Assembly: GCA_963804165.1 (NCBI GenBank)
Contig: CAWDPO010000002.1
Span: 128,001-192,000 of the forward strand
Reading direction: 5' to 3'
Length of the DNA: 64,000 nucleotides
Source: an uncultured delta proteobacterium
GTDB taxonomy: Bacteria; Desulfobacterota; Binatia; UBA9968
A program made the translations under genes and the position numbers. This document shows positions 1 through 64,000 of the stretch, in pieces (position 1 is the stretch's first letter; the number at the start of each line of letters is the position of its first letter). The notes beneath the pieces were generated by a model, which did no database searches, was not told the origin of the DNA, and worked only from the letters and a program-made list of their open reading frames with translations.

Positions 1-519
1 GTAGATCGGCTGCGCCAAACGACAACCCGATGGAACTACAACAACCGCGCCGTCGCCCATAAACGCGGTATTGAGCGCCACGAAAGCGTGACTTGTAGGG
101 TTGGCATGACGCCCGAGCTGAGCCGGCAAAAGCGGGTCGTCGCGCTTGACCATATCTGCTAGGCTTGCGAGTCGCACTCCCTGAGGCAGATCTTGCCCGG
201 AAGAAATTTCGCGCGCCCACGCTCCGTTGACGAAACCCAAACGAGGACAAGCGGGGTCGGCAAATCCTCGCGTAATCACTTCCTCGGCATTGATACCTGT
301 CGCGGCGCCGTTCGCCTGCGCGAAAGGCAACGACGCGATTGGCTCGACGCTGGTGTATTTCCAGTCTTCGTCTTTCGTCGTCGGAAATCCCCGTGCCGCA
401 AAGCTCGCGATTCCCGCCCGGCGCAGTTCCTTGAGCCAAGCTGGAGCGTTGGCGTTTCCATTCGACTGCCACTGCTCGAAGGCCGCCAGATATCGCTCTT
501 TACTTTCCGCAGCGATCAT
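1..519 (-). CDS. sufD: Fe-S cluster assembly protein SufD (5' part, runs off window)
   Basis: Not in ORF track. Manual translation from ATG 519: MIAAESKERYLAAF...GFPTTKDEDWKYTSV (SufD P-x4-E-x-W-K-Y-T motif)...FVALNTAF. Directly downstream of sufC. Confidence 0.88.
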   Translation of the reverse strand, partial: MIAAESKERYLAAFEQWQSNGNANAPAWLKELRRAGIASFAARGFPTTKDEDWKYTSVEPIASLPFAQANGAATGINAEEVITRGFADPACPRLGFVNGAWAREISSGQDLPQGVRLASLADMVKRDDPLLPAQLGRHANPTSHAFVALNTAFMGDGAVVVVPSGCRLAQPIY

Positions 520-548
520 ATTCTTTCCAACTATAAGGGACGTGTGAC

Positions 549-1307
549 TTATTGCACGGCAGCTGCTTCGCCCTTGAGCCAATCGTAGCCCTTACTCTCC
601 AGCTCGAGCGCCAATTCTTTCGTGCCGGACTTTACGATTCGGCCGTCGTGCAACACGTGGATGAAATCGGGCACGATGTAATTCAATAAACGTTGATAAT
701 GGGTAATGACGATCATGGCGCGGTCCGGCCGCCGCAGCGCATTGACCCCGTTGGCGACGACGCGCAGCGCGTCGATATCGAGGCCCGAATCCGTTTCGTC
801 GAGCAACGCCAGCATGGGATCCAACACCGCCATTTGTAAAATCTCGTTGCGTTTTTTTTCGCCGCCGGAAAAGCCTTCGTTCAGCGGCCGATTGATCAGC
901 GCCTGATCCATTTCCACCAGTTTCAATTTTTCTTTAATCAGAGTGAGGAACTCCATCGCGTCCAGCTCTTCGAGACCGTTGTGTTTCCGCACCGCGTTGA
1001 GCGCGGCTTTGAGGAAATAGGTCGTACTGACCCCGGGAATCTCGACGGGGTATTGGAACGCAAGAAAAATCCCTTCGCGGGCGCGCAACTCCGGGCTCAT
1101 GGCCAGGAGATCTTTGCCGCGGTAAAACACTTCACCGCCGGTGACTTCGTAGTTTTCGCGTCCCGACAAGACATGCGCCAGAGTACTTTTTCCCGAACCA
1201 TTCGGTCCCATGATCGCATGCACTTCACCCGCGCCGACATGAAGGTCGATGCCGCGCAAGATTTCCCGACTGCCAACCTTTGCCGTAAGCCCGTGAATAT
1301 CCAACAT
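549..1307 (-). CDS. sufC: Fe-S cluster assembly ATPase SufC
   Basis: GPNGSGKST Walker A, FQYPVEIPGV, NEGFSGGEKKRNE, LDETDSGLDIDAL; start MLDIHGL at 1307. Confidence 0.97.
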   Translation of the reverse strand: MLDIHGLTAKVGSREILRGIDLHVGAGEVHAIMGPNGSGKSTLAHVLSGRENYEVTGGEVFYRGKDLLAMSPELRAREGIFLAFQYPVEIPGVSTTYFLKAALNAVRKHNGLEELDAMEFLTLIKEKLKLVEMDQALINRPLNEGFSGGEKKRNEILQMAVLDPMLALLDETDSGLDIDALRVVANGVNALRRPDRAMIVITHYQRLLNYIVPDFIHVLHDGRIVKSGTKELALELESKGYDWLKGEAAAVQ

Positions 1308-1335
1308 GCTCAAACCTTTCGAAATTCCCTGTCGC

Positions 1336-1788
1336 TCAAACCGCCTTTTGCAGGGGCGCTTTAACCAATCGCCGTTTGAGGCCTTGTCGGTCCGCAATCT
1401 CGGCGAGCGAGACGCCGGCGAGAAATTCGGCGAGCACGATCTGCGCCTTTTCCCAGACCGATTTTTGCGAGCACACCGCGCAAAAAGAACAATAATTGGC
1501 GCCCTGTTCGAGACACTCCATCAACACCAGCGGTCGCTCGACGGTCTCGTAAACATCCTTGATCGAGATCGCCTCCGCGACCTTGGCGAGGGTAAAGCCG
1601 CCTTTGGAGCCGATGTGCGACTGGACCAATCCGCCAGCGACTAGATCTTTCATGATTTTGGATAGATAGAATGACGGAATATCCTGGCTCTTCTCGATCT
1701 CGGCTCGGCTAATGATCTTGCCCGCCGGTTGTCCGGCAAGATAAGACAACGCCCGGACCGCATAATCCACGCGTCGCCCGACGTTCAT
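1336..1788 (-). CDS. Rrf2-family (IscR/SufR-like) Fe-S transcriptional regulator
   Basis: DYAVRAL...YLSKIM...GSKGGFTLA wHTH; Cys cluster CLEQGANYCSFCAVC; heads the suf operon. Confidence 0.92.
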   Translation of the reverse strand: MNVGRRVDYAVRALSYLAGQPAGKIISRAEIEKSQDIPSFYLSKIMKDLVAGGLVQSHIGSKGGFTLAKVAEAISIKDVYETVERPLVLMECLEQGANYCSFCAVCSQKSVWEKAQIVLAEFLAGVSLAEIADRQGLKRRLVKAPLQKAV

Positions 1789-1844
1789 TAATGAACTGCG
1801 TACGCCCTTAACCTTCGCGCGATTCACGATTGCCTCACAATTTG

Positions 1845-1874
1845 AATATAGACTCTGTAAGTCTGCATTGTCAA
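1845..1874 (-). promoter_or_regulatory. sigma70 promoter with overlapping Rrf2/IscR-type operator
   Basis: Minus strand TTGACA-N18-TATATT; contains AGACT-N5-AGTCT (1850-1864), matching the GACT-N5-AGTC core of IscR type-1 boxes. Confidence 0.6.
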
Positions 1875-2078
1875 GGTGGCAAGACGAGAGCCTGATTCCA
1901 CCGCGGATTACGAAGTCGGGACCAATGGTAGACGGATTATTCGGTCATCCCGGACCACCCGACGTCGGGCGCCGTCGCGGAGCTATAAAATAACTAATAG
2001 TCGGATACACGCCGATTAGAATACCAACGCTGCCGGTGTCACGGCGATTTCTTCGAACGGAAGAGTCCATTCACCTTC

Positions 2079-2792
2079 TCACGTCCGCGATGCCAAGAAG
2101 TCATCGACGGCCCGATTGACTTCGTCTGGTTGTTCCGCGAAAGGGAAATGACCGGCATGTTTGAGTTTCAGATATTGCGAGCCGGAAACGGCGTTGTGTA
2201 TCTCAAGCTCATACTCCGGTGTCGAAGCGGGATCGTCGACTCCGCGTATCAGGAGCAGTGGTGGCGCGAGCGTATGAATTCGCTCGCGCACATCGAAATG
2301 ATCGATCGCCATGAAATCACGGTGTTGCGATAACGGCCCTACCCTGCGGTGACACTCCACGAGATGGTCCCGCAATTCCGGCTTCATGAACAAGAATTGA
2401 TGGCGCATGGTTTCCAGCCATTGCCGGTATGTTCCAGGATCCGCCGCGGCCTTCAAGCGAAACTCCAGCGCACCCCCCGCTCGCTCCCTCGGTCGCATCC
2501 CGGTGGTCATCAACACAAGTGCTTTCACCTCCTCGGGATAGTCGAGGCCATACTGGAGTGCGATGCAACCACCCAGCGTATAACCGACCAGTATCAGCTC
2601 TTTCTGTTTGCCCTTAGACCACAACCACCCTCTTAGCCACTCGGTATATCGTTCCACATTGGTGCAGGGCGCACCGTCCGGATGGCCGGGCAATGTCGGC
2701 GCGAGACTGCCGGGATAGTGTTCGAGCTGATAAACGAATGAGTCGGCGCATCCTCCGGCGCCAGGCCCATGGACAAAAACCATTTGAGTCAT
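2079..2792 (-). CDS. alpha/beta-hydrolase fold protein
   Basis: VFVHG, GYTLGG elbow (Thr at nucleophile position), GVDD, AGHFPFAEQP. Confidence 0.85.
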   Translation of the reverse strand: MTQMVFVHGPGAGGCADSFVYQLEHYPGSLAPTLPGHPDGAPCTNVERYTEWLRGWLWSKGKQKELILVGYTLGGCIALQYGLDYPEEVKALVLMTTGMRPRERAGGALEFRLKAAADPGTYRQWLETMRHQFLFMKPELRDHLVECHRRVGPLSQHRDFMAIDHFDVRERIHTLAPPLLLIRGVDDPASTPEYELEIHNAVSGSQYLKLKHAGHFPFAEQPDEVNRAVDDFLASRT

Positions 2793-2858
2793 AGGTTGCT
2801 CCTAGGCATGGGACGCGAGGCGACAGTCAGACGTTCCTTTCCGATTCGTCCCACGGCT

Positions 2859-3128
2859 TCACTCCTCCTCAATTGCCCGCACCATCGTCACCACACTTTT
2901 GTTGACGGCAAGAAACGGCGCGTCGAACTTCTCGTTTGGCTCCGGCAGCGCTTCCACTTTCGCGTCCGTCAGGGCGAGAAAGTGCTTATCCGCATTGTTT
3001 AGAAAGTCAGATAGCCGCACACTGTATCCGCCCACCCCTGCCAGTGGCACGAACAGCGTTCCTCTGATTTTGTAGGTGTCAGTGAAAATCTCGACTTCAA
3101 TTCGATAGCCCTTGGCCTCCGCCATCAT
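2859..3128 (-). CDS. small hypothetical protein (DUF6812-like)
   Basis: IRGTL...RLSDFLN...FLALTDA...FLAVNK pattern; GAGG RBS upstream. Confidence 0.7.
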   Translation of the reverse strand: MMAEAKGYRIEVEIFTDTYKIRGTLFVPLAGVGGYSVRLSDFLNNADKHFLALTDAKVEALPEPNEKFDAPFLAVNKSVVTMVRAIEEE

Positions 3129-3240
3129 CGCATCCTCGCTGGATGATTAAGACTCGCCATCGCCGCGTGGGGACAAAACATGTGTGCTCGCTCGGGTCAC
3201 CTTACTTTACGGTCGCAACGCGTGGCGAAGCGTCATCGCG

Positions 3241-4593
3241 TTAAGCGCATAACCGGATTAACTCCCTTACATCGACCAGTTTATCGAGGCTCCCGATCAA
3301 ATCACGCATTTGCTGCGCGCGATCACGGCCGATCACGGGCTCGGCGTTTGCCATGAATTTTGCCTCGAGCGCGGCCTCGCTCATGGGATTGTCCGCCGTT
3401 CCGGTGGCGTGCTCAATAAACGCACGATGTTTCACACCATCGATGACGACGACCGCCTCTGCCTCGTCGTTGCCGAGTGATTCGTCGATCATCACCTTCA
3501 CTTTGCGCCGTAGGGCGATCACGGACGGATCGCTGGCGCGTCCGTCGGTGTACTGCGGGATACGCGCCGCGCCGTCGATAAGCGCCACGGCTGCGCTGTG
3601 ATAGACGCTGAACTTGGATTGCAGTCCCGACGCGGGCTCCTCGAGGCCGGTCACCGAAACGACGAGAGGATTGACGCGCAATTCGATAGCATCGATCCGG
3701 GCGGGATCGATTGTAACCTGGGAGCGTAGGGCGATCACCGCGTCGATCACCGGATGCTGCACGACTCCGCAGGCGTAGGGCTTGTGGCCGTTGCGCGTGA
3801 TCTCCCAGCGGGAGCCCAACTCATCGGTGAGCGCTTGCGGCGCCGCCACGTCGCTGTAGATGCGGCAGTAGCCGCGCTTGCCTTCGATGATTTCCAGCGA
3901 GCCGTCGAAGCCGCGCTCGGCGAGGAGCGCGGCCAGCACGCCGCTCGATGCCGCCTTGCCGGCGTGAAATGACTTGCACATCGTGCCGCGATTCTGCTGC
4001 ATGCCTGCCGACTGGGTCGCAGCGATCGCCATTGCGTGGTTCAGGCGCTTGGCATCAAGCTTGAGCAGCTTTCCCGCCGCGACGCCGGCCGCGATGCTGC
4101 CGAGCGTGCCGGTCAAGTGCCAGCCGCCTCGATGATGTCCCGGCGCCGTCCGGCCGGTACGCACACCCGCTTCGAATCCCACGGCGTAGGCAAGCAGAAA
4201 GTCCGCACCGCTCACCAGATCTCGCTCGGCAATCGCGAACAGCGCGGCAAGCGTCGGCGAACTCGCGTGCAGCAGTGTACCGCCCATATGTGTGTCGTCG
4301 TAGTCGAGCACGTGCCCGGCCTGGCCGTTGGCGATCGGCGCATCGAGAAATCCCAGCTTCAAGCCGCGTCCGAAAACCGTCGCCTGCGGCCTTCCGCCCG
4401 CCTCCTGCAGCACCGCCAGCAGATGATCGAGGGTTGGATGGCGGCTTCCCGCGACCACACAACCCAACCAGTCGAGCACTCCGCGCTTGCCTTCGTCGAT
4501 CGCTCTGCGGGGCAATTCAGCAAACCGCACCGACGCCATCCGCGCGCAGAATTCACGCGTCGCTCCTGAGACTTCCGGGGCTGCGTCGTTCAA
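3241..4593 (-). CDS. MmgE/PrpD family protein
   Basis: HVLDYDDTH, GWHLTGTLG, KSFHAG, KPYACG, KFS motifs. Confidence 0.93.
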   Translation of the reverse strand: MNDAAPEVSGATREFCARMASVRFAELPRRAIDEGKRGVLDWLGCVVAGSRHPTLDHLLAVLQEAGGRPQATVFGRGLKLGFLDAPIANGQAGHVLDYDDTHMGGTLLHASSPTLAALFAIAERDLVSGADFLLAYAVGFEAGVRTGRTAPGHHRGGWHLTGTLGSIAAGVAAGKLLKLDAKRLNHAMAIAATQSAGMQQNRGTMCKSFHAGKAASSGVLAALLAERGFDGSLEIIEGKRGYCRIYSDVAAPQALTDELGSRWEITRNGHKPYACGVVQHPVIDAVIALRSQVTIDPARIDAIELRVNPLVVSVTGLEEPASGLQSKFSVYHSAAVALIDGAARIPQYTDGRASDPSVIALRRKVKVMIDESLGNDEAEAVVVIDGVKHRAFIEHATGTADNPMSEAALEAKFMANAEPVIGRDRAQQMRDLIGSLDKLVDVRELIRLCA

Positions 4594-4739
4594 CGTGTCA
4601 CTCCCCCTCTCAACCGGCTCTCGGCCGGTTCTTCGACGAGCACTGCCTAAAACAGAATCGGTGTCAGAAATTCACAGCTACGATCAGTCACTAACGGTCA
4701 GGTCATGAGCAAAGTGCCCGGTGAATAAACGTACAGTTG

Positions 4740-5624
4740 CTACCCAAGCTCGAATTCCGGACTTTGGATGTCTCCACCCCAGATATCGACGGGGCTGCCG
4801 ACTGGATAGATTATCGGCTGATGAGTGGCGTCGTCGAGACGTCGATGGCCCCAGCCGAACTCAACGGCGAATCCGCCCGGGGTTTGCACGTAAACATGGA
4901 CGGTCTGACAATTGATATGGCGGCCGGGTCCCATGCCGATCGGCGCTTTGTGAATGCGCAAGAAATGATACGAGCGCATGACATCGTCGAGGGACTCCAC
5001 TTCCAGCATCACGTGTTGCAGTCTGGGAGATTTGCCGGGCATGCACGGCGCAAAAGCGACGGAGTGATGGCGCGCATTGCAGCGCAGGAAGCACAAACGA
5101 ACGTTGTCATCGATGTATACCCAGTCGCTCAGGCGAAAACCCAACACAGCCGTGTAGAAATCATGCGACCGCTGGGTATCCCTCACGGTGAGCAGCACGT
5201 GACCCAAACCCAGAACGCTCAGGTCCCGGGTGTAGCGCACCGGCTCTTTTGCGACTTCGAAGCCGTACGCCAGTGCCAGATTGTGTCCGTCGGGGTCGGT
5301 GAATTCGATAAAATCTTTCACACGCCGCTCGATGCACTCTTCCGGCATGCCGTGGCGCCAATGGATGCCTTCGGCTGTGAGCTTGGTCTGCCATTCGGCT
5401 AGCTCTTGCGGACCACCGGCGTCGAAACCGAGATAGCGGAGAGTCGACTCCCGAGCAGTCGACGCCGCGATGCGATGCTGATACCGATCCGCCCGGATAT
5501 ACGTGAGCATCCCATCCGACGACCGGCTCACTGGAAATCCGAGCGTATCGCGCGCAAAAGTTTCGAATCCTTCACGATCCGGCAAGCCCACTCCGACCTG
5601 CATGATATCGATGATTGTCGTCAT
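4740..5624 (-). CDS. extradiol ring-cleavage dioxygenase (BphC/HsaC-type, two VOC domains)
   Basis: GLGHVLL, FLRCNARHHS, LQHVMLEV, GRH, YVQTPGGFAVEFG. Confidence 0.9.
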   Translation of the reverse strand: MTTIIDIMQVGVGLPDREGFETFARDTLGFPVSRSSDGMLTYIRADRYQHRIAASTARESTLRYLGFDAGGPQELAEWQTKLTAEGIHWRHGMPEECIERRVKDFIEFTDPDGHNLALAYGFEVAKEPVRYTRDLSVLGLGHVLLTVRDTQRSHDFYTAVLGFRLSDWVYIDDNVRLCFLRCNARHHSVAFAPCMPGKSPRLQHVMLEVESLDDVMRSYHFLRIHKAPIGMGPGRHINCQTVHVYVQTPGGFAVEFGWGHRRLDDATHQPIIYPVGSPVDIWGGDIQSPEFELG

Positions 5625-5700
5625 GATTGACTTTCCTTTTGGCGCGATGCGAGAGAGCCAGGCTGTGTTTGTTTAATATTGCGGATTTCAGGACACAATA

Positions 5701-5875
5701 GTTCAACTGGTTGAAACAGTGCAACCCGTTCAAAGTTTGATCATCGAAGCAGGTAAGACTTTCCCAGCAAGCACATGATTAAGGAATCCGACGACGATCA
5801 CCCCTTTACTATTCTCCGCGGAAACAAGCCGTGACTAGTGCGCGGACCTTTTTCGATGACGTGAACGTTTGGAAT
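5701..5875. repeat. degenerate 9-bp tandem array with weak inverted counterpart
   Basis: gttcaactg/gttgaaaca/gtgcaaccc/gttcaaagt (5701-5736); gtgaac...tggaat at 5861-5875. Confidence 0.4.
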
Positions 5876-5937
5876 GGATGTTCCCAGTTTACACTCGCCC
5901 TCTTTTTCCTCACGACCCCCTGTGCTAGAAAAATTCC

Positions 5938-6480
5938 ATGTCGATACTCAAGGTCACCCGCCTCGGGCATCCGGTCCTACGTAATATCACCGAGCAAGTG
6001 CCGCTTCAGGAGCTGCAATCCCCGGTCATGCAGAAATTTATCGACGATATGGTCGAGACGATGAAAGAGTATGAGGGCGTCGGCTTGGCGGCCGATCAGG
6101 TTTTTGAGTCGAAGCAAGTTGCCGTGCTCGAGGTCGCGGATAATCCGCGCTATCCGAACAAGCCGGCGGTGCCGCTGACGGTTTTGGTGAATCCCAGAAT
6201 CACGCCGCTGTCCGACGAAATGGAAGAAGACTGGGAAGGCTGTCTCAGCATTCCCGACTTACGCGGCCGGGTGCCGCGTTACAAGAGTATTCATGTTCAG
6301 GCCCTCGACCGCGACGGCAACCCGCTCGACTTCGTCGCCGAAGACTTTCACGCCCGCGTGATTCAGCACGAGTTCGACCATTTGAACGGCAAAGTCTATC
6401 TCGACCGCATGCGCGATTTGACGACGCTCACGTTTCTGCAGGAATTGGCCCGCTATTGGCTCCGTTCCGAGCAGGGTTAG
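5938..6480 (+). CDS. def: peptide deformylase
   Basis: GVGLAA, EGCLS, QHEFDHLNG. Confidence 0.97.
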   Translation: MSILKVTRLGHPVLRNITEQVPLQELQSPVMQKFIDDMVETMKEYEGVGLAADQVFESKQVAVLEVADNPRYPNKPAVPLTVLVNPRITPLSDEMEEDWEGCLSIPDLRGRVPRYKSIHVQALDRDGNPLDFVAEDFHARVIQHEFDHLNGKVYLDRMRDLTTLTFLQELARYWLRSEQG

Positions 6481-6545
6481 TTTTGAGCTTTGAGAGAAAA
6501 GCTTTGAGGCGTGAGTCGGACGTTTTGAAAATCAACGCTCAACGG
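6481..6545. repeat. degenerate 7-bp tandem array (NNNTGAG) followed by inverted units
   Basis: ttttgag ctttgag agaaaag ctttgag gcgtgag tcggacg ttttgaa, then atcaacg ctcaacg. Confidence 0.55.
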
Positions 6546-6589
6546 TTTCCTCCCGGCCCTATCACTCCAGCCTCGTTGAGTTTCCTGTC

Positions 6590-7906
6590 ATGAAAAGTTA
6601 CAGTCGCGCCATGCATTCTCCTCAGCTCGAATCATCTTTGGAACGACTCCTCGGCGCTGTGTCAGCGGGAACCGCGCCGATTTTGGAGCGCGCTCTTTCG
6701 GGCCAAGACATCAGCGTCGACGAAGCGGCGCGGTTATTCGATGCCAACGGGTCGGATCTTTTGGCGATGATCGCCGCGGCCGACGAACTCCGCGCCCGAA
6801 CTGTCGGCGACGTCGTCACCTATGTCATCAATCGCAATATCAATTTCACCAATGTGTGCGTCAAAGCCTGCGGCTTTTGCGCCTTTAGCCGCGGTCATCT
6901 GGCCGAAGAAGGTTATTACCTGCCCAACGAAGAAATTATCCGGCGCGCTCAAGAAGCTCATGACTTGGGCGCGACGGAAGTCTGCGTGCAGGCCGGCCTG
7001 GCGCCGGGCATGGACGGCTGGCACTACGTGAAACTCTGCCGCGCTTTGAAGGAAGCGCTCCCCGATATCCACGTGCACGGCTTTTCCCCTGAGGAAGTGC
7101 TCTACGGCGCGACCCTCACGGGAGTGAGTATTCGCGAGTATCTCGTTGCGCTCAAGGACGCCGGCGTGGGAAGTCTTCCGGGGACTTCGGCGGAAGTTCT
7201 CGTGGACGAAATCCGCCAACAGGTATCGCCGGGACGCATCGGCACCACGCAGTGGGTCGAATTGATCCAAACCGCGCACGAAGTTGGTATCCCCACCACG
7301 TCGACGATCATGTATGGCTACATCGAAAGCTCCCTCGACAAAGCCATCCATTTGAATATTTTGCGGGAAATTCAAAAGCGCACCGGCGGCATCACCGAGT
7401 TCGTGCCGCTCAGTTTCGTCTACGAAGAAGCGCCGATGTTTCACCGCAAACCGCCCGCCGGATTGCGCCGCGGCGCCAGCGGCGCCGAAGTGATGAAAAT
7501 GTATGCGGTGTCGCGATTGATGTTGAACAACACCATTCCCAACCTGCAAGTATCGTGGGTGAAAGAAGGGCCGAAACTGTCGCAAATCGCGCTTCTCGCC
7601 GGCGCCAACGATTTCGGCGGCACGCTGATCAACGAGAGCATTTCCACTGCGGCGGGTGCCGGCTACGGTCAATTGATGAAGCCGTCGCAATTCCGCGGCA
7701 TGATTCGAGAGATGGGGCGCATTCCCGCGGAGCGCTCGACGACCTATCAAAAAATTCGCGTCTTCGAGTCCGAAGATCAGCACCGCGACTTGCTCGATGA
7801 GGTCAACGATCCGTCGCAGCGGTTCGGCTCTTATCAGAATCTCATCCAACTGAAAGAGTACCGCTTTCGCGATTTTTACCGGACGCAAAAAGATCTCAGA
7901 GATTAG
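6590..7906 (+). CDS. cofH: radical SAM FO synthase subunit CofH
   Basis: NRNINFTNVCVKACGFCAF (CxxxCxxC), LPGTSAE, TEFVPL, SWVK, ANDFGGTLINESIS; MqnC/MqnE are the related alternatives. Confidence 0.8.
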   Translation: MKSYSRAMHSPQLESSLERLLGAVSAGTAPILERALSGQDISVDEAARLFDANGSDLLAMIAAADELRARTVGDVVTYVINRNINFTNVCVKACGFCAFSRGHLAEEGYYLPNEEIIRRAQEAHDLGATEVCVQAGLAPGMDGWHYVKLCRALKEALPDIHVHGFSPEEVLYGATLTGVSIREYLVALKDAGVGSLPGTSAEVLVDEIRQQVSPGRIGTTQWVELIQTAHEVGIPTTSTIMYGYIESSLDKAIHLNILREIQKRTGGITEFVPLSFVYEEAPMFHRKPPAGLRRGASGAEVMKMYAVSRLMLNNTIPNLQVSWVKEGPKLSQIALLAGANDFGGTLINESISTAAGAGYGQLMKPSQFRGMIREMGRIPAERSTTYQKIRVFESEDQHRDLLDEVNDPSQRFGSYQNLIQLKEYRFRDFYRTQKDLRD

Positions 7907-7918
7907 TCGGCGGCCCAG

Positions 7919-8566
7919 ATGAATGCTTCAACAGCGATGAACGGCGACCCAGCGCAGTTTGAAGCCATCGGCACTCGCCTCGGATTTAGTGTCGCCGAGC
8001 ACACGCCCGAACGGCTGCGTTTACTTTGGCAAGGTCCGCGTTTCCCAGCGTTTCTTTGCCTTGGCATCGCACTACTCCTGTTGTTCGTGTCGGTACCTAT
8101 CGTGCAAGCTCTGCATCAGCGTGGATTTATCGGACCTGCGGCGTCGCTGTGGTATTTTCCCCTGATGAATTTGATCCTCTTCGGCATCGCGATCTTTCTG
8201 ATCACGCAGCGCCGCGTCATTGAAATCGACGGCGACGCGCGTGTGATTACCCTGCGCCGCCAGAGCCTCTATCGTTCGATAATATTTTGCGCGTCGTACG
8301 GCGAAATCGAGAGCGTGGAACTCGGGGTCGATCAGGTCTACAGCGGCTTTGCCTTGGGCGGCTCTACCGCGGCGCAACAATTCGCCGTCCCATCATTGCG
8401 CCTAGGTCTAAAAAGCGGCGACGCCTTGTTATTGGACCGCGGAAGCTTTCGCAAGCTCACGGAGCTGGGGAAGCTGGTGAGCGAGCGCATTGCAAAACCA
8501 CTCGAGATCGATCCGCAATTGCAGCCGCAAGCGCAAGCGGTTCCGGAAGAAAATTCAGGGAAATAA
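7919..8566 (+). CDS. hypothetical membrane protein (2 TM)
   Basis: Two hydrophobic segments followed by a beta-rich soluble domain; 12 nt after cofH. Confidence 0.75.
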   Translation: MNASTAMNGDPAQFEAIGTRLGFSVAEHTPERLRLLWQGPRFPAFLCLGIALLLLFVSVPIVQALHQRGFIGPAASLWYFPLMNLILFGIAIFLITQRRVIEIDGDARVITLRRQSLYRSIIFCASYGEIESVELGVDQVYSGFALGGSTAAQQFAVPSLRLGLKSGDALLLDRGSFRKLTELGKLVSERIAKPLEIDPQLQPQAQAVPEENSGK

Positions 8567-8571
8567 GTCGT

Positions 8572-9225
8572 TTAGGAAGCGGCGGCGCGGCCGATCAGCT
8601 GATGTAACTGCGCAATGGCCTTTTTGACCCCTTCTTGGGTCAGCTGCTCGGCGTTCAACCATCTAACACCGCGCGCGCCGATCTCCCCGATGGCGAAAAT
8701 ATTTTCACTCAGCGACTTTTGCGTTTCATCGAAACTCGCGGACCAGATCACATCGCCGCGCCGCACATCGACGAGATCCAACACGAACCCCACCGACGCC
8801 GGACTCTTGGCACCCCACTCGTCGCCCACTCTCTCGCGATAGCGCCGCACTCTGCCGATCATCACGGCGTCGGCGTACACCATCTCACCGAGTTGGCGCA
8901 AGCGCGCCGATTCTCCCGTTGCTGTGATCGTTTGACTGACTTCCCGCACTTCGCTCTCGGATACGATCTGCCAATTGGGGAGGCTATTCATCACGGAATA
9001 GATGATCCGCGCTAGCGTTTCCGACGGATCGCGCTCGGCATTTTTCGCTTCGCCTGGCCCTGCGGGCGTTCTCAAACGCTGTGCGCTATTGTCGCCCGGC
9101 AGCATGACTGCAATCCGCCGGATGCGTCGCGCTTCCAAGTCCGTGGAATGCCGGCTTTGCAGATTGCCGGGCCCGAAGCTGCAGCTGCACAGCAAAAGCA
9201 TGAGAAGTGAGAAAACTTTTACCAT
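8572..9225 (-). CDS. putative lipoprotein
   Basis: MVKVFSLLMLLLCSC lipobox-like signal; ADAVMIG...PASVGF...GDVIW pattern; follows aspS. Confidence 0.75.
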   Translation of the reverse strand: MVKVFSLLMLLLCSCSFGPGNLQSRHSTDLEARRIRRIAVMLPGDNSAQRLRTPAGPGEAKNAERDPSETLARIIYSVMNSLPNWQIVSESEVREVSQTITATGESARLRQLGEMVYADAVMIGRVRRYRERVGDEWGAKSPASVGFVLDLVDVRRGDVIWSASFDETQKSLSENIFAIGEIGARGVRWLNAEQLTQEGVKKAIAQLHQLIGRAAAS

Positions 9226-9230
9226 ACCAA

Positions 9231-11038
9231 CTATTTCTCCGCACCGCTTACCCGAATACCGAGTTCCCGAAGCTGGCGCGTCTCTACGCTCGACGGCGCG
9301 TCGGTGAGCATGCACACCGCGCGCTGGCTCTTGGGGAACGCGATCACGTCGCGCAGCGACTTGGCGCCGCTCAAGAGCATCGCCAGCCGATCGATACCGA
9401 AGGCAATGCCGCCGTGGGGCGGCGCCCCGAAACTCAAAGCCTCCAGAAAAAACCCAAACTTCGCTTCCGCTTCTTCGGCGCCGATGCCCATGAGGCCGAG
9501 AATTTTTTTCTGCAACTCCACTTGATGGATACGAATGCTGCCACCGCCGATCTCGATGCCGTTGAGCGCCAAATCGTACGCCTTGGATCGGCTCTTCGCG
9601 GGCTCGCTGTCGAGCAAAGGCAAATCCTCATCCAACGGCGACGTGAACGGATGATGCAGGGCAACGTAACGCTTTTCTTGAGGATCGAATTCCATCAGCG
9701 GAAAATCCACCACCCATACGAGCGCGTAATCTTTTTCCGGGATCAAACCGAGCTTTTCGCCCAAGTGCAGGCGCAGATTGCCGAGCGCATCGTGCACCAC
9801 CTTGGCGCGGTCGGCGGAGAATAGCACCACGTCGCCGACCTGTGCCTCCGCGATTTCTTCGATCGCCTTCTGTTCGGCCTCCGAAAGAAACTTCGCGATC
9901 GGCGATTGCCAACCTTCGGCGGTGATCTTGGTCCAGGCGATTCCTTTGGCGCCGAACGTCGCCACGAACGGGGTCATATCGTCCAAGTCTTTGCGCGACA
10001 GCGCCGCGCCGTTGGGAATGCGGATGCCTTTCACCACACCGCCGTTCTGAATCGCGCGCGGCAAACACCCGCGCCTGGCAATTGCGCAGAGCGTCGGTGA
10101 AATCCTTGATTTCCAAACCGAAGCGCAGTATCCGGCTTATCCGAGCCGAAGCGATTCATCGCCTGTTCGTAAGTCAAGCGCGCAAACGGACGCTTGAGCT
10201 CGATGCCTTTCAGCTCTTTGAATAAGAGCGAGATCATGCCCTCGACAACCTGCATCACGTCTTCGGGTTGGACGAACGACATTTCCATGTCGAGCTGGGT
10301 GAATTCCGGCTGGCGGTCGGCACGCAGGTCTTCATCGCGAAAACATTTGACGATCTGAAAGTAGCGGTCGAGTCCGCCGACCATGAGAATCTGCTTGAAT
10401 AATTGCGGCGACTGCGGCAGCGCATAAAACTTGCCGGGATAGATGCGGCTCGGAACCAAGTAATCGCGCGCGCCCTCCGGCGTGCTTTTGGTCAAAACCG
10501 GTGTTTCCACGTCGATAAATCCCAGGCCGTCGAGATAGTCGCGGATCGACTTCGTCATCCGATAGCGCAGCAGCAAATGACTCAAGCTCTGCGGCCGGCG
10601 CAGATCGAGATATCGGTATTTGAGCCGGGTGTTCTCGTTGGCGTCGGTTTCGTCTTCGATGACGAACGGCGGTACAGCCGACGCATTAAGCAAGCGCAGC
10701 TCGTTGCAAACCAGTTCCACTTCACCGGTAGCGTGATCGGGATTGATCGTCTCCGGCGATCTTTTGGACAGGGTCCCGCGTGCCGCGATGACGTCCTCGG
10801 AACGAATCTGTTTTGCTTTCTCGTGTGACGCGGCATCGACCTCCGGGCGAAATACCACCTGGCAAATACCGCTGCGGTCGCGCAGATCGACAAAAATAAC
10901 GCCGCCGTGGTCGCGGCGGCTATGAACCCAACCTACCAAGATCAGGTCACTGCCGACCGCAGCGGCGCGCGGTTCGCCGCAATAGCAGCTGCGTTTCCAG
11001 TCGCCCCACTGATCGCTAAACACTCTGTCCGTCGCCAT
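9231..11038 (-). CDS. aspS: aspartate--tRNA ligase (frameshifted near 10070-10130, probable sequencing error)
   Basis: [46 protein letters not shown] in ORF 10031..11038; [21 protein letters not shown] in ORF 9231..10064. Confidence 0.95.
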
Positions 11039-12324
11039 CAGCCCATCTTCCTGGCCAGCAACTCCGCCTCGATTCTGTCCAAACCGATTTCCTCCTGCCG
11101 TTTGCTGGCCATGTCGCGCAGCACCGCTTTGCCTTTGGCCAGCTCATCATCGCCGAGGATCAATACCGACGCTGCTTTGAATTTGTCGGCGCGGCGCATT
11201 TGACTCTTCAAGCTGCGCGCTTCGCCTTCCATCTCCACGTTCAGATTATTTTTGCGCAAGCGATGAACCAACGGAAAAGCCCAATCGCGCGCCTCCTCAC
11301 CGACCCAAACGACATAGAGGTTCGGGCCAGCGTTCGCCACGCTCTCTTGCATCTTGAGCAACATCGTCAGCCGCTCTATGCCCATGGCAAAGCCGACACC
11401 GGGAATCGCCGGCCCTCCGAGTTGCTCAACCAAACCGTCATAACGCCCGCCCGCGGCGATCGCGCTTTGGGAGCCCAGTTGCGCGGTGGTCCATTCGAAC
11501 GTCGTGCGGCAGTAGTAATCGAGGCCGCGCACCATGCGCGGATTGAGCGTGTATTTCACGCCTGTGCTGCGCAACGGCCGCTGCACGGAGTCAAAATGCT
11601 CGCGGCACGCGGCGCAGAGCGATTCGAGAATCGACGGCGCGTCTTTCGTTGCCTCGATGCAACCGGGCTCCTTGCAATCGAGTGCTCGCAGCGGATTGCG
11701 ATCAATGCGCCGCCGGCAATTGGCGCACAACGAATCCTCCCGCGCTTTTAAAAAGGCCAACAGCGTTTCGCGATACTGCGGCCGGCATGCCGCATCGCCG
11801 AGCGAATTGAGCTGCAGCGTTGGTTCGGTCAAACCGATGAAATCGAAAAAATCGTTGAGCAGGAGCAAGACTTCCGCGTCGATGAACGGATCGCCGCGCC
11901 CCAAAGCTTCAGCGCCGATTTGATGAAACTGGCGCATGCGGCCTTTCTGTGGCCGCTCGCGCCGAAACATCGGCCCCATGTAATAAAGTTTGCGCGCCGG
12001 TTCGACTTTATACATCTCAGCTTCCACGTAAGCGCGCACGACGCCAGCGGTGCCCTCCGGCCTCAGCGTGAGCTTGGTTCCTTCGGCATTGTTGTCAGTG
12101 CTCCGGCCGTCGCGATCTTCGAAAGTATACATCTCCTTTTCGACGATGTCCGTGGTTTCGCCGATGGACCGGCTGAACAGCTCGGTCTTTTCGACGATCG
12201 GAATGCGGATCTCGGCAAAGTTGTAGGCCGTAAAAACGCGGCGCGCCACCGCTTCCACCTGCTGCCAAGCGCCGACCTCTTCCGGCAGGATATCCGAGAA
12301 TCCCTTAATACTAGTGATCTTCAT
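11038..12324 (-). CDS. hisS: histidine--tRNA ligase
   Basis: LRPEGTA, FRRERPQKGRMRQFHQ, RGLDYY, GGRYDGL; start MKITSIKG. Confidence 0.97.
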   Translation of the reverse strand: MKITSIKGFSDILPEEVGAWQQVEAVARRVFTAYNFAEIRIPIVEKTELFSRSIGETTDIVEKEMYTFEDRDGRSTDNNAEGTKLTLRPEGTAGVVRAYVEAEMYKVEPARKLYYMGPMFRRERPQKGRMRQFHQIGAEALGRGDPFIDAEVLLLLNDFFDFIGLTEPTLQLNSLGDAACRPQYRETLLAFLKAREDSLCANCRRRIDRNPLRALDCKEPGCIEATKDAPSILESLCAACREHFDSVQRPLRSTGVKYTLNPRMVRGLDYYCRTTFEWTTAQLGSQSAIAAGGRYDGLVEQLGGPAIPGVGFAMGIERLTMLLKMQESVANAGPNLYVVWVGEEARDWAFPLVHRLRKNNLNVEMEGEARSLKSQMRRADKFKAASVLILGDDELAKGKAVLRDMASKRQEEIGLDRIEAELLARKMG

Positions 12325-12409
12325 CTGCGTTATCGGGTGAGTCTCAACCAAGACACCATAAGAAACCAGGCAGGTCAAGTTAACGATGATTGCGGCAACC
12401 AAGATGCGA

Positions 12410-13137
12410 CTAATCGGCGCGCGCCCGGTAACGGTATATTCGGCTCCGCCGCGTGGTGCCGTACAATTCGGCAAACAGAAAACCGCGAAAGGTCATCAGA
12501 TAGGTGAGGCCAAGACCGATCATGAAGGAATAAAGGAATAGACTCAGCACAGCCGGCAAGCCGAAAAGCAACGGCGCGCTGACCTCAAGCAGATAATAAC
12601 CCGCGACCGCCAATAGAATGTTTGGAATTAGCCACTCGATCCAATTTTCCACGATAAAATTATAGCTCGCGCTGATCAGCTCGAGCCCGGCTGTCCGACT
12701 TTGATAAATCAATTCCGGCACCGGATTGAGCAGAATGTATAGCCCGAGTTTGATCAACAGGTAAATCAGCGCGCCGTTGGGCGACGTCGCCAAAACCTCC
12801 GCAGCCGACGCGCATGGGAATCCACAGGATGAACGCGATCGTCATCAACTCCCACAAATAGACCATGAATCCGTTAAGAAAATCATTGAAATTAGCCTTG
12901 CCGCTTTCGACCATATTTTTGATCAGATAGAGACCCGAACTTGCGCAAGCTGCCCTCGCGATCGAATACAGCAGTCCGCCGATGATTCCCAATGGCGCCA
13001 CCAGCGAAAGCGACGATCGTTAAACCGACGCCGTAAGCGATCGGAGCGAAGCTGACGATCCAATTCTTGCGCACGCACTCCAACGAGCGCTTGAAGGCCC
13101 TGGCATAGAGCCAAAGCGTGGCCTGGAAGATTTGCAT
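12410..13137 (-). CDS. hypothetical integral membrane protein (frameshifted)
   Basis: Hydrophobic ORF pieces 12892..13212, 12660..13001 and 12410..12793 join into one protein starting MQIFQATLWLY. Confidence 0.7.
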
Positions 13138-13284
13138 TGCTCCCTTATATAGCAGATGCGTGACGTCGATGCAGCGCCAAACCGAAAAAATGGTCGATAT
13201 GGGCGTGGACATATGAAAACGGCTGCGTTATAAGCCTCGAAACCAAGGAATCTCACAATGAATTCTCGGCGAGGAGAGCGCCCC

Positions 13285-14271
13285 ATGAAAACATTCACGC
13301 TCTTGTTTCCGGTCTTGTTTTTCTTCGCGGCTGTCCACCTAGCGTCGGCGCAGAGCATCACACTTCGCTACGGCCAAATTCCCTCGACGATCAAGACGAT
13401 CTCCTCGCTGCAGTTCTACCTCGCCCAGCGCAAAGGTTTCTTTACCCGCGAAGGAATCCACCTCGAGATGGTGCCGATCGAAGGAGGCGCCGCGAATATG
13501 GTTGTCGCTCTCAACAAGGGAACCGTGGACATCACCCGCACCGCGACGCCCTATTTGATCCAGGACGTTCTCAAAGGCTCCGACAATGTCGCAATCCTCG
13601 GTGAAACGGCAACGCCGATCTACAGTTTAATCGTGAAACCCGATATCAAAACTTTTGCCGACTTAAAGGGGAAAAACGTCGGTCTTTCTCTGGCCGTAGA
13701 CACCATCTCCATATCAACGCGCAAACTTCTGGCGATGAACGGCGTCAAGGAAGGCGATTTCAAGGTCAAAGAGCTTGTCGGAACTCCGGCGCGAAGTGAT
13801 TGTCTCAAGAAAGGGGAATGCGACGCGGTGCCGCTCGGCCAACCGGAAGATCTCGTGTTAATGAAACAGGGCTATCGACGTCTCGGCGTGTCCACCGATG
13901 CCATGTCGAACTTTCAGTTTGTCGTCAGCGCGGTGCGGCGCTCCTGGGGCGAAAAGAACAAAGACGCACTGGTTCGCTACGTCCGCGCCTTGGCAACATC
14001 CTATCGCTACATGCGCGAGTCGGCGAACCGTGATGATGTCGTGCGTGTCGCCGTAGACACCACCGGCACATCCGAAGAAATCGCCCGGGAAACGCTCGCG
14101 CTTTACTTCGAGCCTGACCGCGGCGTCGTCCCCAAGCAGGGCGAGATCGACGTCAAGGGCTTTAGCGAGGTGATTCGCGTCATGGGCGAAGCTGGCGAGC
14201 TCAAGCCGCCCCTGCCCTCCGCCGAGCGTTTCATCGACTTGCAGTATCTGAAGGCAGCCGGTTTGCAGTAA
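13285..14271 (+). CDS. ABC transporter substrate-binding protein, NitT/TauT/SsuA type
   Basis: Signal peptide ASA-Q; KGFFTREGI, DLKGKNVG; no permease adjacent. Confidence 0.88.
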   Translation: MKTFTLLFPVLFFFAAVHLASAQSITLRYGQIPSTIKTISSLQFYLAQRKGFFTREGIHLEMVPIEGGAANMVVALNKGTVDITRTATPYLIQDVLKGSDNVAILGETATPIYSLIVKPDIKTFADLKGKNVGLSLAVDTISISTRKLLAMNGVKEGDFKVKELVGTPARSDCLKKGECDAVPLGQPEDLVLMKQGYRRLGVSTDAMSNFQFVVSAVRRSWGEKNKDALVRYVRALATSYRYMRESANRDDVVRVAVDTTGTSEEIARETLALYFEPDRGVVPKQGEIDVKGFSEVIRVMGEAGELKPPLPSAERFIDLQYLKAAGLQ

Positions 14272-14336
14272 TGACGCTGCGTGCCAACAACTCAACACCC
14301 CCCTAATCTAATAGATTGCTCAGAAAAGCCTCTGCA

Positions 14337-14643
14337 GGCTGCTCAAAAAGATCCAGAGGCGAGGCGCGCGAAAAAACGACGAGCGGAGGCGTACAATCAC
14401 ATCGGAGCGAGGCGATCGAGCGCAACGACAGACTGTGTGAAAACTCCGAAACTTTTAAGACGGTGGGAATAGGGAACCATATTCATGACGAAATTAACGA
14501 TCGTCATCCCTAAATCCGTTTCGTTCATGCTTCAAAGTGGGAGAACATGAGCGTCATTTTGGTCCGTCGCTTACTTTTCACACAGTCTGACGTTGACGCG
14601 AGGCGATTGAGCGAACGAAGCCTATGGGTCTTTTTCAGCAGCC
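14337..14643. mobile_element. outer MITE-like element
   Basis: Terminal inverted repeats ggctgctcaaaaaga / tctttttcagcagcc (1 mismatch); no ORF of transposase size. Confidence 0.7.
14429..14589. mobile_element. inner MITE nested in the outer element
   Basis: Perfect 15-bp TIR cagactgtgtgaaaa / ttttcacacagtctg; 161 bp. Confidence 0.75.
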
Positions 14644-14646
14644 AAT

Positions 14647-14937
14647 CTAGCAGGAATAAATGTGTACTTCGTTTTCTTCGATGCGCCGGCCGCGGGTGAT
14701 CAATTTCAAGAGGCTGCACACGTTTCGGCTCACGTCATTGATATTAGCGACCGGAAATCCGTCCTTAATATACCGACCGATGAACTTATCTTCGCCCATA
14801 TTTACGATCTGTAGATACTCGTCGTTGGTGCCTTCGAAGTAGTGCTTCGTTCCTGGCGCCGGATTAGCCAAATCGTCTTGCAACGCCTTGGTAATCTTTA
14901 TGCCCACGAACAGCCGCTTCGTCCCTTCGTCCATCAT
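14647..14937 (-). CDS. small hypothetical protein
   Basis: 96 aa globular-looking ORF with AAGGAG RBS. Confidence 0.7.
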   Translation of the reverse strand: MMDEGTKRLFVGIKITKALQDDLANPAPGTKHYFEGTNDEYLQIVNMGEDKFIGRYIKDGFPVANINDVSRNVCSLLKLITRGRRIEENEVHIYSC

Positions 14938-15027
14938 CTGTCTCCTTCGCTACGGTCATTATCATAGCCGAGCCGAAACAACCACACCGTACGAGACAGA
15001 GGCTTCCCCTCGCTGCGCCACGCCACG

Positions 15028-15278
15028 TCACGTAACTTTCCCGGTTGACGCTTGCTCCGATCGACTCCGATAAAACCCGATTTGCACCCTTTCCACGGTC
15101 GCCAACCCGTCCGAAATCGCGCGGTCGATGACCGGCAAGAACGCCTCGATTTTTTCCGTCGTATCGATGATTTCGACAATGGACAGATCGGTCGAGAGCT
15201 CCAAGATCTTGGCGGTGCGCACACGACTGCGCGCGCCAAAGCCTTCCACACCGCGCAGCACGTAGCCCCCGCTAGACC
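15028..15278 (-). pseudogene. DUF190 (PII-like) protein, 5'-truncated
   Basis: GLAGAT/VLRGVEGFG...TAKILELSTDL...EIIDTTEKIEAFLP matches the DUF190 C-terminal part; N-terminus not found. Confidence 0.7.
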
Positions 15279-15575
15279 TCCCGTCCTGAAGTGAAACTAA
15301 AAGACCCCTACCTCAATCCAATCAAAGTAGGGGTCATCAATTCGCCGTTGCGAATGGTTTACTGGCGAACCCCATCGCCTCAAATCTATCGCATTATTTG
15401 TTCAAAAACGCCGCCAAGTCAATTTAAAGGATGGACACATGAGAACGGCGTCGATCGCCCTCGCGCAAATTAGCTGGGGAAAAACAACTCTTGCCATGCG
15501 ACCGACGGCGCTGCTTTCGTTTACCCACAAAAAACGGTTACTCTCGTCCGATCACCGGATGATGAAAGGCGTACC

Positions 15576-16455
15576 ATGAAGATCAAATCGAAGGAGTTTC
15601 GCGTCGTTGAAGGCGATAAGGTTAACCTCAAAAAGTGGCCGACCAAGGTGAACCGTTATTACACATCAAAGAAACAACTAAGAAAAATGCTGCGCGCCCA
15701 CGTCAAAGAGATGAGCGAACTGCAAAATCTCCTCTACGCCTCCAACAGTTATGCCGTGCTGCTGATCTTCCAGGCGATGGATGCCGCCGGCAAGGATAGC
15801 GCGATCAAACATGTAATGTCCGGAGTCAATCCTCAAGGTTGCCAGGTGTTCAGTTTCAAGCATCCGAGCCTCGAAGAGTTGGACCATGATTTTTTGTGGC
15901 GCACCACGCGCGCACTGCCCGAACGTGGCCGAATCGGGATTTTCAACCGCTCTCACTACGAGGAAGTTCTTATCGTTCGAGTCCATCCCGAACTTCTGCG
16001 TGCCGAAGGTATTCCCGATGAAGCGCTCGACGACAAGACAATCTGGCGCGACCGATATCGATCGATCCGTCATTTCGAGGCCCATCTGCACCGCAACGGC
16101 ACGCGAATCGTCAAGTTTTTTCTCCATCTTTCCAAAGAGGAACAGCGCAAACGTTTTCTCGCCCGCATCGACGAGCCGGATAAGAACTGGAAATTTAGCA
16201 GGTCAGACGTCGAAGAAAGAAAATACTGGGACGACTATATGAATGCCTAATGAATGCCTATGAAGCCTGCCTGAACGCCACGAGTATGCGCCATTCACCC
16301 TGGTATATCGTCCCGGCCGATGACAAGGGAACGCGCGACTGATCATTTCACGAATCATTCTCGATACTCTTCGCGGATTGAAGATGAAGTACCCAACTAT
16401 TACTGAAAAACAGCGCAAAGAACTGCGCGCTCTGCGCCGGCTGCTGGCTAAATAA
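15576..16455 (+). CDS. ppk2: polyphosphate kinase 2 (class III), interrupted near its 3' end
   Basis: [34 protein letters not shown]; continues YEACL...[10 protein letters not shown] after an 11-nt duplication. Confidence 0.92.
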
Positions 16456-16691
16456 AGGATGTTTGTCCATCGATTACCGACGGAGGCTCGAAGATCGTCG
16501 CAGCAAACGGCCTGGATCGGTATTTTCTCGCCGCGCTGGTTTGAATCCGTTAGCGCTGGCCGCTCCCTGCCATTTGCTTGCGGCGTGGCGGGCAGCAGAC
16601 CATGGGCGATTTGCCGCGACGCGTCGACGTGAATATACTCATGAAACCCAGCCGCGCCGTTGAGCGTCGAGGGCAACGAAGGGAATCAGCG

Positions 16692-17714
16692 ATGAGAGTA
16701 AAATCAACTTTGAGGACCGCCGCGCTTATGTTTACGCTACTGAGTGCGGCGCATGCGCATGGCGGAGCGACGGCGGATGCCGCCCTCAAGAAGGGCTTTA
16801 TTCGGTGCGGCGTCAACACCGGCCTTGCCGGCTTCGCGCAGCCGGATAGCAACGGCGAATGGCGCGGCATCGACGTCGATCTTTGCCGCGCCGTCGGCGG
16901 CTGCGCTGTTCGGCGATGCGCGAAAAGTTCGCTACACGCCGTTGACCGCGCAACAGCGCTTCACCGCTTTGCAGTCGGGCGAAGTGGACATTCTTTCGCG
17001 CAATACCACCTGGACCTTCGACGCGCGACGCCAGTCTCGGACTCAACTTCGTCGGCATCAATTTCTACGACGGCCAGGGGTTCATGGTGACAAAAAAACT
17101 TAACGTAAAAAGCGCGAAGCAATTGACCGGCGCCGCTATTTGCGTGCAACCCGGCACCACCACCGAGCTCAATCTCGCCGACTACTTTCGCGCTCAAAAG
17201 TATGAAATTCAAGCCGGTGGTGATCGAGAAATTCGAAGAGGTGCTCAATGCCTATTTCGCCGGGCGTTGCGATGTCTTCACCACCGACGTGTCCGGACTG
17301 GTCGCGGCTACGCGCGTCGCGCGCGGCCAATCCCGGCGACCACGTCATCCTGCCGGAGGTGATTTCCAAAGAGCCCTTCGGTCCGGCGGTGCGCCACGGC
17401 GACGATCATTGGTTTGACGTCGTCAAATGGACGCTGTTCGCCACGATCGAAGCCGAAGAGCTCGGCCTTACGTCGAAGAACATCGAACAGCAAGCGCAAA
17501 GCGCCAGATCCGGTCGATCCAGCGATTCGTCGGCGCCAAGGGCGACTTCGGCAAGATGCTCGGCCTGGACAATCGCTGGGCTTACAACATCATCAAACAG
17601 GTGGGCAACTACGGCGAGAGCTTCGATCGCAACCTGACGCCGCTGGGTCTCGACCGCGGCCTCAACAAGCTATGGAATCGCGGCGGCCTCATGTACGCGC
17701 CGCCGATGCGCTGA
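16692..17714 (+). CDS. aapJ: general L-amino acid ABC transporter substrate-binding protein (frameshifted)
   Basis: CGVNTGLAGF, GIDVDLCRA, RFTALQSGEVDILSRNTTWT, ISKEP, VGNYGE, GGLMYAPP across several frames. Confidence 0.88.
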
Positions 17715-17795
17715 CCGCAGCGGCAGTCGCAAGAACTCCATCCGTCTTGAAACTCGTGAATCGCAACGTGTCACTGGCGCCGGCGAAAGCAATTC

Positions 17796-18799
17796 ATGGC
17801 GTCCTTGAATCAGCTGCGCAGTTCGATCGCGGCGCTCTATCAAGCCTTGCTGGCGGCCGCCATTATCCTCGCTGCTTGGTATTTCATTGCCAACGCGCTG
17901 GACAATCTGCTTGCGCGGCGGATCGCCAGCGGCTTTGGTTTTCTCGCGTCGCGAGGCCGGCTTCGAGATCGGCGAAACCACATTTCTTTCCTACAACGCT
18001 GCCGACACCTACCTAAGAGCGCTGGCGGTCGGCTTGCTCAATACCTTCCGGGTCGCGACCCTGGCGATCATTTTTTCGACCTTCATCGGCGCGCTCATCG
18101 GTTTGGCGCGTTTATCGCCCAACTGGCTGCTTGGCAAAGATCGCCGCAGGCTATGTCGAAACTGCTCCGCAACGTGCCCTTGGTCGTGCAACTGTTTTTC
18201 TGGTACGCCGTGATCACCGAGAGCTCTGCCCGCGCCGGCCGAGGCGCTGAATCCGCTGCCGGGCGTATTTCTCAGCAATCGCGGCTTGGCAGTTCCCCTC
18301 AATCGTCGCAACTGCTCCCATTCGAAGCTGGAATATCCCGCTTGCTCAGCGGATTTAATTTTTCCGGCGGCGGTTGTGTTGTCGCCGGAATTCGCCGCGT
18401 TGTTTCTTGGCCTGGCGCTTTATACCGCCGCGTTTATCAGCGAAATCGTCCGCGCCGGAATCCTCGCCGTCGACCGCGGCCAAGTTCGAGGCGGCTGCAT
18501 TCGCTCGGCCATCGGTGAAGCCCAGCTCATGTGCTTTATCATCCTGCCCCAAGCGCTGCGCGTGATCGTACCGCCGCTCACGAGCCAATACTTGAACTGC
18601 ACCAAAAACAGTTCCCTGGCCGTGGCGATCGGCTATCCCGATCTGGTTTCCATCGCCAATACGACGATCAACCAAACCGGCCAAGCCATCGAAGGCATCG
18701 CCATCATCATGCTCGTTTATCTAACGATCAGCCTGGCGATCTCCGGCTTCATGAACTGGTACAACCGCCGCATTCGCGCTGCGGGGAGCCAAGCGATGA
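17796..18799 (+). CDS. aapQ: amino acid ABC transporter permease AapQ (frameshifted)
   Basis: SGFGFL, VGLLNT, RNVPL, PEF, AFISEIVRAGI, KNSSLAVAIGYPDL. Confidence 0.85.
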
Positions 18800-19905
18800 A
18801 CCGCAACGGCGATCGACGCCGCGCACGGCGGCACTGCAGCATGGCTGCGCGACAGGTTGTTTTCCAGTTGGCCGAGTTCGATGGCGACCCTCGCGATTCT
18901 CTATCTTGCTTGGAAGGTCGTGCCGGCACTGATCGACTGGGCGCTGGTCCGCGCCGTCTGGTCGCCGCATAAGCGCGCGTCTGTGTCGCGAGTGCCACCG
19001 GCCAGCGGCGCCTGTTGGGCGTTCGTCGCCGACAAGTACCGCTTTATTTTATTCGGCACCTTTCCGCATGACCAACAGTGGCGACCCGCCTTGGTGATCG
19101 CGATCTTGCTCGCGACTTTACGCCGTGAGCGCATTGGCAAACACTGCGCGCGATCCCGCTTGCTCTCTTTGGCTCGCAGGCATGAGCGGCGATCGGCGTA
19201 CTTATGTGGGGCGGCATTTTCGGCCTGAGGTACGTCGAAAACGAACGCTGGGGCGGGCTGACGCTGACGCTCCTGCTCAGCACCTTCGGCATCGCCTTCG
19301 CGTTTCCACTGTCGATTCTATTGGCGCTCGGGAGGCGCTCCGAAATGCCGCTGGTTCGTTGGCTCTCCATCGCCTACATCGAATTGATTCGCGGCGTGCC
19401 GCTGATCTCCGTTCTGTTTATGGCCTCCGTCATGTTTCCGCTTTTTCTGCCGGCCGGGAGTGTCCATCGACAAGCTGCTGCGCGCCCAGCTGGCGATGAT
19501 CTTATTTGCCGCAGCCTATCTTGCCGAAGTGGTGCGCGGCGGCCTGCAAGCGATTCCTCGCCAGCAAGACGAAGCGGCCCAAGCTCTCGGACTCACGCTA
19601 CTGGCAGCGCACGTGGTTACGTTAATCTGCCGCAAGCGCTGCCCATCGCTATTCCGCCGTTGGTCAATACCTTCATCGGCTTTTTCAAGGACACATCGCT
19701 GGTCGTGATCATCGGGCTCTTCGATTTTCTGACGACGATCAAAGTTTCTCTCAGCGAACCGGCCTGGACCGGATTCGGCGTCGAGGCATACTTATTTGCC
19801 GCCTTGGGCTATTTTCTTTTCTGTTATCCCATGTCGCGATATAGCCAAGCCCTTGAGCGGCAAGGAGCGCGCGGCACGGGGATAAATAATCTGCGGGAGA
19901 ATTGA
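18796..19905 (+). CDS. aapM: amino acid ABC transporter permease AapM (frameshifted)
   Basis: GACWAF, WGGLTLTL, LALGRRS, RGVPLI, AEVVRGGLQAIP, FKDTSLV; ATGA overlap with aapQ. Confidence 0.85.
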
Positions 19906-20268
19906 GATCTAAACTCGCGCGCGAAAGCGTCCTCGCGGCGTTTCATCTGTGCCTGGGGATCCATTCCCTAAAGATCACATCGGCACGCTCAGACAAATTC
20001 TTACGCGACTCGCCGTATCGCTGAAGAAGCGATTTCCACTTCTCATGTTGACATGCGTGATCGCCAGGGTTCAGTCGGAAACAGGATCATAACCGCATAC
20101 CCCGAGTCACGCCTGAAAGATTGTTGCCGCCGATCGGTAAAGGGCACCGAAAGTCGCAGCCGACGATCATATCCAGCGCTATCTTGCCTGCGCGCAAATG
20201 GAATGAGGAGTTATCTCGGGAGGGGTGAATCGGTCGTGTGGAGTCGAATTCGATACTGTCCGCGCTTT

Positions 20269-20391
20269 TTACCGGAAGTATTGCACGTTCCTTCTGCGCC
20301 TCTTCGGTTTCGCTACACTGATAAATATGACGAACGCGATTACCGGCACCGCAACCATAATCAAAACGAGCGTTATGAGATCAGTGTACAT
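20269..20391 (-). CDS. 40-aa single-pass membrane small protein
   Basis: Below ORF-track cutoff: MYTDLITLVLIMVAVPVIAFVIFISVAKPKRRRRNVQYFR*; AGGAAGGA RBS upstream. Confidence 0.55.
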   Translation of the reverse strand: MYTDLITLVLIMVAVPVIAFVIFISVAKPKRRRRNVQYFR

Positions 20392-20739
20392 TGCAATCCT
20401 TCCTGACACGAGCCTCTGAGCAACTCGGATGCCAGGCAACAAAGCCAATAAAATCGGACGGTTACCCGCAGATAGTGGATGGCCTGTGGTGTCAAATTAC
20501 GACACGGATGTCACAGTTGGCATTGGCAAAAGTCACGTAAGTTTGTGATTTTCACCTTTCCTGGACTGGCCATCGGCGAATTAACACCGTCCGAAGTATT
20601 GGCAAAAAGTACGGGTGAGACTGCAGACAGATCCTTTAAAATGAAAAAAATTAACAAAGCTTTGCGGCGAAACCATGGGAGCAACTGTATTGCTCACAGC
20701 AGTTTACCGATGGAATTAATTCAAGGAAGCCCGGGTTGC

Positions 20740-21825
20740 CTACTTCGCGCGATACAGCCCGAACACCTGGTGGTAGAGATCTGTGAGTTCCTGAGTCTTA
20801 AGGGTCTTAACGTTGGGTGTCAAAAAAATAAATTCCTTTTGCAGGAGCTCCTGCAGCCACGGCAAATGCTTAACCCCTTTTCTAACCGCGATCCGTCCGG
20901 TCAAATCCGACATCTTGCTCTGTCCCTCCTGCGACAGTAGCCAGTCGTAGAAAAGGACCCCCGCGTGCGGGTGAGGCGAATGCTGCATCAGCGCCAACAA
21001 ATCGGGCTCCGCGCCATAGGGATCGAATAGGCGGAAGTCGATGGGCGCTCCCTTCGATTTGAACTCGGCGACGCGCCGCCCGCGCGCCGCGACGGCGATC
21101 GACGACTCGCCGCCGAGCAATAATTGCACGCGCATCACACTACTCGATCCGGGCATGTGGAGGTCCTGTTTTGCCAGCGCCCTCATGTATTCGAGTCCTT
21201 TGTCCTTGCCCATTCGATCCAACACGACACCGAACCACTCATAGTCTTCGGTGCCGAGACTCATCTTCCCTCTCCACTTGGCTTGCAACAGATCCTGATA
21301 GGTCTTCGGTGCGTCCTGCTGCGAAACCAGCTTTGTGTTGAATGCGAGAACGATCGGCGTCACGTCGAACGCGGTCCAGTAGCCGTCTGGATCGAAAGCT
21401 CCTTTGAACAGCGCGTTCCTCTCCGGCGAATAATACACTGTCGCCAACTGCAGCTGTCGTAACTGTGAGGTTTCGACTGGGGCCGAGCCAATGACGTCAA
21501 CCGCATGACGACCCGCTTTGGCTTCCGTATCGGCGCGCCGGACGACACCGGAAGGCGTCGAGCGAAAAGCATTGGTCTTGATAAAGGGATACGCTTGCTC
21601 GAAGGCGCTCAATATCTTTGGATAGTCGGTTAAGCTTACCGACGTATAAAGAACGACTTGACCTTCGCGCTTGGCCCCTTCTTCCAGCATAGTCCGACGC
21701 TGCGCTGGCGGCAGACTTTGAATTTTTTTCAGAACTTCGCCGACGGTCGCAGCATTACCGGAGACCACAGCAAAGAGTTGGGAAAGTCCACACAACAAGA
21801 CGCTAGAAAACAGCCGAAACCTCAT
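20740..21825 (-). CDS. extracellular solute-binding protein (Fe3+/ABC cluster-D type)
   Basis: Signal peptide; AKREGQVVLYTS, FNTKLV...PKTYQDLL...WRGK, PHPHAGVLFYDWLLSQEGQ. Confidence 0.87.
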   Translation of the reverse strand: MRFRLFSSVLLCGLSQLFAVVSGNAATVGEVLKKIQSLPPAQRRTMLEEGAKREGQVVLYTSVSLTDYPKILSAFEQAYPFIKTNAFRSTPSGVVRRADTEAKAGRHAVDVIGSAPVETSQLRQLQLATVYYSPERNALFKGAFDPDGYWTAFDVTPIVLAFNTKLVSQQDAPKTYQDLLQAKWRGKMSLGTEDYEWFGVVLDRMGKDKGLEYMRALAKQDLHMPGSSSVMRVQLLLGGESSIAVAARGRRVAEFKSKGAPIDFRLFDPYGAEPDLLALMQHSPHPHAGVLFYDWLLSQEGQSKMSDLTGRIAVRKGVKHLPWLQELLQKEFIFLTPNVKTLKTQELTDLYHQVFGLYRAK

Positions 21826-22245
21826 GCGCTCTTTCTCTCGCTTGTTCGCATTCTCTGCTTCAGAAATCCGCTTGAGCATTCGTTACCTCTTCGCGTCATC
21901 CTTGCCTGAATTGATCTGCTTTCCGATAACATGCCGGATGATTCCGACGCAACATGTCGACGTCGTTTCTGCATCAACTTCCTCATCCGCCCAGGCGAGA
22001 TCATTGACGCAGGCTCTGTAGAACGCCGAGTGACCGCTCGGTCGAATTCTACACCACGCGCTACGAATTCTTGACTTGTGCTTTCAGCATCGAGTACGCT
22101 CACGCTCAGTTCGGTGGTCGAGATTGTTCAACCCGAACGAGCAGTGCGGGCTGAAACGTCGACATCGCAGATATCACCGATTGGTCCTTTGCTAAAAAAG
22201 CCAACGAACAGTTGAAACGATAAATACATTAAATGGAGGTGGACA

Positions 22246-22650
22246 ATGGCTCGAATTCGCCACATCGCGATCGGCACGCGGGATCCGGAAGCAACCGCGC
22301 GGTTTTATATCGAGGGTCTCGGCTTGAAACAAGTCGGTAAGGTCAGCACGCCAACTTCTGAGGGTTATTACTTGAGCGACGGCCACGTAAACCTCGCGAT
22401 CCTGAAGTTCAAGTACGACGACCCAGCGACAACAGAGGGCGCGCCCAAGTACACCGGCCTGCACCACTTCGGCGTTGAAGTCGAAGACATGGCTGAATCA
22501 CGGGCGCGCATCGAAAAAGCCGGTGCCGTGCATCGTCCTTACCCGGGAACCGATGAGATGGCGAAGCGCGGCAACGTCGAGGTCAAGTTTACGGTGCCGG
22601 ACGGCGTGACCGTTGACCTATCCGAGCACGGCTGGCTCGGGACCAAGTAA
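22246..22650 (+). CDS. VOC/glyoxalase family protein
   Basis: IRHIAI, LSDGHVNLA, GLHHFG, EVKF..PDG; GGAGG RBS. Confidence 0.9.
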   Translation: MARIRHIAIGTRDPEATARFYIEGLGLKQVGKVSTPTSEGYYLSDGHVNLAILKFKYDDPATTEGAPKYTGLHHFGVEVEDMAESRARIEKAGAVHRPYPGTDEMAKRGNVEVKFTVPDGVTVDLSEHGWLGTK

Positions 22651-22856
22651 TCAGCTGCCCCTGCAGCCAAGTCCTCCCAAAGTCGTTGCGCGGATCAAAT
22701 AAAGAAACTTCGCAGCGCCGAACGACAACACGAGCGGGAGATTAACCGTCTACGCTGGAACAATTTCCCGCGTACAATGTTGGGAGCGCCGTCGCCCTGG
22801 CCTGTCCCGGCGAATCACCAACAACATTGTCGAATCATCACGAAAGGAATAACAAC

Positions 22857-23879
22857 ATGCCGCCACAACGCTACAACTCGGCGATCCAACGCGTAAAAGG
22901 TTTTCTCGAATTGGCCTCGGCGCTATACGACACATCGTTATCGCACCAAACTCAAAGGGCGGCCGAAGGCGTACTCCAAACGGATTCGCGCCTCGGCTAT
23001 TATCTGCAGCTCTCCTTGCTGCCGCGCGGCAAACAAGAAAAATGCATTTCACTCTCCTTTGCGGCGGACAGCTTTCGCGAGCTCAAGCTTCTGGCGCAAG
23101 GGAAAGTGTCCGTGGCGTGGATCAATCCGTCGGCCTCGGCGACGCTTGCTTACAGAGGGACAGGACCGCTTCGCGGTCGAATTCCGCTAAGGACAATTGC
23201 GGTTTTTCCTTCCTGGGACGTGGTGGGCTTTGCCGTTCACGAATCAACGGGGATTACATCGCTAGAGCAAATCAAGAAAGAGCGGCTTCCAATCAAGCTT
23301 TCCACCGGGCCGGCGAGCGCGAGCGACTTGGTGGAAAGCCCGGTGACCTTCATGATCAGCGCGGCTATGAAGGCGGCCGGTTTCACGTTCGCAGATATCC
23401 GCAAGTGGGGTGGAAAGATTCAAGAGGTGTCGCGGCCGAGCCATCCCGACCGCCGCGCTTCTGTGGAGAATGGCAGCGTAAACGCGGTCTTCGACGAAGG
23501 TATCAAGAGCTGGGGCCAATCCGTGCTCGATCACGGCTTTCGCTATCTCCCCATCGAGGGATCGATGCTGCGAAAACTAAAAGCCCTGGGTTACCGCCCC
23601 GGAGTGGTACCGCACACCCAATTCAAAGGTCTCGCCGCCGATGTGCCCACTATCGACTTTAGCGGCTGGCCCATGGCCGTGCGCGCGGACATGCCGAACG
23701 ATATCGCCTATGCGCTGTGTGAGGCCATCGAACTGCGCCGCGCAGCGATTCCGACCGACAACTTCCGCCCCCTCGACATCGCTGACCTCTGCGCCAACGG
23801 GCCGGAAGCGCCCTACGACGTCCCTCTTCATCCAGGAGCAATAAGGTTTTATCGGGAGCGAGGTTATCTGAAAAAATAA
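22857..23879 (+). CDS. TAXI-family TRAP solute-binding-like protein
   Basis: FAVHESTGITSLE, VRADMPNDIAY, VPLHPGAIRFYRERG; no signal peptide. Confidence 0.82.
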   Translation: MPPQRYNSAIQRVKGFLELASALYDTSLSHQTQRAAEGVLQTDSRLGYYLQLSLLPRGKQEKCISLSFAADSFRELKLLAQGKVSVAWINPSASATLAYRGTGPLRGRIPLRTIAVFPSWDVVGFAVHESTGITSLEQIKKERLPIKLSTGPASASDLVESPVTFMISAAMKAAGFTFADIRKWGGKIQEVSRPSHPDRRASVENGSVNAVFDEGIKSWGQSVLDHGFRYLPIEGSMLRKLKALGYRPGVVPHTQFKGLAADVPTIDFSGWPMAVRADMPNDIAYALCEAIELRRAAIPTDNFRPLDIADLCANGPEAPYDVPLHPGAIRFYRERGYLKK

Positions 23880-24074
23880 GGCAGGAAAGGCGGTGTCATG
23901 AATCTCATCGAGCGCGGATCTGTCGGGTGACTAAGCGAATGCGACTGGGTCGGGTAAAATAGTGCATGACCGCATCGAATACCACAAAACTGATAACTCG
24001 TTCGCATGGAGATATGACCGATTTCACGAACTCAACAGTGAACAATGGGATTGGTATGCCCCACCCCGCCGAAT

Positions 24075-24388
24075 CTCATCTTCCCTCCTGGCTAGCTCGA
24101 CGATCCGTTTGGCCGCCTTCTCCTTGATATCGCGTTTTCAGCGCCGTCCGCGGTTGTCGTGAACCACGCCCATTAGCTCCGGCTCTCTTCACCTTCGCTT
24201 TGATCTGGTAACACTGCCGCTCGCTGATCCCCAAATAGCACAGCTGCCCTGCCCATCGTCAGCTCGTCTCGAAACACTCTTTGAATGATCTCTATCCGCT
24301 TCTCGTCTTGCATCGTCAGGGTTGTCATCGCCAAACCCTGACATAATTACGTTGCCGTTATCCCCTGTCAGAATCACTTTGCTATACA
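24075..24388 (-). mobile_element. truncated ISNCY/IS1202-type (IS481-related) insertion sequence: left end plus transposase N-terminus
   Basis: From ATG 24328: MTTLTMQDEKRIEIIQRVF...GISERQCYQIK...GVVHDNRGR (HTH plus HGNRGR-like motif) with frameshifts and a stop; end reads TGTATAGCAAAGTGATTCTGACAG. Confidence 0.75.
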
Positions 24389-24689
24389 TAATGGTAAATA
24401 AACAGTTGACATTTTTGTCATAATTGTGCACTTAATGCGTCCGATTATCAGCCGGTCCAAAGTTGAATTGCATTATCTCCAATGAACGTCTTCTTCGACG
24501 GCTTGCAGCCGAACGCCGGCAGCTTGATTGCACTGTCAAGAGCCAAAGATAAAAATTAACAAACCCGATAATGACCGCATGGTTGAGAAACCCGTGTAGA
24601 AAATAGTTGGCAAGATCAAACACAGTAGAGGGTGCAAGAGGAAATAGATGTAACGCCCTATATCCCAAGGCTCACCGGGGGAAGTGTGT

Positions 24690-26235
24690 ATGGCCACCAA
24701 AGCGTTGAACCTATCGAACATTCAAGGAAACATAATCGGGGGCTTCAACAAGGATTTTCAAGACTTTTTGTTTCTACAATTTGCAGGAGCCGGCCATGCG
24801 CGAGCTTGGATCCGTGAAATCTTGAATCCAAAGTTTTCTCCTGGGCTCGCAAACTCAACCAGTCGGAACGTCCTAAAATTCAACGCTCAGTTCAAGGCGC
24901 TACGTGCCGAGGGTATCGAACCGGAAACGGTGATCACCTCTGAATGGACACACCTCGCAATTTCCTTTCTTGGCTTCAAGGCGCTGGGAATCTCCGCTAG
25001 ATCGCTGGCTCGTTTTCCGCGAGCCTTTCGCGCCGGCATGGCCGACCGGAAAAAGATCCTGGGGGACTTGGGTGCAAACGATCCAAAAAATTGGCTGCCG
25101 GCGTTCCAAGCGGGCAATATCCATGCCCTCTTAATCGTGGCCGCCGATAGCGAGGCGCAACTCAACCTCCGAGTTGATGCCTTGCAGAACTCTAGAATTT
25201 TCAAGAACGGAGTCAGAGTGCTCTATCAGGAACATGGCAGAACTCGCGAAGACGAACGCGGGCATGAGCACTTTGGGTTCAAGGACGGTGTATCCCAACC
25301 GGGAATTCGTGGGGTCACGCAGCCAACAGATCCTCTTGGCAATCCCCATTGCGGCCAACCGGGTCAGTCTTTGGTGTGGCCAGGAGAGTTCGTCCTCGGC
25401 TATCCGACGCAGAAACCCAAGCACAAGCCTGGAGTTGATGGCCCCAATCCAGATCCCGGGCCGCTCAGCAGATCGGGCCCCTCCCGGTGGACTACAGACG
25501 GTTCGTATCTGGTATTGCGCCGTTTGCGCAAGATGTGCTCGGATTTCGCAAACAACTAAATGACCTTGCGGAGCCAATGGTCTCACCGAAGATCTGATGG
25601 GCGCAAAACTTATGGGACGCTATAAAAGCGGCTACCCATTGATGCAGCGGGAATTTCATCGTCAATCAGCCATTCCGCCGGGCGCCGATCCAGGGAAGGT
25701 TCTTCCCGCGCTCAACAAGAGTGAAACGCTGAATAACAACTTTAGATTTGCCAATGATCCAAGCGGAGATGTGTGTCCCTTCGCGGCTCATATTCGGAAG
25801 GCGAATCCCCGTGATGAAATTATTTCAGACAATCCAGCGGACAGTGAAAGCCAGGTGCAAACCCACCGGATTTTGAGGCGCGGTATCCCCTTTGGCGCAT
25901 CTCTAGGCGCGCTGCGCGGCGGAGATGCTAATGATCAGCGAGGCCTCCTCTTCGTGTGTTTTCAGAAAGACATACAAAGGCAATACGAGTACGTGCAAAC
26001 CCAATGGATCAATAACATCAACTTTCCTCCGTCTGCTGCTGATGTAACGCCTGGTCCGGACCCAATTGTCGCGATGACTCATGGTGGACGATTTCATCTG
26101 GAGTCAAACAAATCGGCCGTTCACATTCAAAATTATGTCAAAATGACCGGCGGGGAGTATTTTTTTTCTCCGTCGTTGAAGACACTAAAAAAATCGGTCA
26201 ACATAAGATTTAAGGCGCGTCGGAACATCGCATAG
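24690..26235 (+). CDS. Dyp-type heme peroxidase (frameshifted near 25530-25580)
   Basis: NIQGNI, EHFGFKDGVSQP (GxxDG), GSYLVLRRL, CPFAAHIRKANPR, HRILRRG, GGEYFFSPS. Confidence 0.92.
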
Positions 26236-26331
26236 CAAAAAACTTATGCATTGGCTAAGTGCGAATTGGCCGGAATCAGTTCTAAAGTTTCTCTTGAGAG
26301 TGAAACAAATCTAAATAAGGAGGCAAAGGTC

Positions 26332-26631
26332 ATGGTCAAAGCAAAGGCTAAGAAATATTCTAAAAACGGACCACCGCGAAGGCCGAGAGGCAATGGGAAC
26401 GACGATCCGACCGAAGCCGTATTTCGCGTCGATTTAGAGACCGGAAAAATGCGCATTACCGACCAGAGGGGTGATGAGATCGTAGAGGACCCGGTCACTC
26501 CAGAAAAAGTCACCAAGTATGGGATCACTGAATGGGTGCCCTTGGGGCAGTTATTTTACGCAAAGTGCAATATTAAGCACGGCGGCTGCACCATAAGAAT
26601 AATCAACAACAGAGAAGTGTTAGTTTGGTAA
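26332..26631 (+). CDS. small hypothetical protein (99 aa)
   Basis: AAGGAGG RBS; basic N-terminus; C-terminal YAKCNIKHGGCTIRIINNREVLVW. Confidence 0.7.
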   Translation: MVKAKAKKYSKNGPPRRPRGNGNDDPTEAVFRVDLETGKMRITDQRGDEIVEDPVTPEKVTKYGITEWVPLGQLFYAKCNIKHGGCTIRIINNREVLVW

Positions 26632-26709
26632 GCCTCCTGGGCAGAAGCTAACTCGATCAGCCCAGCAGCTATTCCCACACGCGATCTCGGCCACACAACT
26701 GCAGCGGGC

Positions 26710-29700
26710 TCACGGTAGAGCCAAGCTGATGCGGCCGAAAATTGTCCTGGTTGGCTGAATCCGCGGGTTTTTGAAATCCAAGTCGAAATAGTTGAACTTT
26801 TTGTCCAACAAATTAGTTGCACCAATGGTGACAAATCCATAGCGCATCGGCAAGCGCCAATTCAGGGCAAGGTCCAGTGTCCAAAAATCATCGCTGCCGT
26901 TGCGCGAGACTCCGGCTACTTTGAGATTGAATTTTCCGTTTTGATGATAGTAGGTAGGCTGCAAGACAGCGCTCAGGCCTGAAGAGTGAAAAAAGTTCAA
27001 TCCCAGTGGCACTCGATGGGTATTTAGGCGAGCCGGAAAACTAGTCGTGCCTTCTCTGGTGAAATGTTCAAACTGATATTCGGTGCGTAGCGCAAACCAG
27101 GGATGTGGCGTCCAAAAGAAATAGACCCGACTCTGTTGTTCCTCTGCGTCCTGCATTTCCTCCACGAGCTGGCCGTTGTTGTTCAATCTCGTCAACGGCA
27201 CCTTTAGGTTTCTTCCTGAATATTCGATCCCGCCAAAGACTTCCTTGGTAAACTTTTGATCCACAGCGACTCCATAGCGCCACGCCTCGGTTCCATTGAT
27301 ATCATCGAAGAATTGATTGAACCCGGCGACTTGGGTGGGCTCAAGGGTTTGATCGGTTATCAATGTTCGCTTTAGCACGCGAAATGCCGCACCGCGAACA
27401 GTGGTATCGACCCATGGGTTCCAGACAATGCCGAACTTCGGATTGAATTGATCCTTGGATTCGAAATTGCCACCCCTCGTATCGACAAAATCGCCACTGG
27501 CGCCCAGCGTTACAGTCAATGCCTTTGTCGGACTCCAATGGAGATAGTTGTACAAGTTTACATGTTTTTGATCGTCGCTCTCGCCGGGAAAGGCAAGGAT
27601 GTCATCGGGCGGCGGGAGCGGTAACCCGATTGTCGTGAAAAACCGGCCGTTGATCTTCGCATAGCCAAAACCCGAGACGACGTTAAAGTATGTTGAGCGA
27701 TATAGATGCTGAGCTTCCCCCTGAAATAAGTCTTGCGGGTTCTTGAAATCTTGAAAGGTAAACAACGGTAGTAACTGATCGTCTTTCTGAGTAAATCTTG
27801 AGTGTTGAAAAATGAACGAGCCGAGCAATGTCGAATTCGATGTCAACGCGTGCCGGATCCCGAAGCGGGCCGTTTGGCGTTCTTCCCGATTGACTTCCCC
27901 AGGAAAAAAATCGTCGGGAAAAAATCGCAGTCTATTGTCGCCATATACCAGGCTTCGGTAACGATACTCCCCTTGAATGCTTGTGCTAGACGATAGTTCC
28001 GCTTGCACGAATGCATTGCCGATTGAATCTCGCTGGCCGATATTTTTGCGAAAACCATCAGTCTGAAAATGAAACCCCCCTAGGCTAAAGGAGGTCTTCT
28101 TATAAATTCCCGATAAGACTCCTTCCCCCGCGTAAGTGTTATTTTCGCCGGCCAGGCCGGTCGTCTGGAAATTAATCCCATTCCGATTAAACAGCGGATT
28201 AAACTCATTGAACGAGAAAACCGCCGGACCGGCGCTTCAATCAAGAGCAGATCGCTCTCAGCCAACCGCGGCTGAATCGGCGTCATGTTCAATGGCTGGA
28301 GCAATTGCGACTGCAATAGTTCGCTCACCCGGGCGATCTCGTGGCGTGGCAAAACCGAATAAGAGTCCGCAAGAAATCTGTGGGCGGAAAAATTCGTTGG
28401 ATCGGTATTGACCGACTTCCATCCTTCGACCAGCGCAAGCTGCTGAAACCCAAGATCGCTGTAGATTCGACCCAGGCTGGCGCTTCGTGCCGCGAGATCG
28501 GAATCGAGTTGAAGACTTGAGCGGTAGACTGCCCGATTGTCGTTTAACTCGATTGCTTTTTGTATGTCATGCAAAGCCTCGACCGGGCGGTTGGTGGTTT
28601 GCTTCGCAATAGCATCGTAGAACCAGGGTGTGGGATCCTTCGGGTCCAGTTCCTTGGCAATGGCATACTCGCGCTCGTCCCTTGGGCCGCGCTTCTCTTC
28701 AAAATAGGCTTTGCCCAAATAACTTCGGACGATCGAGTTGTTCGGGTCCAGGCTGGCAGCAATTTCAATCTCCCGTCTACCCTCCTGCAAATCACCCTCT
28801 CGGATCTTTGCTAGTCCCAGACCCAGCCTCGGGAGGTAATCGGCTTGGTCAAACTCAATCGCTTTTTCGAAGGCAGCCTTGGCCTCCGTGGTGTTGACCT
28901 GTGTCAGATAAGCGAATCCGAGGACCGTCCGCGTTCTCGACAGGTTTGGATCCAGAGCGACCGCCTTTTTGGCCGCTTCAAGGGCTTCGTCCAGATCGGC
29001 GAATGACATGTGGAGCTCCGCTAACCGCGCCCAAGCCAGGGTGTTTTCCGGGTTTGCTTGTACCGCCTGTTGCAAGCTGGTCCGCGCGCCTTCGAGATCG
29101 AAATTCGCCTGCTGACCGTAGGATAAAGCGATCAGCGCTGACGCGGATTTTGGGTCGCCTTAACGGCCTTCTGCGCGAGTGCAAGCGCTTTTTCCTTGTC
29201 GTTTTGGACAACGGCAATTATCGATTGGAGTGCGATGGCATCGCTGTATTTTGGATCTAAACTCAGTGCCCGCTCAAGATCCGGACCTGCTTCATCGACG
29301 CGCCCTACGGCAAGCAGCAAAGAGGCGCGGTAGGCAAAAAACCGTGGTTCCCGGAGATCGTTAGGCACACCTTTGATGGCCTCAAAGGCCCCCTGAAAAT
29401 CACCCTTCATGTAAGACTCAAGAGAGTTTCGCACCATCCCCTGCCAACCGGGCCCGGCTGGAAATTCCTCCGGGCGTAAATAGAGGGCGGGCGGATAGTA
29501 TAAGGCCCATTGAACTGCATCCCGGGGACGCACAACGGTGCGCAATACGGGAGCTTGTCCTCTTTCGGCTACAGCCGACTGACCATCGGTCAGCGTCACG
29601 CTCCCAGCTTGGTTCGAAGCCAACACCATACCCTCAAAAATCGTTATCAAGGCTCTGTCGGCCTCGACCTGAACCAAGCCCTCGGTTCCCTCCACACCAG

Positions 29701-30094
29701 CGTTGACGAACGCGGTGATGATCTCCAAATTGCGCGGCAGGCGGCTGAAAAAGTAGAGAGCGCCGCGGACCAGCTCGATGAGGGAGGTTCTCTCTTCTCT
29801 CACTCCTCCGAGAGTGATCGTGGTGTCTTGGTTCAGGCGGAGAACGGGTTGATTGACCAACGCAACATCAGCCCGGCTTCTCTCGCCAACCTGAATCCTA
29901 TCTCCTGGGCAATAGCCGTCGTTTAGTCGGGCCGGCTGCCATTGGGTCTGGCCCGCCCGACGAACTTCGACGCTCCCTTGAACAGAGACTAACTTGGCTA
30001 CAGGGGGATCGCAGGTCGTCGCCGCGAAGGACGGAATCGATGACAATAAACTAAGACTCGCGCAGAGCACCGCAATCCGTCGTATTCTGTTCAT
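26710..30094 (-). CDS. FecR domain + TPR + TonB-receptor-like beta-barrel outer-membrane protein (NsrA-like), split by frameshifts
   Basis: Signal peptide and FecR motif (GDRIQVG...AGVEGTE) in 29132..30094; TPRs in 28080..29075; barrel features NPKFGIVW, GFNQFFDD, TIGATNLLDK, PTRTIFGRISL in 26710..28008. Confidence 0.85.
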
Positions 30095-30408
30095 ACTATC
30101 AACTCCCGTTCTCCCTAGTCCTCTACAGGGAGCGTGTCGGAAATCGCCGTGGCCCTTCGACAGCGTCGAGGCAAACGACTAACCTGTTGAATCTCGATCT
30201 TGTGGCGTCTTTTCGTCGGCAGCTTGTCGAACAATGAATAGACTTTTGACATAGTCTGAGGAGAGAGTGCGAATGCGTTCGGGACGCATCGTTCGGGAGG
30301 AAGGTTTCCTTCGATAATTGATTATTGAAGAATCGGCTTTATGCGTGATTTATCTCCGCCCGTCATCAATCATCGACGTATATATCACAGGAATAGTCAG
30401 AATGGTTA

Positions 30409-32658
30409 TTATTTTTCGTCTATGGGGATCACGCCCGTCCAAGACCCATCAGGTGGATGCATCCGGTACTCCTTACAAAGTTTAAGGTAGAACAGTGACA
30501 GGCTATCTGCGCCGAGAATATCGATGCATTCATGAAATTTCTTTTCGGCATCGTCCCAAGCGCGCCGTCGGAATGCGCCTAGGGCGTCGGAAAAGATAGC
30601 GCAAGCCTGCTTCTGATTTTCATTGGCATCTTCCGCCCGATCTAGCAATTCGTAAACTACGACCGGCTGTGTCTTACCTCTCAGCAAGAAGCTCCCCGCG
30701 TTTCTCGTCATAAAATCATTTAAATCGTGGACGACCTCTTGAGAAACCAATATCTGAGTCCCTAGATATTTATTTAGACCGTCCAGCCGAGCCACTGTGT
30801 TGACCGTATCCCCCGTAACGCCATACTCATAATGATCCCCGGCGCCCATGTTGCCGAGGTATATTTCGCCGGCGTGGACCGCAATGCGGGTCGGAAGACT
30901 GACGCTCGCAAAGGCCTGATTGAATCGAACGACGGCTTTGGCAAGCCCCAAAGCTGCCGCACAAGCTTTTTTCCCGAGCGTCACGTCCGGACCTTGCGCC
31001 TGCCAGATAGCCAAAATCGAATCTCCCTTGAGCTCAACCACAAGACCGCCGTGTTGCTTGATCGGCTCAAAGGTGGTCTCGAAATACTCGTGCATGAGGT
31101 CGCTTAACTCCCGCGGACCCATCTTTTCCGACAGGTTCGTATAACCCGCAGCATCGGCGAACAAACAAGCACCGTAGACGGTTTGCCCGCCGCGTCTGAT
31201 ATCGACGATGTTTCGCGCCATCTGATTGACCACATCGTTCGGAACATAGTAACCCAACGCATTCCGAATATTCTGCCGTTCTTTGTTGGTTTCGAAATAA
31301 TTTAATAACATGGAGCCGACGATGCCGAGAGGCGTTTGCACAAGGAGCGGAATGACAATCGGATACCAGGTGGCTTCGGCTTTGAACTGATACTCGGCAG
31401 CCGCCAGATAGAGAAGGCTCAAAATCACAACTGCGACCGCAGCCGGTATGGTTCCGGTCGCGCGGCAGATCGTACCGATGACCATACCCCAGACGAGAAT
31501 AATGAAAATGTAGGAATATGAACTGATCGTTTTTACCGGTGAATCTTCGAGAAGATTCGCAAACGCCGTCGCGGCAATTTCCACGCCGCTGATAAATACG
31601 CCGTTGGCTTGTGAATAAACCGTATGGAAGCTGTCCTGTCGTTCCGCGAGCAAGATTTCCGAATATCCGACAAAAACAGCTTTCCCCTTGAGCTCCACCG
31701 GTTTTTTGTCGCCGGAAATTCCACCGGGGCGCAAGGCGTGATTATAGGGGACGGTCGTTAGCGTCCGGGGCGGACCGTAATAATTGAGATAGCGGCGATT
31801 TTCGCCGCCGTACATTCTTACAAGAGACTTGAGCAATCTGTACTTTTCGCCGTGGCTTGCCGCGAGATTCGAGCGCTCCAACTGCGCGATCATTTTCTCT
31901 GAAAGGGTTGGGTCGCTTTCAAAAATTTCCCTTATATCTCTCATGAATTTCGCGACGCCTCGGGCTTGTAGCCCAGTACCGACAGTCCACGGCAGCCTTC
32001 TCGCGTGCTGCGGACTGACCTTTTCGAGCAATGCAACGAAGTCGCGGTAGACCGGCAAGGCGTAAAGTTGGAACGTCACCACCGGGAAAGTGGGCAAGTC
32101 TCCCGCGCCTGACTGGAACGTCCAATACTGATTGATCCTCAAGGGAAATCTCGGCAGGACAAATGGCGCCGTGGCAAAAGCAGCCTGAGATATCGGCTGA
32201 ATTGTTCGCAACGGTTTTACAATAGTGTGCCCCATCGACCCGATGCCATCCGACGCAGGGACCTCTTCCACTCTGAGCGGCTCGGCAAGCACGACATTGC
32301 GAGCTCTATTGATCGCTGCGGCTAACGACGCGTCGCTCCCATCGGAACGGGGCTCGATAAAGTAAACGTCGAGCACTATGACCTTAGCACCTTCGCGAAC
32401 CAGTTGGTCAATAAGCTCCGCGTGGAGCGAGCGTGGCCAGCGATCTGGGTTTTGCGGCAAATTCAGACGCTCCGAGGAATCTCGGTCAATGCTGATAACG
32501 ACAACGTCGGAAGGCGCCTTGCTAACGCCCCTGAGTTTGAACAGCAACCCCAGCTCAAAGTCTTCCTCAAAGTGATGCGTGGCGGGGAAAAAACTCACCA
32601 CCAAGCCGGCTATCGCGATGAGCAAGCCAAAGACAGCGGCCTTTAGGAGGCGCAACAT
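30409..32658 (-). CDS. CHASE2-domain class III nucleotide cyclase
   Basis: DVVVISID, WPRSLHA, LKGKAVFVG, SGVEIAA (CHASE2); 3 TM; LFADAAGYT, GD, GDTVNTVARL, LRGK. Confidence 0.95.
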   Translation of the reverse strand: MLRLLKAAVFGLLIAIAGLVVSFFPATHHFEEDFELGLLFKLRGVSKAPSDVVVISIDRDSSERLNLPQNPDRWPRSLHAELIDQLVREGAKVIVLDVYFIEPRSDGSDASLAAAINRARNVVLAEPLRVEEVPASDGIGSMGHTIVKPLRTIQPISQAAFATAPFVLPRFPLRINQYWTFQSGAGDLPTFPVVTFQLYALPVYRDFVALLEKVSPQHARRLPWTVGTGLQARGVAKFMRDIREIFESDPTLSEKMIAQLERSNLAASHGEKYRLLKSLVRMYGGENRRYLNYYGPPRTLTTVPYNHALRPGGISGDKKPVELKGKAVFVGYSEILLAERQDSFHTVYSQANGVFISGVEIAATAFANLLEDSPVKTISSYSYIFIILVWGMVIGTICRATGTIPAAVAVVILSLLYLAAAEYQFKAEATWYPIVIPLLVQTPLGIVGSMLLNYFETNKERQNIRNALGYYVPNDVVNQMARNIVDIRRGGQTVYGACLFADAAGYTNLSEKMGPRELSDLMHEYFETTFEPIKQHGGLVVELKGDSILAIWQAQGPDVTLGKKACAAALGLAKAVVRFNQAFASVSLPTRIAVHAGEIYLGNMGAGDHYEYGVTGDTVNTVARLDGLNKYLGTQILVSQEVVHDLNDFMTRNAGSFLLRGKTQPVVVYELLDRAEDANENQKQACAIFSDALGAFRRRAWDDAEKKFHECIDILGADSLSLFYLKLCKEYRMHPPDGSWTGVIPIDEK

Positions 32659-32971
32659 ATTGCCGCTCCTCTTAGGTTCTCGATCCTTGCGTAGTCCTTG
32701 AAAAGCGTTGATCCTCCGCGCCTATCCCTGCCGAGACTGGATATAATCCAAGCCCCTTCATGCACGCAAGGCGCGCTCCGACGACGCAAAGCCAACGTGG
32801 CATGCTCCAACGCAACTCGTGTGCCGCGAGCTTTCTGTCTAGTAATCATTAACACAAGCTATGAAATCTAAGGAAATTACCTATTAGCAGTAGATTGACG
32901 AAGCATACGCATGTGCTTTAGTTCACGCCGGCGGCTACTAAAGTTTACAGTGCGAGACAAACTGGCAATGG

Positions 32972-34144
32972 CTAGAGAGGACCTTGCGGTAAGCGGCCGT
33001 TTGCTATGTCGCCCCGCTGGGCATCGGAAAAGGGCTGTTCCAATAACCGCGTATCCTGCTGCCGGGCCCGGAACAGACTCAGAATAAATTGCATGCGTTC
33101 AGAGATATCGGCCCAATCAACGGCTCCGCTAGCCAATGCGGTATTTCCATCGGCTCGATATTTCGCTAAGAAAAAGCGGAGATCCGGGTTGTCAATGAAT
33201 TGGAGATCAGCGGGAAAAAGCGATCGGCCCGGCAAGGGCCGCAAGTCTTTTCCCAAGTGAATTTCGCCGTCCGGCAAGCGCAGCGTCATAAAGACACGTG
33301 TCACACATTCGCGCCATATCCGATTCAACTCAGCATTCATTTCGGCGATAACCGGGTCGATCTCGCTAGCAAGCATACGGCCCAATCGCTTGCGCAGATT
33401 TTCTGAATACCTGCCGCCCGGGCCGCCATCGAACAACGACCGCAGCGCCGCGTCGAACGGCAGCTTCAGGGCTCCGGCGATGGCCGGTTGCAGCCGCACT
33501 TGTTCATGTAGCCCGGTTTCGGCGTTGGCGAGCAGAAAAAGGTCCGCTTTGCGATCCCCCTGGACCTCAAACTTTGCTTGATAAAAATGACGAACTGCGT
33601 CGCGCAGCAAACCCTGGCCGCCCTGTTCCGGCGGCCCGGGCCTCAAATTCAACTCGTCCAGCAAACTCTCGAGAATCCCGGCGTCGTAAGCCGTGCCTGC
33701 TCGAAAACGCGTGCACATAACGGTGAACAACGGGCCGAGCTCGGCGAACACCGCAAGATTGCCGGCTGCAATATCACGGCTTACCTCCACAGTTGGCGCC
33801 GCCAATGCTTGGACAATCGCCAGCCGACCGAGTCCTGCCGTGGCGTCAACGCGCCGTAGCAGCGTATTGATGCGATCGAGTTTTTCCGCCAACCTGCGGT
33901 CGCCCTGCAGTGCATCCCGAAACATCGCCACCAGCTCGCCGCGGATAAAACGTCCGGCCGTTTTCGAAGCCCACGTCGCGAACGTGCACCAGTTGACGTT
34001 TATTTCTGCGTTCGCCGACGCGATCGCCCGAGAGAGATCATGATAGCATTGGGTAATTTTCAGGTTTCGAATGACCGGCTCGCCGTCGAGCGCGATGATC
34101 GAATCAATCTCCTGCCGAGACGGCGGCTGTAACGATTCAATCAT
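32972..34144 (-). CDS. hypothetical protein (NWCTFATWASK motif)
   Basis: 390-aa intact ORF with RNLKITQCY, NWCTFATWASK, GNLAVF, GLHEQVRLQP, DWA...RM; function unknown. Confidence 0.8.
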   Translation of the reverse strand: MIESLQPPSRQEIDSIIALDGEPVIRNLKITQCYHDLSRAIASANAEINVNWCTFATWASKTAGRFIRGELVAMFRDALQGDRRLAEKLDRINTLLRRVDATAGLGRLAIVQALAAPTVEVSRDIAAGNLAVFAELGPLFTVMCTRFRAGTAYDAGILESLLDELNLRPGPPEQGGQGLLRDAVRHFYQAKFEVQGDRKADLFLLANAETGLHEQVRLQPAIAGALKLPFDAALRSLFDGGPGGRYSENLRKRLGRMLASEIDPVIAEMNAELNRIWRECVTRVFMTLRLPDGEIHLGKDLRPLPGRSLFPADLQFIDNPDLRFFLAKYRADGNTALASGAVDWADISERMQFILSLFRARQQDTRLLEQPFSDAQRGDIANGRLPQGPL

Positions 34145-34210
34145 AAGCTTATCTTACAATAATTCCGGGACAGATCCTCCCGATCCGCGTGCGTCGAATC
34201 ATTACCAAAC

Positions 34211-35365
34211 TTACGCTTTGTAGCTACACGCCTTCGCCAACCAGTTTGTGGTGAGTTTGGCCGGCGTAATCTTCACAAGGAAATTGCGCATTGCGCACGC
34301 CAGCGGGTTTTCCAACTGCCCGACGCGCCCGATCCTCCGTGATTGCCCGGCGATCCAGGCGGTGCGTGGCATGCGCTCGTTCTCGTAGCGCGTCAAGGCC
34401 GCGGATAATGAGATCTCTTCGGCCAAGCAGCGGGCGAGTGTCACCGCGCTTTCGATGGCCATGCACGCCCCCTGTCCCATGTTGGGCGTTGTGGGCTGCG
34501 CCGCGTCGCCGAGGAGCACCACGCGCTCGTTGCTCCAGCATCTGAGCGGCGCCATATCGTAAATGTCGTTATGGAGAATCTCGTCGGCAGGAGTGGCGTC
34601 GAGCAAGTGTCCGATGGGCGAATGCCAATCGCCGAAACGCTGCCGTAGAAAGTTTTTACGTTCAGCTGCGGTCTGCGATAGTCCTTCCGGGACGTTGGCG
34701 GTGGCAAACCAATAGATTCGTTGTCCATCTATGCGCGCCATGCCGAAGCGCGAGCCGCAGCCCCAACTCTCCGCGCTCCGTCCGAGCGCCGTTTTGTCTT
34801 GAGTCGCCACGACGCCACGCCACGCCGAATAACCCGAGTAGCGTAGCTCGCTCGTAGGAAACAGCCCTTGTCTAAGACTTGAATGAATGCCATCGGCGCC
34901 GACGACCAAATCGGCGCTCTCCTTCCGACCGCCGGGAAAGCTAACACTCGCGCCAGCGCCGTCCGCTTCGACACCGGTGCACCGCGAGTTCAGACAAAGC
35001 GCCCCCTCGGGCAGCGCGGAAACGAGGATTTCGTGCAAATCGGCGCGATGGATCGGCACCGCCGCCTCGCCAAAGCGTTGTTCCAGTGCCGCAAAGTTCC
35101 ATTCCGATAATAAAATTCCCGCCGAGGTGCGGATCTCGCCCCTTTCGATCCTGCCGCCGGCTTCAAGAACCGCATCAGCGAGACCGAGATAACGAAGCGC
35201 CTTGAGGGCATTGGGCCACATCACCAGCGCGGCGCCGACGGCGTTCAGTTGCGGCGCCTGTTCATAGACGACGGTTTGCACGCCGATTCGACGCAGCGCG
35301 ATGGCGGCGCACAGTCCGCCGATGCCGCCGCCGACTATAATGGCTCGCTTGATTACCGCGGGCAT
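34211..35365 (-). CDS. FAD-dependent monooxygenase (group A)
   Basis: GGGIGG, VGADGIHS, LLGDAAQPTTPNMGQG. Confidence 0.93.
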   Translation of the reverse strand: MPAVIKRAIIVGGGIGGLCAAIALRRIGVQTVVYEQAPQLNAVGAALVMWPNALKALRYLGLADAVLEAGGRIERGEIRTSAGILLSEWNFAALEQRFGEAAVPIHRADLHEILVSALPEGALCLNSRCTGVEADGAGASVSFPGGRKESADLVVGADGIHSSLRQGLFPTSELRYSGYSAWRGVVATQDKTALGRSAESWGCGSRFGMARIDGQRIYWFATANVPEGLSQTAAERKNFLRQRFGDWHSPIGHLLDATPADEILHNDIYDMAPLRCWSNERVVLLGDAAQPTTPNMGQGACMAIESAVTLARCLAEEISLSAALTRYENERMPRTAWIAGQSRRIGRVGQLENPLACAMRNFLVKITPAKLTTNWLAKACSYKA

Positions 35366-35425
35366 GAAAACTGATGGGGCGTTGATTAGATTTCGCGGCG
35401 CGACTATTTTCGTCGCCTCGTGGTC

Positions 35426-36517
35426 TTACAGGCCATAGAAGCGTCTCGGGTTGTCGGAAAGGATCTTTCGTTTCACCGCTTCGCTGAGGTCTCCGATGGC
35501 TTTGAATCGAGCGATCGCATTGAGCTCGCTCGAGGTATCGCCGTGGCCGTAGTCGGTGCCGATCAAGAGGTTATCCTCGCCCGCGTATGAAATGATGTAA
35601 GAAAAATCGTCGTCGGTCTGCGTGGACACAAAGATGTTATACGCGCGCAAGCAGTCCCGGGAAATCGGATGGGCGCTGCCCAGCGAGCGGCGCACCGCTT
35701 CGTGCACGACCCACGGCACCCACTGGCTCGACACCTCGATGAATCCCCACCGGAGTTTAGGAAACACACGCGGGATCTCACTCATGATCAGCGTGTAACA
35801 GGCCGTGACTGTCGGCACGCGAAACGTCGAAAAGCCACCGCCGGCTTCATTGGTCATTAACTTGAACAACTCCGGGCTGCCATTGGCGAGGTGAACGGTG
35901 ACGGGAAGATCGAGCCGCTCCGCCTCATCATAGATCGGGTAATAGTATGGGGCCGTCATCATCCGGTCCCGTTCGAACGGCCGCATGCAGACGCCGACGG
36001 CGCCGTGCTCTTTGGCGAAGCGAATCTGTGGAACCGCCTCTTTCGGCGTCAGCGCCGGCACGACGCAGGTCCAACGCAGCCGATCGTCTCCGAGTTTCCA
36101 AACGTCCGCCAGCCAGCGGTTCCAGCTCCAACATAAAGCAATCTCAGCGTCAGGACGCGTCGTGAGCTGCGTCAGCCACAAAGAGTTGTAGAGAACTTGA
36201 ATATCGATGCCGAGCTCGTCCATGTGTTGGAGGCGCTGTTTCACATCGGATAGCTCGCGCGCCTCGACCGGGGTATCGACCTGGCGGCCGAACCTTTTGA
36301 GATGCTCTTCAGATTGTTTTTTGTCCGGTGACGGAAACTTAACCCCGAGGTCTTCGCCGTCGAGAAACCAATTCTGCCTGTTGGGATTATCAGGGGAAGG
36401 CACGAGGGTCGGGCGATATTTCACCTCGGAAGCTTCGAGGTAATCCCACACCCGCTCGGTTTCGACCACGTGCGCATCGGCATCGATGACGTCGGCTTTA
36501 ACTGTAGGCACTGTCAC
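35426..36517 (-). CDS. amidohydrolase family 2 protein
   Basis: IDADAH, MDELGIDIQV, VH, FPKLRWGFIE, GTDYGH, NPRRFYG. Confidence 0.9.
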   Translation of the reverse strand: MTVPTVKADVIDADAHVVETERVWDYLEASEVKYRPTLVPSPDNPNRQNWFLDGEDLGVKFPSPDKKQSEEHLKRFGRQVDTPVEARELSDVKQRLQHMDELGIDIQVLYNSLWLTQLTTRPDAEIALCWSWNRWLADVWKLGDDRLRWTCVVPALTPKEAVPQIRFAKEHGAVGVCMRPFERDRMMTAPYYYPIYDEAERLDLPVTVHLANGSPELFKLMTNEAGGGFSTFRVPTVTACYTLIMSEIPRVFPKLRWGFIEVSSQWVPWVVHEAVRRSLGSAHPISRDCLRAYNIFVSTQTDDDFSYIISYAGEDNLLIGTDYGHGDTSSELNAIARFKAIGDLSEAVKRKILSDNPRRFYGL

Positions 36518-36695
36518 GCGCGATTCTCCCTCGCTGAGGCTTTACCTCAACTCGGTTCTGCTGTCTACCAACTCTTGACCGTGAGGGTCCAATCCGACCA
36601 CCACGGTCCGGAAGAAACGCCTAACGGACGAGCGCCTACGCCTCCAAGATCGCTGAGCGTGCCGTCCATAAAACGCTAACGCGAGTCAAAGTTCT

Positions 36696-36986
36696 CTATT
36701 TTATTTCGTAGCGCTTCACGGTCGTCTTACCACCTTGCAATCCGCGCGCGTGCTTCTGGATTTCCGCGTGCGCTTGGCTCTCGCGGTATTTGTCGATGTT
36801 CCCCTGGCTATCCCACTCGGAATACGAAATGAATTCCCCCGGCGCGTCGACACATTCCAAAAGCTTTTCGGATAGACAGCCGGGCTGTTTAATCATCAAA
36901 GGAGCACAATGATTCTTCCACAGATTGATCGCCTCTTTGGCCTGTTCGGATTTAACGTCAACGTAAATAAGTCTGACGATCGACAT
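36696..36986 (-). CDS. ABM-family (antibiotic biosynthesis monooxygenase) protein
   Basis: QPGCLS...SEWDS...H ferredoxin-like pattern; GGAGG RBS. Confidence 0.85.
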   Translation of the reverse strand: MSIVRLIYVDVKSEQAKEAINLWKNHCAPLMIKQPGCLSEKLLECVDAPGEFISYSEWDSQGNIDKYRESQAHAEIQKHARGLQGGKTTVKRYEIK

Positions 36987-37265
36987 AAAACCTCCTTGTC
37001 ACCTTGGGTCAATAAGAATATCACATGCCACCAAAGCCAACGCTCTTGATAATCAGCGTAGACCCGGGAAGCATCTGGATCAATAAATCTGCGCGAAAAA
37101 AGTGAGCGCTGGGTTGTCCGGCCGCGGAATGCCATCGGAGCAGTGTCGGATTATTTGTACTCAAAGGCAGATGCCGTCTGAAAAATCAGACAATACGGTC
37201 TTTACGAACCAATCAAATCCTGAATGAAATCCATCGCCACCGTTAACTTCAGTTAACCTTTCATT

Positions 37266-37280
37266 GGGCCCAATTTTTGC
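37266..37280 (+). promoter_or_regulatory. possible sigma54 promoter
   Basis: GGGCCC-AATTT-TTGC keeps the GG(-24)/GC(-12) spacing. Confidence 0.3.
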
Positions 37281-37543
37281 CTCCGCTAATCCTTAACGAT
37301 ATTCGATTCGACTGGCGTTTTTCCGAGAAGCTTCTGGCCTTCTCATGAGACGAAGTCATGCGGTTCAATTCACCCGCGAGATCGGCCTTCCTTTTTATTT
37401 CGGCGCCATGAACACGACCGCATCCAGAGCGCAATTCGCAACCACGTCATGGCAGTGTAACGGCATGTCCGTATTCGAAACAATTTCATTAGTTATAACC
37501 ACGAAGATAATAAAATTTACCCAACGGCAAGGAGGGGAAAAGT

Positions 37544-38020
37544 ATGTTTGTCGAGAATTATCGCCACGAGCAAGTCGATTCCTTGATGGGCGGCAATAAC
37601 GCAAGACCGATTCCCTACCCGAAACTCTCCGACGAGGATTGGCGCGTCTGGAATACATTTCTTCCGTTTCGGTCGGTGAATCTCGACCGTGTGGCGGCGT
37701 CCAATGCCAGGCAAGGAATGATGCTATCACTCTACGACATTCCCTATGTCGTGACCGATGAAATCCACAAGGCCGCTGAATACTTCGAGAAAATCGAAGT
37801 TTGGCGTAAGCACAAGATCGAGAAAGATCCCATCGCCGTGGGAATCGTCGGCGGGCAGCGGTACATGATTACGCGCTGGGGCATGGAAAAACTGATTCCT
37901 TTTGCCAGCATCAAAAGATCCTTACCGCTGATACTCGCGTGGCAATTCATCACTAGCCCATTGGCCGCAATGTCGGCCATGGCGGCGATCGGACTTTTGA
38001 CTTGGAGTTTGTTCGTATAA
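37544..38020 (+). CDS. hypothetical protein with C-terminal membrane anchor
   Basis: AAGGAGG RBS; DPIAVG...YMITRWG; hydrophobic tail. Confidence 0.75.
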   Translation: MFVENYRHEQVDSLMGGNNARPIPYPKLSDEDWRVWNTFLPFRSVNLDRVAASNARQGMMLSLYDIPYVVTDEIHKAAEYFEKIEVWRKHKIEKDPIAVGIVGGQRYMITRWGMEKLIPFASIKRSLPLILAWQFITSPLAAMSAMAAIGLLTWSLFV

Positions 38021-38033
38021 TTGTCGCGCTGAA

Positions 38034-38171
38034 GACTCGATGACACCGGAGTGTGAGCTCTCGGCTCGCACTCCCGCCGAGTTTTCATGATATCGGCCGG
38101 GAGGAAACACGGCCTTGCTGCGTCTCTAGGCGGCAATGATTGTCGTTGCCGCCCGCGAAGGCATTCGAGTT
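38034..38171 (+). ncRNA. candidate structured RNA (3' UTR or sRNA)
   Basis: Closing stem gactcgatg/cattcgagtt around hairpins ggagtgtgagc/gctcgcactcc and ggcggcaatga/tcgttgccgcc; strand inferred from G-U pairs. Confidence 0.4.
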
Positions 38172-38191
38172 GCTATCTCCCGTAAATAACA

Positions 38192-38233
38192 AGAGCCCCT
38201 GGGTGGTTCTTGTCCACCCAGGGGCTCTGTTTT
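38192..38233. terminator. intrinsic, probably bidirectional terminator
   Basis: Perfect 15-bp stem agagcccctgggtgg/ccacccaggggctct plus gtttt, between convergent genes. Confidence 0.85.
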
Positions 38234-38252
38234 CAACCTACTCTACGTTGCC

Positions 38253-40667
38253 TTAAGTGAGCGCCGCCGCTTCGCGCCCGACGCCCGTATTATATATCGC
38301 GCGGCTAGTTTCTTCGGCTTCGAGGGCAAGCGCCAAAGCTTCATCAACGGTTTTCAAAAACTCGAAGCTCATGCCCTGCAGCGCAGCCGTGGGAATATCT
38401 TCCAAGTCGCGCCGGTTCAATTCCGGCAGGAGCACTCGGGAAAGTCCCGCCCGTTTCGCGGCCAAGACCTTCTCTTTGATGCCGCCCACAGGAAGCACCA
38501 ATCCGCGCAAGCTGATCTCGCCGGTCATCGCAACTTCCTTGCTGACACAGCGATCGAGCAAGAGCGACACAAGCGCCACGAACAAGGTAACGCCGGCGCT
38601 TGGACCGTCTTTGGGAATCGCCCCCGCGGGAATGTGCACGTGCAAATCGTGCTTTTGAAAGATCCCAGGGTCGATGCCCAGCGAATCGGCCCGCGATTTG
38701 ATCAGGCTGAATGCCGCCTGGGCGCTTTCCTTCATCACCTCTCCCAGCTGGCCGGTAAGCTGCAATTTTCCGCTACCCGGCATTTTGGTCGCTTCGACGA
38801 AGAGAATATCGCCACCGACGGGCGTCCACGCCAATCCCGTAGCCACCCCAGGCAAACTAGTTCGCAGAGCCACTTCGTTGAAGAATTTCTGCGGACCGAG
38901 ATAATCCTTCACCGCGGCGCGCTCGATGGTCAGCCGTTCCTTGCATCCTTCAGCCACCCTCGTAGCCACCCCGCGGCAAATCGCCCCGAGCTCCCGCTCC
39001 AGTTGGCGCACACCCGCCTCGCGCGTGTATGAGCTAATAACCTCGCGGATGGCGTCGTCGGTAAAAACGATTTCACCCTGGTCGAGCCCATTCTGCGCCG
39101 TTTGCCGCGGAATCAGGTAGCTCTTCGCTATCGCCAATTTGTCTTCCTCGATGTAACCCGACAACTCGATGATTTCCATGCGGTCGCGCAACGGCCGGGG
39201 AATCGTGTCGAGCACGTTCGCTGTCGCGATAAACATCACCTGGCTCAAGTCGAACGGCACCGCCAGATAATGATCTTGAAACGTCCCGTTTTGAGCAGGA
39301 TCCAGCACTTCCAGCAACGCCGCCGACGGATCGCCCTGAAAGCTGGCGCTGAGTTTGTCTATTTCGTCGAGCATGAACACGGGATTGTTCGTGCCCGCCT
39401 TGCGCATCCCCTGAATGATGTTGCCTGGAAGCGAGCCGACGTAAGTGCGTCGGTGACCGCGCACGTCCGCCTCGTCATGCACGCCGCCCAAGCTTTGCCG
39501 GACAAACTTGCGGTTCATGGCACGCGCGATACTTTGGCCCAGAGAGGTCTTGCCAACCCCCGGAGGACCGACGAAGCACAAGATCGGGCTCTTGCCCTGG
39601 GGCTTCAGCTTGCGCACGGCGAGAAATTCGATGATACGTTTTTTTACCTTCTCCAAACCGTGGTGATCGGCATCGAGAATTTTGCGCGCTTCCTGCAAAT
39701 CGATGCGCTCCTCACTCGATACGCTCCACGGCAACTCGATCAGCCAATCCAAATAAGTCCGAATCGTGCTGTGCTCGGCGGCCATCTCGGGCATCCGTTC
39801 AAACCGGGACAGCTCTCTCAACGCTTCCTTTTCAACCTCCGCAGGCATCTTGGCGTCGGCGACTTTCTTGCGCAAATCTTCCGCTTCAACTGATTGGCCG
39901 CTTTCTTCGCCGAGCTCCTTCTGAATGGCTTTCAGCTGCTCGCGCAGAAAGTATTGGCGTTGGGTCTTATCCATCGATTCTTTGGTTTCGTCGCCGATCT
40001 TTTTGCTCAACTCGAGAAGTTCGATCTGCGCCGAAAGCTTCTCGGCGACTCTTTGCGTGCGCACTTCCGGGTCCAGGGTCGCCAATAGCTCTAGTTTTTC
40101 GTGAACCGGAAGATCCAGAGTCGAAGCGATCGTATCGATCAATGCGAGCGGGCTATCGATCCGCTCGATGGTCGGCCGAAGCTCCTGCATGGGCGCCGGC
40201 AGCAACGATAGCGCCTTAACTGCTTCTTGACGCAAGTGTAAAATCCGCGCTTCGAAAGATTTCGTCTGCGGTACGGTTTCTTCGACCATGGATACTCGGG
40301 CGATGAGAAACGGTTCCGTTTGAATGAACTCCTTGATCTCGAAGCGCTGCTGACCTTGAATGATCACTTGCCGCTGCCCATCCGGTAGGCTGAACATTCT
40401 CAACACGTTGGCGGAGGTGCCGACGGACACCAAGTCAGGCGGTTGCGGCTTTTCAACGCTGGCATCCAGTTGGGTGACAAAACCGATGGGCAGTTGTTCG
40501 CGGACGGCATGTTCCACGACTTGCAGGCTTTTTCGCCGTCCTACGCCCAAAGGCATGATCGTCGACGGAAAAAGCACGGTATTGCGCAGCGGCAAAATTA
40601 CCATCGCTCCCGCTGGTATCGTGATTGTAGATTTACTCTGTGTGTTTTCTTTTTCTTCAGCTGTCAT
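38253..40667 (-). CDS. lon: ATP-dependent protease La
   Basis: LPLRNTVLFP, GPPGVGKTS, GHRRTYVG, LDEIDK, PKDGPSAG, GGIKEK. Confidence 0.97.
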   Translation of the reverse strand: MTAEEKENTQSKSTITIPAGAMVILPLRNTVLFPSTIMPLGVGRRKSLQVVEHAVREQLPIGFVTQLDASVEKPQPPDLVSVGTSANVLRMFSLPDGQRQVIIQGQQRFEIKEFIQTEPFLIARVSMVEETVPQTKSFEARILHLRQEAVKALSLLPAPMQELRPTIERIDSPLALIDTIASTLDLPVHEKLELLATLDPEVRTQRVAEKLSAQIELLELSKKIGDETKESMDKTQRQYFLREQLKAIQKELGEESGQSVEAEDLRKKVADAKMPAEVEKEALRELSRFERMPEMAAEHSTIRTYLDWLIELPWSVSSEERIDLQEARKILDADHHGLEKVKKRIIEFLAVRKLKPQGKSPILCFVGPPGVGKTSLGQSIARAMNRKFVRQSLGGVHDEADVRGHRRTYVGSLPGNIIQGMRKAGTNNPVFMLDEIDKLSASFQGDPSAALLEVLDPAQNGTFQDHYLAVPFDLSQVMFIATANVLDTIPRPLRDRMEIIELSGYIEEDKLAIAKSYLIPRQTAQNGLDQGEIVFTDDAIREVISSYTREAGVRQLERELGAICRGVATRVAEGCKERLTIERAAVKDYLGPQKFFNEVALRTSLPGVATGLAWTPVGGDILFVEATKMPGSGKLQLTGQLGEVMKESAQAAFSLIKSRADSLGIDPGIFQKHDLHVHIPAGAIPKDGPSAGVTLFVALVSLLLDRCVSKEVAMTGEISLRGLVLPVGGIKEKVLAAKRAGLSRVLLPELNRRDLEDIPTAALQGMSFEFLKTVDEALALALEAEETSRAIYNTGVGREAAALT

Positions 40668-41095
40668 GAATTTTTCCTCAGCTCGATATTGAGCAGCCCA
40701 TCCTGCAACGTGACCTTACCGACGGAGAGTGGATATTTGCCGTCGATCAATGTTAATCGCCGCTCGAACTGACCTAGCGGTATTTCCCAGAGTTTCAATT
40801 CACCGGCACGGCAACATCCGGGAAGCGGCCGTTTACCCGTGATAATGAGTTCCCGTCCTTCCAATCGCACCGTCACATTATCCACGGTCACTCCAGGCAC
40901 CGCTGAAATAACCCAAAGACTCTCGTCGGTTTCGATGACGTTCACCGGCGGCTCCCAGCACGCACTCCTTCCGTGACGGACTCCATAGTGAGCGCCAACG
41001 GCCATTTGCAAAAAATTTCTCTGGATCCGCTCAGCCTGTTGACGCAAGTTGCCCGCCCTTCGCCAGACTAAGACATCCCAATTGTCGAACGCCAT
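40664..41095 (-). CDS. Hsp20/alpha-crystallin small heat-shock protein
   Basis: WEPPVNVIET, PGV, GQFERRL, DGLLNI; ATGA overlap with lon. Confidence 0.9.
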   Translation of the reverse strand: MAFDNWDVLVWRRAGNLRQQAERIQRNFLQMAVGAHYGVRHGRSACWEPPVNVIETDESLWVISAVPGVTVDNVTVRLEGRELIITGKRPLPGCCRAGELKLWEIPLGQFERRLTLIDGKYPLSVGKVTLQDGLLNIELRKNS

Positions 41096-41136
41096 GCGAT
41101 CCGATCTAACCCTTTCTCGCCTATGTTCTGTATTAA

Positions 41137-41165
41137 AAGCTAAGAACGGTGTGCCGTTTTGTCAA
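41137..41165 (-). promoter_or_regulatory. sigma70-type promoter of hsp20-lon
   Basis: TTGACA-N17-TAGCTT on the minus strand. Confidence 0.5.
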
Positions 41166-41572
41166 GAATACGCCAAAGAATTGCGTGGCATTTCTGGCGG
41201 TTACGCGATTCCGCAGTGCGGCAAGAGTTAACGTTCACACATTTTCATGACTTCGCTCCTCTCGCCGTTAGCAATCAAGAATAGATCATCCGGGCAGTTA
41301 CTTTTCGGTTACTCGACTGTGCGGCAATTTGCTCGCATCACTTTGCCGAGCTCAGGAGCGAACAAATCAATATTTGATATCTCAATCGGCCGATACCTTC
41401 CGCATTGAAGACACTCGAACGTGAACGGTATCGCAACACAGTCGTAAAGCCGGAAGTCAATTCATCGGCAACTCTCGTCTTCGTCCAGCGTACAAGATAT
41501 ACAAGACGATCAAGGCTCACTTCCGCGCGCCTATCCTCAATTGCACGGCAACCAGGAGCACCACTCATCTCG

Positions 41573-42670
41573 ATGAATGAATTCGCCAATTTCCGAGAAC
41601 GATTGCCGGCCATCGTCAGATCACTGGCCGTCGGTATCCCGGCGGGTTTTGTGTTCCAGTATTTGCATACACCGATCCCCTGGATGATCGGGCCGATGGT
41701 CGCCGTCGCAGCGCTCAACTTAATCGGCGTGCACATGCATTCGCCACCGTACGCCCGCCAAATGGGACAGGTGATCTTGGGCTCCGCGGTGTCACTTTAT
41801 TTTACGCCGCCGGTCGTCGCTGCATTGGCCGGCAACTTCCCGGCAATCGCCGCCGCGACTGTCGCCGTGTTTCTTGTCGGCATACTCGGCGCGCTGACTT
41901 TGAGCCGCGCCTCCGGCGTCGATGCCAAGTCTACCTTTTTTGCCTCCATTCCCGGCGGCGCGATGGCGATGGCCGTGCTTGCCGATCGCTATGGCGCGCA
42001 GATTGCCCCTGTAGCGGTCGCGCATAGTTTGCGCGTCTCCGTCGTCGTTATCCTGATTCCGTTCGCCCTGACTTATGGCGGCTTTCCGCTCGAAACATCG
42101 GCCTTCCGACCGACGGTGTCGCTCAATCCTTCAGTACTTGTCGTATGGCTGGCGATCGGGTGGCTGTTGGGGGAGATTTCCGAAAGATTTCGATTTCAAA
42201 ATGGCTGTCTACTCGTACCGATCTTTTTCGGCGCAGCATTGACGATGAGCGGCGTCCAGCTTTCTGCCGTGCCGGGTTGGATGACCGACTTCGCCCAACT
42301 CATGTTCGGCCTGGTGCTGGGGGCGCGCTATGAGCGCGCGTTCTTCGCCCGCTACAAACTCTTCATTCCATTTGCGCTGCTGAATTCGTTCTTCATCCTG
42401 CTCGCATCGGTAGCAGCCGGTGCCGCCTTAGCATGGGTCTTCGGGCTGCCCATCGCCACCATGATCATCGCCACCTCTCCCGGCGGTTTGGCAGAGATGA
42501 CGCTTACCGCACAGGCCCTTCAAATCAGCGTGCCACTGGTGGTCGCCTTCCATCTATTCCGCGTCGTGGTCGTCAACGTGGGGACCCAGTATATATACGG
42601 TTGGACCGCCTGGATGTTCACCCGTGGCGCAGCGCCAGACCGCGGGCCGAAGTCTTTACCGAGAATTTGA
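41573..42670 (+). CDS. AbrB-family membrane protein (duplicated membrane domain)
   Basis: PIPWMIGP, GQVILG, PGGA, AHSLRV, PGGLAEM, AFHLFR. Confidence 0.88.
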   Translation: MNEFANFRERLPAIVRSLAVGIPAGFVFQYLHTPIPWMIGPMVAVAALNLIGVHMHSPPYARQMGQVILGSAVSLYFTPPVVAALAGNFPAIAAATVAVFLVGILGALTLSRASGVDAKSTFFASIPGGAMAMAVLADRYGAQIAPVAVAHSLRVSVVVILIPFALTYGGFPLETSAFRPTVSLNPSVLVVWLAIGWLLGEISERFRFQNGCLLVPIFFGAALTMSGVQLSAVPGWMTDFAQLMFGLVLGARYERAFFARYKLFIPFALLNSFFILLASVAAGAALAWVFGLPIATMIIATSPGGLAEMTLTAQALQISVPLVVAFHLFRVVVVNVGTQYIYGWTAWMFTRGAAPDRGPKSLPRI

Positions 42671-42727
42671 TCCGGTTCTCCGCTCGGGCAAATTTCCGCT
42701 TGTCCAGCGCCACAATTACGGGCCAAT

Positions 42728-43315
42728 TTAACTCGTCGGCAATGACGTCGCCACGAAACGATCGTGCCGGTTTTTTTTGCCAGCAATCTTCATTGTGCTC
42801 CGCGCAGACGGGAATCTCCTGACCATAACTGATCGTCGACAAACGCTGCGGGTCGACTCCCAAAGTCGCTATACAATCTTTAGCCGCTTGTGCTCTCTTT
42901 GCCCCCAGTGCCAGGTTGTATTCAGAGGTTCCGCGTTCATCGCAGTTTCCCTCGATCTCGACCGTCGCCGCCGGATTCTGTTTCAGCCAGTCGGCGTCGG
43001 CTTTTAGCGTGTCGCGCGCATCGGCACGCAAATCATAACGATCGAAATCAAAGTAAATATCTTTCAGCGGGCTCGATGCGGGGGTGCCCACGGGCTTTCC
43101 TTGCTGTAACTGATCCAAGCTGGAATTTTGGGTTACCGCCCCTTTGCGAAGCCTTTGGTGTTGTCCGGCGCCCCCACTTCTCCCTGCGCCGCGACTTGTG
43201 GCTTAACCGCCGGTTTGGCCGTGGAGCAGCCCGCAAGGTTAAGCATAGCAACTCCGCACAAAGCCATTGTGATTGCACCAGTAAAATAACCACGCTCATG
43301 CTTGAGTATCTTCAT
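42728..43315 (-). CDS. pal: peptidoglycan-associated lipoprotein (frameshifted)
   Basis: LAGC lipobox; DIYFDFD, IEGNCDERGTSEYNLALG, ISYGQE; not in a tol operon. Confidence 0.85.
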
Positions 43316-43739
43316 ACCTTCCTCCCTCCCGTTAGTCATTTCTGTAATGATGAATTGCCTGGCCTTGCAAACGTTGGCCAACAGCTTTTGGTACTGGCAA
43401 TTGCCATGCCGATAGCGCCGCTGCTGGTTTTGCAATTGTTCCACGTGAATATCATGCGAGATTGACGATATTCGCCCGAGTGAGATTAGGGGGTGGGGCA
43501 AAGATGCGTTGCAGTGAGGCAAATTTTCCGGTGTCGCTGACCTGTAATGATCCTCCGCGACACCAATGGGATGAATTGAGGTTGCGCTAAATACGCATCA
43601 GCTGATCGCCTCCGCAAAAGCCGCGATCGAGAATTTCCGCCTATCCATCAACGCCGCCAAAAGCGGCAGGCGTGCTCCTCTACACGGGACGTCATGGCAA
43701 CTGCGGCCTGGTCGGGTCGACGCCGCGCAGATGGCTTCC

Positions 43740-43769
43740 TTGACACACCGAAACCTCTGGGGCTATTTT
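43740..43769 (+). promoter_or_regulatory. sigma70-type promoter
   Basis: TTGACA-N18-TATTTT upstream of the SDR gene. Confidence 0.45.
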
Positions 43770-43797
43770 GACGGCAAATCACAGCGAGGGAGCGCCA

Positions 43798-44568
<771 letters not shown>

Positions 44569-44586
44569 AGGGATCCTTGCTGCGCG

Positions 44587-45408
44587 ATGGCTCCATACCA
44601 ACATCGAACAATTGTCGTCGGCGATATCAAGACCCATTTTCTCGAAGCCGGCAGCGGCCCGGATCTCGTGCTGCTGCATGGCGGCGAATACGGCGCCTCG
44701 GCGGAAATCACCTGGCGCCATAACATCGAAGCGCTTGCCAGGAATTTTCATGTCGTCGCACCGGATCTTCTCGGCTGGGGACAGACGGACAAGATCTACA
44801 GTTTCTCGGATCCCGCCGGATTGCGCATTCGACATCTGCAGAAGTTTTTAGAAACTCTCGGCATCAGCAAAGCTTTTTTCGTTGGCAACTCCGCTGGCGG
44901 CGGGGTCATTTTACGTGCGGCCGTGCGCCGTCCGCCGCCTTTGCAAATCGAGAAAATGGTCACGATCTGCGGCAATGCCAGTGTGTTCAAAACCACCGCG
45001 CAAGCGGATCTCGATAACTACACGCCATCGACTGAGAATATGAAAAAGATCGTCGCGTTGCTCTACCATGATCCCAAATGGCAATCGGCGGAAACTGTTC
45101 GCGAACGATACGAATCCTCGATCATTCCCGGCGCCTGGGAAACATTGTCCGCCGCACGATTGCGCAGCCCAGCGCATCAGGTGCGCTCGACCACGGAAGA
45201 ATTCGTCAAGCAGCTGTCACAACTCGATATCCCGCTATTGCTCATGTCCTGCGAGCACGATCCGCTCAATCAGCGTGATTGGGACGTCAACTTCCAGAAA
45301 ATCGTCCCCGGCTCGAAAGTGCATCGCTTCATGCACTCGGCGCACGAACCGCAGATAGAAGAAACCGACGAATTCAATCGGATGCTGACGGAGTTTCTGC
45401 TCAGCTAG
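44587..45408 (+). CDS. alpha/beta hydrolase (meta-cleavage product hydrolase-like)
   Basis: LLHGG, GNSAGG, HD, AHEPQIE. Confidence 0.88.
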   Translation: MAPYQHRTIVVGDIKTHFLEAGSGPDLVLLHGGEYGASAEITWRHNIEALARNFHVVAPDLLGWGQTDKIYSFSDPAGLRIRHLQKFLETLGISKAFFVGNSAGGGVILRAAVRRPPPLQIEKMVTICGNASVFKTTAQADLDNYTPSTENMKKIVALLYHDPKWQSAETVRERYESSIIPGAWETLSAARLRSPAHQVRSTTEEFVKQLSQLDIPLLLMSCEHDPLNQRDWDVNFQKIVPGSKVHRFMHSAHEPQIEETDEFNRMLTEFLLS

Positions 45409-45422
45409 TTTGCCAAAAGTCC

Positions 45423-45507
45423 GTCATACCCGCGGACGCGGGTATCCAGGTTAATTGGAAACGATCCAAGGAAAGAGAAGCCTGGATTCAAGACGCGTGG
45501 GAATGAC
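45423..45507. repeat. GTCAT...ATGAC palindromic intergenic repeat (REP-like)
   Basis: gtcatacccgcggacgcgggtatccagg ... cctggatt...gggaatgac. Confidence 0.7.
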
Positions 45508-45524
45508 TTTCTGGAGATGCTTAT

Positions 45525-46535
45525 ATGTTCCAGTTTCGCGTTATTGTTTTGCTCGCAACTTTAGTCCTATCTTTCAGCACTCCATCCGCCGTCGCCCAAC
45601 TCACCCGCCTCAAGACTTCGTACAGCGCTCTCACAGCGAACATGGCCGCCTATTGGCTGGCCAAAGACGCCAAGATTTTTGAAAAACATGGATTGAGTGT
45701 CGACGTCGTGCTGATCGAAAGCGGCGTCACCACAGTTCAAGCGCTCACGGCCGGCGAAACTCAGATCGCCATGGGCGGGGGCACCGTTGCCGTAAGCAGC
45801 AACCTCGCCGGCAGCGATATCGTGTCGATCGCCAGCATCGAGAGCCGCTTGCCTTATGCCCTGCTGGCGCAAAAAGAAATCAAAACCATCGATCAGCTCA
45901 AAGGCAAGCGGCTGGCAGTTTCGCGCTTCGGCAGCGCTTCGGATCTCGCCGCGCGCCTGATCTTGCAGCGCTACGGCTTGGTTCCCGACAAGGACGTTAC
46001 GATCCTTCAAACCGGCGGCACCAGCACGCGCCTATCCGCGCTGAGCAAACGCAGCATCGACAGCACCGTTCTCACGCCGGAATTTTTCAATATCGGGAAA
46101 AAGGCCGGCTTCACGATTCTAGTCGATCCGACACAGTACGATATTCCATTTCCCCAGTTGGAAGTCATCACCAGCCGGGCGTTCCTCAAAGCGCAGCCGG
46201 ACATCGCGACCCGCTATCTGCGCGCGATTATCGAAGGTATTTACACGGTCAAAAACAACCCAGAGCCGAGCATCCGCGCCCTTAGCAAATATCTGAAGAT
46301 TGATGACCGCGAGGCACTGGAAGAAGTTTATCGCCTTTACCGGGAGATCTATCCCCAAGTGCCGCACGTCTCACCCGCCGCGATTCAAACTCAGCTCATC
46401 TGGATGGCCGAGCGCGATCCGCGCGCGAAAGCGGCAAAGCCGGAACAATTTATCGACGGCTCGATTTTACGGGAAATCGAGAAGAGCGGGTTCGTAACTA
46501 AACTGTATCAAAGAAATAGTCTCTCGAGCGTTTAG
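45525..46535 (+). CDS. ABC transporter substrate-binding protein, NitT/TauT type
   Basis: Signal peptide; FEKHGL, LKGKRLAVSRFGS, FIDGS..EIEKSG. Confidence 0.88.
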   Translation: MFQFRVIVLLATLVLSFSTPSAVAQLTRLKTSYSALTANMAAYWLAKDAKIFEKHGLSVDVVLIESGVTTVQALTAGETQIAMGGGTVAVSSNLAGSDIVSIASIESRLPYALLAQKEIKTIDQLKGKRLAVSRFGSASDLAARLILQRYGLVPDKDVTILQTGGTSTRLSALSKRSIDSTVLTPEFFNIGKKAGFTILVDPTQYDIPFPQLEVITSRAFLKAQPDIATRYLRAIIEGIYTVKNNPEPSIRALSKYLKIDDREALEEVYRLYREIYPQVPHVSPAAIQTQLIWMAERDPRAKAAKPEQFIDGSILREIEKSGFVTKLYQRNSLSSV

Positions 46536-46567
46536 TTCTTGTTTCGCCGCAGGCGCGGTCGGTCACC

Positions 46568-48003
46568 TCACTGCAGCGCGATATCTGGTCGTCTTCTACC
46601 AAATCCAGTAGCCTGCTCAAACGCGTGGGCGATTTGTAACACACCGTGGTCATCGCGATAACGGCCGACGATTTGGATGCCCACGGGCAACCGTCGTCGG
46701 TGAATCCGGCGGGTACCGAGATCGCCGGACAAAAAGTCGGCGTGATCCAATACGCGCTCTTCATCCAATCGAGGTAGGTCTCCATCTTGATTCCCTCGAT
46801 CTCATGCGGCCAGGCGATTTTCGCATCGAAAGGCGGCACCTGATTCACGGCGCAAAGGAGGAATTCATACTTCTCCTGGAAAACGCGCATACGCTGCATC
46901 AGTTCACCGTGGTGCGCCATTGCATTGGCGATGTCGCTGCCGCTCAATTTGCTTCCCGCCTCGATCTGCCAGACCGCTTCGGGTTTCATTTCGTGGCGAT
47001 GTTTTTCCAGCAGCGGACCGAGCGTATGCCAGTAATTCCACGCGCGGATCGTGAGAAATATTTCATCGGCGCCGCTCAGGTCGGGACAAGCGTCATCGAC
47101 AATACAGCCAAGATCGATAAACGTCTTTCGTTGCCCTTCCAACACGGATCGAACGCTACGGTCGAGCGGCAGACCGCCCAGGTCGGGGCACCAGGCAACC
47201 CGCATGCCTTTAAAATCCCGATCCAAAGGTTTCGCAGAATACAGTTGGATCGAATGGATACACGGCGGGATCGCGCGCATCGGCCCCTGCCATGACACTC
47301 AATAGAAAAGCGACGTCGGCAACCGAACGCGCCATCGGCCCCTTAACCGTAAAACCTAAAAACGGCAACGCAGTCGGCGCGGACGGCACGAGTCCGACGG
47401 TCGGACGCAACGCGACGATGTTGTTGAAATTCGCCGGATTGCGCAGCGAACCGCCAAGATCGCTGCCGCTCGCGAGCGGTAACAAGCCCGCGGCAAGCGC
47501 GGCGCCGGCGCCGCCGCTCGAACCGCCGGCGCTTTTCGTCAAATCGTAAGGATTGAGCGTCGTGCCGTACACGTCATTGTACGTATGCGAGCCCATGCCG
47601 AACTCGGATACGTTGGTCTTCGCCGATAGGAATAACTCCCGCATGCTTCAATCGCTCGACAAGAACCGAATCTTCGCGCTGGCACGAAGTCTTTGAATAT
47701 TTTCGAACCGCGCGTCATCGGAAACCCGACGGCAGGGTCCAAATCTTTGAAGGCAAAGGGCAGGCCGTGCAGCGCACCGATCTCCTCGCCACGCGCGAAC
47801 CGTCGGTCGGCTTCGTCCGCAAGCGCAAGACACTTCTCGTCGTCGAGCTTCGCTACTATCGCGTTGATTTTCGGATTGAGGCGATTAATTTGGCGCAGAA
47901 ATGCGCCCATGACTTCGCGCGCTGATGTGCGGCGAGTGCGAATCAACTGCGCCAATTCGCGCGCGCTCATGAAGCATAAATCACTGTCTCCGAGAGTGGC
48001 CAT
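46568..48003 (-). CDS. amidase (amidase-signature family, frameshifted)
   Basis: LHGLPFAFKD, KTN, GGSSGG, GSDLGGSLRNPA. Confidence 0.9.
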
Positions 48004-48051
48004 CACTAGGCTGCCATCAGCATTGGCAGCGGATCAGAGTCGCGTCCGAGG

Positions 48052-48596
48052 CTAAATCCCGGACTCTTTCACTCCCACGGGCGGCATCGCAATATTCTTG
48101 GAAATCTCATCGACGTCCCAGAGTCGCGAAAATTTAAGAGCGCGCGGACAATGGCTGTAGGACTCATCGACGTCCAGTAAGAGGCCTTGAAGCACTTCCG
48201 CCTTCTCATCGGGATTGAAAACTTCAAGCTTGGTGCCATTCAGCTCCGCTCGATCGATCACTCTAACCCGGCCGTTGATCCTGACCGTGTTGTTGTGGCC
48301 GGGTATAAAAAACACCAAGCCGACTTGAGGATTGGTCTCGACGTTGCTGTAGCCGTGGAAAAGCTTGTTGCCGGCGACATCCGGAATAAAGAGCTGCTTG
48401 TCGTTAAGCACTTTCACGAAGCCCGGCATGCCGCCCTTCGGCGATGCGTCACAATCGCCCTTGGCGCTGCTCGTCGCCATCACGCAGAACGGCGAGTGCC
48501 TGATGAAGTCCTGAATCCCGCCGCCATGAACGGCCTCACTTTTCCCTTTGTCCGTTCAATCGGATAACCGAACTTGTCTTGATATTTGTTATTCAT
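48052..48596 (-). CDS. pyridoxamine 5'-phosphate oxidase-like flavin-binding protein (frameshift near 48520)
   Basis: DASPKGG.PGFV, PDVAGNK, NPQVGLVF, HCPRA. Confidence 0.85.
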
Positions 48597-48780
48597 CGGG
48601 GCTCCTATTCCACTAAATTGGCATCACCGTCTTCTGCTAAGCTCGGATAGTAATTCTAATTGGATTTCCTGAATTTGCGCAAGCCGCTCCCACTGGTGCG
48701 ACAAAAGATGATCGACTTTTTCGTGCGCAGGTTTTGGCTTCTCTCGCGTTGGCCATGGTAACATTGAGAGTGAGAGCGCG

Positions 48781-49347
48781 TCAATTGAATCGACTATTGC
48801 TTTCTAAGAACGTCAGACGTTCCGCCATCGGCGTTTCGGGGAAGACGTAGCCGCAGGCGCGGCAAGTGCGCAGCTTCGGATCGGCGTTGAATTCGGCGTA
48901 GACGGCCGAGACTTGCGAAGGGATATTGCCCTGATTCACGACGCGGGACAACACCAACTCGTCGCACTTTTCGCAAAACCAGGCGAATTCTTCCTTTTCC
49001 TCTTCGCGCCGTTTGCGTTCGATGACCAGACCCCAGGTATTTTCGAATCGGCGCGGCGAATGGGGCAAGCCGCCGGGGCAAACGAAGATCTCTCCTTCTT
49101 TGATCTTCACGACCTGGCGGCGCTCCCCTTCCGGCTTCAACACCAACTCCATTTCACCCTCGACCTGATAGAAAAACTCATCGCCCGGATCGATATGGAA
49201 ATCTAGCCGCGTATTCGGCCCGCGCAGGACCATCACGAGAAAGTCTTTGTGGTGAACGAGTAGCTGGTTCGTCCTGAAGGGCGGGTTGAACAAGTGCGCA
49301 TTTTCCTTAACCCATTGCCTCAGATGAAACGTCGAAAGTAAATCCAT
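48781..49347 (-). CDS. nbaC: 3-hydroxyanthranilate 3,4-dioxygenase
   Basis: GPNTRLDFH...EFFYQ, PHSPRR, GLVIERKR, rubredoxin-type CEKC/CRAC. Confidence 0.9.
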   Translation of the reverse strand: MDLLSTFHLRQWVKENAHLFNPPFRTNQLLVHHKDFLVMVLRGPNTRLDFHIDPGDEFFYQVEGEMELVLKPEGERRQVVKIKEGEIFVCPGGLPHSPRRFENTWGLVIERKRREEEKEEFAWFCEKCDELVLSRVVNQGNIPSQVSAVYAEFNADPKLRTCRACGYVFPETPMAERLTFLESNSRFN

Positions 49348-49359
49348 AGAGCTCCTTAT

Positions 49360-49378
49360 TGGAGTATTGGAGTGATGG
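49360..49378. repeat. short inverted copy of the 8-bp repeat array
   Basis: tggagtattggagtgatgg is the reverse complement of ccatcact-ccaatact-cca. Confidence 0.75.
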
Positions 49379-49400
49379 GCCTCGGAATGTGCCAATCCCG

Positions 49401-49829
49401 CTACCCATACGTTTCGTTGCTTTCTTTGACAATCAGATTATCGATCCAGTCTCCGTCGAGTTTCTTTTTCTCGAGGCTCTCAACTAACTTTAGTAAACCG
49501 TTTTCCAATTTGAAGGCGAGTTTGTCGAGCACCTGAAAATTGTCTTCAGTATTCTGGTTAGCCTTATGATATGCATGCAGGCCAGATACGCTTTCACCGA
49601 GCGAACCCAAGGCGATGTTGAGAAAATTCAAATACTCTCGGACCGACCTCCTACAATATCCCTCGGCAATATTCCGATGAACTGAATCACTCGATGCTAT
49701 CGCCTGCGAGGCAATCCGTTTTAGCTCGTACGGGAGCGACCCAAATACATGGCTGTTAAGCCTATAAAACTCGATGGCATCCTGCCAAACTCGAAGTTGC
49801 TGATAACCACGATTTTTGTTTTTCAGCAC
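49401..49829 (-). CDS. four helix bundle protein (23S rRNA IVP / bAvd-like family)
   Basis: LRVWQ, SVHRNIAEGYCR, FLNIALGSLGE. Confidence 0.92.
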   Translation of the reverse strand: MLKNKNRGYQQLRVWQDAIEFYRLNSHVFGSLPYELKRIASQAIASSDSVHRNIAEGYCRRSVREYLNFLNIALGSLGESVSGLHAYHKANQNTEDNFQVLDKLAFKLENGLLKLVESLEKKKLDGDWIDNLIVKESNETYG

Positions 49830-49830
49830 C

Positions 49831-49937
49831 CCAACACTCCATTACTCCATCACTCCAGTTTTCCCTTGCCCATCACTCCACTATTCCAGTATTCCGATAC
49901 CCCAACACTCCATCACTCCAGTATTCCATCACTCCAA
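49831..49937. repeat. degenerate 8-bp tandem array (CCAnnAYT, about 13 units)
   Basis: ccaacact ccattact ccatcact ... ccagtatt ccatcact. Confidence 0.85.
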
Positions 49938-50711
49938 TCCAATCTTATTCCTGCACTCCCGCGCGACCCCATCGGTCAGCGACCACCAGATCGACAGGCC
50001 TTTGCGCAGCGCCTTTAACACTCGCACCTGCAATTCATTCGTGGTCGCGAACTGCTCGACCAACTCGTAACCGATATTGCTGTGTTCGGTGTCCGCCTCG
50101 CCATGTTCCGCGAAAAATTCAATATCGTGCGGCTTCAAACCGTAATGATCGCGAAACGCGCGGAAAAACTTGCCGCCGGTCAATTGGTTCGAATACTCGT
50201 TGCAGCAGTTCGTCGACGCTACTTGTTCGAGGATGTGGTTGCTTCGAAGCGCGATGTCGAGCCAGCCAACCCGGGCCAGGACCGTCGTCGGCAGAAAATC
50301 TTCTTCCTCCTCGCAGCGCTCCAACTCTTTTGCAGGGATACCGATGCTTTCACCGAATCGAAGAAACAGCGCGCGGTGGCCCAAAACCGGCCGCGGCGAT
50401 CCTTCGAAGTAGGTATAACCGACCTCGGAATGAATGATATCGACGAATTTCTTATGAATCTCCGGATCGTGGATACCGGACAATTGGCAACGCACCAATT
50501 TCGCCGTATTGATCGCGACATTGTACGCGAAGATTCCCCAGGCCTCCCTCGCCCAAATCTTTACGGCATCTAAGGAAAGCTTGCCTTCATACAAGTCGAG
50601 ATAGAATGGGTGGTACAAGCGCGCATGCTTGTTCTTCACTTCGTTCATCAGCACATCGCAAAACTCCTTGGCCGGTAAAGTCTTGCCGCTCAACACAGCT
50701 TCAGCTGACAT
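49929..50711 (-). CDS. heme-oxygenase-like diiron oxidase (TenA/PqqC/CADD superfamily)
   Basis: HPFY...GKL, E...H (SEVG...GH), NEY, FFAEHGEADTEH. Confidence 0.82.
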   Translation of the reverse strand: MSAEAVLSGKTLPAKEFCDVLMNEVKNKHARLYHPFYLDLYEGKLSLDAVKIWAREAWGIFAYNVAINTAKLVRCQLSGIHDPEIHKKFVDIIHSEVGYTYFEGSPRPVLGHRALFLRFGESIGIPAKELERCEEEEDFLPTTVLARVGWLDIALRSNHILEQVASTNCCNEYSNQLTGGKFFRAFRDHYGLKPHDIEFFAEHGEADTEHSNIGYELVEQFATTNELQVRVLKALRKGLSIWWSLTDGVARECRNKIGLE

Positions 50712-50755
50712 TTTTCACCTCTAATAGTTTCTCGTAGCCTCGCAGGCCGCAAATC

Positions 50756-50820
50756 AGATCCTTCACTTCGTCAGGATGACAGTAGAGGTGAGATGTCATT
50801 CTGAGCAAAGCGAAGAATCT
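50756..50820. repeat. GTCAT/ATGAC-type palindromic repeat
   Basis: agatccttcacttcgtcaggatgac ... gtcattctgagcaaagcgaagaatct; contains the stop codon of the upstream VOC ORF. Confidence 0.7.
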
Positions 50821-51317
50821 GTTTTCCAGCCTTCGTTAGCGAGGAATGATCCCAGTGTCTGGACGCAAATCCTAGCTTTCATGCTCTTTGTCTGCCGTCG
50901 ATTGTCGAACTGAAATTTATTCGCGTTACAGGCGATCTCGACGCGGTTGCCGTCCGGATCGAGAAAACTGATCGAACGGTTGCCGGCAACCACGAGCGTC
51001 TCCGGACCGCTGACGATGGGAATCTTGCGCCGTCTCAAAATTGGAGAGAGCTTGTCGATGATGCCGTTCGAGTCGACGTAGATGCAGAAATGGTGCACCT
51101 TGGGCATGCCCTTACCCGCCACATGCTTCGAACCCTTCGGCAAAGCCTGTAAAGCGATGTCGTGATGCTCTTTGCCGTAGCTCAGAAACGTCATCTTGGT
51201 CTCCAAGTTCCGCGCGGAAACATTCAGACCGAGAATGGACTGATAAAATTGTTCCGATTTTTTGAGGTCGGCGACATTGAGAACGAGGTGACCGAGCGCG
51301 CCGTTCTTGACAATCAT
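50796..51317 (-). CDS. VOC family protein
   Basis: LGHLVLNV, FLS..KEHHDIAL, VHHF, FLDPDGNRVEI. Confidence 0.88.
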   Translation of the reverse strand: MIVKNGALGHLVLNVADLKKSEQFYQSILGLNVSARNLETKMTFLSYGKEHHDIALQALPKGSKHVAGKGMPKVHHFCIYVDSNGIIDKLSPILRRRKIPIVSGPETLVVAGNRSISFLDPDGNRVEIACNANKFQFDNRRQTKSMKARICVQTLGSFLANEGWKTDSSLCSE

Positions 51318-51500
51318 TTTAGCACCATTAATCGCCTCGATGATTGAGTGTCAAGGTATCCGGCAGAGGTCTGGAATCTTCTATGTTGGGCGCGGCCTAG
51401 AAGTCGCTTTGTAGTTGGAGTACGAATCCTTGCACTGCGCCGCGGGCAGCATGTAAAACCTCTAACGCCAGCGGAGCTTTAGCGGACTCACGCTTAATAA

Positions 51501-52902
51501 ATGGATGCGGATCAAAATAGAGAAGCCAAAGGGTAATTCGCGCGCGGCGAGTCATCCTGCCAGACGGCATCGCGCCCGCGAGCGTGCATATACAGGACGG
51601 CGTTATATCTAAAGTGGGTGAATGGGATGAGATCGAACCCAGCGGCACGGCTTTTTGATGCGGGCGACCAAGTAATCTTGCCTGGCGCCGTCGATATACA
51701 CGCACATATCAATGAACCGGGCCGAAGCGATTGGGAGGGCTTCGAATCCGCGACCCAAGCAGCCGCGGCTGGCGGGATTACGACACTGGTTGATATGCCT
51801 TTAAACAGCATTCCGCCGACCATCAATGCCGACGCACTCGCTAGAAAGATCGCAGTCCACCGCCGGCAAGCTCTGGATCGACGTCGGCTTTCATGGCGGT
51901 ATTGTGCCCGGCAACGAGACGATTTGCCGCAGTTAATGCGCGATGGCGTGGTAGGGCTTAAGTGTTTTTTGTGCGATTCCGGCGTCGATGAATTTCCCCC
52001 AGTCACTCTCGGACAACTAGCCGCAGCAATCGAGCAGTTGAAAGGCTTTGAGCCCTGGATCCTTGTTCATGCTGAATCTCCTGAAGTCCTGAAGGACAGC
52101 GCGAGCAGGCCTATCGAACCACGCCAACGGCGGCGGTTGGAGCTACGAGGAGTATTTGCGCTCACGACCCGACGAAGCAGAGTACCTCTCGATCCAGCAA
52201 GTGAGTGGGCATCGCGGAAACGATTTCGCGCACGGATCCATATCGTTCATTTGTCGTCCGCCTCCGCTCTGCCGTTGATTGCGCAAGCAAAAGCAAAGCA
52301 TCTCGCGATCACAGCGGAGACCTGCCCGCATTATTTAACTTTTGATGCGGAATCCATTCCGAGAGCGCTACCGAGCTGAAATGCGCCCCGCCCATACGCT
52401 CCGCCGCCAACCGCGAAACTCTTTGGGAAGGATTAAGAGACGGCGTCATCGATATCATCGCCTCCGACCATTCGCCTTGCCTGCCGGACCTGAAGGCGAA
52501 CCGTGATTTCGCCCAAGCCTGGGGTGGAATTGCGTCGCTGCAATGCAGTCTCGCCCGCAGTTTGGAGCGAAGCGCGCCGGCGCGGATTCGGTTTGAGCGA
52601 CTTGGCGCTTTGGATGTGCCAACGACCGGCTGAACTGGCAAATTTGCCAGCGAAAGGAGCCATTGCGCCCGGCAAGGATGCAGATCTGATTTGTTTCGCG
52701 CCGGATGAAGAGTTTGTTTTCGAACGCGGGGCAAATTCTTCATCGTCACAAAATGACGCCCTACTCGGGCCGGCGCATGTGCGGCGTCGTCAAGCAGACC
52801 TTTTTGCGCGGCGCGCTGATATATGATTGCGGCTCATGGAGCGGCGAGCCTGAAGGCCGGATCATTCGCCCGCTGCGGCGGGAATCATCGGGATCAAACT
52901 AG
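51501..52902 (+). CDS. allB: allantoinase (several frameshifts)
   Basis: [66 protein letters not shown]. Confidence 0.85.
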
Positions 52903-52925
52903 GCACTAAGCTGAAAGCAGCGACC

Positions 52926-54769
52926 ATGCGCAGCGACTTCAAAAACCGGCCGTCGAACGATTACGAAACCTTTCCTCGTGAAGCTCTCGACCAATCCATC
53001 GGCGCGCGGTTCGACGAGATCGTGCGCCGGTTTCCCAACAAGCTGGCGGTGCGCACTAGAAAGTATTCATGGACCTATGCCGAGCTGAACACCCGGGCGA
53101 AAAACATTTCTCGGGCGATAAACGGGCACGCAATCTCACGCCCGGCGCCGATTTTGCTCCTTTTCCATCACGATGCGCCGGCGATTGCCGCCGTGCTCGG
53201 CGTCTTGAAATCCGATCATTTCTACTGCGCTCTGGATCCTTCCGTGCCGCTGGAACAAAACAGGACTATCCTTCAACTGCTGCGTCCCCGAGTGTTGCTT
53301 TGCGATCGCGCCAATCTCGACACGAGTGAGAAACTCGCGGAGGGTAGGATCCCGATAGTGAACAGCGACGATGCGCCGGTCGAAACCCGGCCGCGGCGCT
53401 TCGCAGGTCCAAGTTTCCCGGCCGCGCTGGCCTATGTGTTTTTTACTTCGGGAACGACGGGGAAACCGAAGGGCGTCATGGATTCGCATCGGAACGTGCT
53501 GCACAATATTCTCCGCTACACCAACAATCTTCATATCACCGAGCGACGACCGCATCACCTTGTTACAGACCTTGAGCTTCAGCGGTTCCGTATCGAGTTT
53601 GTTTTGCGCCCTGCTCAACGGCGGCACAATTTATCCTTTCGACCTCCGCCGGGAAGGACCCGACGGCTTTAGCGGATTGGATATCGGAGCAGGAAATCAC
53701 GATTTATCATTCGGTGCCGTCAATTTTTCGTCTGATCGCCGGCGAAGGACGCCGCTTTCACCAAACTGCGCCTCATTCGACTGGAAGGCGATCAAGCATC
53801 CCCCGCCGACGCCGCCCTATTTCAGAAAAATTTTCACGCGTCCTGCAGTCTCGTCAACGGACTGGGCGCCACCGAGTGCGGCATTGTCCGGCAGTTCTTT
53901 GTGGGCACGGATTCACCGCCTCCTCACCGGTCCCTGCCAATTGGCCATGCGATCGAAGATATGGAGGTATCGGTGCTCGACGAGCAGGGATGTCCGGCGC
54001 CCTGCGGCGACATCGGTGAAATCGCCGTAAAAAGCCGCTATCTCGCGGTCGGTTACTGGCGGCAACCCGATCTGACGGCCGAAGCCTTCAAACCGGCATT
54101 CGACGATCCGGAAGCGCGTATTTACCGCACCGGCGATCTTGGTCGATTGGACGAAGACGGCTGCCTCGATTATCTAGGGCGAAAAGATTTTAACGAAAAA
54201 GTCAGGGGCCAGCGCGTAAACTTGGCGAATATCGAGGCCGAGTTTCTACTCATCGACGGCGTTCGGGAAGCTGTTGCGGTCGTGCAAGGCCTGACCGGCA
54301 AGGTGAAAATCAGATCGCCGTTTACTATACTGAATGGGATGACCAGCCGGTGAATCTCGACGAAGTTTGGAACCGTTTGCGCGATCGCCTCGAAAGCCAT
54401 TCGCTGCCCTCGGCTCTGATAAAGCTTGATCGCCTGCCGCTAACTGCCAACGGCAAAGTCGACCGGCGTGCTTTGCCGCATCCTCACAAGCAGCGCCTGC
54501 TCGCCGCACCTGCGACTCCGCCAAAAACTCAAAGCGAGCTCAGACTCGTCGCCATCTGGAAAGACATCCTTGGCCTGGATCAGATCGGAATCGACGATTC
54601 CTTCCTTGAACTGGGGGGCGATTCGTTACAACTCATGCGCATGCTCAACCGAGTACGGCAAATCTTCGAACAGGATGTATCGATTCCCGAATTCTTTGCT
54701 TCTCCAACCGTTTCTGCCTTGGCAAAAATTCTGGGCAGCTCAGATAAAATCGTCAACAGTTCATTTTGA
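52926..54769 (+). CDS. stand-alone NRPS-like adenylation + carrier (A-T) protein (frameshifted)
   Basis: YVFFTSGTTGKPKG, GATE, YRTGDLG, KVRGQRV, NGKVDR, LGGDSL. Confidence 0.88.
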
Positions 54770-54798
54770 ATGCGCTAAACGATTACAAGGAGATACTC

Positions 54799-55508
54799 GT
54801 GAAAATACTCGTCGTGATGGGCGAATACCCGCCCGAAGAAGGTGAACGGCGTCGGCAAGCTGTTTTGAAGTGCGCGTCAGCCAGGCACGGAGATCGGTTT
54901 CGACGTGATCAAAGCGACATTCTTTCGGCGTTCCAACTCACAGGTTAATTCTCTTTCCGCCGGGCCGCTCGTTGCCGAAGTTGCCGTAAAAGCCGAAGCG
55001 GACGGTTACGACGCCGTGGTGCCGTTCGGTACCTTGGATGCCGGCGTCGAGCTGGCGCGAAACTTGATTCGAATTCCTATCGTCGGCGCGGGACAATCCG
55101 TTCTGCATCTCGGTGCGCAATTAAGCAACCGACTCGGCGTCATCGCCTACGAAGCGAAAAGCATTGCGTTCATGCGCAAACAAATGCACGCCTGGCGAGT
55201 CGCCGATTCGGTCGTGGGAATTCGCAGCGTAGAGATTCCGCTGCCCGAAAGCACAAAAAACCGCGACGCCATGCGCAACCGCTTCATCGAAGTGGCCCGC
55301 GAGCTCATCGACAATCACGACGCCGAGATCATCGTGCCCATGGGTGTCACGATGGTGCCGGTGCAATATGCGCCAGCAAGAATTCGAAAAAGAGCTCGGC
55401 GTACCTGTAATGGACGCGCTCAAGACCAGCATCCAAACCGCTGAAATGCTCGTGCGCATGGGCCTTACGCACAGCACGAAGACCTACCCGCGACCGCCGG
55501 CCAATTAG
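54799..55508 (+). CDS. Asp/Glu/hydantoin racemase family protein (frameshifted)
   Basis: AEADGYDAVV, AR....IPIVG, ELGVPVMD, GLTHS..TY; catalytic Cys positions are Gly. Confidence 0.8.
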
Positions 55509-55536
55509 TGTTGAGTTATGAGTGCTGAGGACTGAG
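55509..55536. repeat. 7-bp tandem array (NNNTGAG)x4
   Basis: tgttgag ttatgag tgctgag gactgag, directly after the stop codon. Confidence 0.65.
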
Positions 55537-55553
55537 AGTTTGTGGATACCTAA

Positions 55554-56426
55554 ATGCGCAATTTCGATCTGATCGAACCGACGAAACTGCAGGACGCTTG
55601 CGCGATTCTTGCCGCGGACGAGGACGCGAAGCCCGTCGCCGGAGGAACGGCGCTTCTGACGATTATCAAACAGGGCTTGCTGCTGCCGAAGTTACTGGTC
55701 AACCTCAAAAAGATAAATGACGCATCGGCCATCACGTTCGATCCGCAACAGGGGCTTCGCATCGGCGCCCTGGCGACGATCAACGAAATCGAAACGTCTC
55801 CGCTCGTTCAGCGATACTACCCTGCCCTCGCCGAGGCCTGCCACGTCGTCGCCAATATACGTATTCGTAACATGGCGACCATCGGCGGCAATCTGGCTCA
55901 CGCCGATTATCAATCTGATCCGCCGACTGTGCTCGTCGCATTGGACGCGTACATCGAGCTCATCAGTCCAAGCGGCATTCGACGCATGAAGTTAACCGAA
56001 TTCCAGCTCGGCAGCTACGAAACTGCGCTCGAGCCGGGAGAATTGATTTCCGCGATTATCATTCCACCGATGCCGCAAGGCATGACCGGGCATTACATCA
56101 AATTTACCATTGGTTCGTCGGAAGAGCGGCCGTGCGCCGGTGTCGCTGCGTTCACATGCATAGAGGACGGGATTTGTCGCGAATTTCGTCTTGCCGTTGG
56201 CGCAGTTTCGCCCCGCTCCCTACGCATCGCCGCAGGTGAAGAGGCGGCTCGTGACATGATTCTGACCGATCAATTGATCGATAGCATCGCCTTCGAAGCG
56301 GCGCGTCTCGTCGAACCCATCGGTGACCTACGCGGCTCGGCGGAATACAAGCGCCATCTGGTTCGCGTGCTCGTGCGCAGAGCAATCACTATTGTGACCA
56401 ACGGAAGAATGGAGACAGCGGCATGA
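55554..56426 (+). CDS. xanthine dehydrogenase family FAD-binding subunit (CoxM-like)
   Basis: AGGT, IRNMATIGGNLAH, DLRGSAEYK. Confidence 0.93.
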   Translation: MRNFDLIEPTKLQDACAILAADEDAKPVAGGTALLTIIKQGLLLPKLLVNLKKINDASAITFDPQQGLRIGALATINEIETSPLVQRYYPALAEACHVVANIRIRNMATIGGNLAHADYQSDPPTVLVALDAYIELISPSGIRRMKLTEFQLGSYETALEPGELISAIIIPPMPQGMTGHYIKFTIGSSEERPCAGVAAFTCIEDGICREFRLAVGAVSPRSLRIAAGEEAARDMILTDQLIDSIAFEAARLVEPIGDLRGSAEYKRHLVRVLVRRAITIVTNGRMETAA

Positions 56427-58705
56427 CCCTCGTCGGAACCAACGTCGAGATGGTCGGCGCTCGCGCTAAAGTCAGCGGCGCAGTGAATTATATCGCCGAT
56501 CTGGAACTTCCCGGGCAGCTTTACGCTAAAGCGCTGCGCAGTCCCTACCCTCACGCGAAGCTCGTGCGAATCGACACCAGCAAAGCCTCGGCGCTGGCGG
56601 GTGTGCGCGCAGTGGTGACACGCGACGATCTTGTTGAATTGAGTCCATGCTTCGGCACAGGCGTCGAAGACCAACCTGTCGTCGTCTTCGACAAGGCGCG
56701 CTATGTCGGCGACATTATCGCCGCCGTCGCCGCCGACAGCCGCGAGATCGCCGAGGAAGCGGTTGCTCTCATCGAAGTCGAATACGAAGAGCTGCCGGCA
56801 GTCACGGACATTCTCGAAGCAGCGAAGCCCGGCGCGCCGATTATTCACGAACAACATGTCGACAAAGCTGCAGGCGGCAATATCCACGGCGTTTATCGCG
56901 CTACCAGCGGCGACATCGAGCAAGGCTTCAAAGAAGGCGACGAAGTTATTGAAAACACTTATCTTTTACCGCCGGTCCAACACGGTCACATCGAACCGCA
57001 CGCCGTAACGGCGTTGTGGGAACCCGGCGGGAAACTCGTTGTCCACTCGCCTTGCCAGACTCCGTCGCCGCTGCAAGAGCAACTCGCCAAAGTGTTCAAG
57101 CTGCCGCTGAATCGAGTTCGAGTCATCGTTCCGCCCGTCGGCGGCGGTTACGGCGGCAAGAACCACGCGCGCATCGAGCCGATAGCCGCGTTGCTCGCCT
57201 TGAAAGCGCGCTGCCCCGTGCAGTGGATGCTTACCCGCGACGAAGTTTTTCTCACTGGCCGGCGCTTCGGCGCACTTATCAAAATTAAAACCGGCTTCAA
57301 GCACGACGGTAGATTGTGGGCGCGTAAAGTCGAGGCCTGGTATGACATGGGAGCCTACGCGCTCTCCGGTCCGGCCAACACGAAGAACGCCTGTATCATC
57401 GCCGGCGGCCCGTACAATATTCCACACCGTGATTTCACGACGTATGCGGTCTACACCAATCTCCCTCCTGCGGGCCCCTATCGCGGCGTCGGCGCGTCCC
57501 ACGTCTGCTGGGCTTATGAGTCGGAGATGGACGAGATCGCGCGCCGCGTCCGCATGGACCCGCTCGAATTACGCCTGAAGAATCTACTTAAAGAAAGCGA
57601 TCGATTCATTACCGGCGAACCGATGATCTCCGTGGGAATTTCCGAATGCGTACGCCAAGCGGCCAAAGCCATTGATTGGCGCGGCAATGAAGAACAAGCG
57701 GCAAAATCCACTGGACCGTTTGTCCGCGGCAAAGGTCTGGCGGTCGCCATTAAAAGCACGTCGACACCGAGCACTTCGGCGGCAAGCGTGCGCCTCAACT
57801 CCGACGGCTCGGCGGTTTTGCTGACGAGCAGCGCCGAGATCGGTCAAGGCGCGCACACCTCGCTCGCGCAGATCGTCGGCGACGTGCTCGGTTTGCCGTT
57901 GGATAGAGTAAGCGTCACTTTTCCTGATACCGATGTGACGCCCTACGATAAATCCACCAGCTCGAGCCGAACGACTTTTCACATGGGTCGCGCCGCGCAA
58001 ATCGCCGCTGGTCAGATACGCGATCAGCTCTTGCAAGCCGGCGCCAAGTCCCTCGAAGCGCGTGTCGAGGATTTGGAATTGAAAGACATGCGCCTGCAGG
58101 TAAGAGGCGTTCCGGAAAAGAATCTGACCATTCCCCAACTGTTTCGCGCGATCTACGGCGAGCCGAGCGGCAGCCTCTTCGGCAACCACACACTGCGCAC
58201 CGAAGGCGGTGTCGATTCCAAAACCGGAAAAGGCAAAGGATCGTCCTTCTGGTTTTATTCCGCTGCAGGCGCCGAAGTTGAAGTCGATATCGAAACCGGC
58301 AAAGTGCGCGTGCTGAAAGTTGCCACCGCCGTAGACGTCGGCAAGGCGATTCATCCAAGACAATGCGATCTGCAAAACGAAGGCTCCGCGCTCGCCGGCC
58401 TCGGCTCGGCGCTTTTCGAAGAGATGCGCTTCGACAACGGCCAGCCGATCAACGGCACATTTCTCGATTACCTGCTGCCGTCCATGCAGGATCATCCTGT
58501 CGAATTCGAATCATTGCTCGTCGAGACACCACATCCCGACGGCCCCTTCGGCGCCAAAGGCATGGGCGAAGCCGGACTCCCGCCGATGGCGGCGGCAATC
58601 GGCAACGCCGTTGCCAATGCGCTCAACGGCGCACGCGTGCGAGACTTGCCGATCAAACCGGATAAAATCATCGCTGCGATCCAAGCCACCAAGAAGGATC
58701 GCTAA
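56423..58705 (+). CDS. xanthine dehydrogenase family molybdopterin-binding subunit
   Basis: RSPYPHA, VGGGYGGK, PYRGVG, EIGQG, AKGMGE. Confidence 0.95.
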   Translation: MTLVGTNVEMVGARAKVSGAVNYIADLELPGQLYAKALRSPYPHAKLVRIDTSKASALAGVRAVVTRDDLVELSPCFGTGVEDQPVVVFDKARYVGDIIAAVAADSREIAEEAVALIEVEYEELPAVTDILEAAKPGAPIIHEQHVDKAAGGNIHGVYRATSGDIEQGFKEGDEVIENTYLLPPVQHGHIEPHAVTALWEPGGKLVVHSPCQTPSPLQEQLAKVFKLPLNRVRVIVPPVGGGYGGKNHARIEPIAALLALKARCPVQWMLTRDEVFLTGRRFGALIKIKTGFKHDGRLWARKVEAWYDMGAYALSGPANTKNACIIAGGPYNIPHRDFTTYAVYTNLPPAGPYRGVGASHVCWAYESEMDEIARRVRMDPLELRLKNLLKESDRFITGEPMISVGISECVRQAAKAIDWRGNEEQAAKSTGPFVRGKGLAVAIKSTSTPSTSAASVRLNSDGSAVLLTSSAEIGQGAHTSLAQIVGDVLGLPLDRVSVTFPDTDVTPYDKSTSSSRTTFHMGRAAQIAAGQIRDQLLQAGAKSLEARVEDLELKDMRLQVRGVPEKNLTIPQLFRAIYGEPSGSLFGNHTLRTEGGVDSKTGKGKGSSFWFYSAAGAEVEVDIETGKVRVLKVATAVDVGKAIHPRQCDLQNEGSALAGLGSALFEEMRFDNGQPINGTFLDYLLPSMQDHPVEFESLLVETPHPDGPFGAKGMGEAGLPPMAAAIGNAVANALNGARVRDLPIKPDKIIAAIQATKKDR

Positions 58706-58712
58706 ATGAAAA

Positions 58713-59168
58713 TTGCCCTCGATCACCACGATCAACGGCCAGCGCCAGGAAATCCAGGTCAACGGGAATCAAACTCTTTTGGAGTTTCTCCGTGACGATC
58801 TAAAACTTAAAGGAACGGTTGAAGGCTGCAGCGTCGGAGTTTGCGGCTCCTGCACAGTGCTGATCGACGGTAAACCGGTCAGCTCCTGCCTATCCCTCGC
58901 GAGCAACATCGAAGGCAAACAAGTCACGACCATCGAAGGCCTATCGCAAAACGGCGACCTCGATCCCGTGCAACAAGCCTTTCTCAAACACCAAGCCTTT
59001 CAATGCGGCTTTTGCACGACGGGCATGATTATGGCGGTCAAAGGCTTGCTAAACGCCCATCCCCATCCGACCGAAGAACAGGCGCGCGATTATCTGTCTG
59101 GAAATTTGTGCCGGTGCGGGACGTACAAGGAGGTGTTGGCGGCAGTGGTAGATTTAGCCGGCACATAA
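58713..59168 (+). CDS. (2Fe-2S) subunit (CoxS-like)
   Basis: GCSVGVCGSCTV, QCGFCT, NLCRC; true start may be ATG 58706 with an indel. Confidence 0.93.
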   Translation: MPSITTINGQRQEIQVNGNQTLLEFLRDDLKLKGTVEGCSVGVCGSCTVLIDGKPVSSCLSLASNIEGKQVTTIEGLSQNGDLDPVQQAFLKHQAFQCGFCTTGMIMAVKGLLNAHPHPTEEQARDYLSGNLCRCGTYKEVLAAVVDLAGT

Positions 59169-59222
59169 CCTGGACGAATTGCCGCCAGTGTCCTGGAGCC
59201 AAAGTTCGCAACAAAATTAAAT

Positions 59223-59320
59223 CGTCATTCCGGGCAACCCCGGATCACAGTCCGGGGTTGCGCGACCCGGAATCCAGGAGTTTCAAAGACTTCTGGATGC
59301 CGGTTTTCACCGGCATGACG
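59223..59320. repeat. GTCAT...ATGAC palindromic intergenic repeat
   Basis: cgtcattccgg...ccggaatccag ... ctggatgccgg...ccggcatgacg, with internal hairpin aaccccgga/tccggggtt. Confidence 0.75.
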
Positions 59321-59430
59321 GCATAACGCTGAATGACTTGTTCAAACAACTTTAAATCCACGACGCCAGTGCTTCTATCGATTCAACATCCGCAGCAGCC
59401 AGCTAGACCTCAACGCCGAGGAAGAACATT

Positions 59431-60315
59431 ATGAAGGCGTTTATCTCGCTTCTAATCCTGTCGACGATCGCGTTATGGACAAATCAACCGATATTTTCTT
59501 CAGAATCGTCCGGCTCGGACACAGTGACGATGAGATGGCTCGGTACGGCAGGTTGGGAGATACAGGTCGGAGGGACGGTTATCCTTATCGATCCGTTTCT
59601 CACAAGGAAAACGGCGTCGGCAAATTCCGAGTGGAAGACAAATGAGGAAGAAGTGCTCAGGATCATCAAGAAAGCCGATTTCATATTCGCCGGCCATAGC
59701 CACGCCGACCACATCGCCGACATTCCTTTCATCGCGAAGCGCTTCGGTTCCAAAGTCATCGGATCCAGAACTACCACCAATATCGCTTTGACCGCCGGAG
59801 TAGACAAGTCACAGCTGACGACCATCGCCAGCGGAGAAAAACTCGAGTTCAAGGATTTCTCGGTCGAGGTCATAGAAAGCCAGCACGGCGTTCTCAATCG
59901 ATCCGGCCGGCGGCGCCAACCTAAGTCTGACGAAATTCTCGAACCATGGTCAGGCCCCATCAAAGGCGACGCCTTCGTCGAAGGCGGCAGCTATCTCTAT
60001 TATTTCATCTTCGGCAAGCACCGCGTGCTGCATCAGAGTACGGGAAATTTTATCGAGGCCAAGCTCAATACAATTCAGCCCGACGTTGCCCTACTCGCGG
60101 ATAATAGTAATTACGATTGGCCGGACGCGTTGAAAATCATCCGGCCAAAAACCGTGGTGATCCACCACTACGACGAATGGCGCACACCCTTCTCGGAAGG
60201 TATCCCGGAATCAAATCGGCGCAGGGCACAGCGCTTCGAACGCGTCATTAAAAGCTTCGACAGCAAGATCAAGGTAATTATTCCAGAGCTTCTGGGGACG
60301 ATATCGTTGGATTAA
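59431..60315 (+). CDS. secreted MBL-fold metallo-hydrolase
   Basis: Signal peptide; WLGTAG, IDPF, HSHADH, HHYD. Confidence 0.9.
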   Translation: MKAFISLLILSTIALWTNQPIFSSESSGSDTVTMRWLGTAGWEIQVGGTVILIDPFLTRKTASANSEWKTNEEEVLRIIKKADFIFAGHSHADHIADIPFIAKRFGSKVIGSRTTTNIALTAGVDKSQLTTIASGEKLEFKDFSVEVIESQHGVLNRSGRRRQPKSDEILEPWSGPIKGDAFVEGGSYLYYFIFGKHRVLHQSTGNFIEAKLNTIQPDVALLADNSNYDWPDALKIIRPKTVVIHHYDEWRTPFSEGIPESNRRRAQRFERVIKSFDSKIKVIIPELLGTISLD

Positions 60316-60548
60316 CTCCAATGAGGAACAAGCGCACGGCCATCTGTCCGGAAACTTCAGTAGCTGCGGGAAGTAAGACGAAGTCTTCGCAGCTCTCTAA
60401 GAACGCTCTCAAGAATGACGAGCCTCACGAAATTGTTCCTATTCCTATCAAGTTGTGCTCCTCTATCTGGGAAGATATAAGATCAATGCAGTTCCGGCAG
60501 GTTACCATGCATTACGAAGCTTAATGTTTCGATTTTATCGGAGGTCTT

Positions 60549-60959
60549 ATGCGATTCTTTGCCGTATTTCTAATGCTGTCTCTCACCGCCTGCGCCACGA
60601 CGCCGGTGACTATTCAGCAAGCGTCTGCGATACCGGGCTCACGTATCTTGGCACCGCAGCTGGTCTCTCAAACGTCCAATACGGGCAGCCTGATCGTAAA
60701 GCGCGACAGCGGTTTCATGGGGTCGGCATGCACGATTCGCGTTTTTGTAGATGCCGTGCCGGTCGCTGATCTTAGGCCAGCCGAGAAAGTCGAACTGTTC
60801 GTCCCGTTCGGGGAGCATAGTGTCGTCGTCACGCCGAATGGTATTTGCGGTGGCGGCACTTCTGAAACGGCAGTGGTGATCATGCCCGAGCGTCAGAGGA
60901 TTCTGCGGATCGCCAGCGGTCAAAGCGGCGACATTTATCTTCAGCCGAGCGCGTTCTGA
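60549..60959 (+). CDS. putative lipoprotein
   Basis: LTAC lipobox; RDSGFMGSAC; GGAGG RBS. Confidence 0.8.
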   Translation: MRFFAVFLMLSLTACATTPVTIQQASAIPGSRILAPQLVSQTSNTGSLIVKRDSGFMGSACTIRVFVDAVPVADLRPAEKVELFVPFGEHSVVVTPNGICGGGTSETAVVIMPERQRILRIASGQSGDIYLQPSAF

Positions 60960-61130
60960 GTTTCGGTCACCCAAATGTTTTTGTCGCGGTCTGGTTCCCG
61001 AATCGCCTGGGTTCCCGCTTGAGACATGCGGGAATGAACGGACATGGCCGCGGCAATTTCATCAATGTATATCAACGTGCGGAGGCATTGATCGAATCTT
61101 GCGAAAAACACTTTTGCATCAGTCACCTTG

Positions 61131-61621
61131 TCACGACGCCTGCGAATCTTCCATCACTTTCAATTCAAACTTCCCATCCTTGTCTTGACCGATCTTCTTC
61201 TGTTCATATAAGCGCGCCACAGCGCTTGCGACCGTTTTGTAATCCGCCTTAGGAAACTTTTCTAGGAGATCGGCGAAGAAGCAGTGGGATTTCTCCAACG
61301 TCGCGACAATTTTTCCCGTGAGGTCGTCGACGCCCTCTGACGGCTTCGCCGCGGCTGATTTCTTCCCGGCTTCGACTGCACCGAGATAATTTTTCAAATC
61401 CACTTTCCCCTGATTAAAATAAACGATCCGCTTGTAGCGCTCGGCAGGAATATTTTCCGGAATCGTCGCGTCGATGCCCATCTTTGCCGTCGTGGGAACT
61501 TTGCCATGGATCGGCAGTGGCAAGGATGGATCGAGCGGTTTTGAGCGGGCGTTGGAGACGATGACCACGTCGCGGTCGGCTTGCACGCGGGTGGCCACCG
61601 CCCACTCCACGTCGACAGGAT
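61131..61621 (-). pseudogene. orphan 3' fragment of the ubiD-family gene (diverged duplicate of 62227-62697)
   Basis: Begins abruptly at ...[17 protein letters not shown]; near-identical to the 3' end of the full gene, with a different C-terminus. Confidence 0.9.
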
Positions 61622-61628
61622 GTGGAAT

Positions 61629-61657
61629 TTGATCGCTTCTCAGGACTGTGACAGAAT
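61629..61657 (+). promoter_or_regulatory. putative promoter of the TA operon
   Basis: TTGATC-N17-CAGAAT with TG extension, followed by GGAGG RBS. Confidence 0.45.
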
Positions 61658-61682
61658 TTCAGCCAGGCCGGAGGGGTAACTT

Positions 61683-61868
61683 ATGTCTAAAGCGAAAGAA
61701 GAGCTGACGAAACTGATCGAGGAGCAACCCGACGACAGTTCGCGCGAGGAGATCGTACGCGAACTGGCATTTCACGTTATGGTTCAGCGGGGGCTTGCTG
61801 ATTCTGACGTAGGGCGAGTCATCTCGAATGATGAAATGGCGCGGCGTATCCGTTCATGGCAGAAATAG
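61683..61868 (+). CDS. putative type II antitoxin
   Basis: 61 aa, PDDSS.EEI...RGLAD..GRVIS; overlaps the toxin start. Confidence 0.8.
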   Translation: MSKAKEELTKLIEEQPDDSSREEIVRELAFHVMVQRGLADSDVGRVISNDEMARRIRSWQK

Positions 61869-62149
61869 CTTGGACGGAAGAAGCTCTGCGTTGGCTCGAG
61901 GACATCTTCGAGTACATTGCCGTGGATAATCCGAGTGCCGCCGCCCAAACGGTCAACGGGATCTATGAAAGAGCCCAAACGCTGGCAAACTTTCCTGAGA
62001 TGGGCCATCGCTACTGGGCATCGAACCGCCCTGTGCGAATTCTCCTTTACGGCCACTACCGCATCGCCTATCTGATCAAGGACAATGGAAACATCGATAT
62101 CTTAGGCGTCTTCCATGGCTCCCTGGATATCACCAAGTATCAGCTATGA
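61856..62149 (+). CDS. RelE/ParE family toxin
   Basis: WTEEA..LEDI.EYIA.DNP.AA, FPEMG, YRIAY, ILGVFHG. Confidence 0.92.
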   Translation: MAEIAWTEEALRWLEDIFEYIAVDNPSAAAQTVNGIYERAQTLANFPEMGHRYWASNRPVRILLYGHYRIAYLIKDNGNIDILGVFHGSLDITKYQL

Positions 62150-62226
62150 TTGAACACGATCAGGCTAGTTCGAGTCTGGCCTAAATTGCTAAATAGAATT
62201 CACACTCGTCACGACCACTAACCCGT

Positions 62227-63796
62227 CTAAACCCTCAGTTCAAACTTCCCGTCCTTGTCCTGACTAATTCTCCCCTCTTCATATAATCGCGCCACCGCAC
62301 TCGCAACGGTTTTGTAATCCGCCTTAGGAAACTTCTCCAGGAGATCGGCAAAGAAGCAGTGGGATTTCTCCAACGTCGCGACAATCTTTCCCGTGAGCTC
62401 GTCGACGCCTTCTGACGGCTTCGCCGCGGCTGATTTCTTCCCGGCTTCGACTGCACCGAGATAATTTTTCAAATCCACTTTCCCCTGATTAAAATAAACG
62501 ATCCGCTTGTAGCGCTCGGCAGGAATATTTTCCGGGATCGTCGCGTCGATGCCCATCTTTGCCGTCGTCGGGACTTTGCCATGGATCGGCAGTGGCAAGC
62601 GATGGATCGAGCGGTTTTGAGCGAGCGTTGGAAACAATGACGACGTCGCGGTCGGCCTGCACGCGCGTGGCCACCGCCCACTCCACGTCGACAGGATCGA
62701 AGGCGTCGATGTCGTCGTCGACGATGGTCACGTGCTTGATGTCGGCGATGGATAACAACGCCATGATGGCGTTCTTGCCGTCGCCGGGCGCTTTCTTGAT
62801 CGACGCGACGATGTGCCAGTGGCAGCAGCCGCCGGGGGTGACGTTGATCGCCGTCGTCTGCACTCCTGCCTCGAAGAGCACGCGCCGGGCGGCAGCTTCG
62901 TAGATCGGCGCGCTCATCCAGATATTTTCCCAGGGCATCTGCAGCGCGTAATACATCGCGTCTTTGCGGTGCATGATCGATTTGATGCGCACGCGCGGGT
63001 TCATGTGCAGGCCGCCCATCAACCGGTTGAATTCGCAGAACGGTCCTTCGGGGTGAACCCAGCCCTCGGGAAGGATCTCCCCTTCCAGGACGATCTCTGC
63101 ATCGGCGATGCACGGCACGGGCACCGTCTCGCCGTCGGCAAGTCGCAAAGGTTCATTGCGCAGGCCGCCGGCAAATGTCAGTTCATTGACTCCCAGGTTC
63201 GCCTTGAAAGTCGACGCGACCAATTCGTAGGGATGCGTACCGATGGAGATCGATAACGGCAGCGGTTTCTTTTTCGCGAGCGCGCGCTCGGCGAAGCGGC
63301 GCATGTTGTTCGGCGTGACAATGTCGATACCCGTGATGTTCCTTTCTTTGAGCATCAGCCGGTACATGCCGGCGTTCATACCGAACTCGGCATCTTCCGC
63401 GATGACCACGCCGCCGGTGATCATCGGCCCCCCGTCCATCACCGAAAACACCGGCACGGGCAAGTCGTAAAGATTCACTTTCTTGCCGGTGACAATGACT
63501 TCTTTGACCGGCGGGTTCGCCACGCGCTTCGGCTTGATTGGCTTGTTCATCGCGTTGCCGAGCTTATCGGCGACGTTTTCGTAGGCGACGCCCATGCCGA
63601 GGGCGATACGCTTGCGGGACTGCAAGAGCCCGGAGACCACCGGCATCGAATATCCCGGCAGATTTCTAAACAGCAGGGCCTTTTCCGATTGCGCCACCAG
63701 CGCGGCGACATCGCGAAGGTCCACGGGCTTGGTGATTTCCAAAAGCTCGTCGTTCTTGCGAAGCGTGTTGATGTAGTCGCGAAAGCTAGCTTTCAT
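62227..63796 (-). CDS. UbiD-family (prFMN) decarboxylase (1-nt frameshift near 62600)
   Basis: [45 protein letters not shown]. Confidence 0.93.
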
Positions 63797-63884
63797 CTCG
63801 TATCTCCCTGCCGCAACCAAATTTTCTCGGCGACCTTTAGCACGCCGATTCCGCGAGTATCCAATTCCGGAGAAGATCATTCAA

Positions 63885-63957
63885 CCGCGAAGAATGCAAA
63901 GTTCGAAAACAAATTTCGTGGTGGTCTTCGTATCCTTCGTAGCCTCATCTTTCGCGA
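63885..63957. repeat. degenerate inverted 9-mer array
   Basis: ccgcgaagaatgcaaag ... cttcgtatc cttcgtagc ... ctttcgcg. Confidence 0.35.
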
Positions 63958-64000
63958 AAGTAACGCCCTGTGTTATAAACGCGATGATAAACTGACACTC

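Follow-up and report, generated by a model that had tools for sequence, protein, structure and literature searches.

The window, the whole stretch of 64,000 nucleotides of DNA that was analysed, carries on its reverse strand an intact gene for a CHASE2 protein with a class III cyclase domain, accompanied by a gene for an NsrA-like outer-membrane protein. The cyclase reading frame is open over 749 codons, and the closest relatives of its product, which are 750 aa long, align with it from end to end. The two genes and the predicted parts of the cyclase are as follows:

30409..32658, reverse strand: CHASE2 and class III cyclase gene, 749 aa, intact
32577..32640, reverse strand: N-terminal transmembrane helix, about residues 7-27 (Kyte-Doolittle; helix 2-22 in the AF2 model)
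31474..32562, reverse strand: CHASE2 periplasmic sensor, residues 33-395 (Pfam PF05226, E 1.8e-29)
31303..31524, reverse strand: three transmembrane helices, about residues 379-452, return to the cytoplasm (hydropathy and model)
30664..31167, reverse strand: class III catalytic domain, residues 498-665 (Pfam Guanylate_cyc PF00211, 1.4e-13)
30412..30621, reverse strand: C-terminal extension of three helices, residues 680-749, conserved across the family (model helices 680-697, 701-715 and 719-733)
26710..30094, reverse strand: NsrA-like outer-membrane protein gene, in three frames in this assembly (tblastn of a 1131-aa relative, P0271)

The predicted topology has one membrane helix at the N-terminus, then the periplasmic CHASE2 sensor, then three more membrane helices, the latter block being outlined both by hydropathy windows (377-404, 400-425 and 433-452) and by helices of the AF2 model (380-400, 403-428 and 435-468), whose mean pLDDT is 83.8. 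The catalytic domain scored 51.3 bits with PF00211 (cut-off 21.9), and no model of the NCBIfam library matched the cyclase. A phmmer search found 32 PDB sequences matching at E<=1e-3, the first being a Cya2 E488K fusion (6fht, 1.2e-18) and the second Cya2 itself (2w01, 1.7e-16). Foldseek matched the model to cyclase domains with probability 1.00 and TMt of 0.78-0.82 (0.81 to both 3r5g and 2w01), and none of the PDB matches listed was a solved structure matching the CHASE2 part. Since CyaB and CyaC, both of them adenylate cyclases (TMt 0.81-0.82), are as close as Cya2, the fold is equally near adenylate and guanylate cyclases and therefore has no bearing on specificity. In the C-terminal extension, W701, F708, Y724, P735, P736 and W740 are near-invariant.

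The NsrA-like gene is not intact in this assembly: residues 4-312, 313-620 and 620-1131 of P0271 were matched in frames -1, -3 and -2 (pieces 29156-30094, 28233-29156 and 26710-28236, respectively), with two frame changes near 29156 and 28235. Both changes lie at short homopolymers, and the window contains many other split genes. The protein layout comprises a signal peptide, a FecR domain, TPR repeats and a TonB-receptor-like beta-barrel. At five related loci (L001-L005) a single ORF follows the cyclase, with 1126-1140 aa in L001-L004 and 1040 aa as called in L005, and Pfam recognized FecR, TPR and TonB_dep_Rec_b-barrel in L001:6011-9406. The cyclase and the NsrA-like gene are a conserved gene pair. 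A complex prediction with CHASE2 residues 28-376 (120-row alignment) and FecR residues 25-250 of the neighbour gave a score of 0.00, which says nothing either way.

Upstream of the cyclase, the ORF at 32972-34144 gave no lead in Pfam, NCBIfam or the Atlas (best Atlas score 0.75, below use). A promoter and terminator scan of 26500-33200 yielded nothing usable, promoter-like sites being no commoner than in shuffled sequences. Pfam detected no cNMP-binding protein among the 73 ORFs of the window, and tblastn of the window with the cNMP-binding transporter of L004 found no match. This transporter fusion, at the locus of an Asp/Gly enzyme, holds the sole cNMP-binding domain found beside an orthologue, and its cNMP-binding motif does not separate cAMP from cGMP.

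The residues of the active site were located by codon and compared over 270 rows, consisting of the 120 nearest 90%-cluster representatives and 150 more distant 50% representatives:

31153..31155, reverse strand: Asp502 (GAT), first metal-binding Asp, aligned to Cya2 Asp448, 270/270 rows
31033..31035, reverse strand: Glu542 (GAG), first base-selecting position, aligned to Cya2 Glu488
31027..31029, reverse strand: Lys544, -2 residue, on the strand of Glu542 (DSSP strand 539-544 in the model)
31021..31023, reverse strand: Asp546 (GAT), second metal-binding Asp, aligned to Cya2 Asp492, 270/270 rows
30886..30888, reverse strand: Arg591, phosphate-binding Arg at the canonical position, Arg in 268/270 rows
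30820..30822, reverse strand: Gly613 (GGC), second base-selecting position, aligned to Cya2 Gly562
30787..30801, reverse strand: Asn620 to Ala623-Arg624, transition-state Asn/Arg pair in TVNTVAR (HMMER alignment and codons)

A previous, sequence-only reading of this DNA had described both metal-binding Asp residues and the Asn/Arg pair as intact, and the codons bear this out: Asp502, Asp546, Asn620 (AAC at 30801-30799) and Arg624 (CGG at 30789-30787) align to their counterparts in Cya2, for which residue roles were taken from Table 1 of PMC6005667. Asn620 is kept in 265 and Arg624 in 266 of the 270 rows. Among further residues counted as phosphate-binding Arg/Lys, Arg660 is aligned with Cya2 Lys608, and Lys662 does not vary across alignment A1 (120 rows). 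With all catalytic residues present, the protein is, on sequence grounds, a catalytically competent class III nucleotidyl cyclase. As in homodimeric enzymes, all active-site residues are found in a single chain, and the enzyme is probably of the homodimer type.

In class III cyclases, Lys together with Asp or Thr selects ATP, and Glu selects GTP. The Glu and Gly claimed at these positions were both found when the reverse strand was read base by base and by script: Glu542 stands in the stretch GGLVVELKGD, four residues ahead of the metal-binding Asp546, and Gly613 in HYEYGVTGD, at the Asp/Thr column. The alignment that had been proposed as a check agrees, as HMMER places Glu542, Asp546, Gly613, Asn620 and Arg624 ungapped on Cya2 Glu488, Asp492, Gly562, Asn569 and Arg573, and an ungapped alignment also sets the base-selecting pair on the Lys/Ser of the pSymB CHASE2 cyclase of Sinorhizobium (S.) meliloti. 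The two best PDB matches, 6fht and 2w01, differ exactly at the column aligned to Glu542, which is Lys in 6fht, and this single E488K exchange is reported to turn Cya2 from a guanylate into an adenylate cyclase (PMC5995499). A placement of the Lys of ELKGD in the specificity pocket, named beforehand as evidence against a guanylate cyclase, was not found, because Lys544 falls on the -2 residue, which is Met in Cya2 and Ile in the pSymB enzyme, off the specificity column. Every alignment is ungapped between Lys544 and the metal-binding Asp, which rules out Lys544 as the aligned specificity residue.

Position 544 is Lys in 17/17 Glu rows. Lys544 may partner Glu542 or be a pocket residue; in Cya2, a Lys, cited without its number, interacts with and supports the specificity Glu (PMC6005667), and Lys544 is a candidate for the equivalent role. 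We also observed that Lys544 lies in the model on the same strand face as Glu542, where it could either neutralise Glu542 or make contact with the base on its own, an arrangement that would count against guanylate cyclase activity.

At E<=1e-30 to the query protein, the family numbers 5175 clusters of 50% identity. Within it, the query belongs to a clade of 16 90%-cluster representatives from other contigs (64-84% identical, 100% local support), all of which read Glu-x-Lys-Gly-Asp together with Gly at the matching columns. Conservation of Glu in 16/16 members across this range of identity shows that the residue is under selection in the clade. Because the 16 members share both residues, the Glu/Gly pair has been inherited and is neither noise nor a slip in base calling, and a sequencing error at the Glu codon is ruled out. 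Frame-breaking indels are numerous elsewhere in the assembly, and none lies in the cyclase ORF.

Across the family, the first base-selecting column is variable. Among the nearest 120 rows (90% representatives), column 542 holds D 55, N 29, E 17, H 11, G 5, S 2 and Q 1, and among the 150 distant 50% representatives D 110, N 20, Q 5, E 5, G 3, K 3, S 2, R 1 and T 1. Lys is thus missing from this column in the close set and rare in the distant one (0/120 and 3/150, respectively). At column 613, Gly prevails in the close set (115/120) but Arg in the distant set (113/150). Of the 150 distant representatives, 94 carry the Asp/Arg pair and only 3 the Lys/Asp pair. Glu and Gly occur together in 0/150 nearest 50% representatives (five with Glu, one with Gly). 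On a tree of 121 close rows, column 542 changes 12 times, which equals the median over all positions, and catalytic residues change 0-1 times each; on a 127-row tree, at least 14 changes at column 542 are needed. Such behaviour fits a position that is not fixed as a specificity determinant in this family. Individual clades are strict in their own residue at column 542 (Glu 16/16, His 11/11), and the residue triplets EKG, DKG, NKG, HAG, DEG and DAG are clade-specific. Asp/Gly, Asn/Gly, His/Gly and Glu/Gly enzymes all share >54% identity within the Gly subfamily. A genome scan found eight relatives with 54-65% identity, none of which has Glu and all of which lie outside the window's own genome.

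The explanation that we prefer, and in which our confidence is moderate, is that the locus encodes a Glu/Gly CHASE2 receptor cyclase with an NsrA-like partner and with cGMP as its most likely product. By analogy with NsrA/CyaK of S. meliloti, the NsrA-like protein would probably relay an extracellular signal across the periplasm to CHASE2. In Cya2, Glu hydrogen-bonds guanine N1/N2 and Gly gives room, and Glu542 and Gly613 would match these roles; a GTP-bound structure of a fungal guanylate cyclase is reported to show that the Glu-N1/N2 bond is the chief contact specific for guanine, the second residue being assigned a role in shape (PMC7384201). We favour cGMP because the pair is the same as in Cya2, with residual cAMP synthesis being possible. 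From an ancestral Asp/Arg pair, Arg would have changed to Gly first, and Asp then to Glu in a single clade, which comprises at least 16 sequence clusters. Taken by itself, a GTP preference appears about evenly poised. The guanylate cyclase proposal of the sequence-only reading therefore stands only in part: the Glu/Gly pair on the Cya2 columns, the Glu in 16/16 clade members and the scarcity of Lys at column 542 speak for it, and the variability of column 542, Ala623, the result obtained with Ma1120 (see later in the text) and the lack of a cNMP-binding gene among the ORFs of the window speak against it. That the enzyme is 'one of the few' in bacteria is doubtful, since, if the query is a guanylate cyclase, at least 16 clusters of its clade probably are too.

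A possible but doubtful alternative is an adenylate cyclase with a non-canonical pocket, in which base choice is no longer set by the two classical columns, Glu542 being one of several tolerated polar residues. Mycobacterial cyclases with Asn/Asp or Gln/Asn pairs still make cAMP, which favours this reading, as does the variation of column 542, which resembles that of an average residue and extends to seven different residues among close orthologues. Moreover, the query has Ala623 where Cya2 has Tyr572, and Tyr is absent from this column in 270/270 relatives (Ser 11 and Ala 5 in the 16-row clade of the query); a Tyr before the transition-state Arg is stated to enhance greatly the guanylate cyclase activity of Cya2 (PMC4215837, citing Rauch 2008). 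In Ma1120, the Lys-to-Glu and Asp-to-Gly exchanges are reported to raise guanylate cyclase activity 4-5 fold and not to invert the preference, kcat/Km being 1.92 for ATP vs 0.29 for GTP (PMC4215837). The CHASE2 cyclases studied together with an NsrA partner, CyaK and CyaD1/D2, are also described as making cAMP (PMC7529298, PMC13001267). However, an acidic side chain is unable to donate the adenine N1 hydrogen bond that Lys gives, the strict residues of the Glu and His clades argue for a functional role over drift, and in Cya2 the Glu alone is reported to decide between GTP and ATP (PMC5995499).

We consider it unlikely that the enzyme is a dual or promiscuous purine cyclase, forming cAMP and cGMP in ratios to which the clades are tuned by residues 542 and 544. 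The Ma1120 variant with an additional Tyr (K101E/D157G/A167Y) is described as 'impartial', using both substrates equally (PMC4215837), and receptors such as S. meliloti Clr as responding to both cAMP and cGMP (PMC10127613), whereas the natural Glu-type cyclases examined so far, namely Cya2, are reported to be GTP-specific (PMC5995499, PMC6005667). The clade-specific residue triplets are consistent with such tuning. Finally, another product (cCMP, cUMP or a non-cyclic one) or a signalling-dead pseudoenzyme, which the non-canonical pocket and the frameshifted partner gene could suggest, is highly improbable given that the catalytic residues are intact and conserved in a full-length ORF, that the partner frameshifts lie at short homopolymers and fit the many split genes of the window, and that the architecture is of the receptor cyclase type, unlike the phage-defence pyrimidine cyclases.

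To our knowledge, experimental proof of guanylate cyclase activity exists for few bacterial enzymes, and bacterial cGMP signalling is poorly mapped. If the Glu/Gly clade makes cGMP, it would represent a second lineage of CHASE2 guanylate cyclases, evolved independently of the first, and cGMP would be tied to outer-membrane NsrA-type sensing in uncultured phyla. Should cAMP be the product instead, the two-residue rule would not carry over to this CHASE2 cyclase family. It is rather improbable that the whole NsrA-linked family does not make cAMP, an acidic residue and Arg (later Lys544) reading guanine and position -4 serving as a selectivity switch that evolves between Asp, Asn, Glu, His and Gly and provides clades with different cyclic nucleotides, purine ones or even others. 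Were this so, the Glu/Gly clade would have re-invented the Cya2 solution on its own, and uncultured bacteria of soil and sediment, Binatia among them, would commonly signal by cGMP. For studying how class III cyclases choose their nucleotide, the family provides a natural series (Asp/Arg, Asp/Gly, Asn/Gly, His/Gly and Glu/Gly), and its annotation everywhere as 'adenylate cyclase' is, as a blanket assignment, unfounded.

Among known systems, the engineered Ma1120 K101E/D157G(/A167Y) has the Glu/Gly pair of the query on a bacterial class III scaffold, but it is man-made. CyaK, CyaD1 and CyaD2 of S. meliloti with NsrA have in common with the query a CHASE2 cyclase and an adjacent gene of ~1130 aa for FecR, TPR and barrel. 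On pSymB (L009), the CHASE2 cyclase and NsrA-like ORFs abut, and we take them to be cyaK and nsrA, as judged by position and architecture only. The order of the genes is reversed, the cyclase is 25% identical to the query, and it has Lys/Ser at the two columns where the query has Glu/Gly; the ATP-type residues (Lys with Ser, Thr or Asp) of CyaK-type cyclases are absent from the query. The barrel of NsrA is reported to span residues 600-1200, and both NsrA and CyaK to be required for signal perception (PMC7529298). In the 'BiofilmReg' operons of Burkholderia, a periplasmic FecR-domain protein is described beside a CHASE2 histidine kinase (PMC5192318); the output there comes from a kinase and LysM accompanies the FecR domain, whereas the query system has a cyclase and TPR with a barrel. 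By analogy, these cases suggest that the FecR-CHASE2 partnership is general.

Searches of the literature outside subscription journals, aimed at further CHASE2 guanylate cyclases and at accounts of Asp/Arg cyclases, gave only papers on Cya2. Cya2 of Synechocystis sp. PCC 6803 (PDB 2W01) shares with the query the order of CHASE2, membrane helices, class III cyclase and C-terminal extension (PMC5995499, PMC6005667), the two extensions being likened by position only. The activity of Cya2 is reported to require this extension as well (PMC5995499). Identity between the two proteins is only 26% over 200 aligned columns, and Cya2 uses Arg450, where the query has Ala504 and, instead, the canonical Arg591. 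The Glu/Gly pair is, by its phylogenetic position, convergent with that of Cya2 and not inherited, because its clade has a nested position among Asp/Gly and Asp/Arg relatives in trees made of query-family rows only. If the GTP preference holds, the Glu/Gly enzyme would add to an already known kind, the Cya2-type CHASE2 guanylate cyclase.

The ORF at 30409-32658 on the minus strand (749 open codons) encodes a CHASE2 domain joined to a class III cyclase domain. The following order along the protein is predicted from hydropathy together with an AlphaFold2 model, whose mean pLDDT is 83.8:

N-terminus: one membrane helix, then the periplasmic CHASE2 part
Residues 33-395: CHASE2 domain (Pfam, E 1.8e-29)
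About residues 379-452: three more membrane helices
Residues 498-665: class III cyclase domain PF00211 (Pfam, E 1.4e-13), cytoplasmic
C-terminus: extension of three helices

The codons named in the sequence-only reading were all recovered on the reverse strand: Glu542 is GAG (31035-31033), Gly613 is GGC (30822-30820), and the metal ligands Asp502 and Asp546 and the transition-state pair Asn620 and Arg624 are present. That reading had placed Glu542 and Gly613 at the positions selecting ATP or GTP, as in Synechocystis Cya2, and had proposed a guanylate cyclase (GC). The full set of PDB chains, searched with phmmer, yielded 32 sequences at E<=1e-3, headed by 6fht (1.2e-18) and 2w01 (1.7e-16), which are described as a phytochrome-Cya2 fusion carrying E488K and the Cya2 catalytic domain, respectively (PMC5995499). 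Neither alignment contains a gap between Glu542 and the metal Asp or around Gly613.

Cyclase residues and the aligned Cya2 residues, the latter as listed in Table 1 of PMC6005667
Asp502: Asp448
Glu542: Glu488
Asp546: Asp492
Gly613: Gly562
Asn620: Asn569
Arg624: Arg573
Arg660: Lys608

The sole difference between 6fht (Lys) and 2w01 (Glu) falls in the column of Glu542, an internal check that identifies it as the specificity column. By BLASTP, the CHASE2 cyclase of S. meliloti pSymB has Lys opposite Glu542 and Ser opposite Gly613, and with both comparisons the two residues occupy the two specificity columns. The Lys of the ELKGD motif, Lys544, falls at the -2 residue, which is Met in Cya2 and Ile in the pSymB cyclase, and so lies away from the specificity column; its presence in that column would have spoken against the GC proposal. 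Residues 539-544 form a single strand in the AlphaFold2 model, so that Lys544 would face the same side as Glu542; it could be within reach of Glu542 or the base.

At E<=1e-3, a word-indexed search with the cyclase gave 2346 proteins; of these, the best 120 are full-length and 56-84% identical. An exhaustive search of 50%-identity representatives gave 68,231 at E<=1e-3 (5175 at E<=1e-30), and the best 150 of these share 35-55% identity, with almost all of them aligning over the whole length. The nearest relatives bearing names are MAGs at 54-65% identity, with the labels Candidatus Binatia, Nitrospira, Syntrophobacteraceae, 'Deltaproteobacteria', Methylomirabilota and Chloroflexota. When these 270 best-listed relatives are aligned with MAFFT, Asp502 and Asp546 are kept in 270/270, Asn620 in 265/270 and Arg624 in 266/270.

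Residues at the two selecting columns
Column 542, best 120 of 2346 (close): D 55, N 29, E 17, H 11, G 5, S 2, Q 1
Column 542, best 150 of 68,231 (distant): D 110, N 20, Q 5, E 5, G 3, K 3, S 2, R 1, T 1
Column 613, best 120 of 2346 (close): Gly 115
Column 613, best 150 of 68,231 (distant): Arg 113

The textbook pair at these columns is Lys/Asp. Since the commonest pair among the best 150 of the 68,231 representatives is Asp/Arg (94/150), with Lys/Asp in 3/150, the cyclase is a member of a large family of CHASE2 cyclases, non-canonical throughout; Glu/Gly is a minority state among the 270. Judged from these alignments, the ATP-type Lys is almost never present in the very large set of CHASE2 'adenylate cyclases' linked to NsrA, a finding more unusual than the reading of the single enzyme.

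The history of the pair was followed on a FastTree phylogeny of 127 rows (the 120 close relatives, P0121, which is the closest of the 50%-identity representatives, and an outgroup of six more of them), with the trait columns excluded. The cyclase falls in a clade of 16 rows (100% local support), all Glu-x-Lys ... Gly, whose sister comprises 9 rows with Asp/Gly and Gly/Gly; one more occurrence of Glu, in the relative P0058, has a separate origin. Column 542 requires at least 14 changes on this tree. In the 121 close rows it changes 12 times, which is the median across the 749 positions; 39% of positions in the cyclase core show at least as many changes, and the catalytic residues show 0-1. Each clade holds its own residue at 542 (Glu 16/16, His 11/11), and we read this position as one that matters and whose optimum has probably shifted repeatedly. 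The pairs appear to have followed the order Asp/Arg, Asp/Gly, Glu/Gly, so that Glu/Gly would be convergent with Cya2, not inherited; the structural alignment of the two enzymes gives 26% identity. Among the best-listed relatives, residue 544 (31027-31029) is hydrophobic in 91/114 rows with Arg613 (column at 30820-30822), and with Gly613 it is hydrophobic in 0/116 and Lys or Arg in 77/116. This suggests that the basic partner of the acidic residue relocated from 613 to 544, and the pattern may be charge compensation; being essentially confined to a single clade, it reflects few independent events.

In Cya2, E488K alone is reported to turn the GC into an adenylate cyclase (AC; PMC5995499), and according to reviews the chief determinant is the Glu, with help from a Lys, and the Gly acts sterically together with a Tyr (PMC6005667, section 3.2). 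The Glu-N1/N2 bond is given as the single canonical guanine contact in a GTP-bound fungal GC (PMC7384201). The Cya2 Tyr immediately precedes the transition-state Arg and is reported to enhance GC activity greatly (PMC4215837). However, phmmer aligns this Tyr572 with Ala623 of the window cyclase, and Tyr occurs at column 623 in 0/270 best-listed relatives. According to the same source (PMC4215837), Lys-to-Glu plus Asp-to-Gly raised GC activity in Ma1120, with kcat/Km of 1.92 for ATP vs 0.29 for GTP, whereas Glu/Gly plus Tyr gave equal values (0.224 and 0.225). A second difference from Cya2, Ala504 in place of Arg450, is harmless, since the canonical phosphate Arg is present as Arg591 (268/270 best-listed relatives). 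Foldseek TMt values are 0.81 for CyaB (AC), 0.81 for Cya2 (GC) and 0.82 for CyaC (AC), and comparison of the modelled fold cannot separate AC from GC. Several Glu-type bacterial cyclases were reportedly validated as GCs by Ryu and colleagues (2015).

The observation behind the GC proposal is thus right and its alignment argument holds; the missing Cya2 Tyr and the unusual freedom of column 542 in this family speak against it. With one conserved Glu on its side, we regard a GC as plausible, with an even chance of being correct. A mainly cAMP-forming enzyme, the behaviour of the Tyr-less Ma1120 double mutant, has Glu542 against it and seems improbable; a dual enzyme, such as Ma1120 became once the Tyr was added, is slightly less probable again. 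If the window cyclase is a GC, it would have evolved independently, as one of the already known Cya2 type.

On the output side, a cNMP-binding domain was found in 0/73 window ORFs of at least 90 aa. In L004, a locus of a cyclase relative, such a domain (Pfam E 9.4e-28) is fused to a Na/sulfate-symporter-family transporter (6930-9593) directly upstream of the cyclase orthologue, an Asp/Gly enzyme, and the 3' portion of this gene is present in L003, another such locus (59-916; 89% identical over 285 aa). The transporter, which has no counterpart in the window, may act as a direct effector of the cyclase product. Other neighbours include the following:

L003, 11031-13500: another CHASE2 cyclase, shorter at 627 aa and of the Asp/Gly type, beside a CHAT-domain ORF, on the same contig as the orthologue
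Window, 32972-34144, minus strand: 390-aa ORF lying immediately upstream of the cyclase gene in the same orientation, with no Pfam or NCBIfam family, no usable Atlas neighbour and no counterpart beside the cyclase in L001-L008
Window, 61856-62149, plus strand: ParE-family toxin of a type II toxin-antitoxin system (Pfam E 5.4e-17)

Three ORFs lie downstream of the cyclase on its strand, and P0271, a 1131-aa NsrA-like relative, aligns contiguously over them:

29132-30094, minus strand, frame -1: P0271 residues 4-312
28080-29075, minus strand, frame -3: P0271 residues 313-620
26710-28008, minus strand, frame -2: P0271 residues 620-1131

From this contiguity the three are evidently one gene, whose product has a signal peptide, a FecR domain, TPR repeats and a TonB-receptor-like barrel. 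A single ORF follows the cyclase in L001-L005 (1126-1140 aa in L001-L004, 1040 aa as called in L005). Both frame changes occur at short homopolymer runs and at least four other window genes are split likewise into adjacent ORFs in different frames, so that assembly indels are likely; real or widespread gene decay is less likely. The split genes encode aspartyl-tRNA synthetase (9231-11038), DyP peroxidase (24684-26235), an amidase in three pieces (46498-48006), an AMP-binding enzyme (52926-54353) and the NsrA-like protein (26710-30094). The gap between cyclase and NsrA-like gene (30095-30408), in which nothing was recognised, is 314 bp vs 56 bp in L001. Among the listed relatives, the FecR/N-terminal part (29132-30094) is 69-91% identical vs 56-84% for the cyclase, which would fit an interaction surface under constraint.

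A comparable arrangement exists on S. meliloti pSymB, where the Lys/Ser-type CHASE2 cyclase lies directly against an ORF (at least 1131 aa) that encodes FecR and TPR domains. As the record is unannotated, we infer from position and architecture that these are cyaK and nsrA. NsrA is reported to be an outer-membrane protein whose residues 600-1200 form a barrel, and to be needed together with CyaK for sensing a protein signal (PMC7529298); CHASE2 histidine kinases with FecR-domain proteins encoded next to them are reported in Burkholderia (PMC5192318). By analogy with these two systems, a signal would likely pass from the outer-membrane protein through its periplasmic FecR/TPR part to CHASE2 and then to the cyclase.
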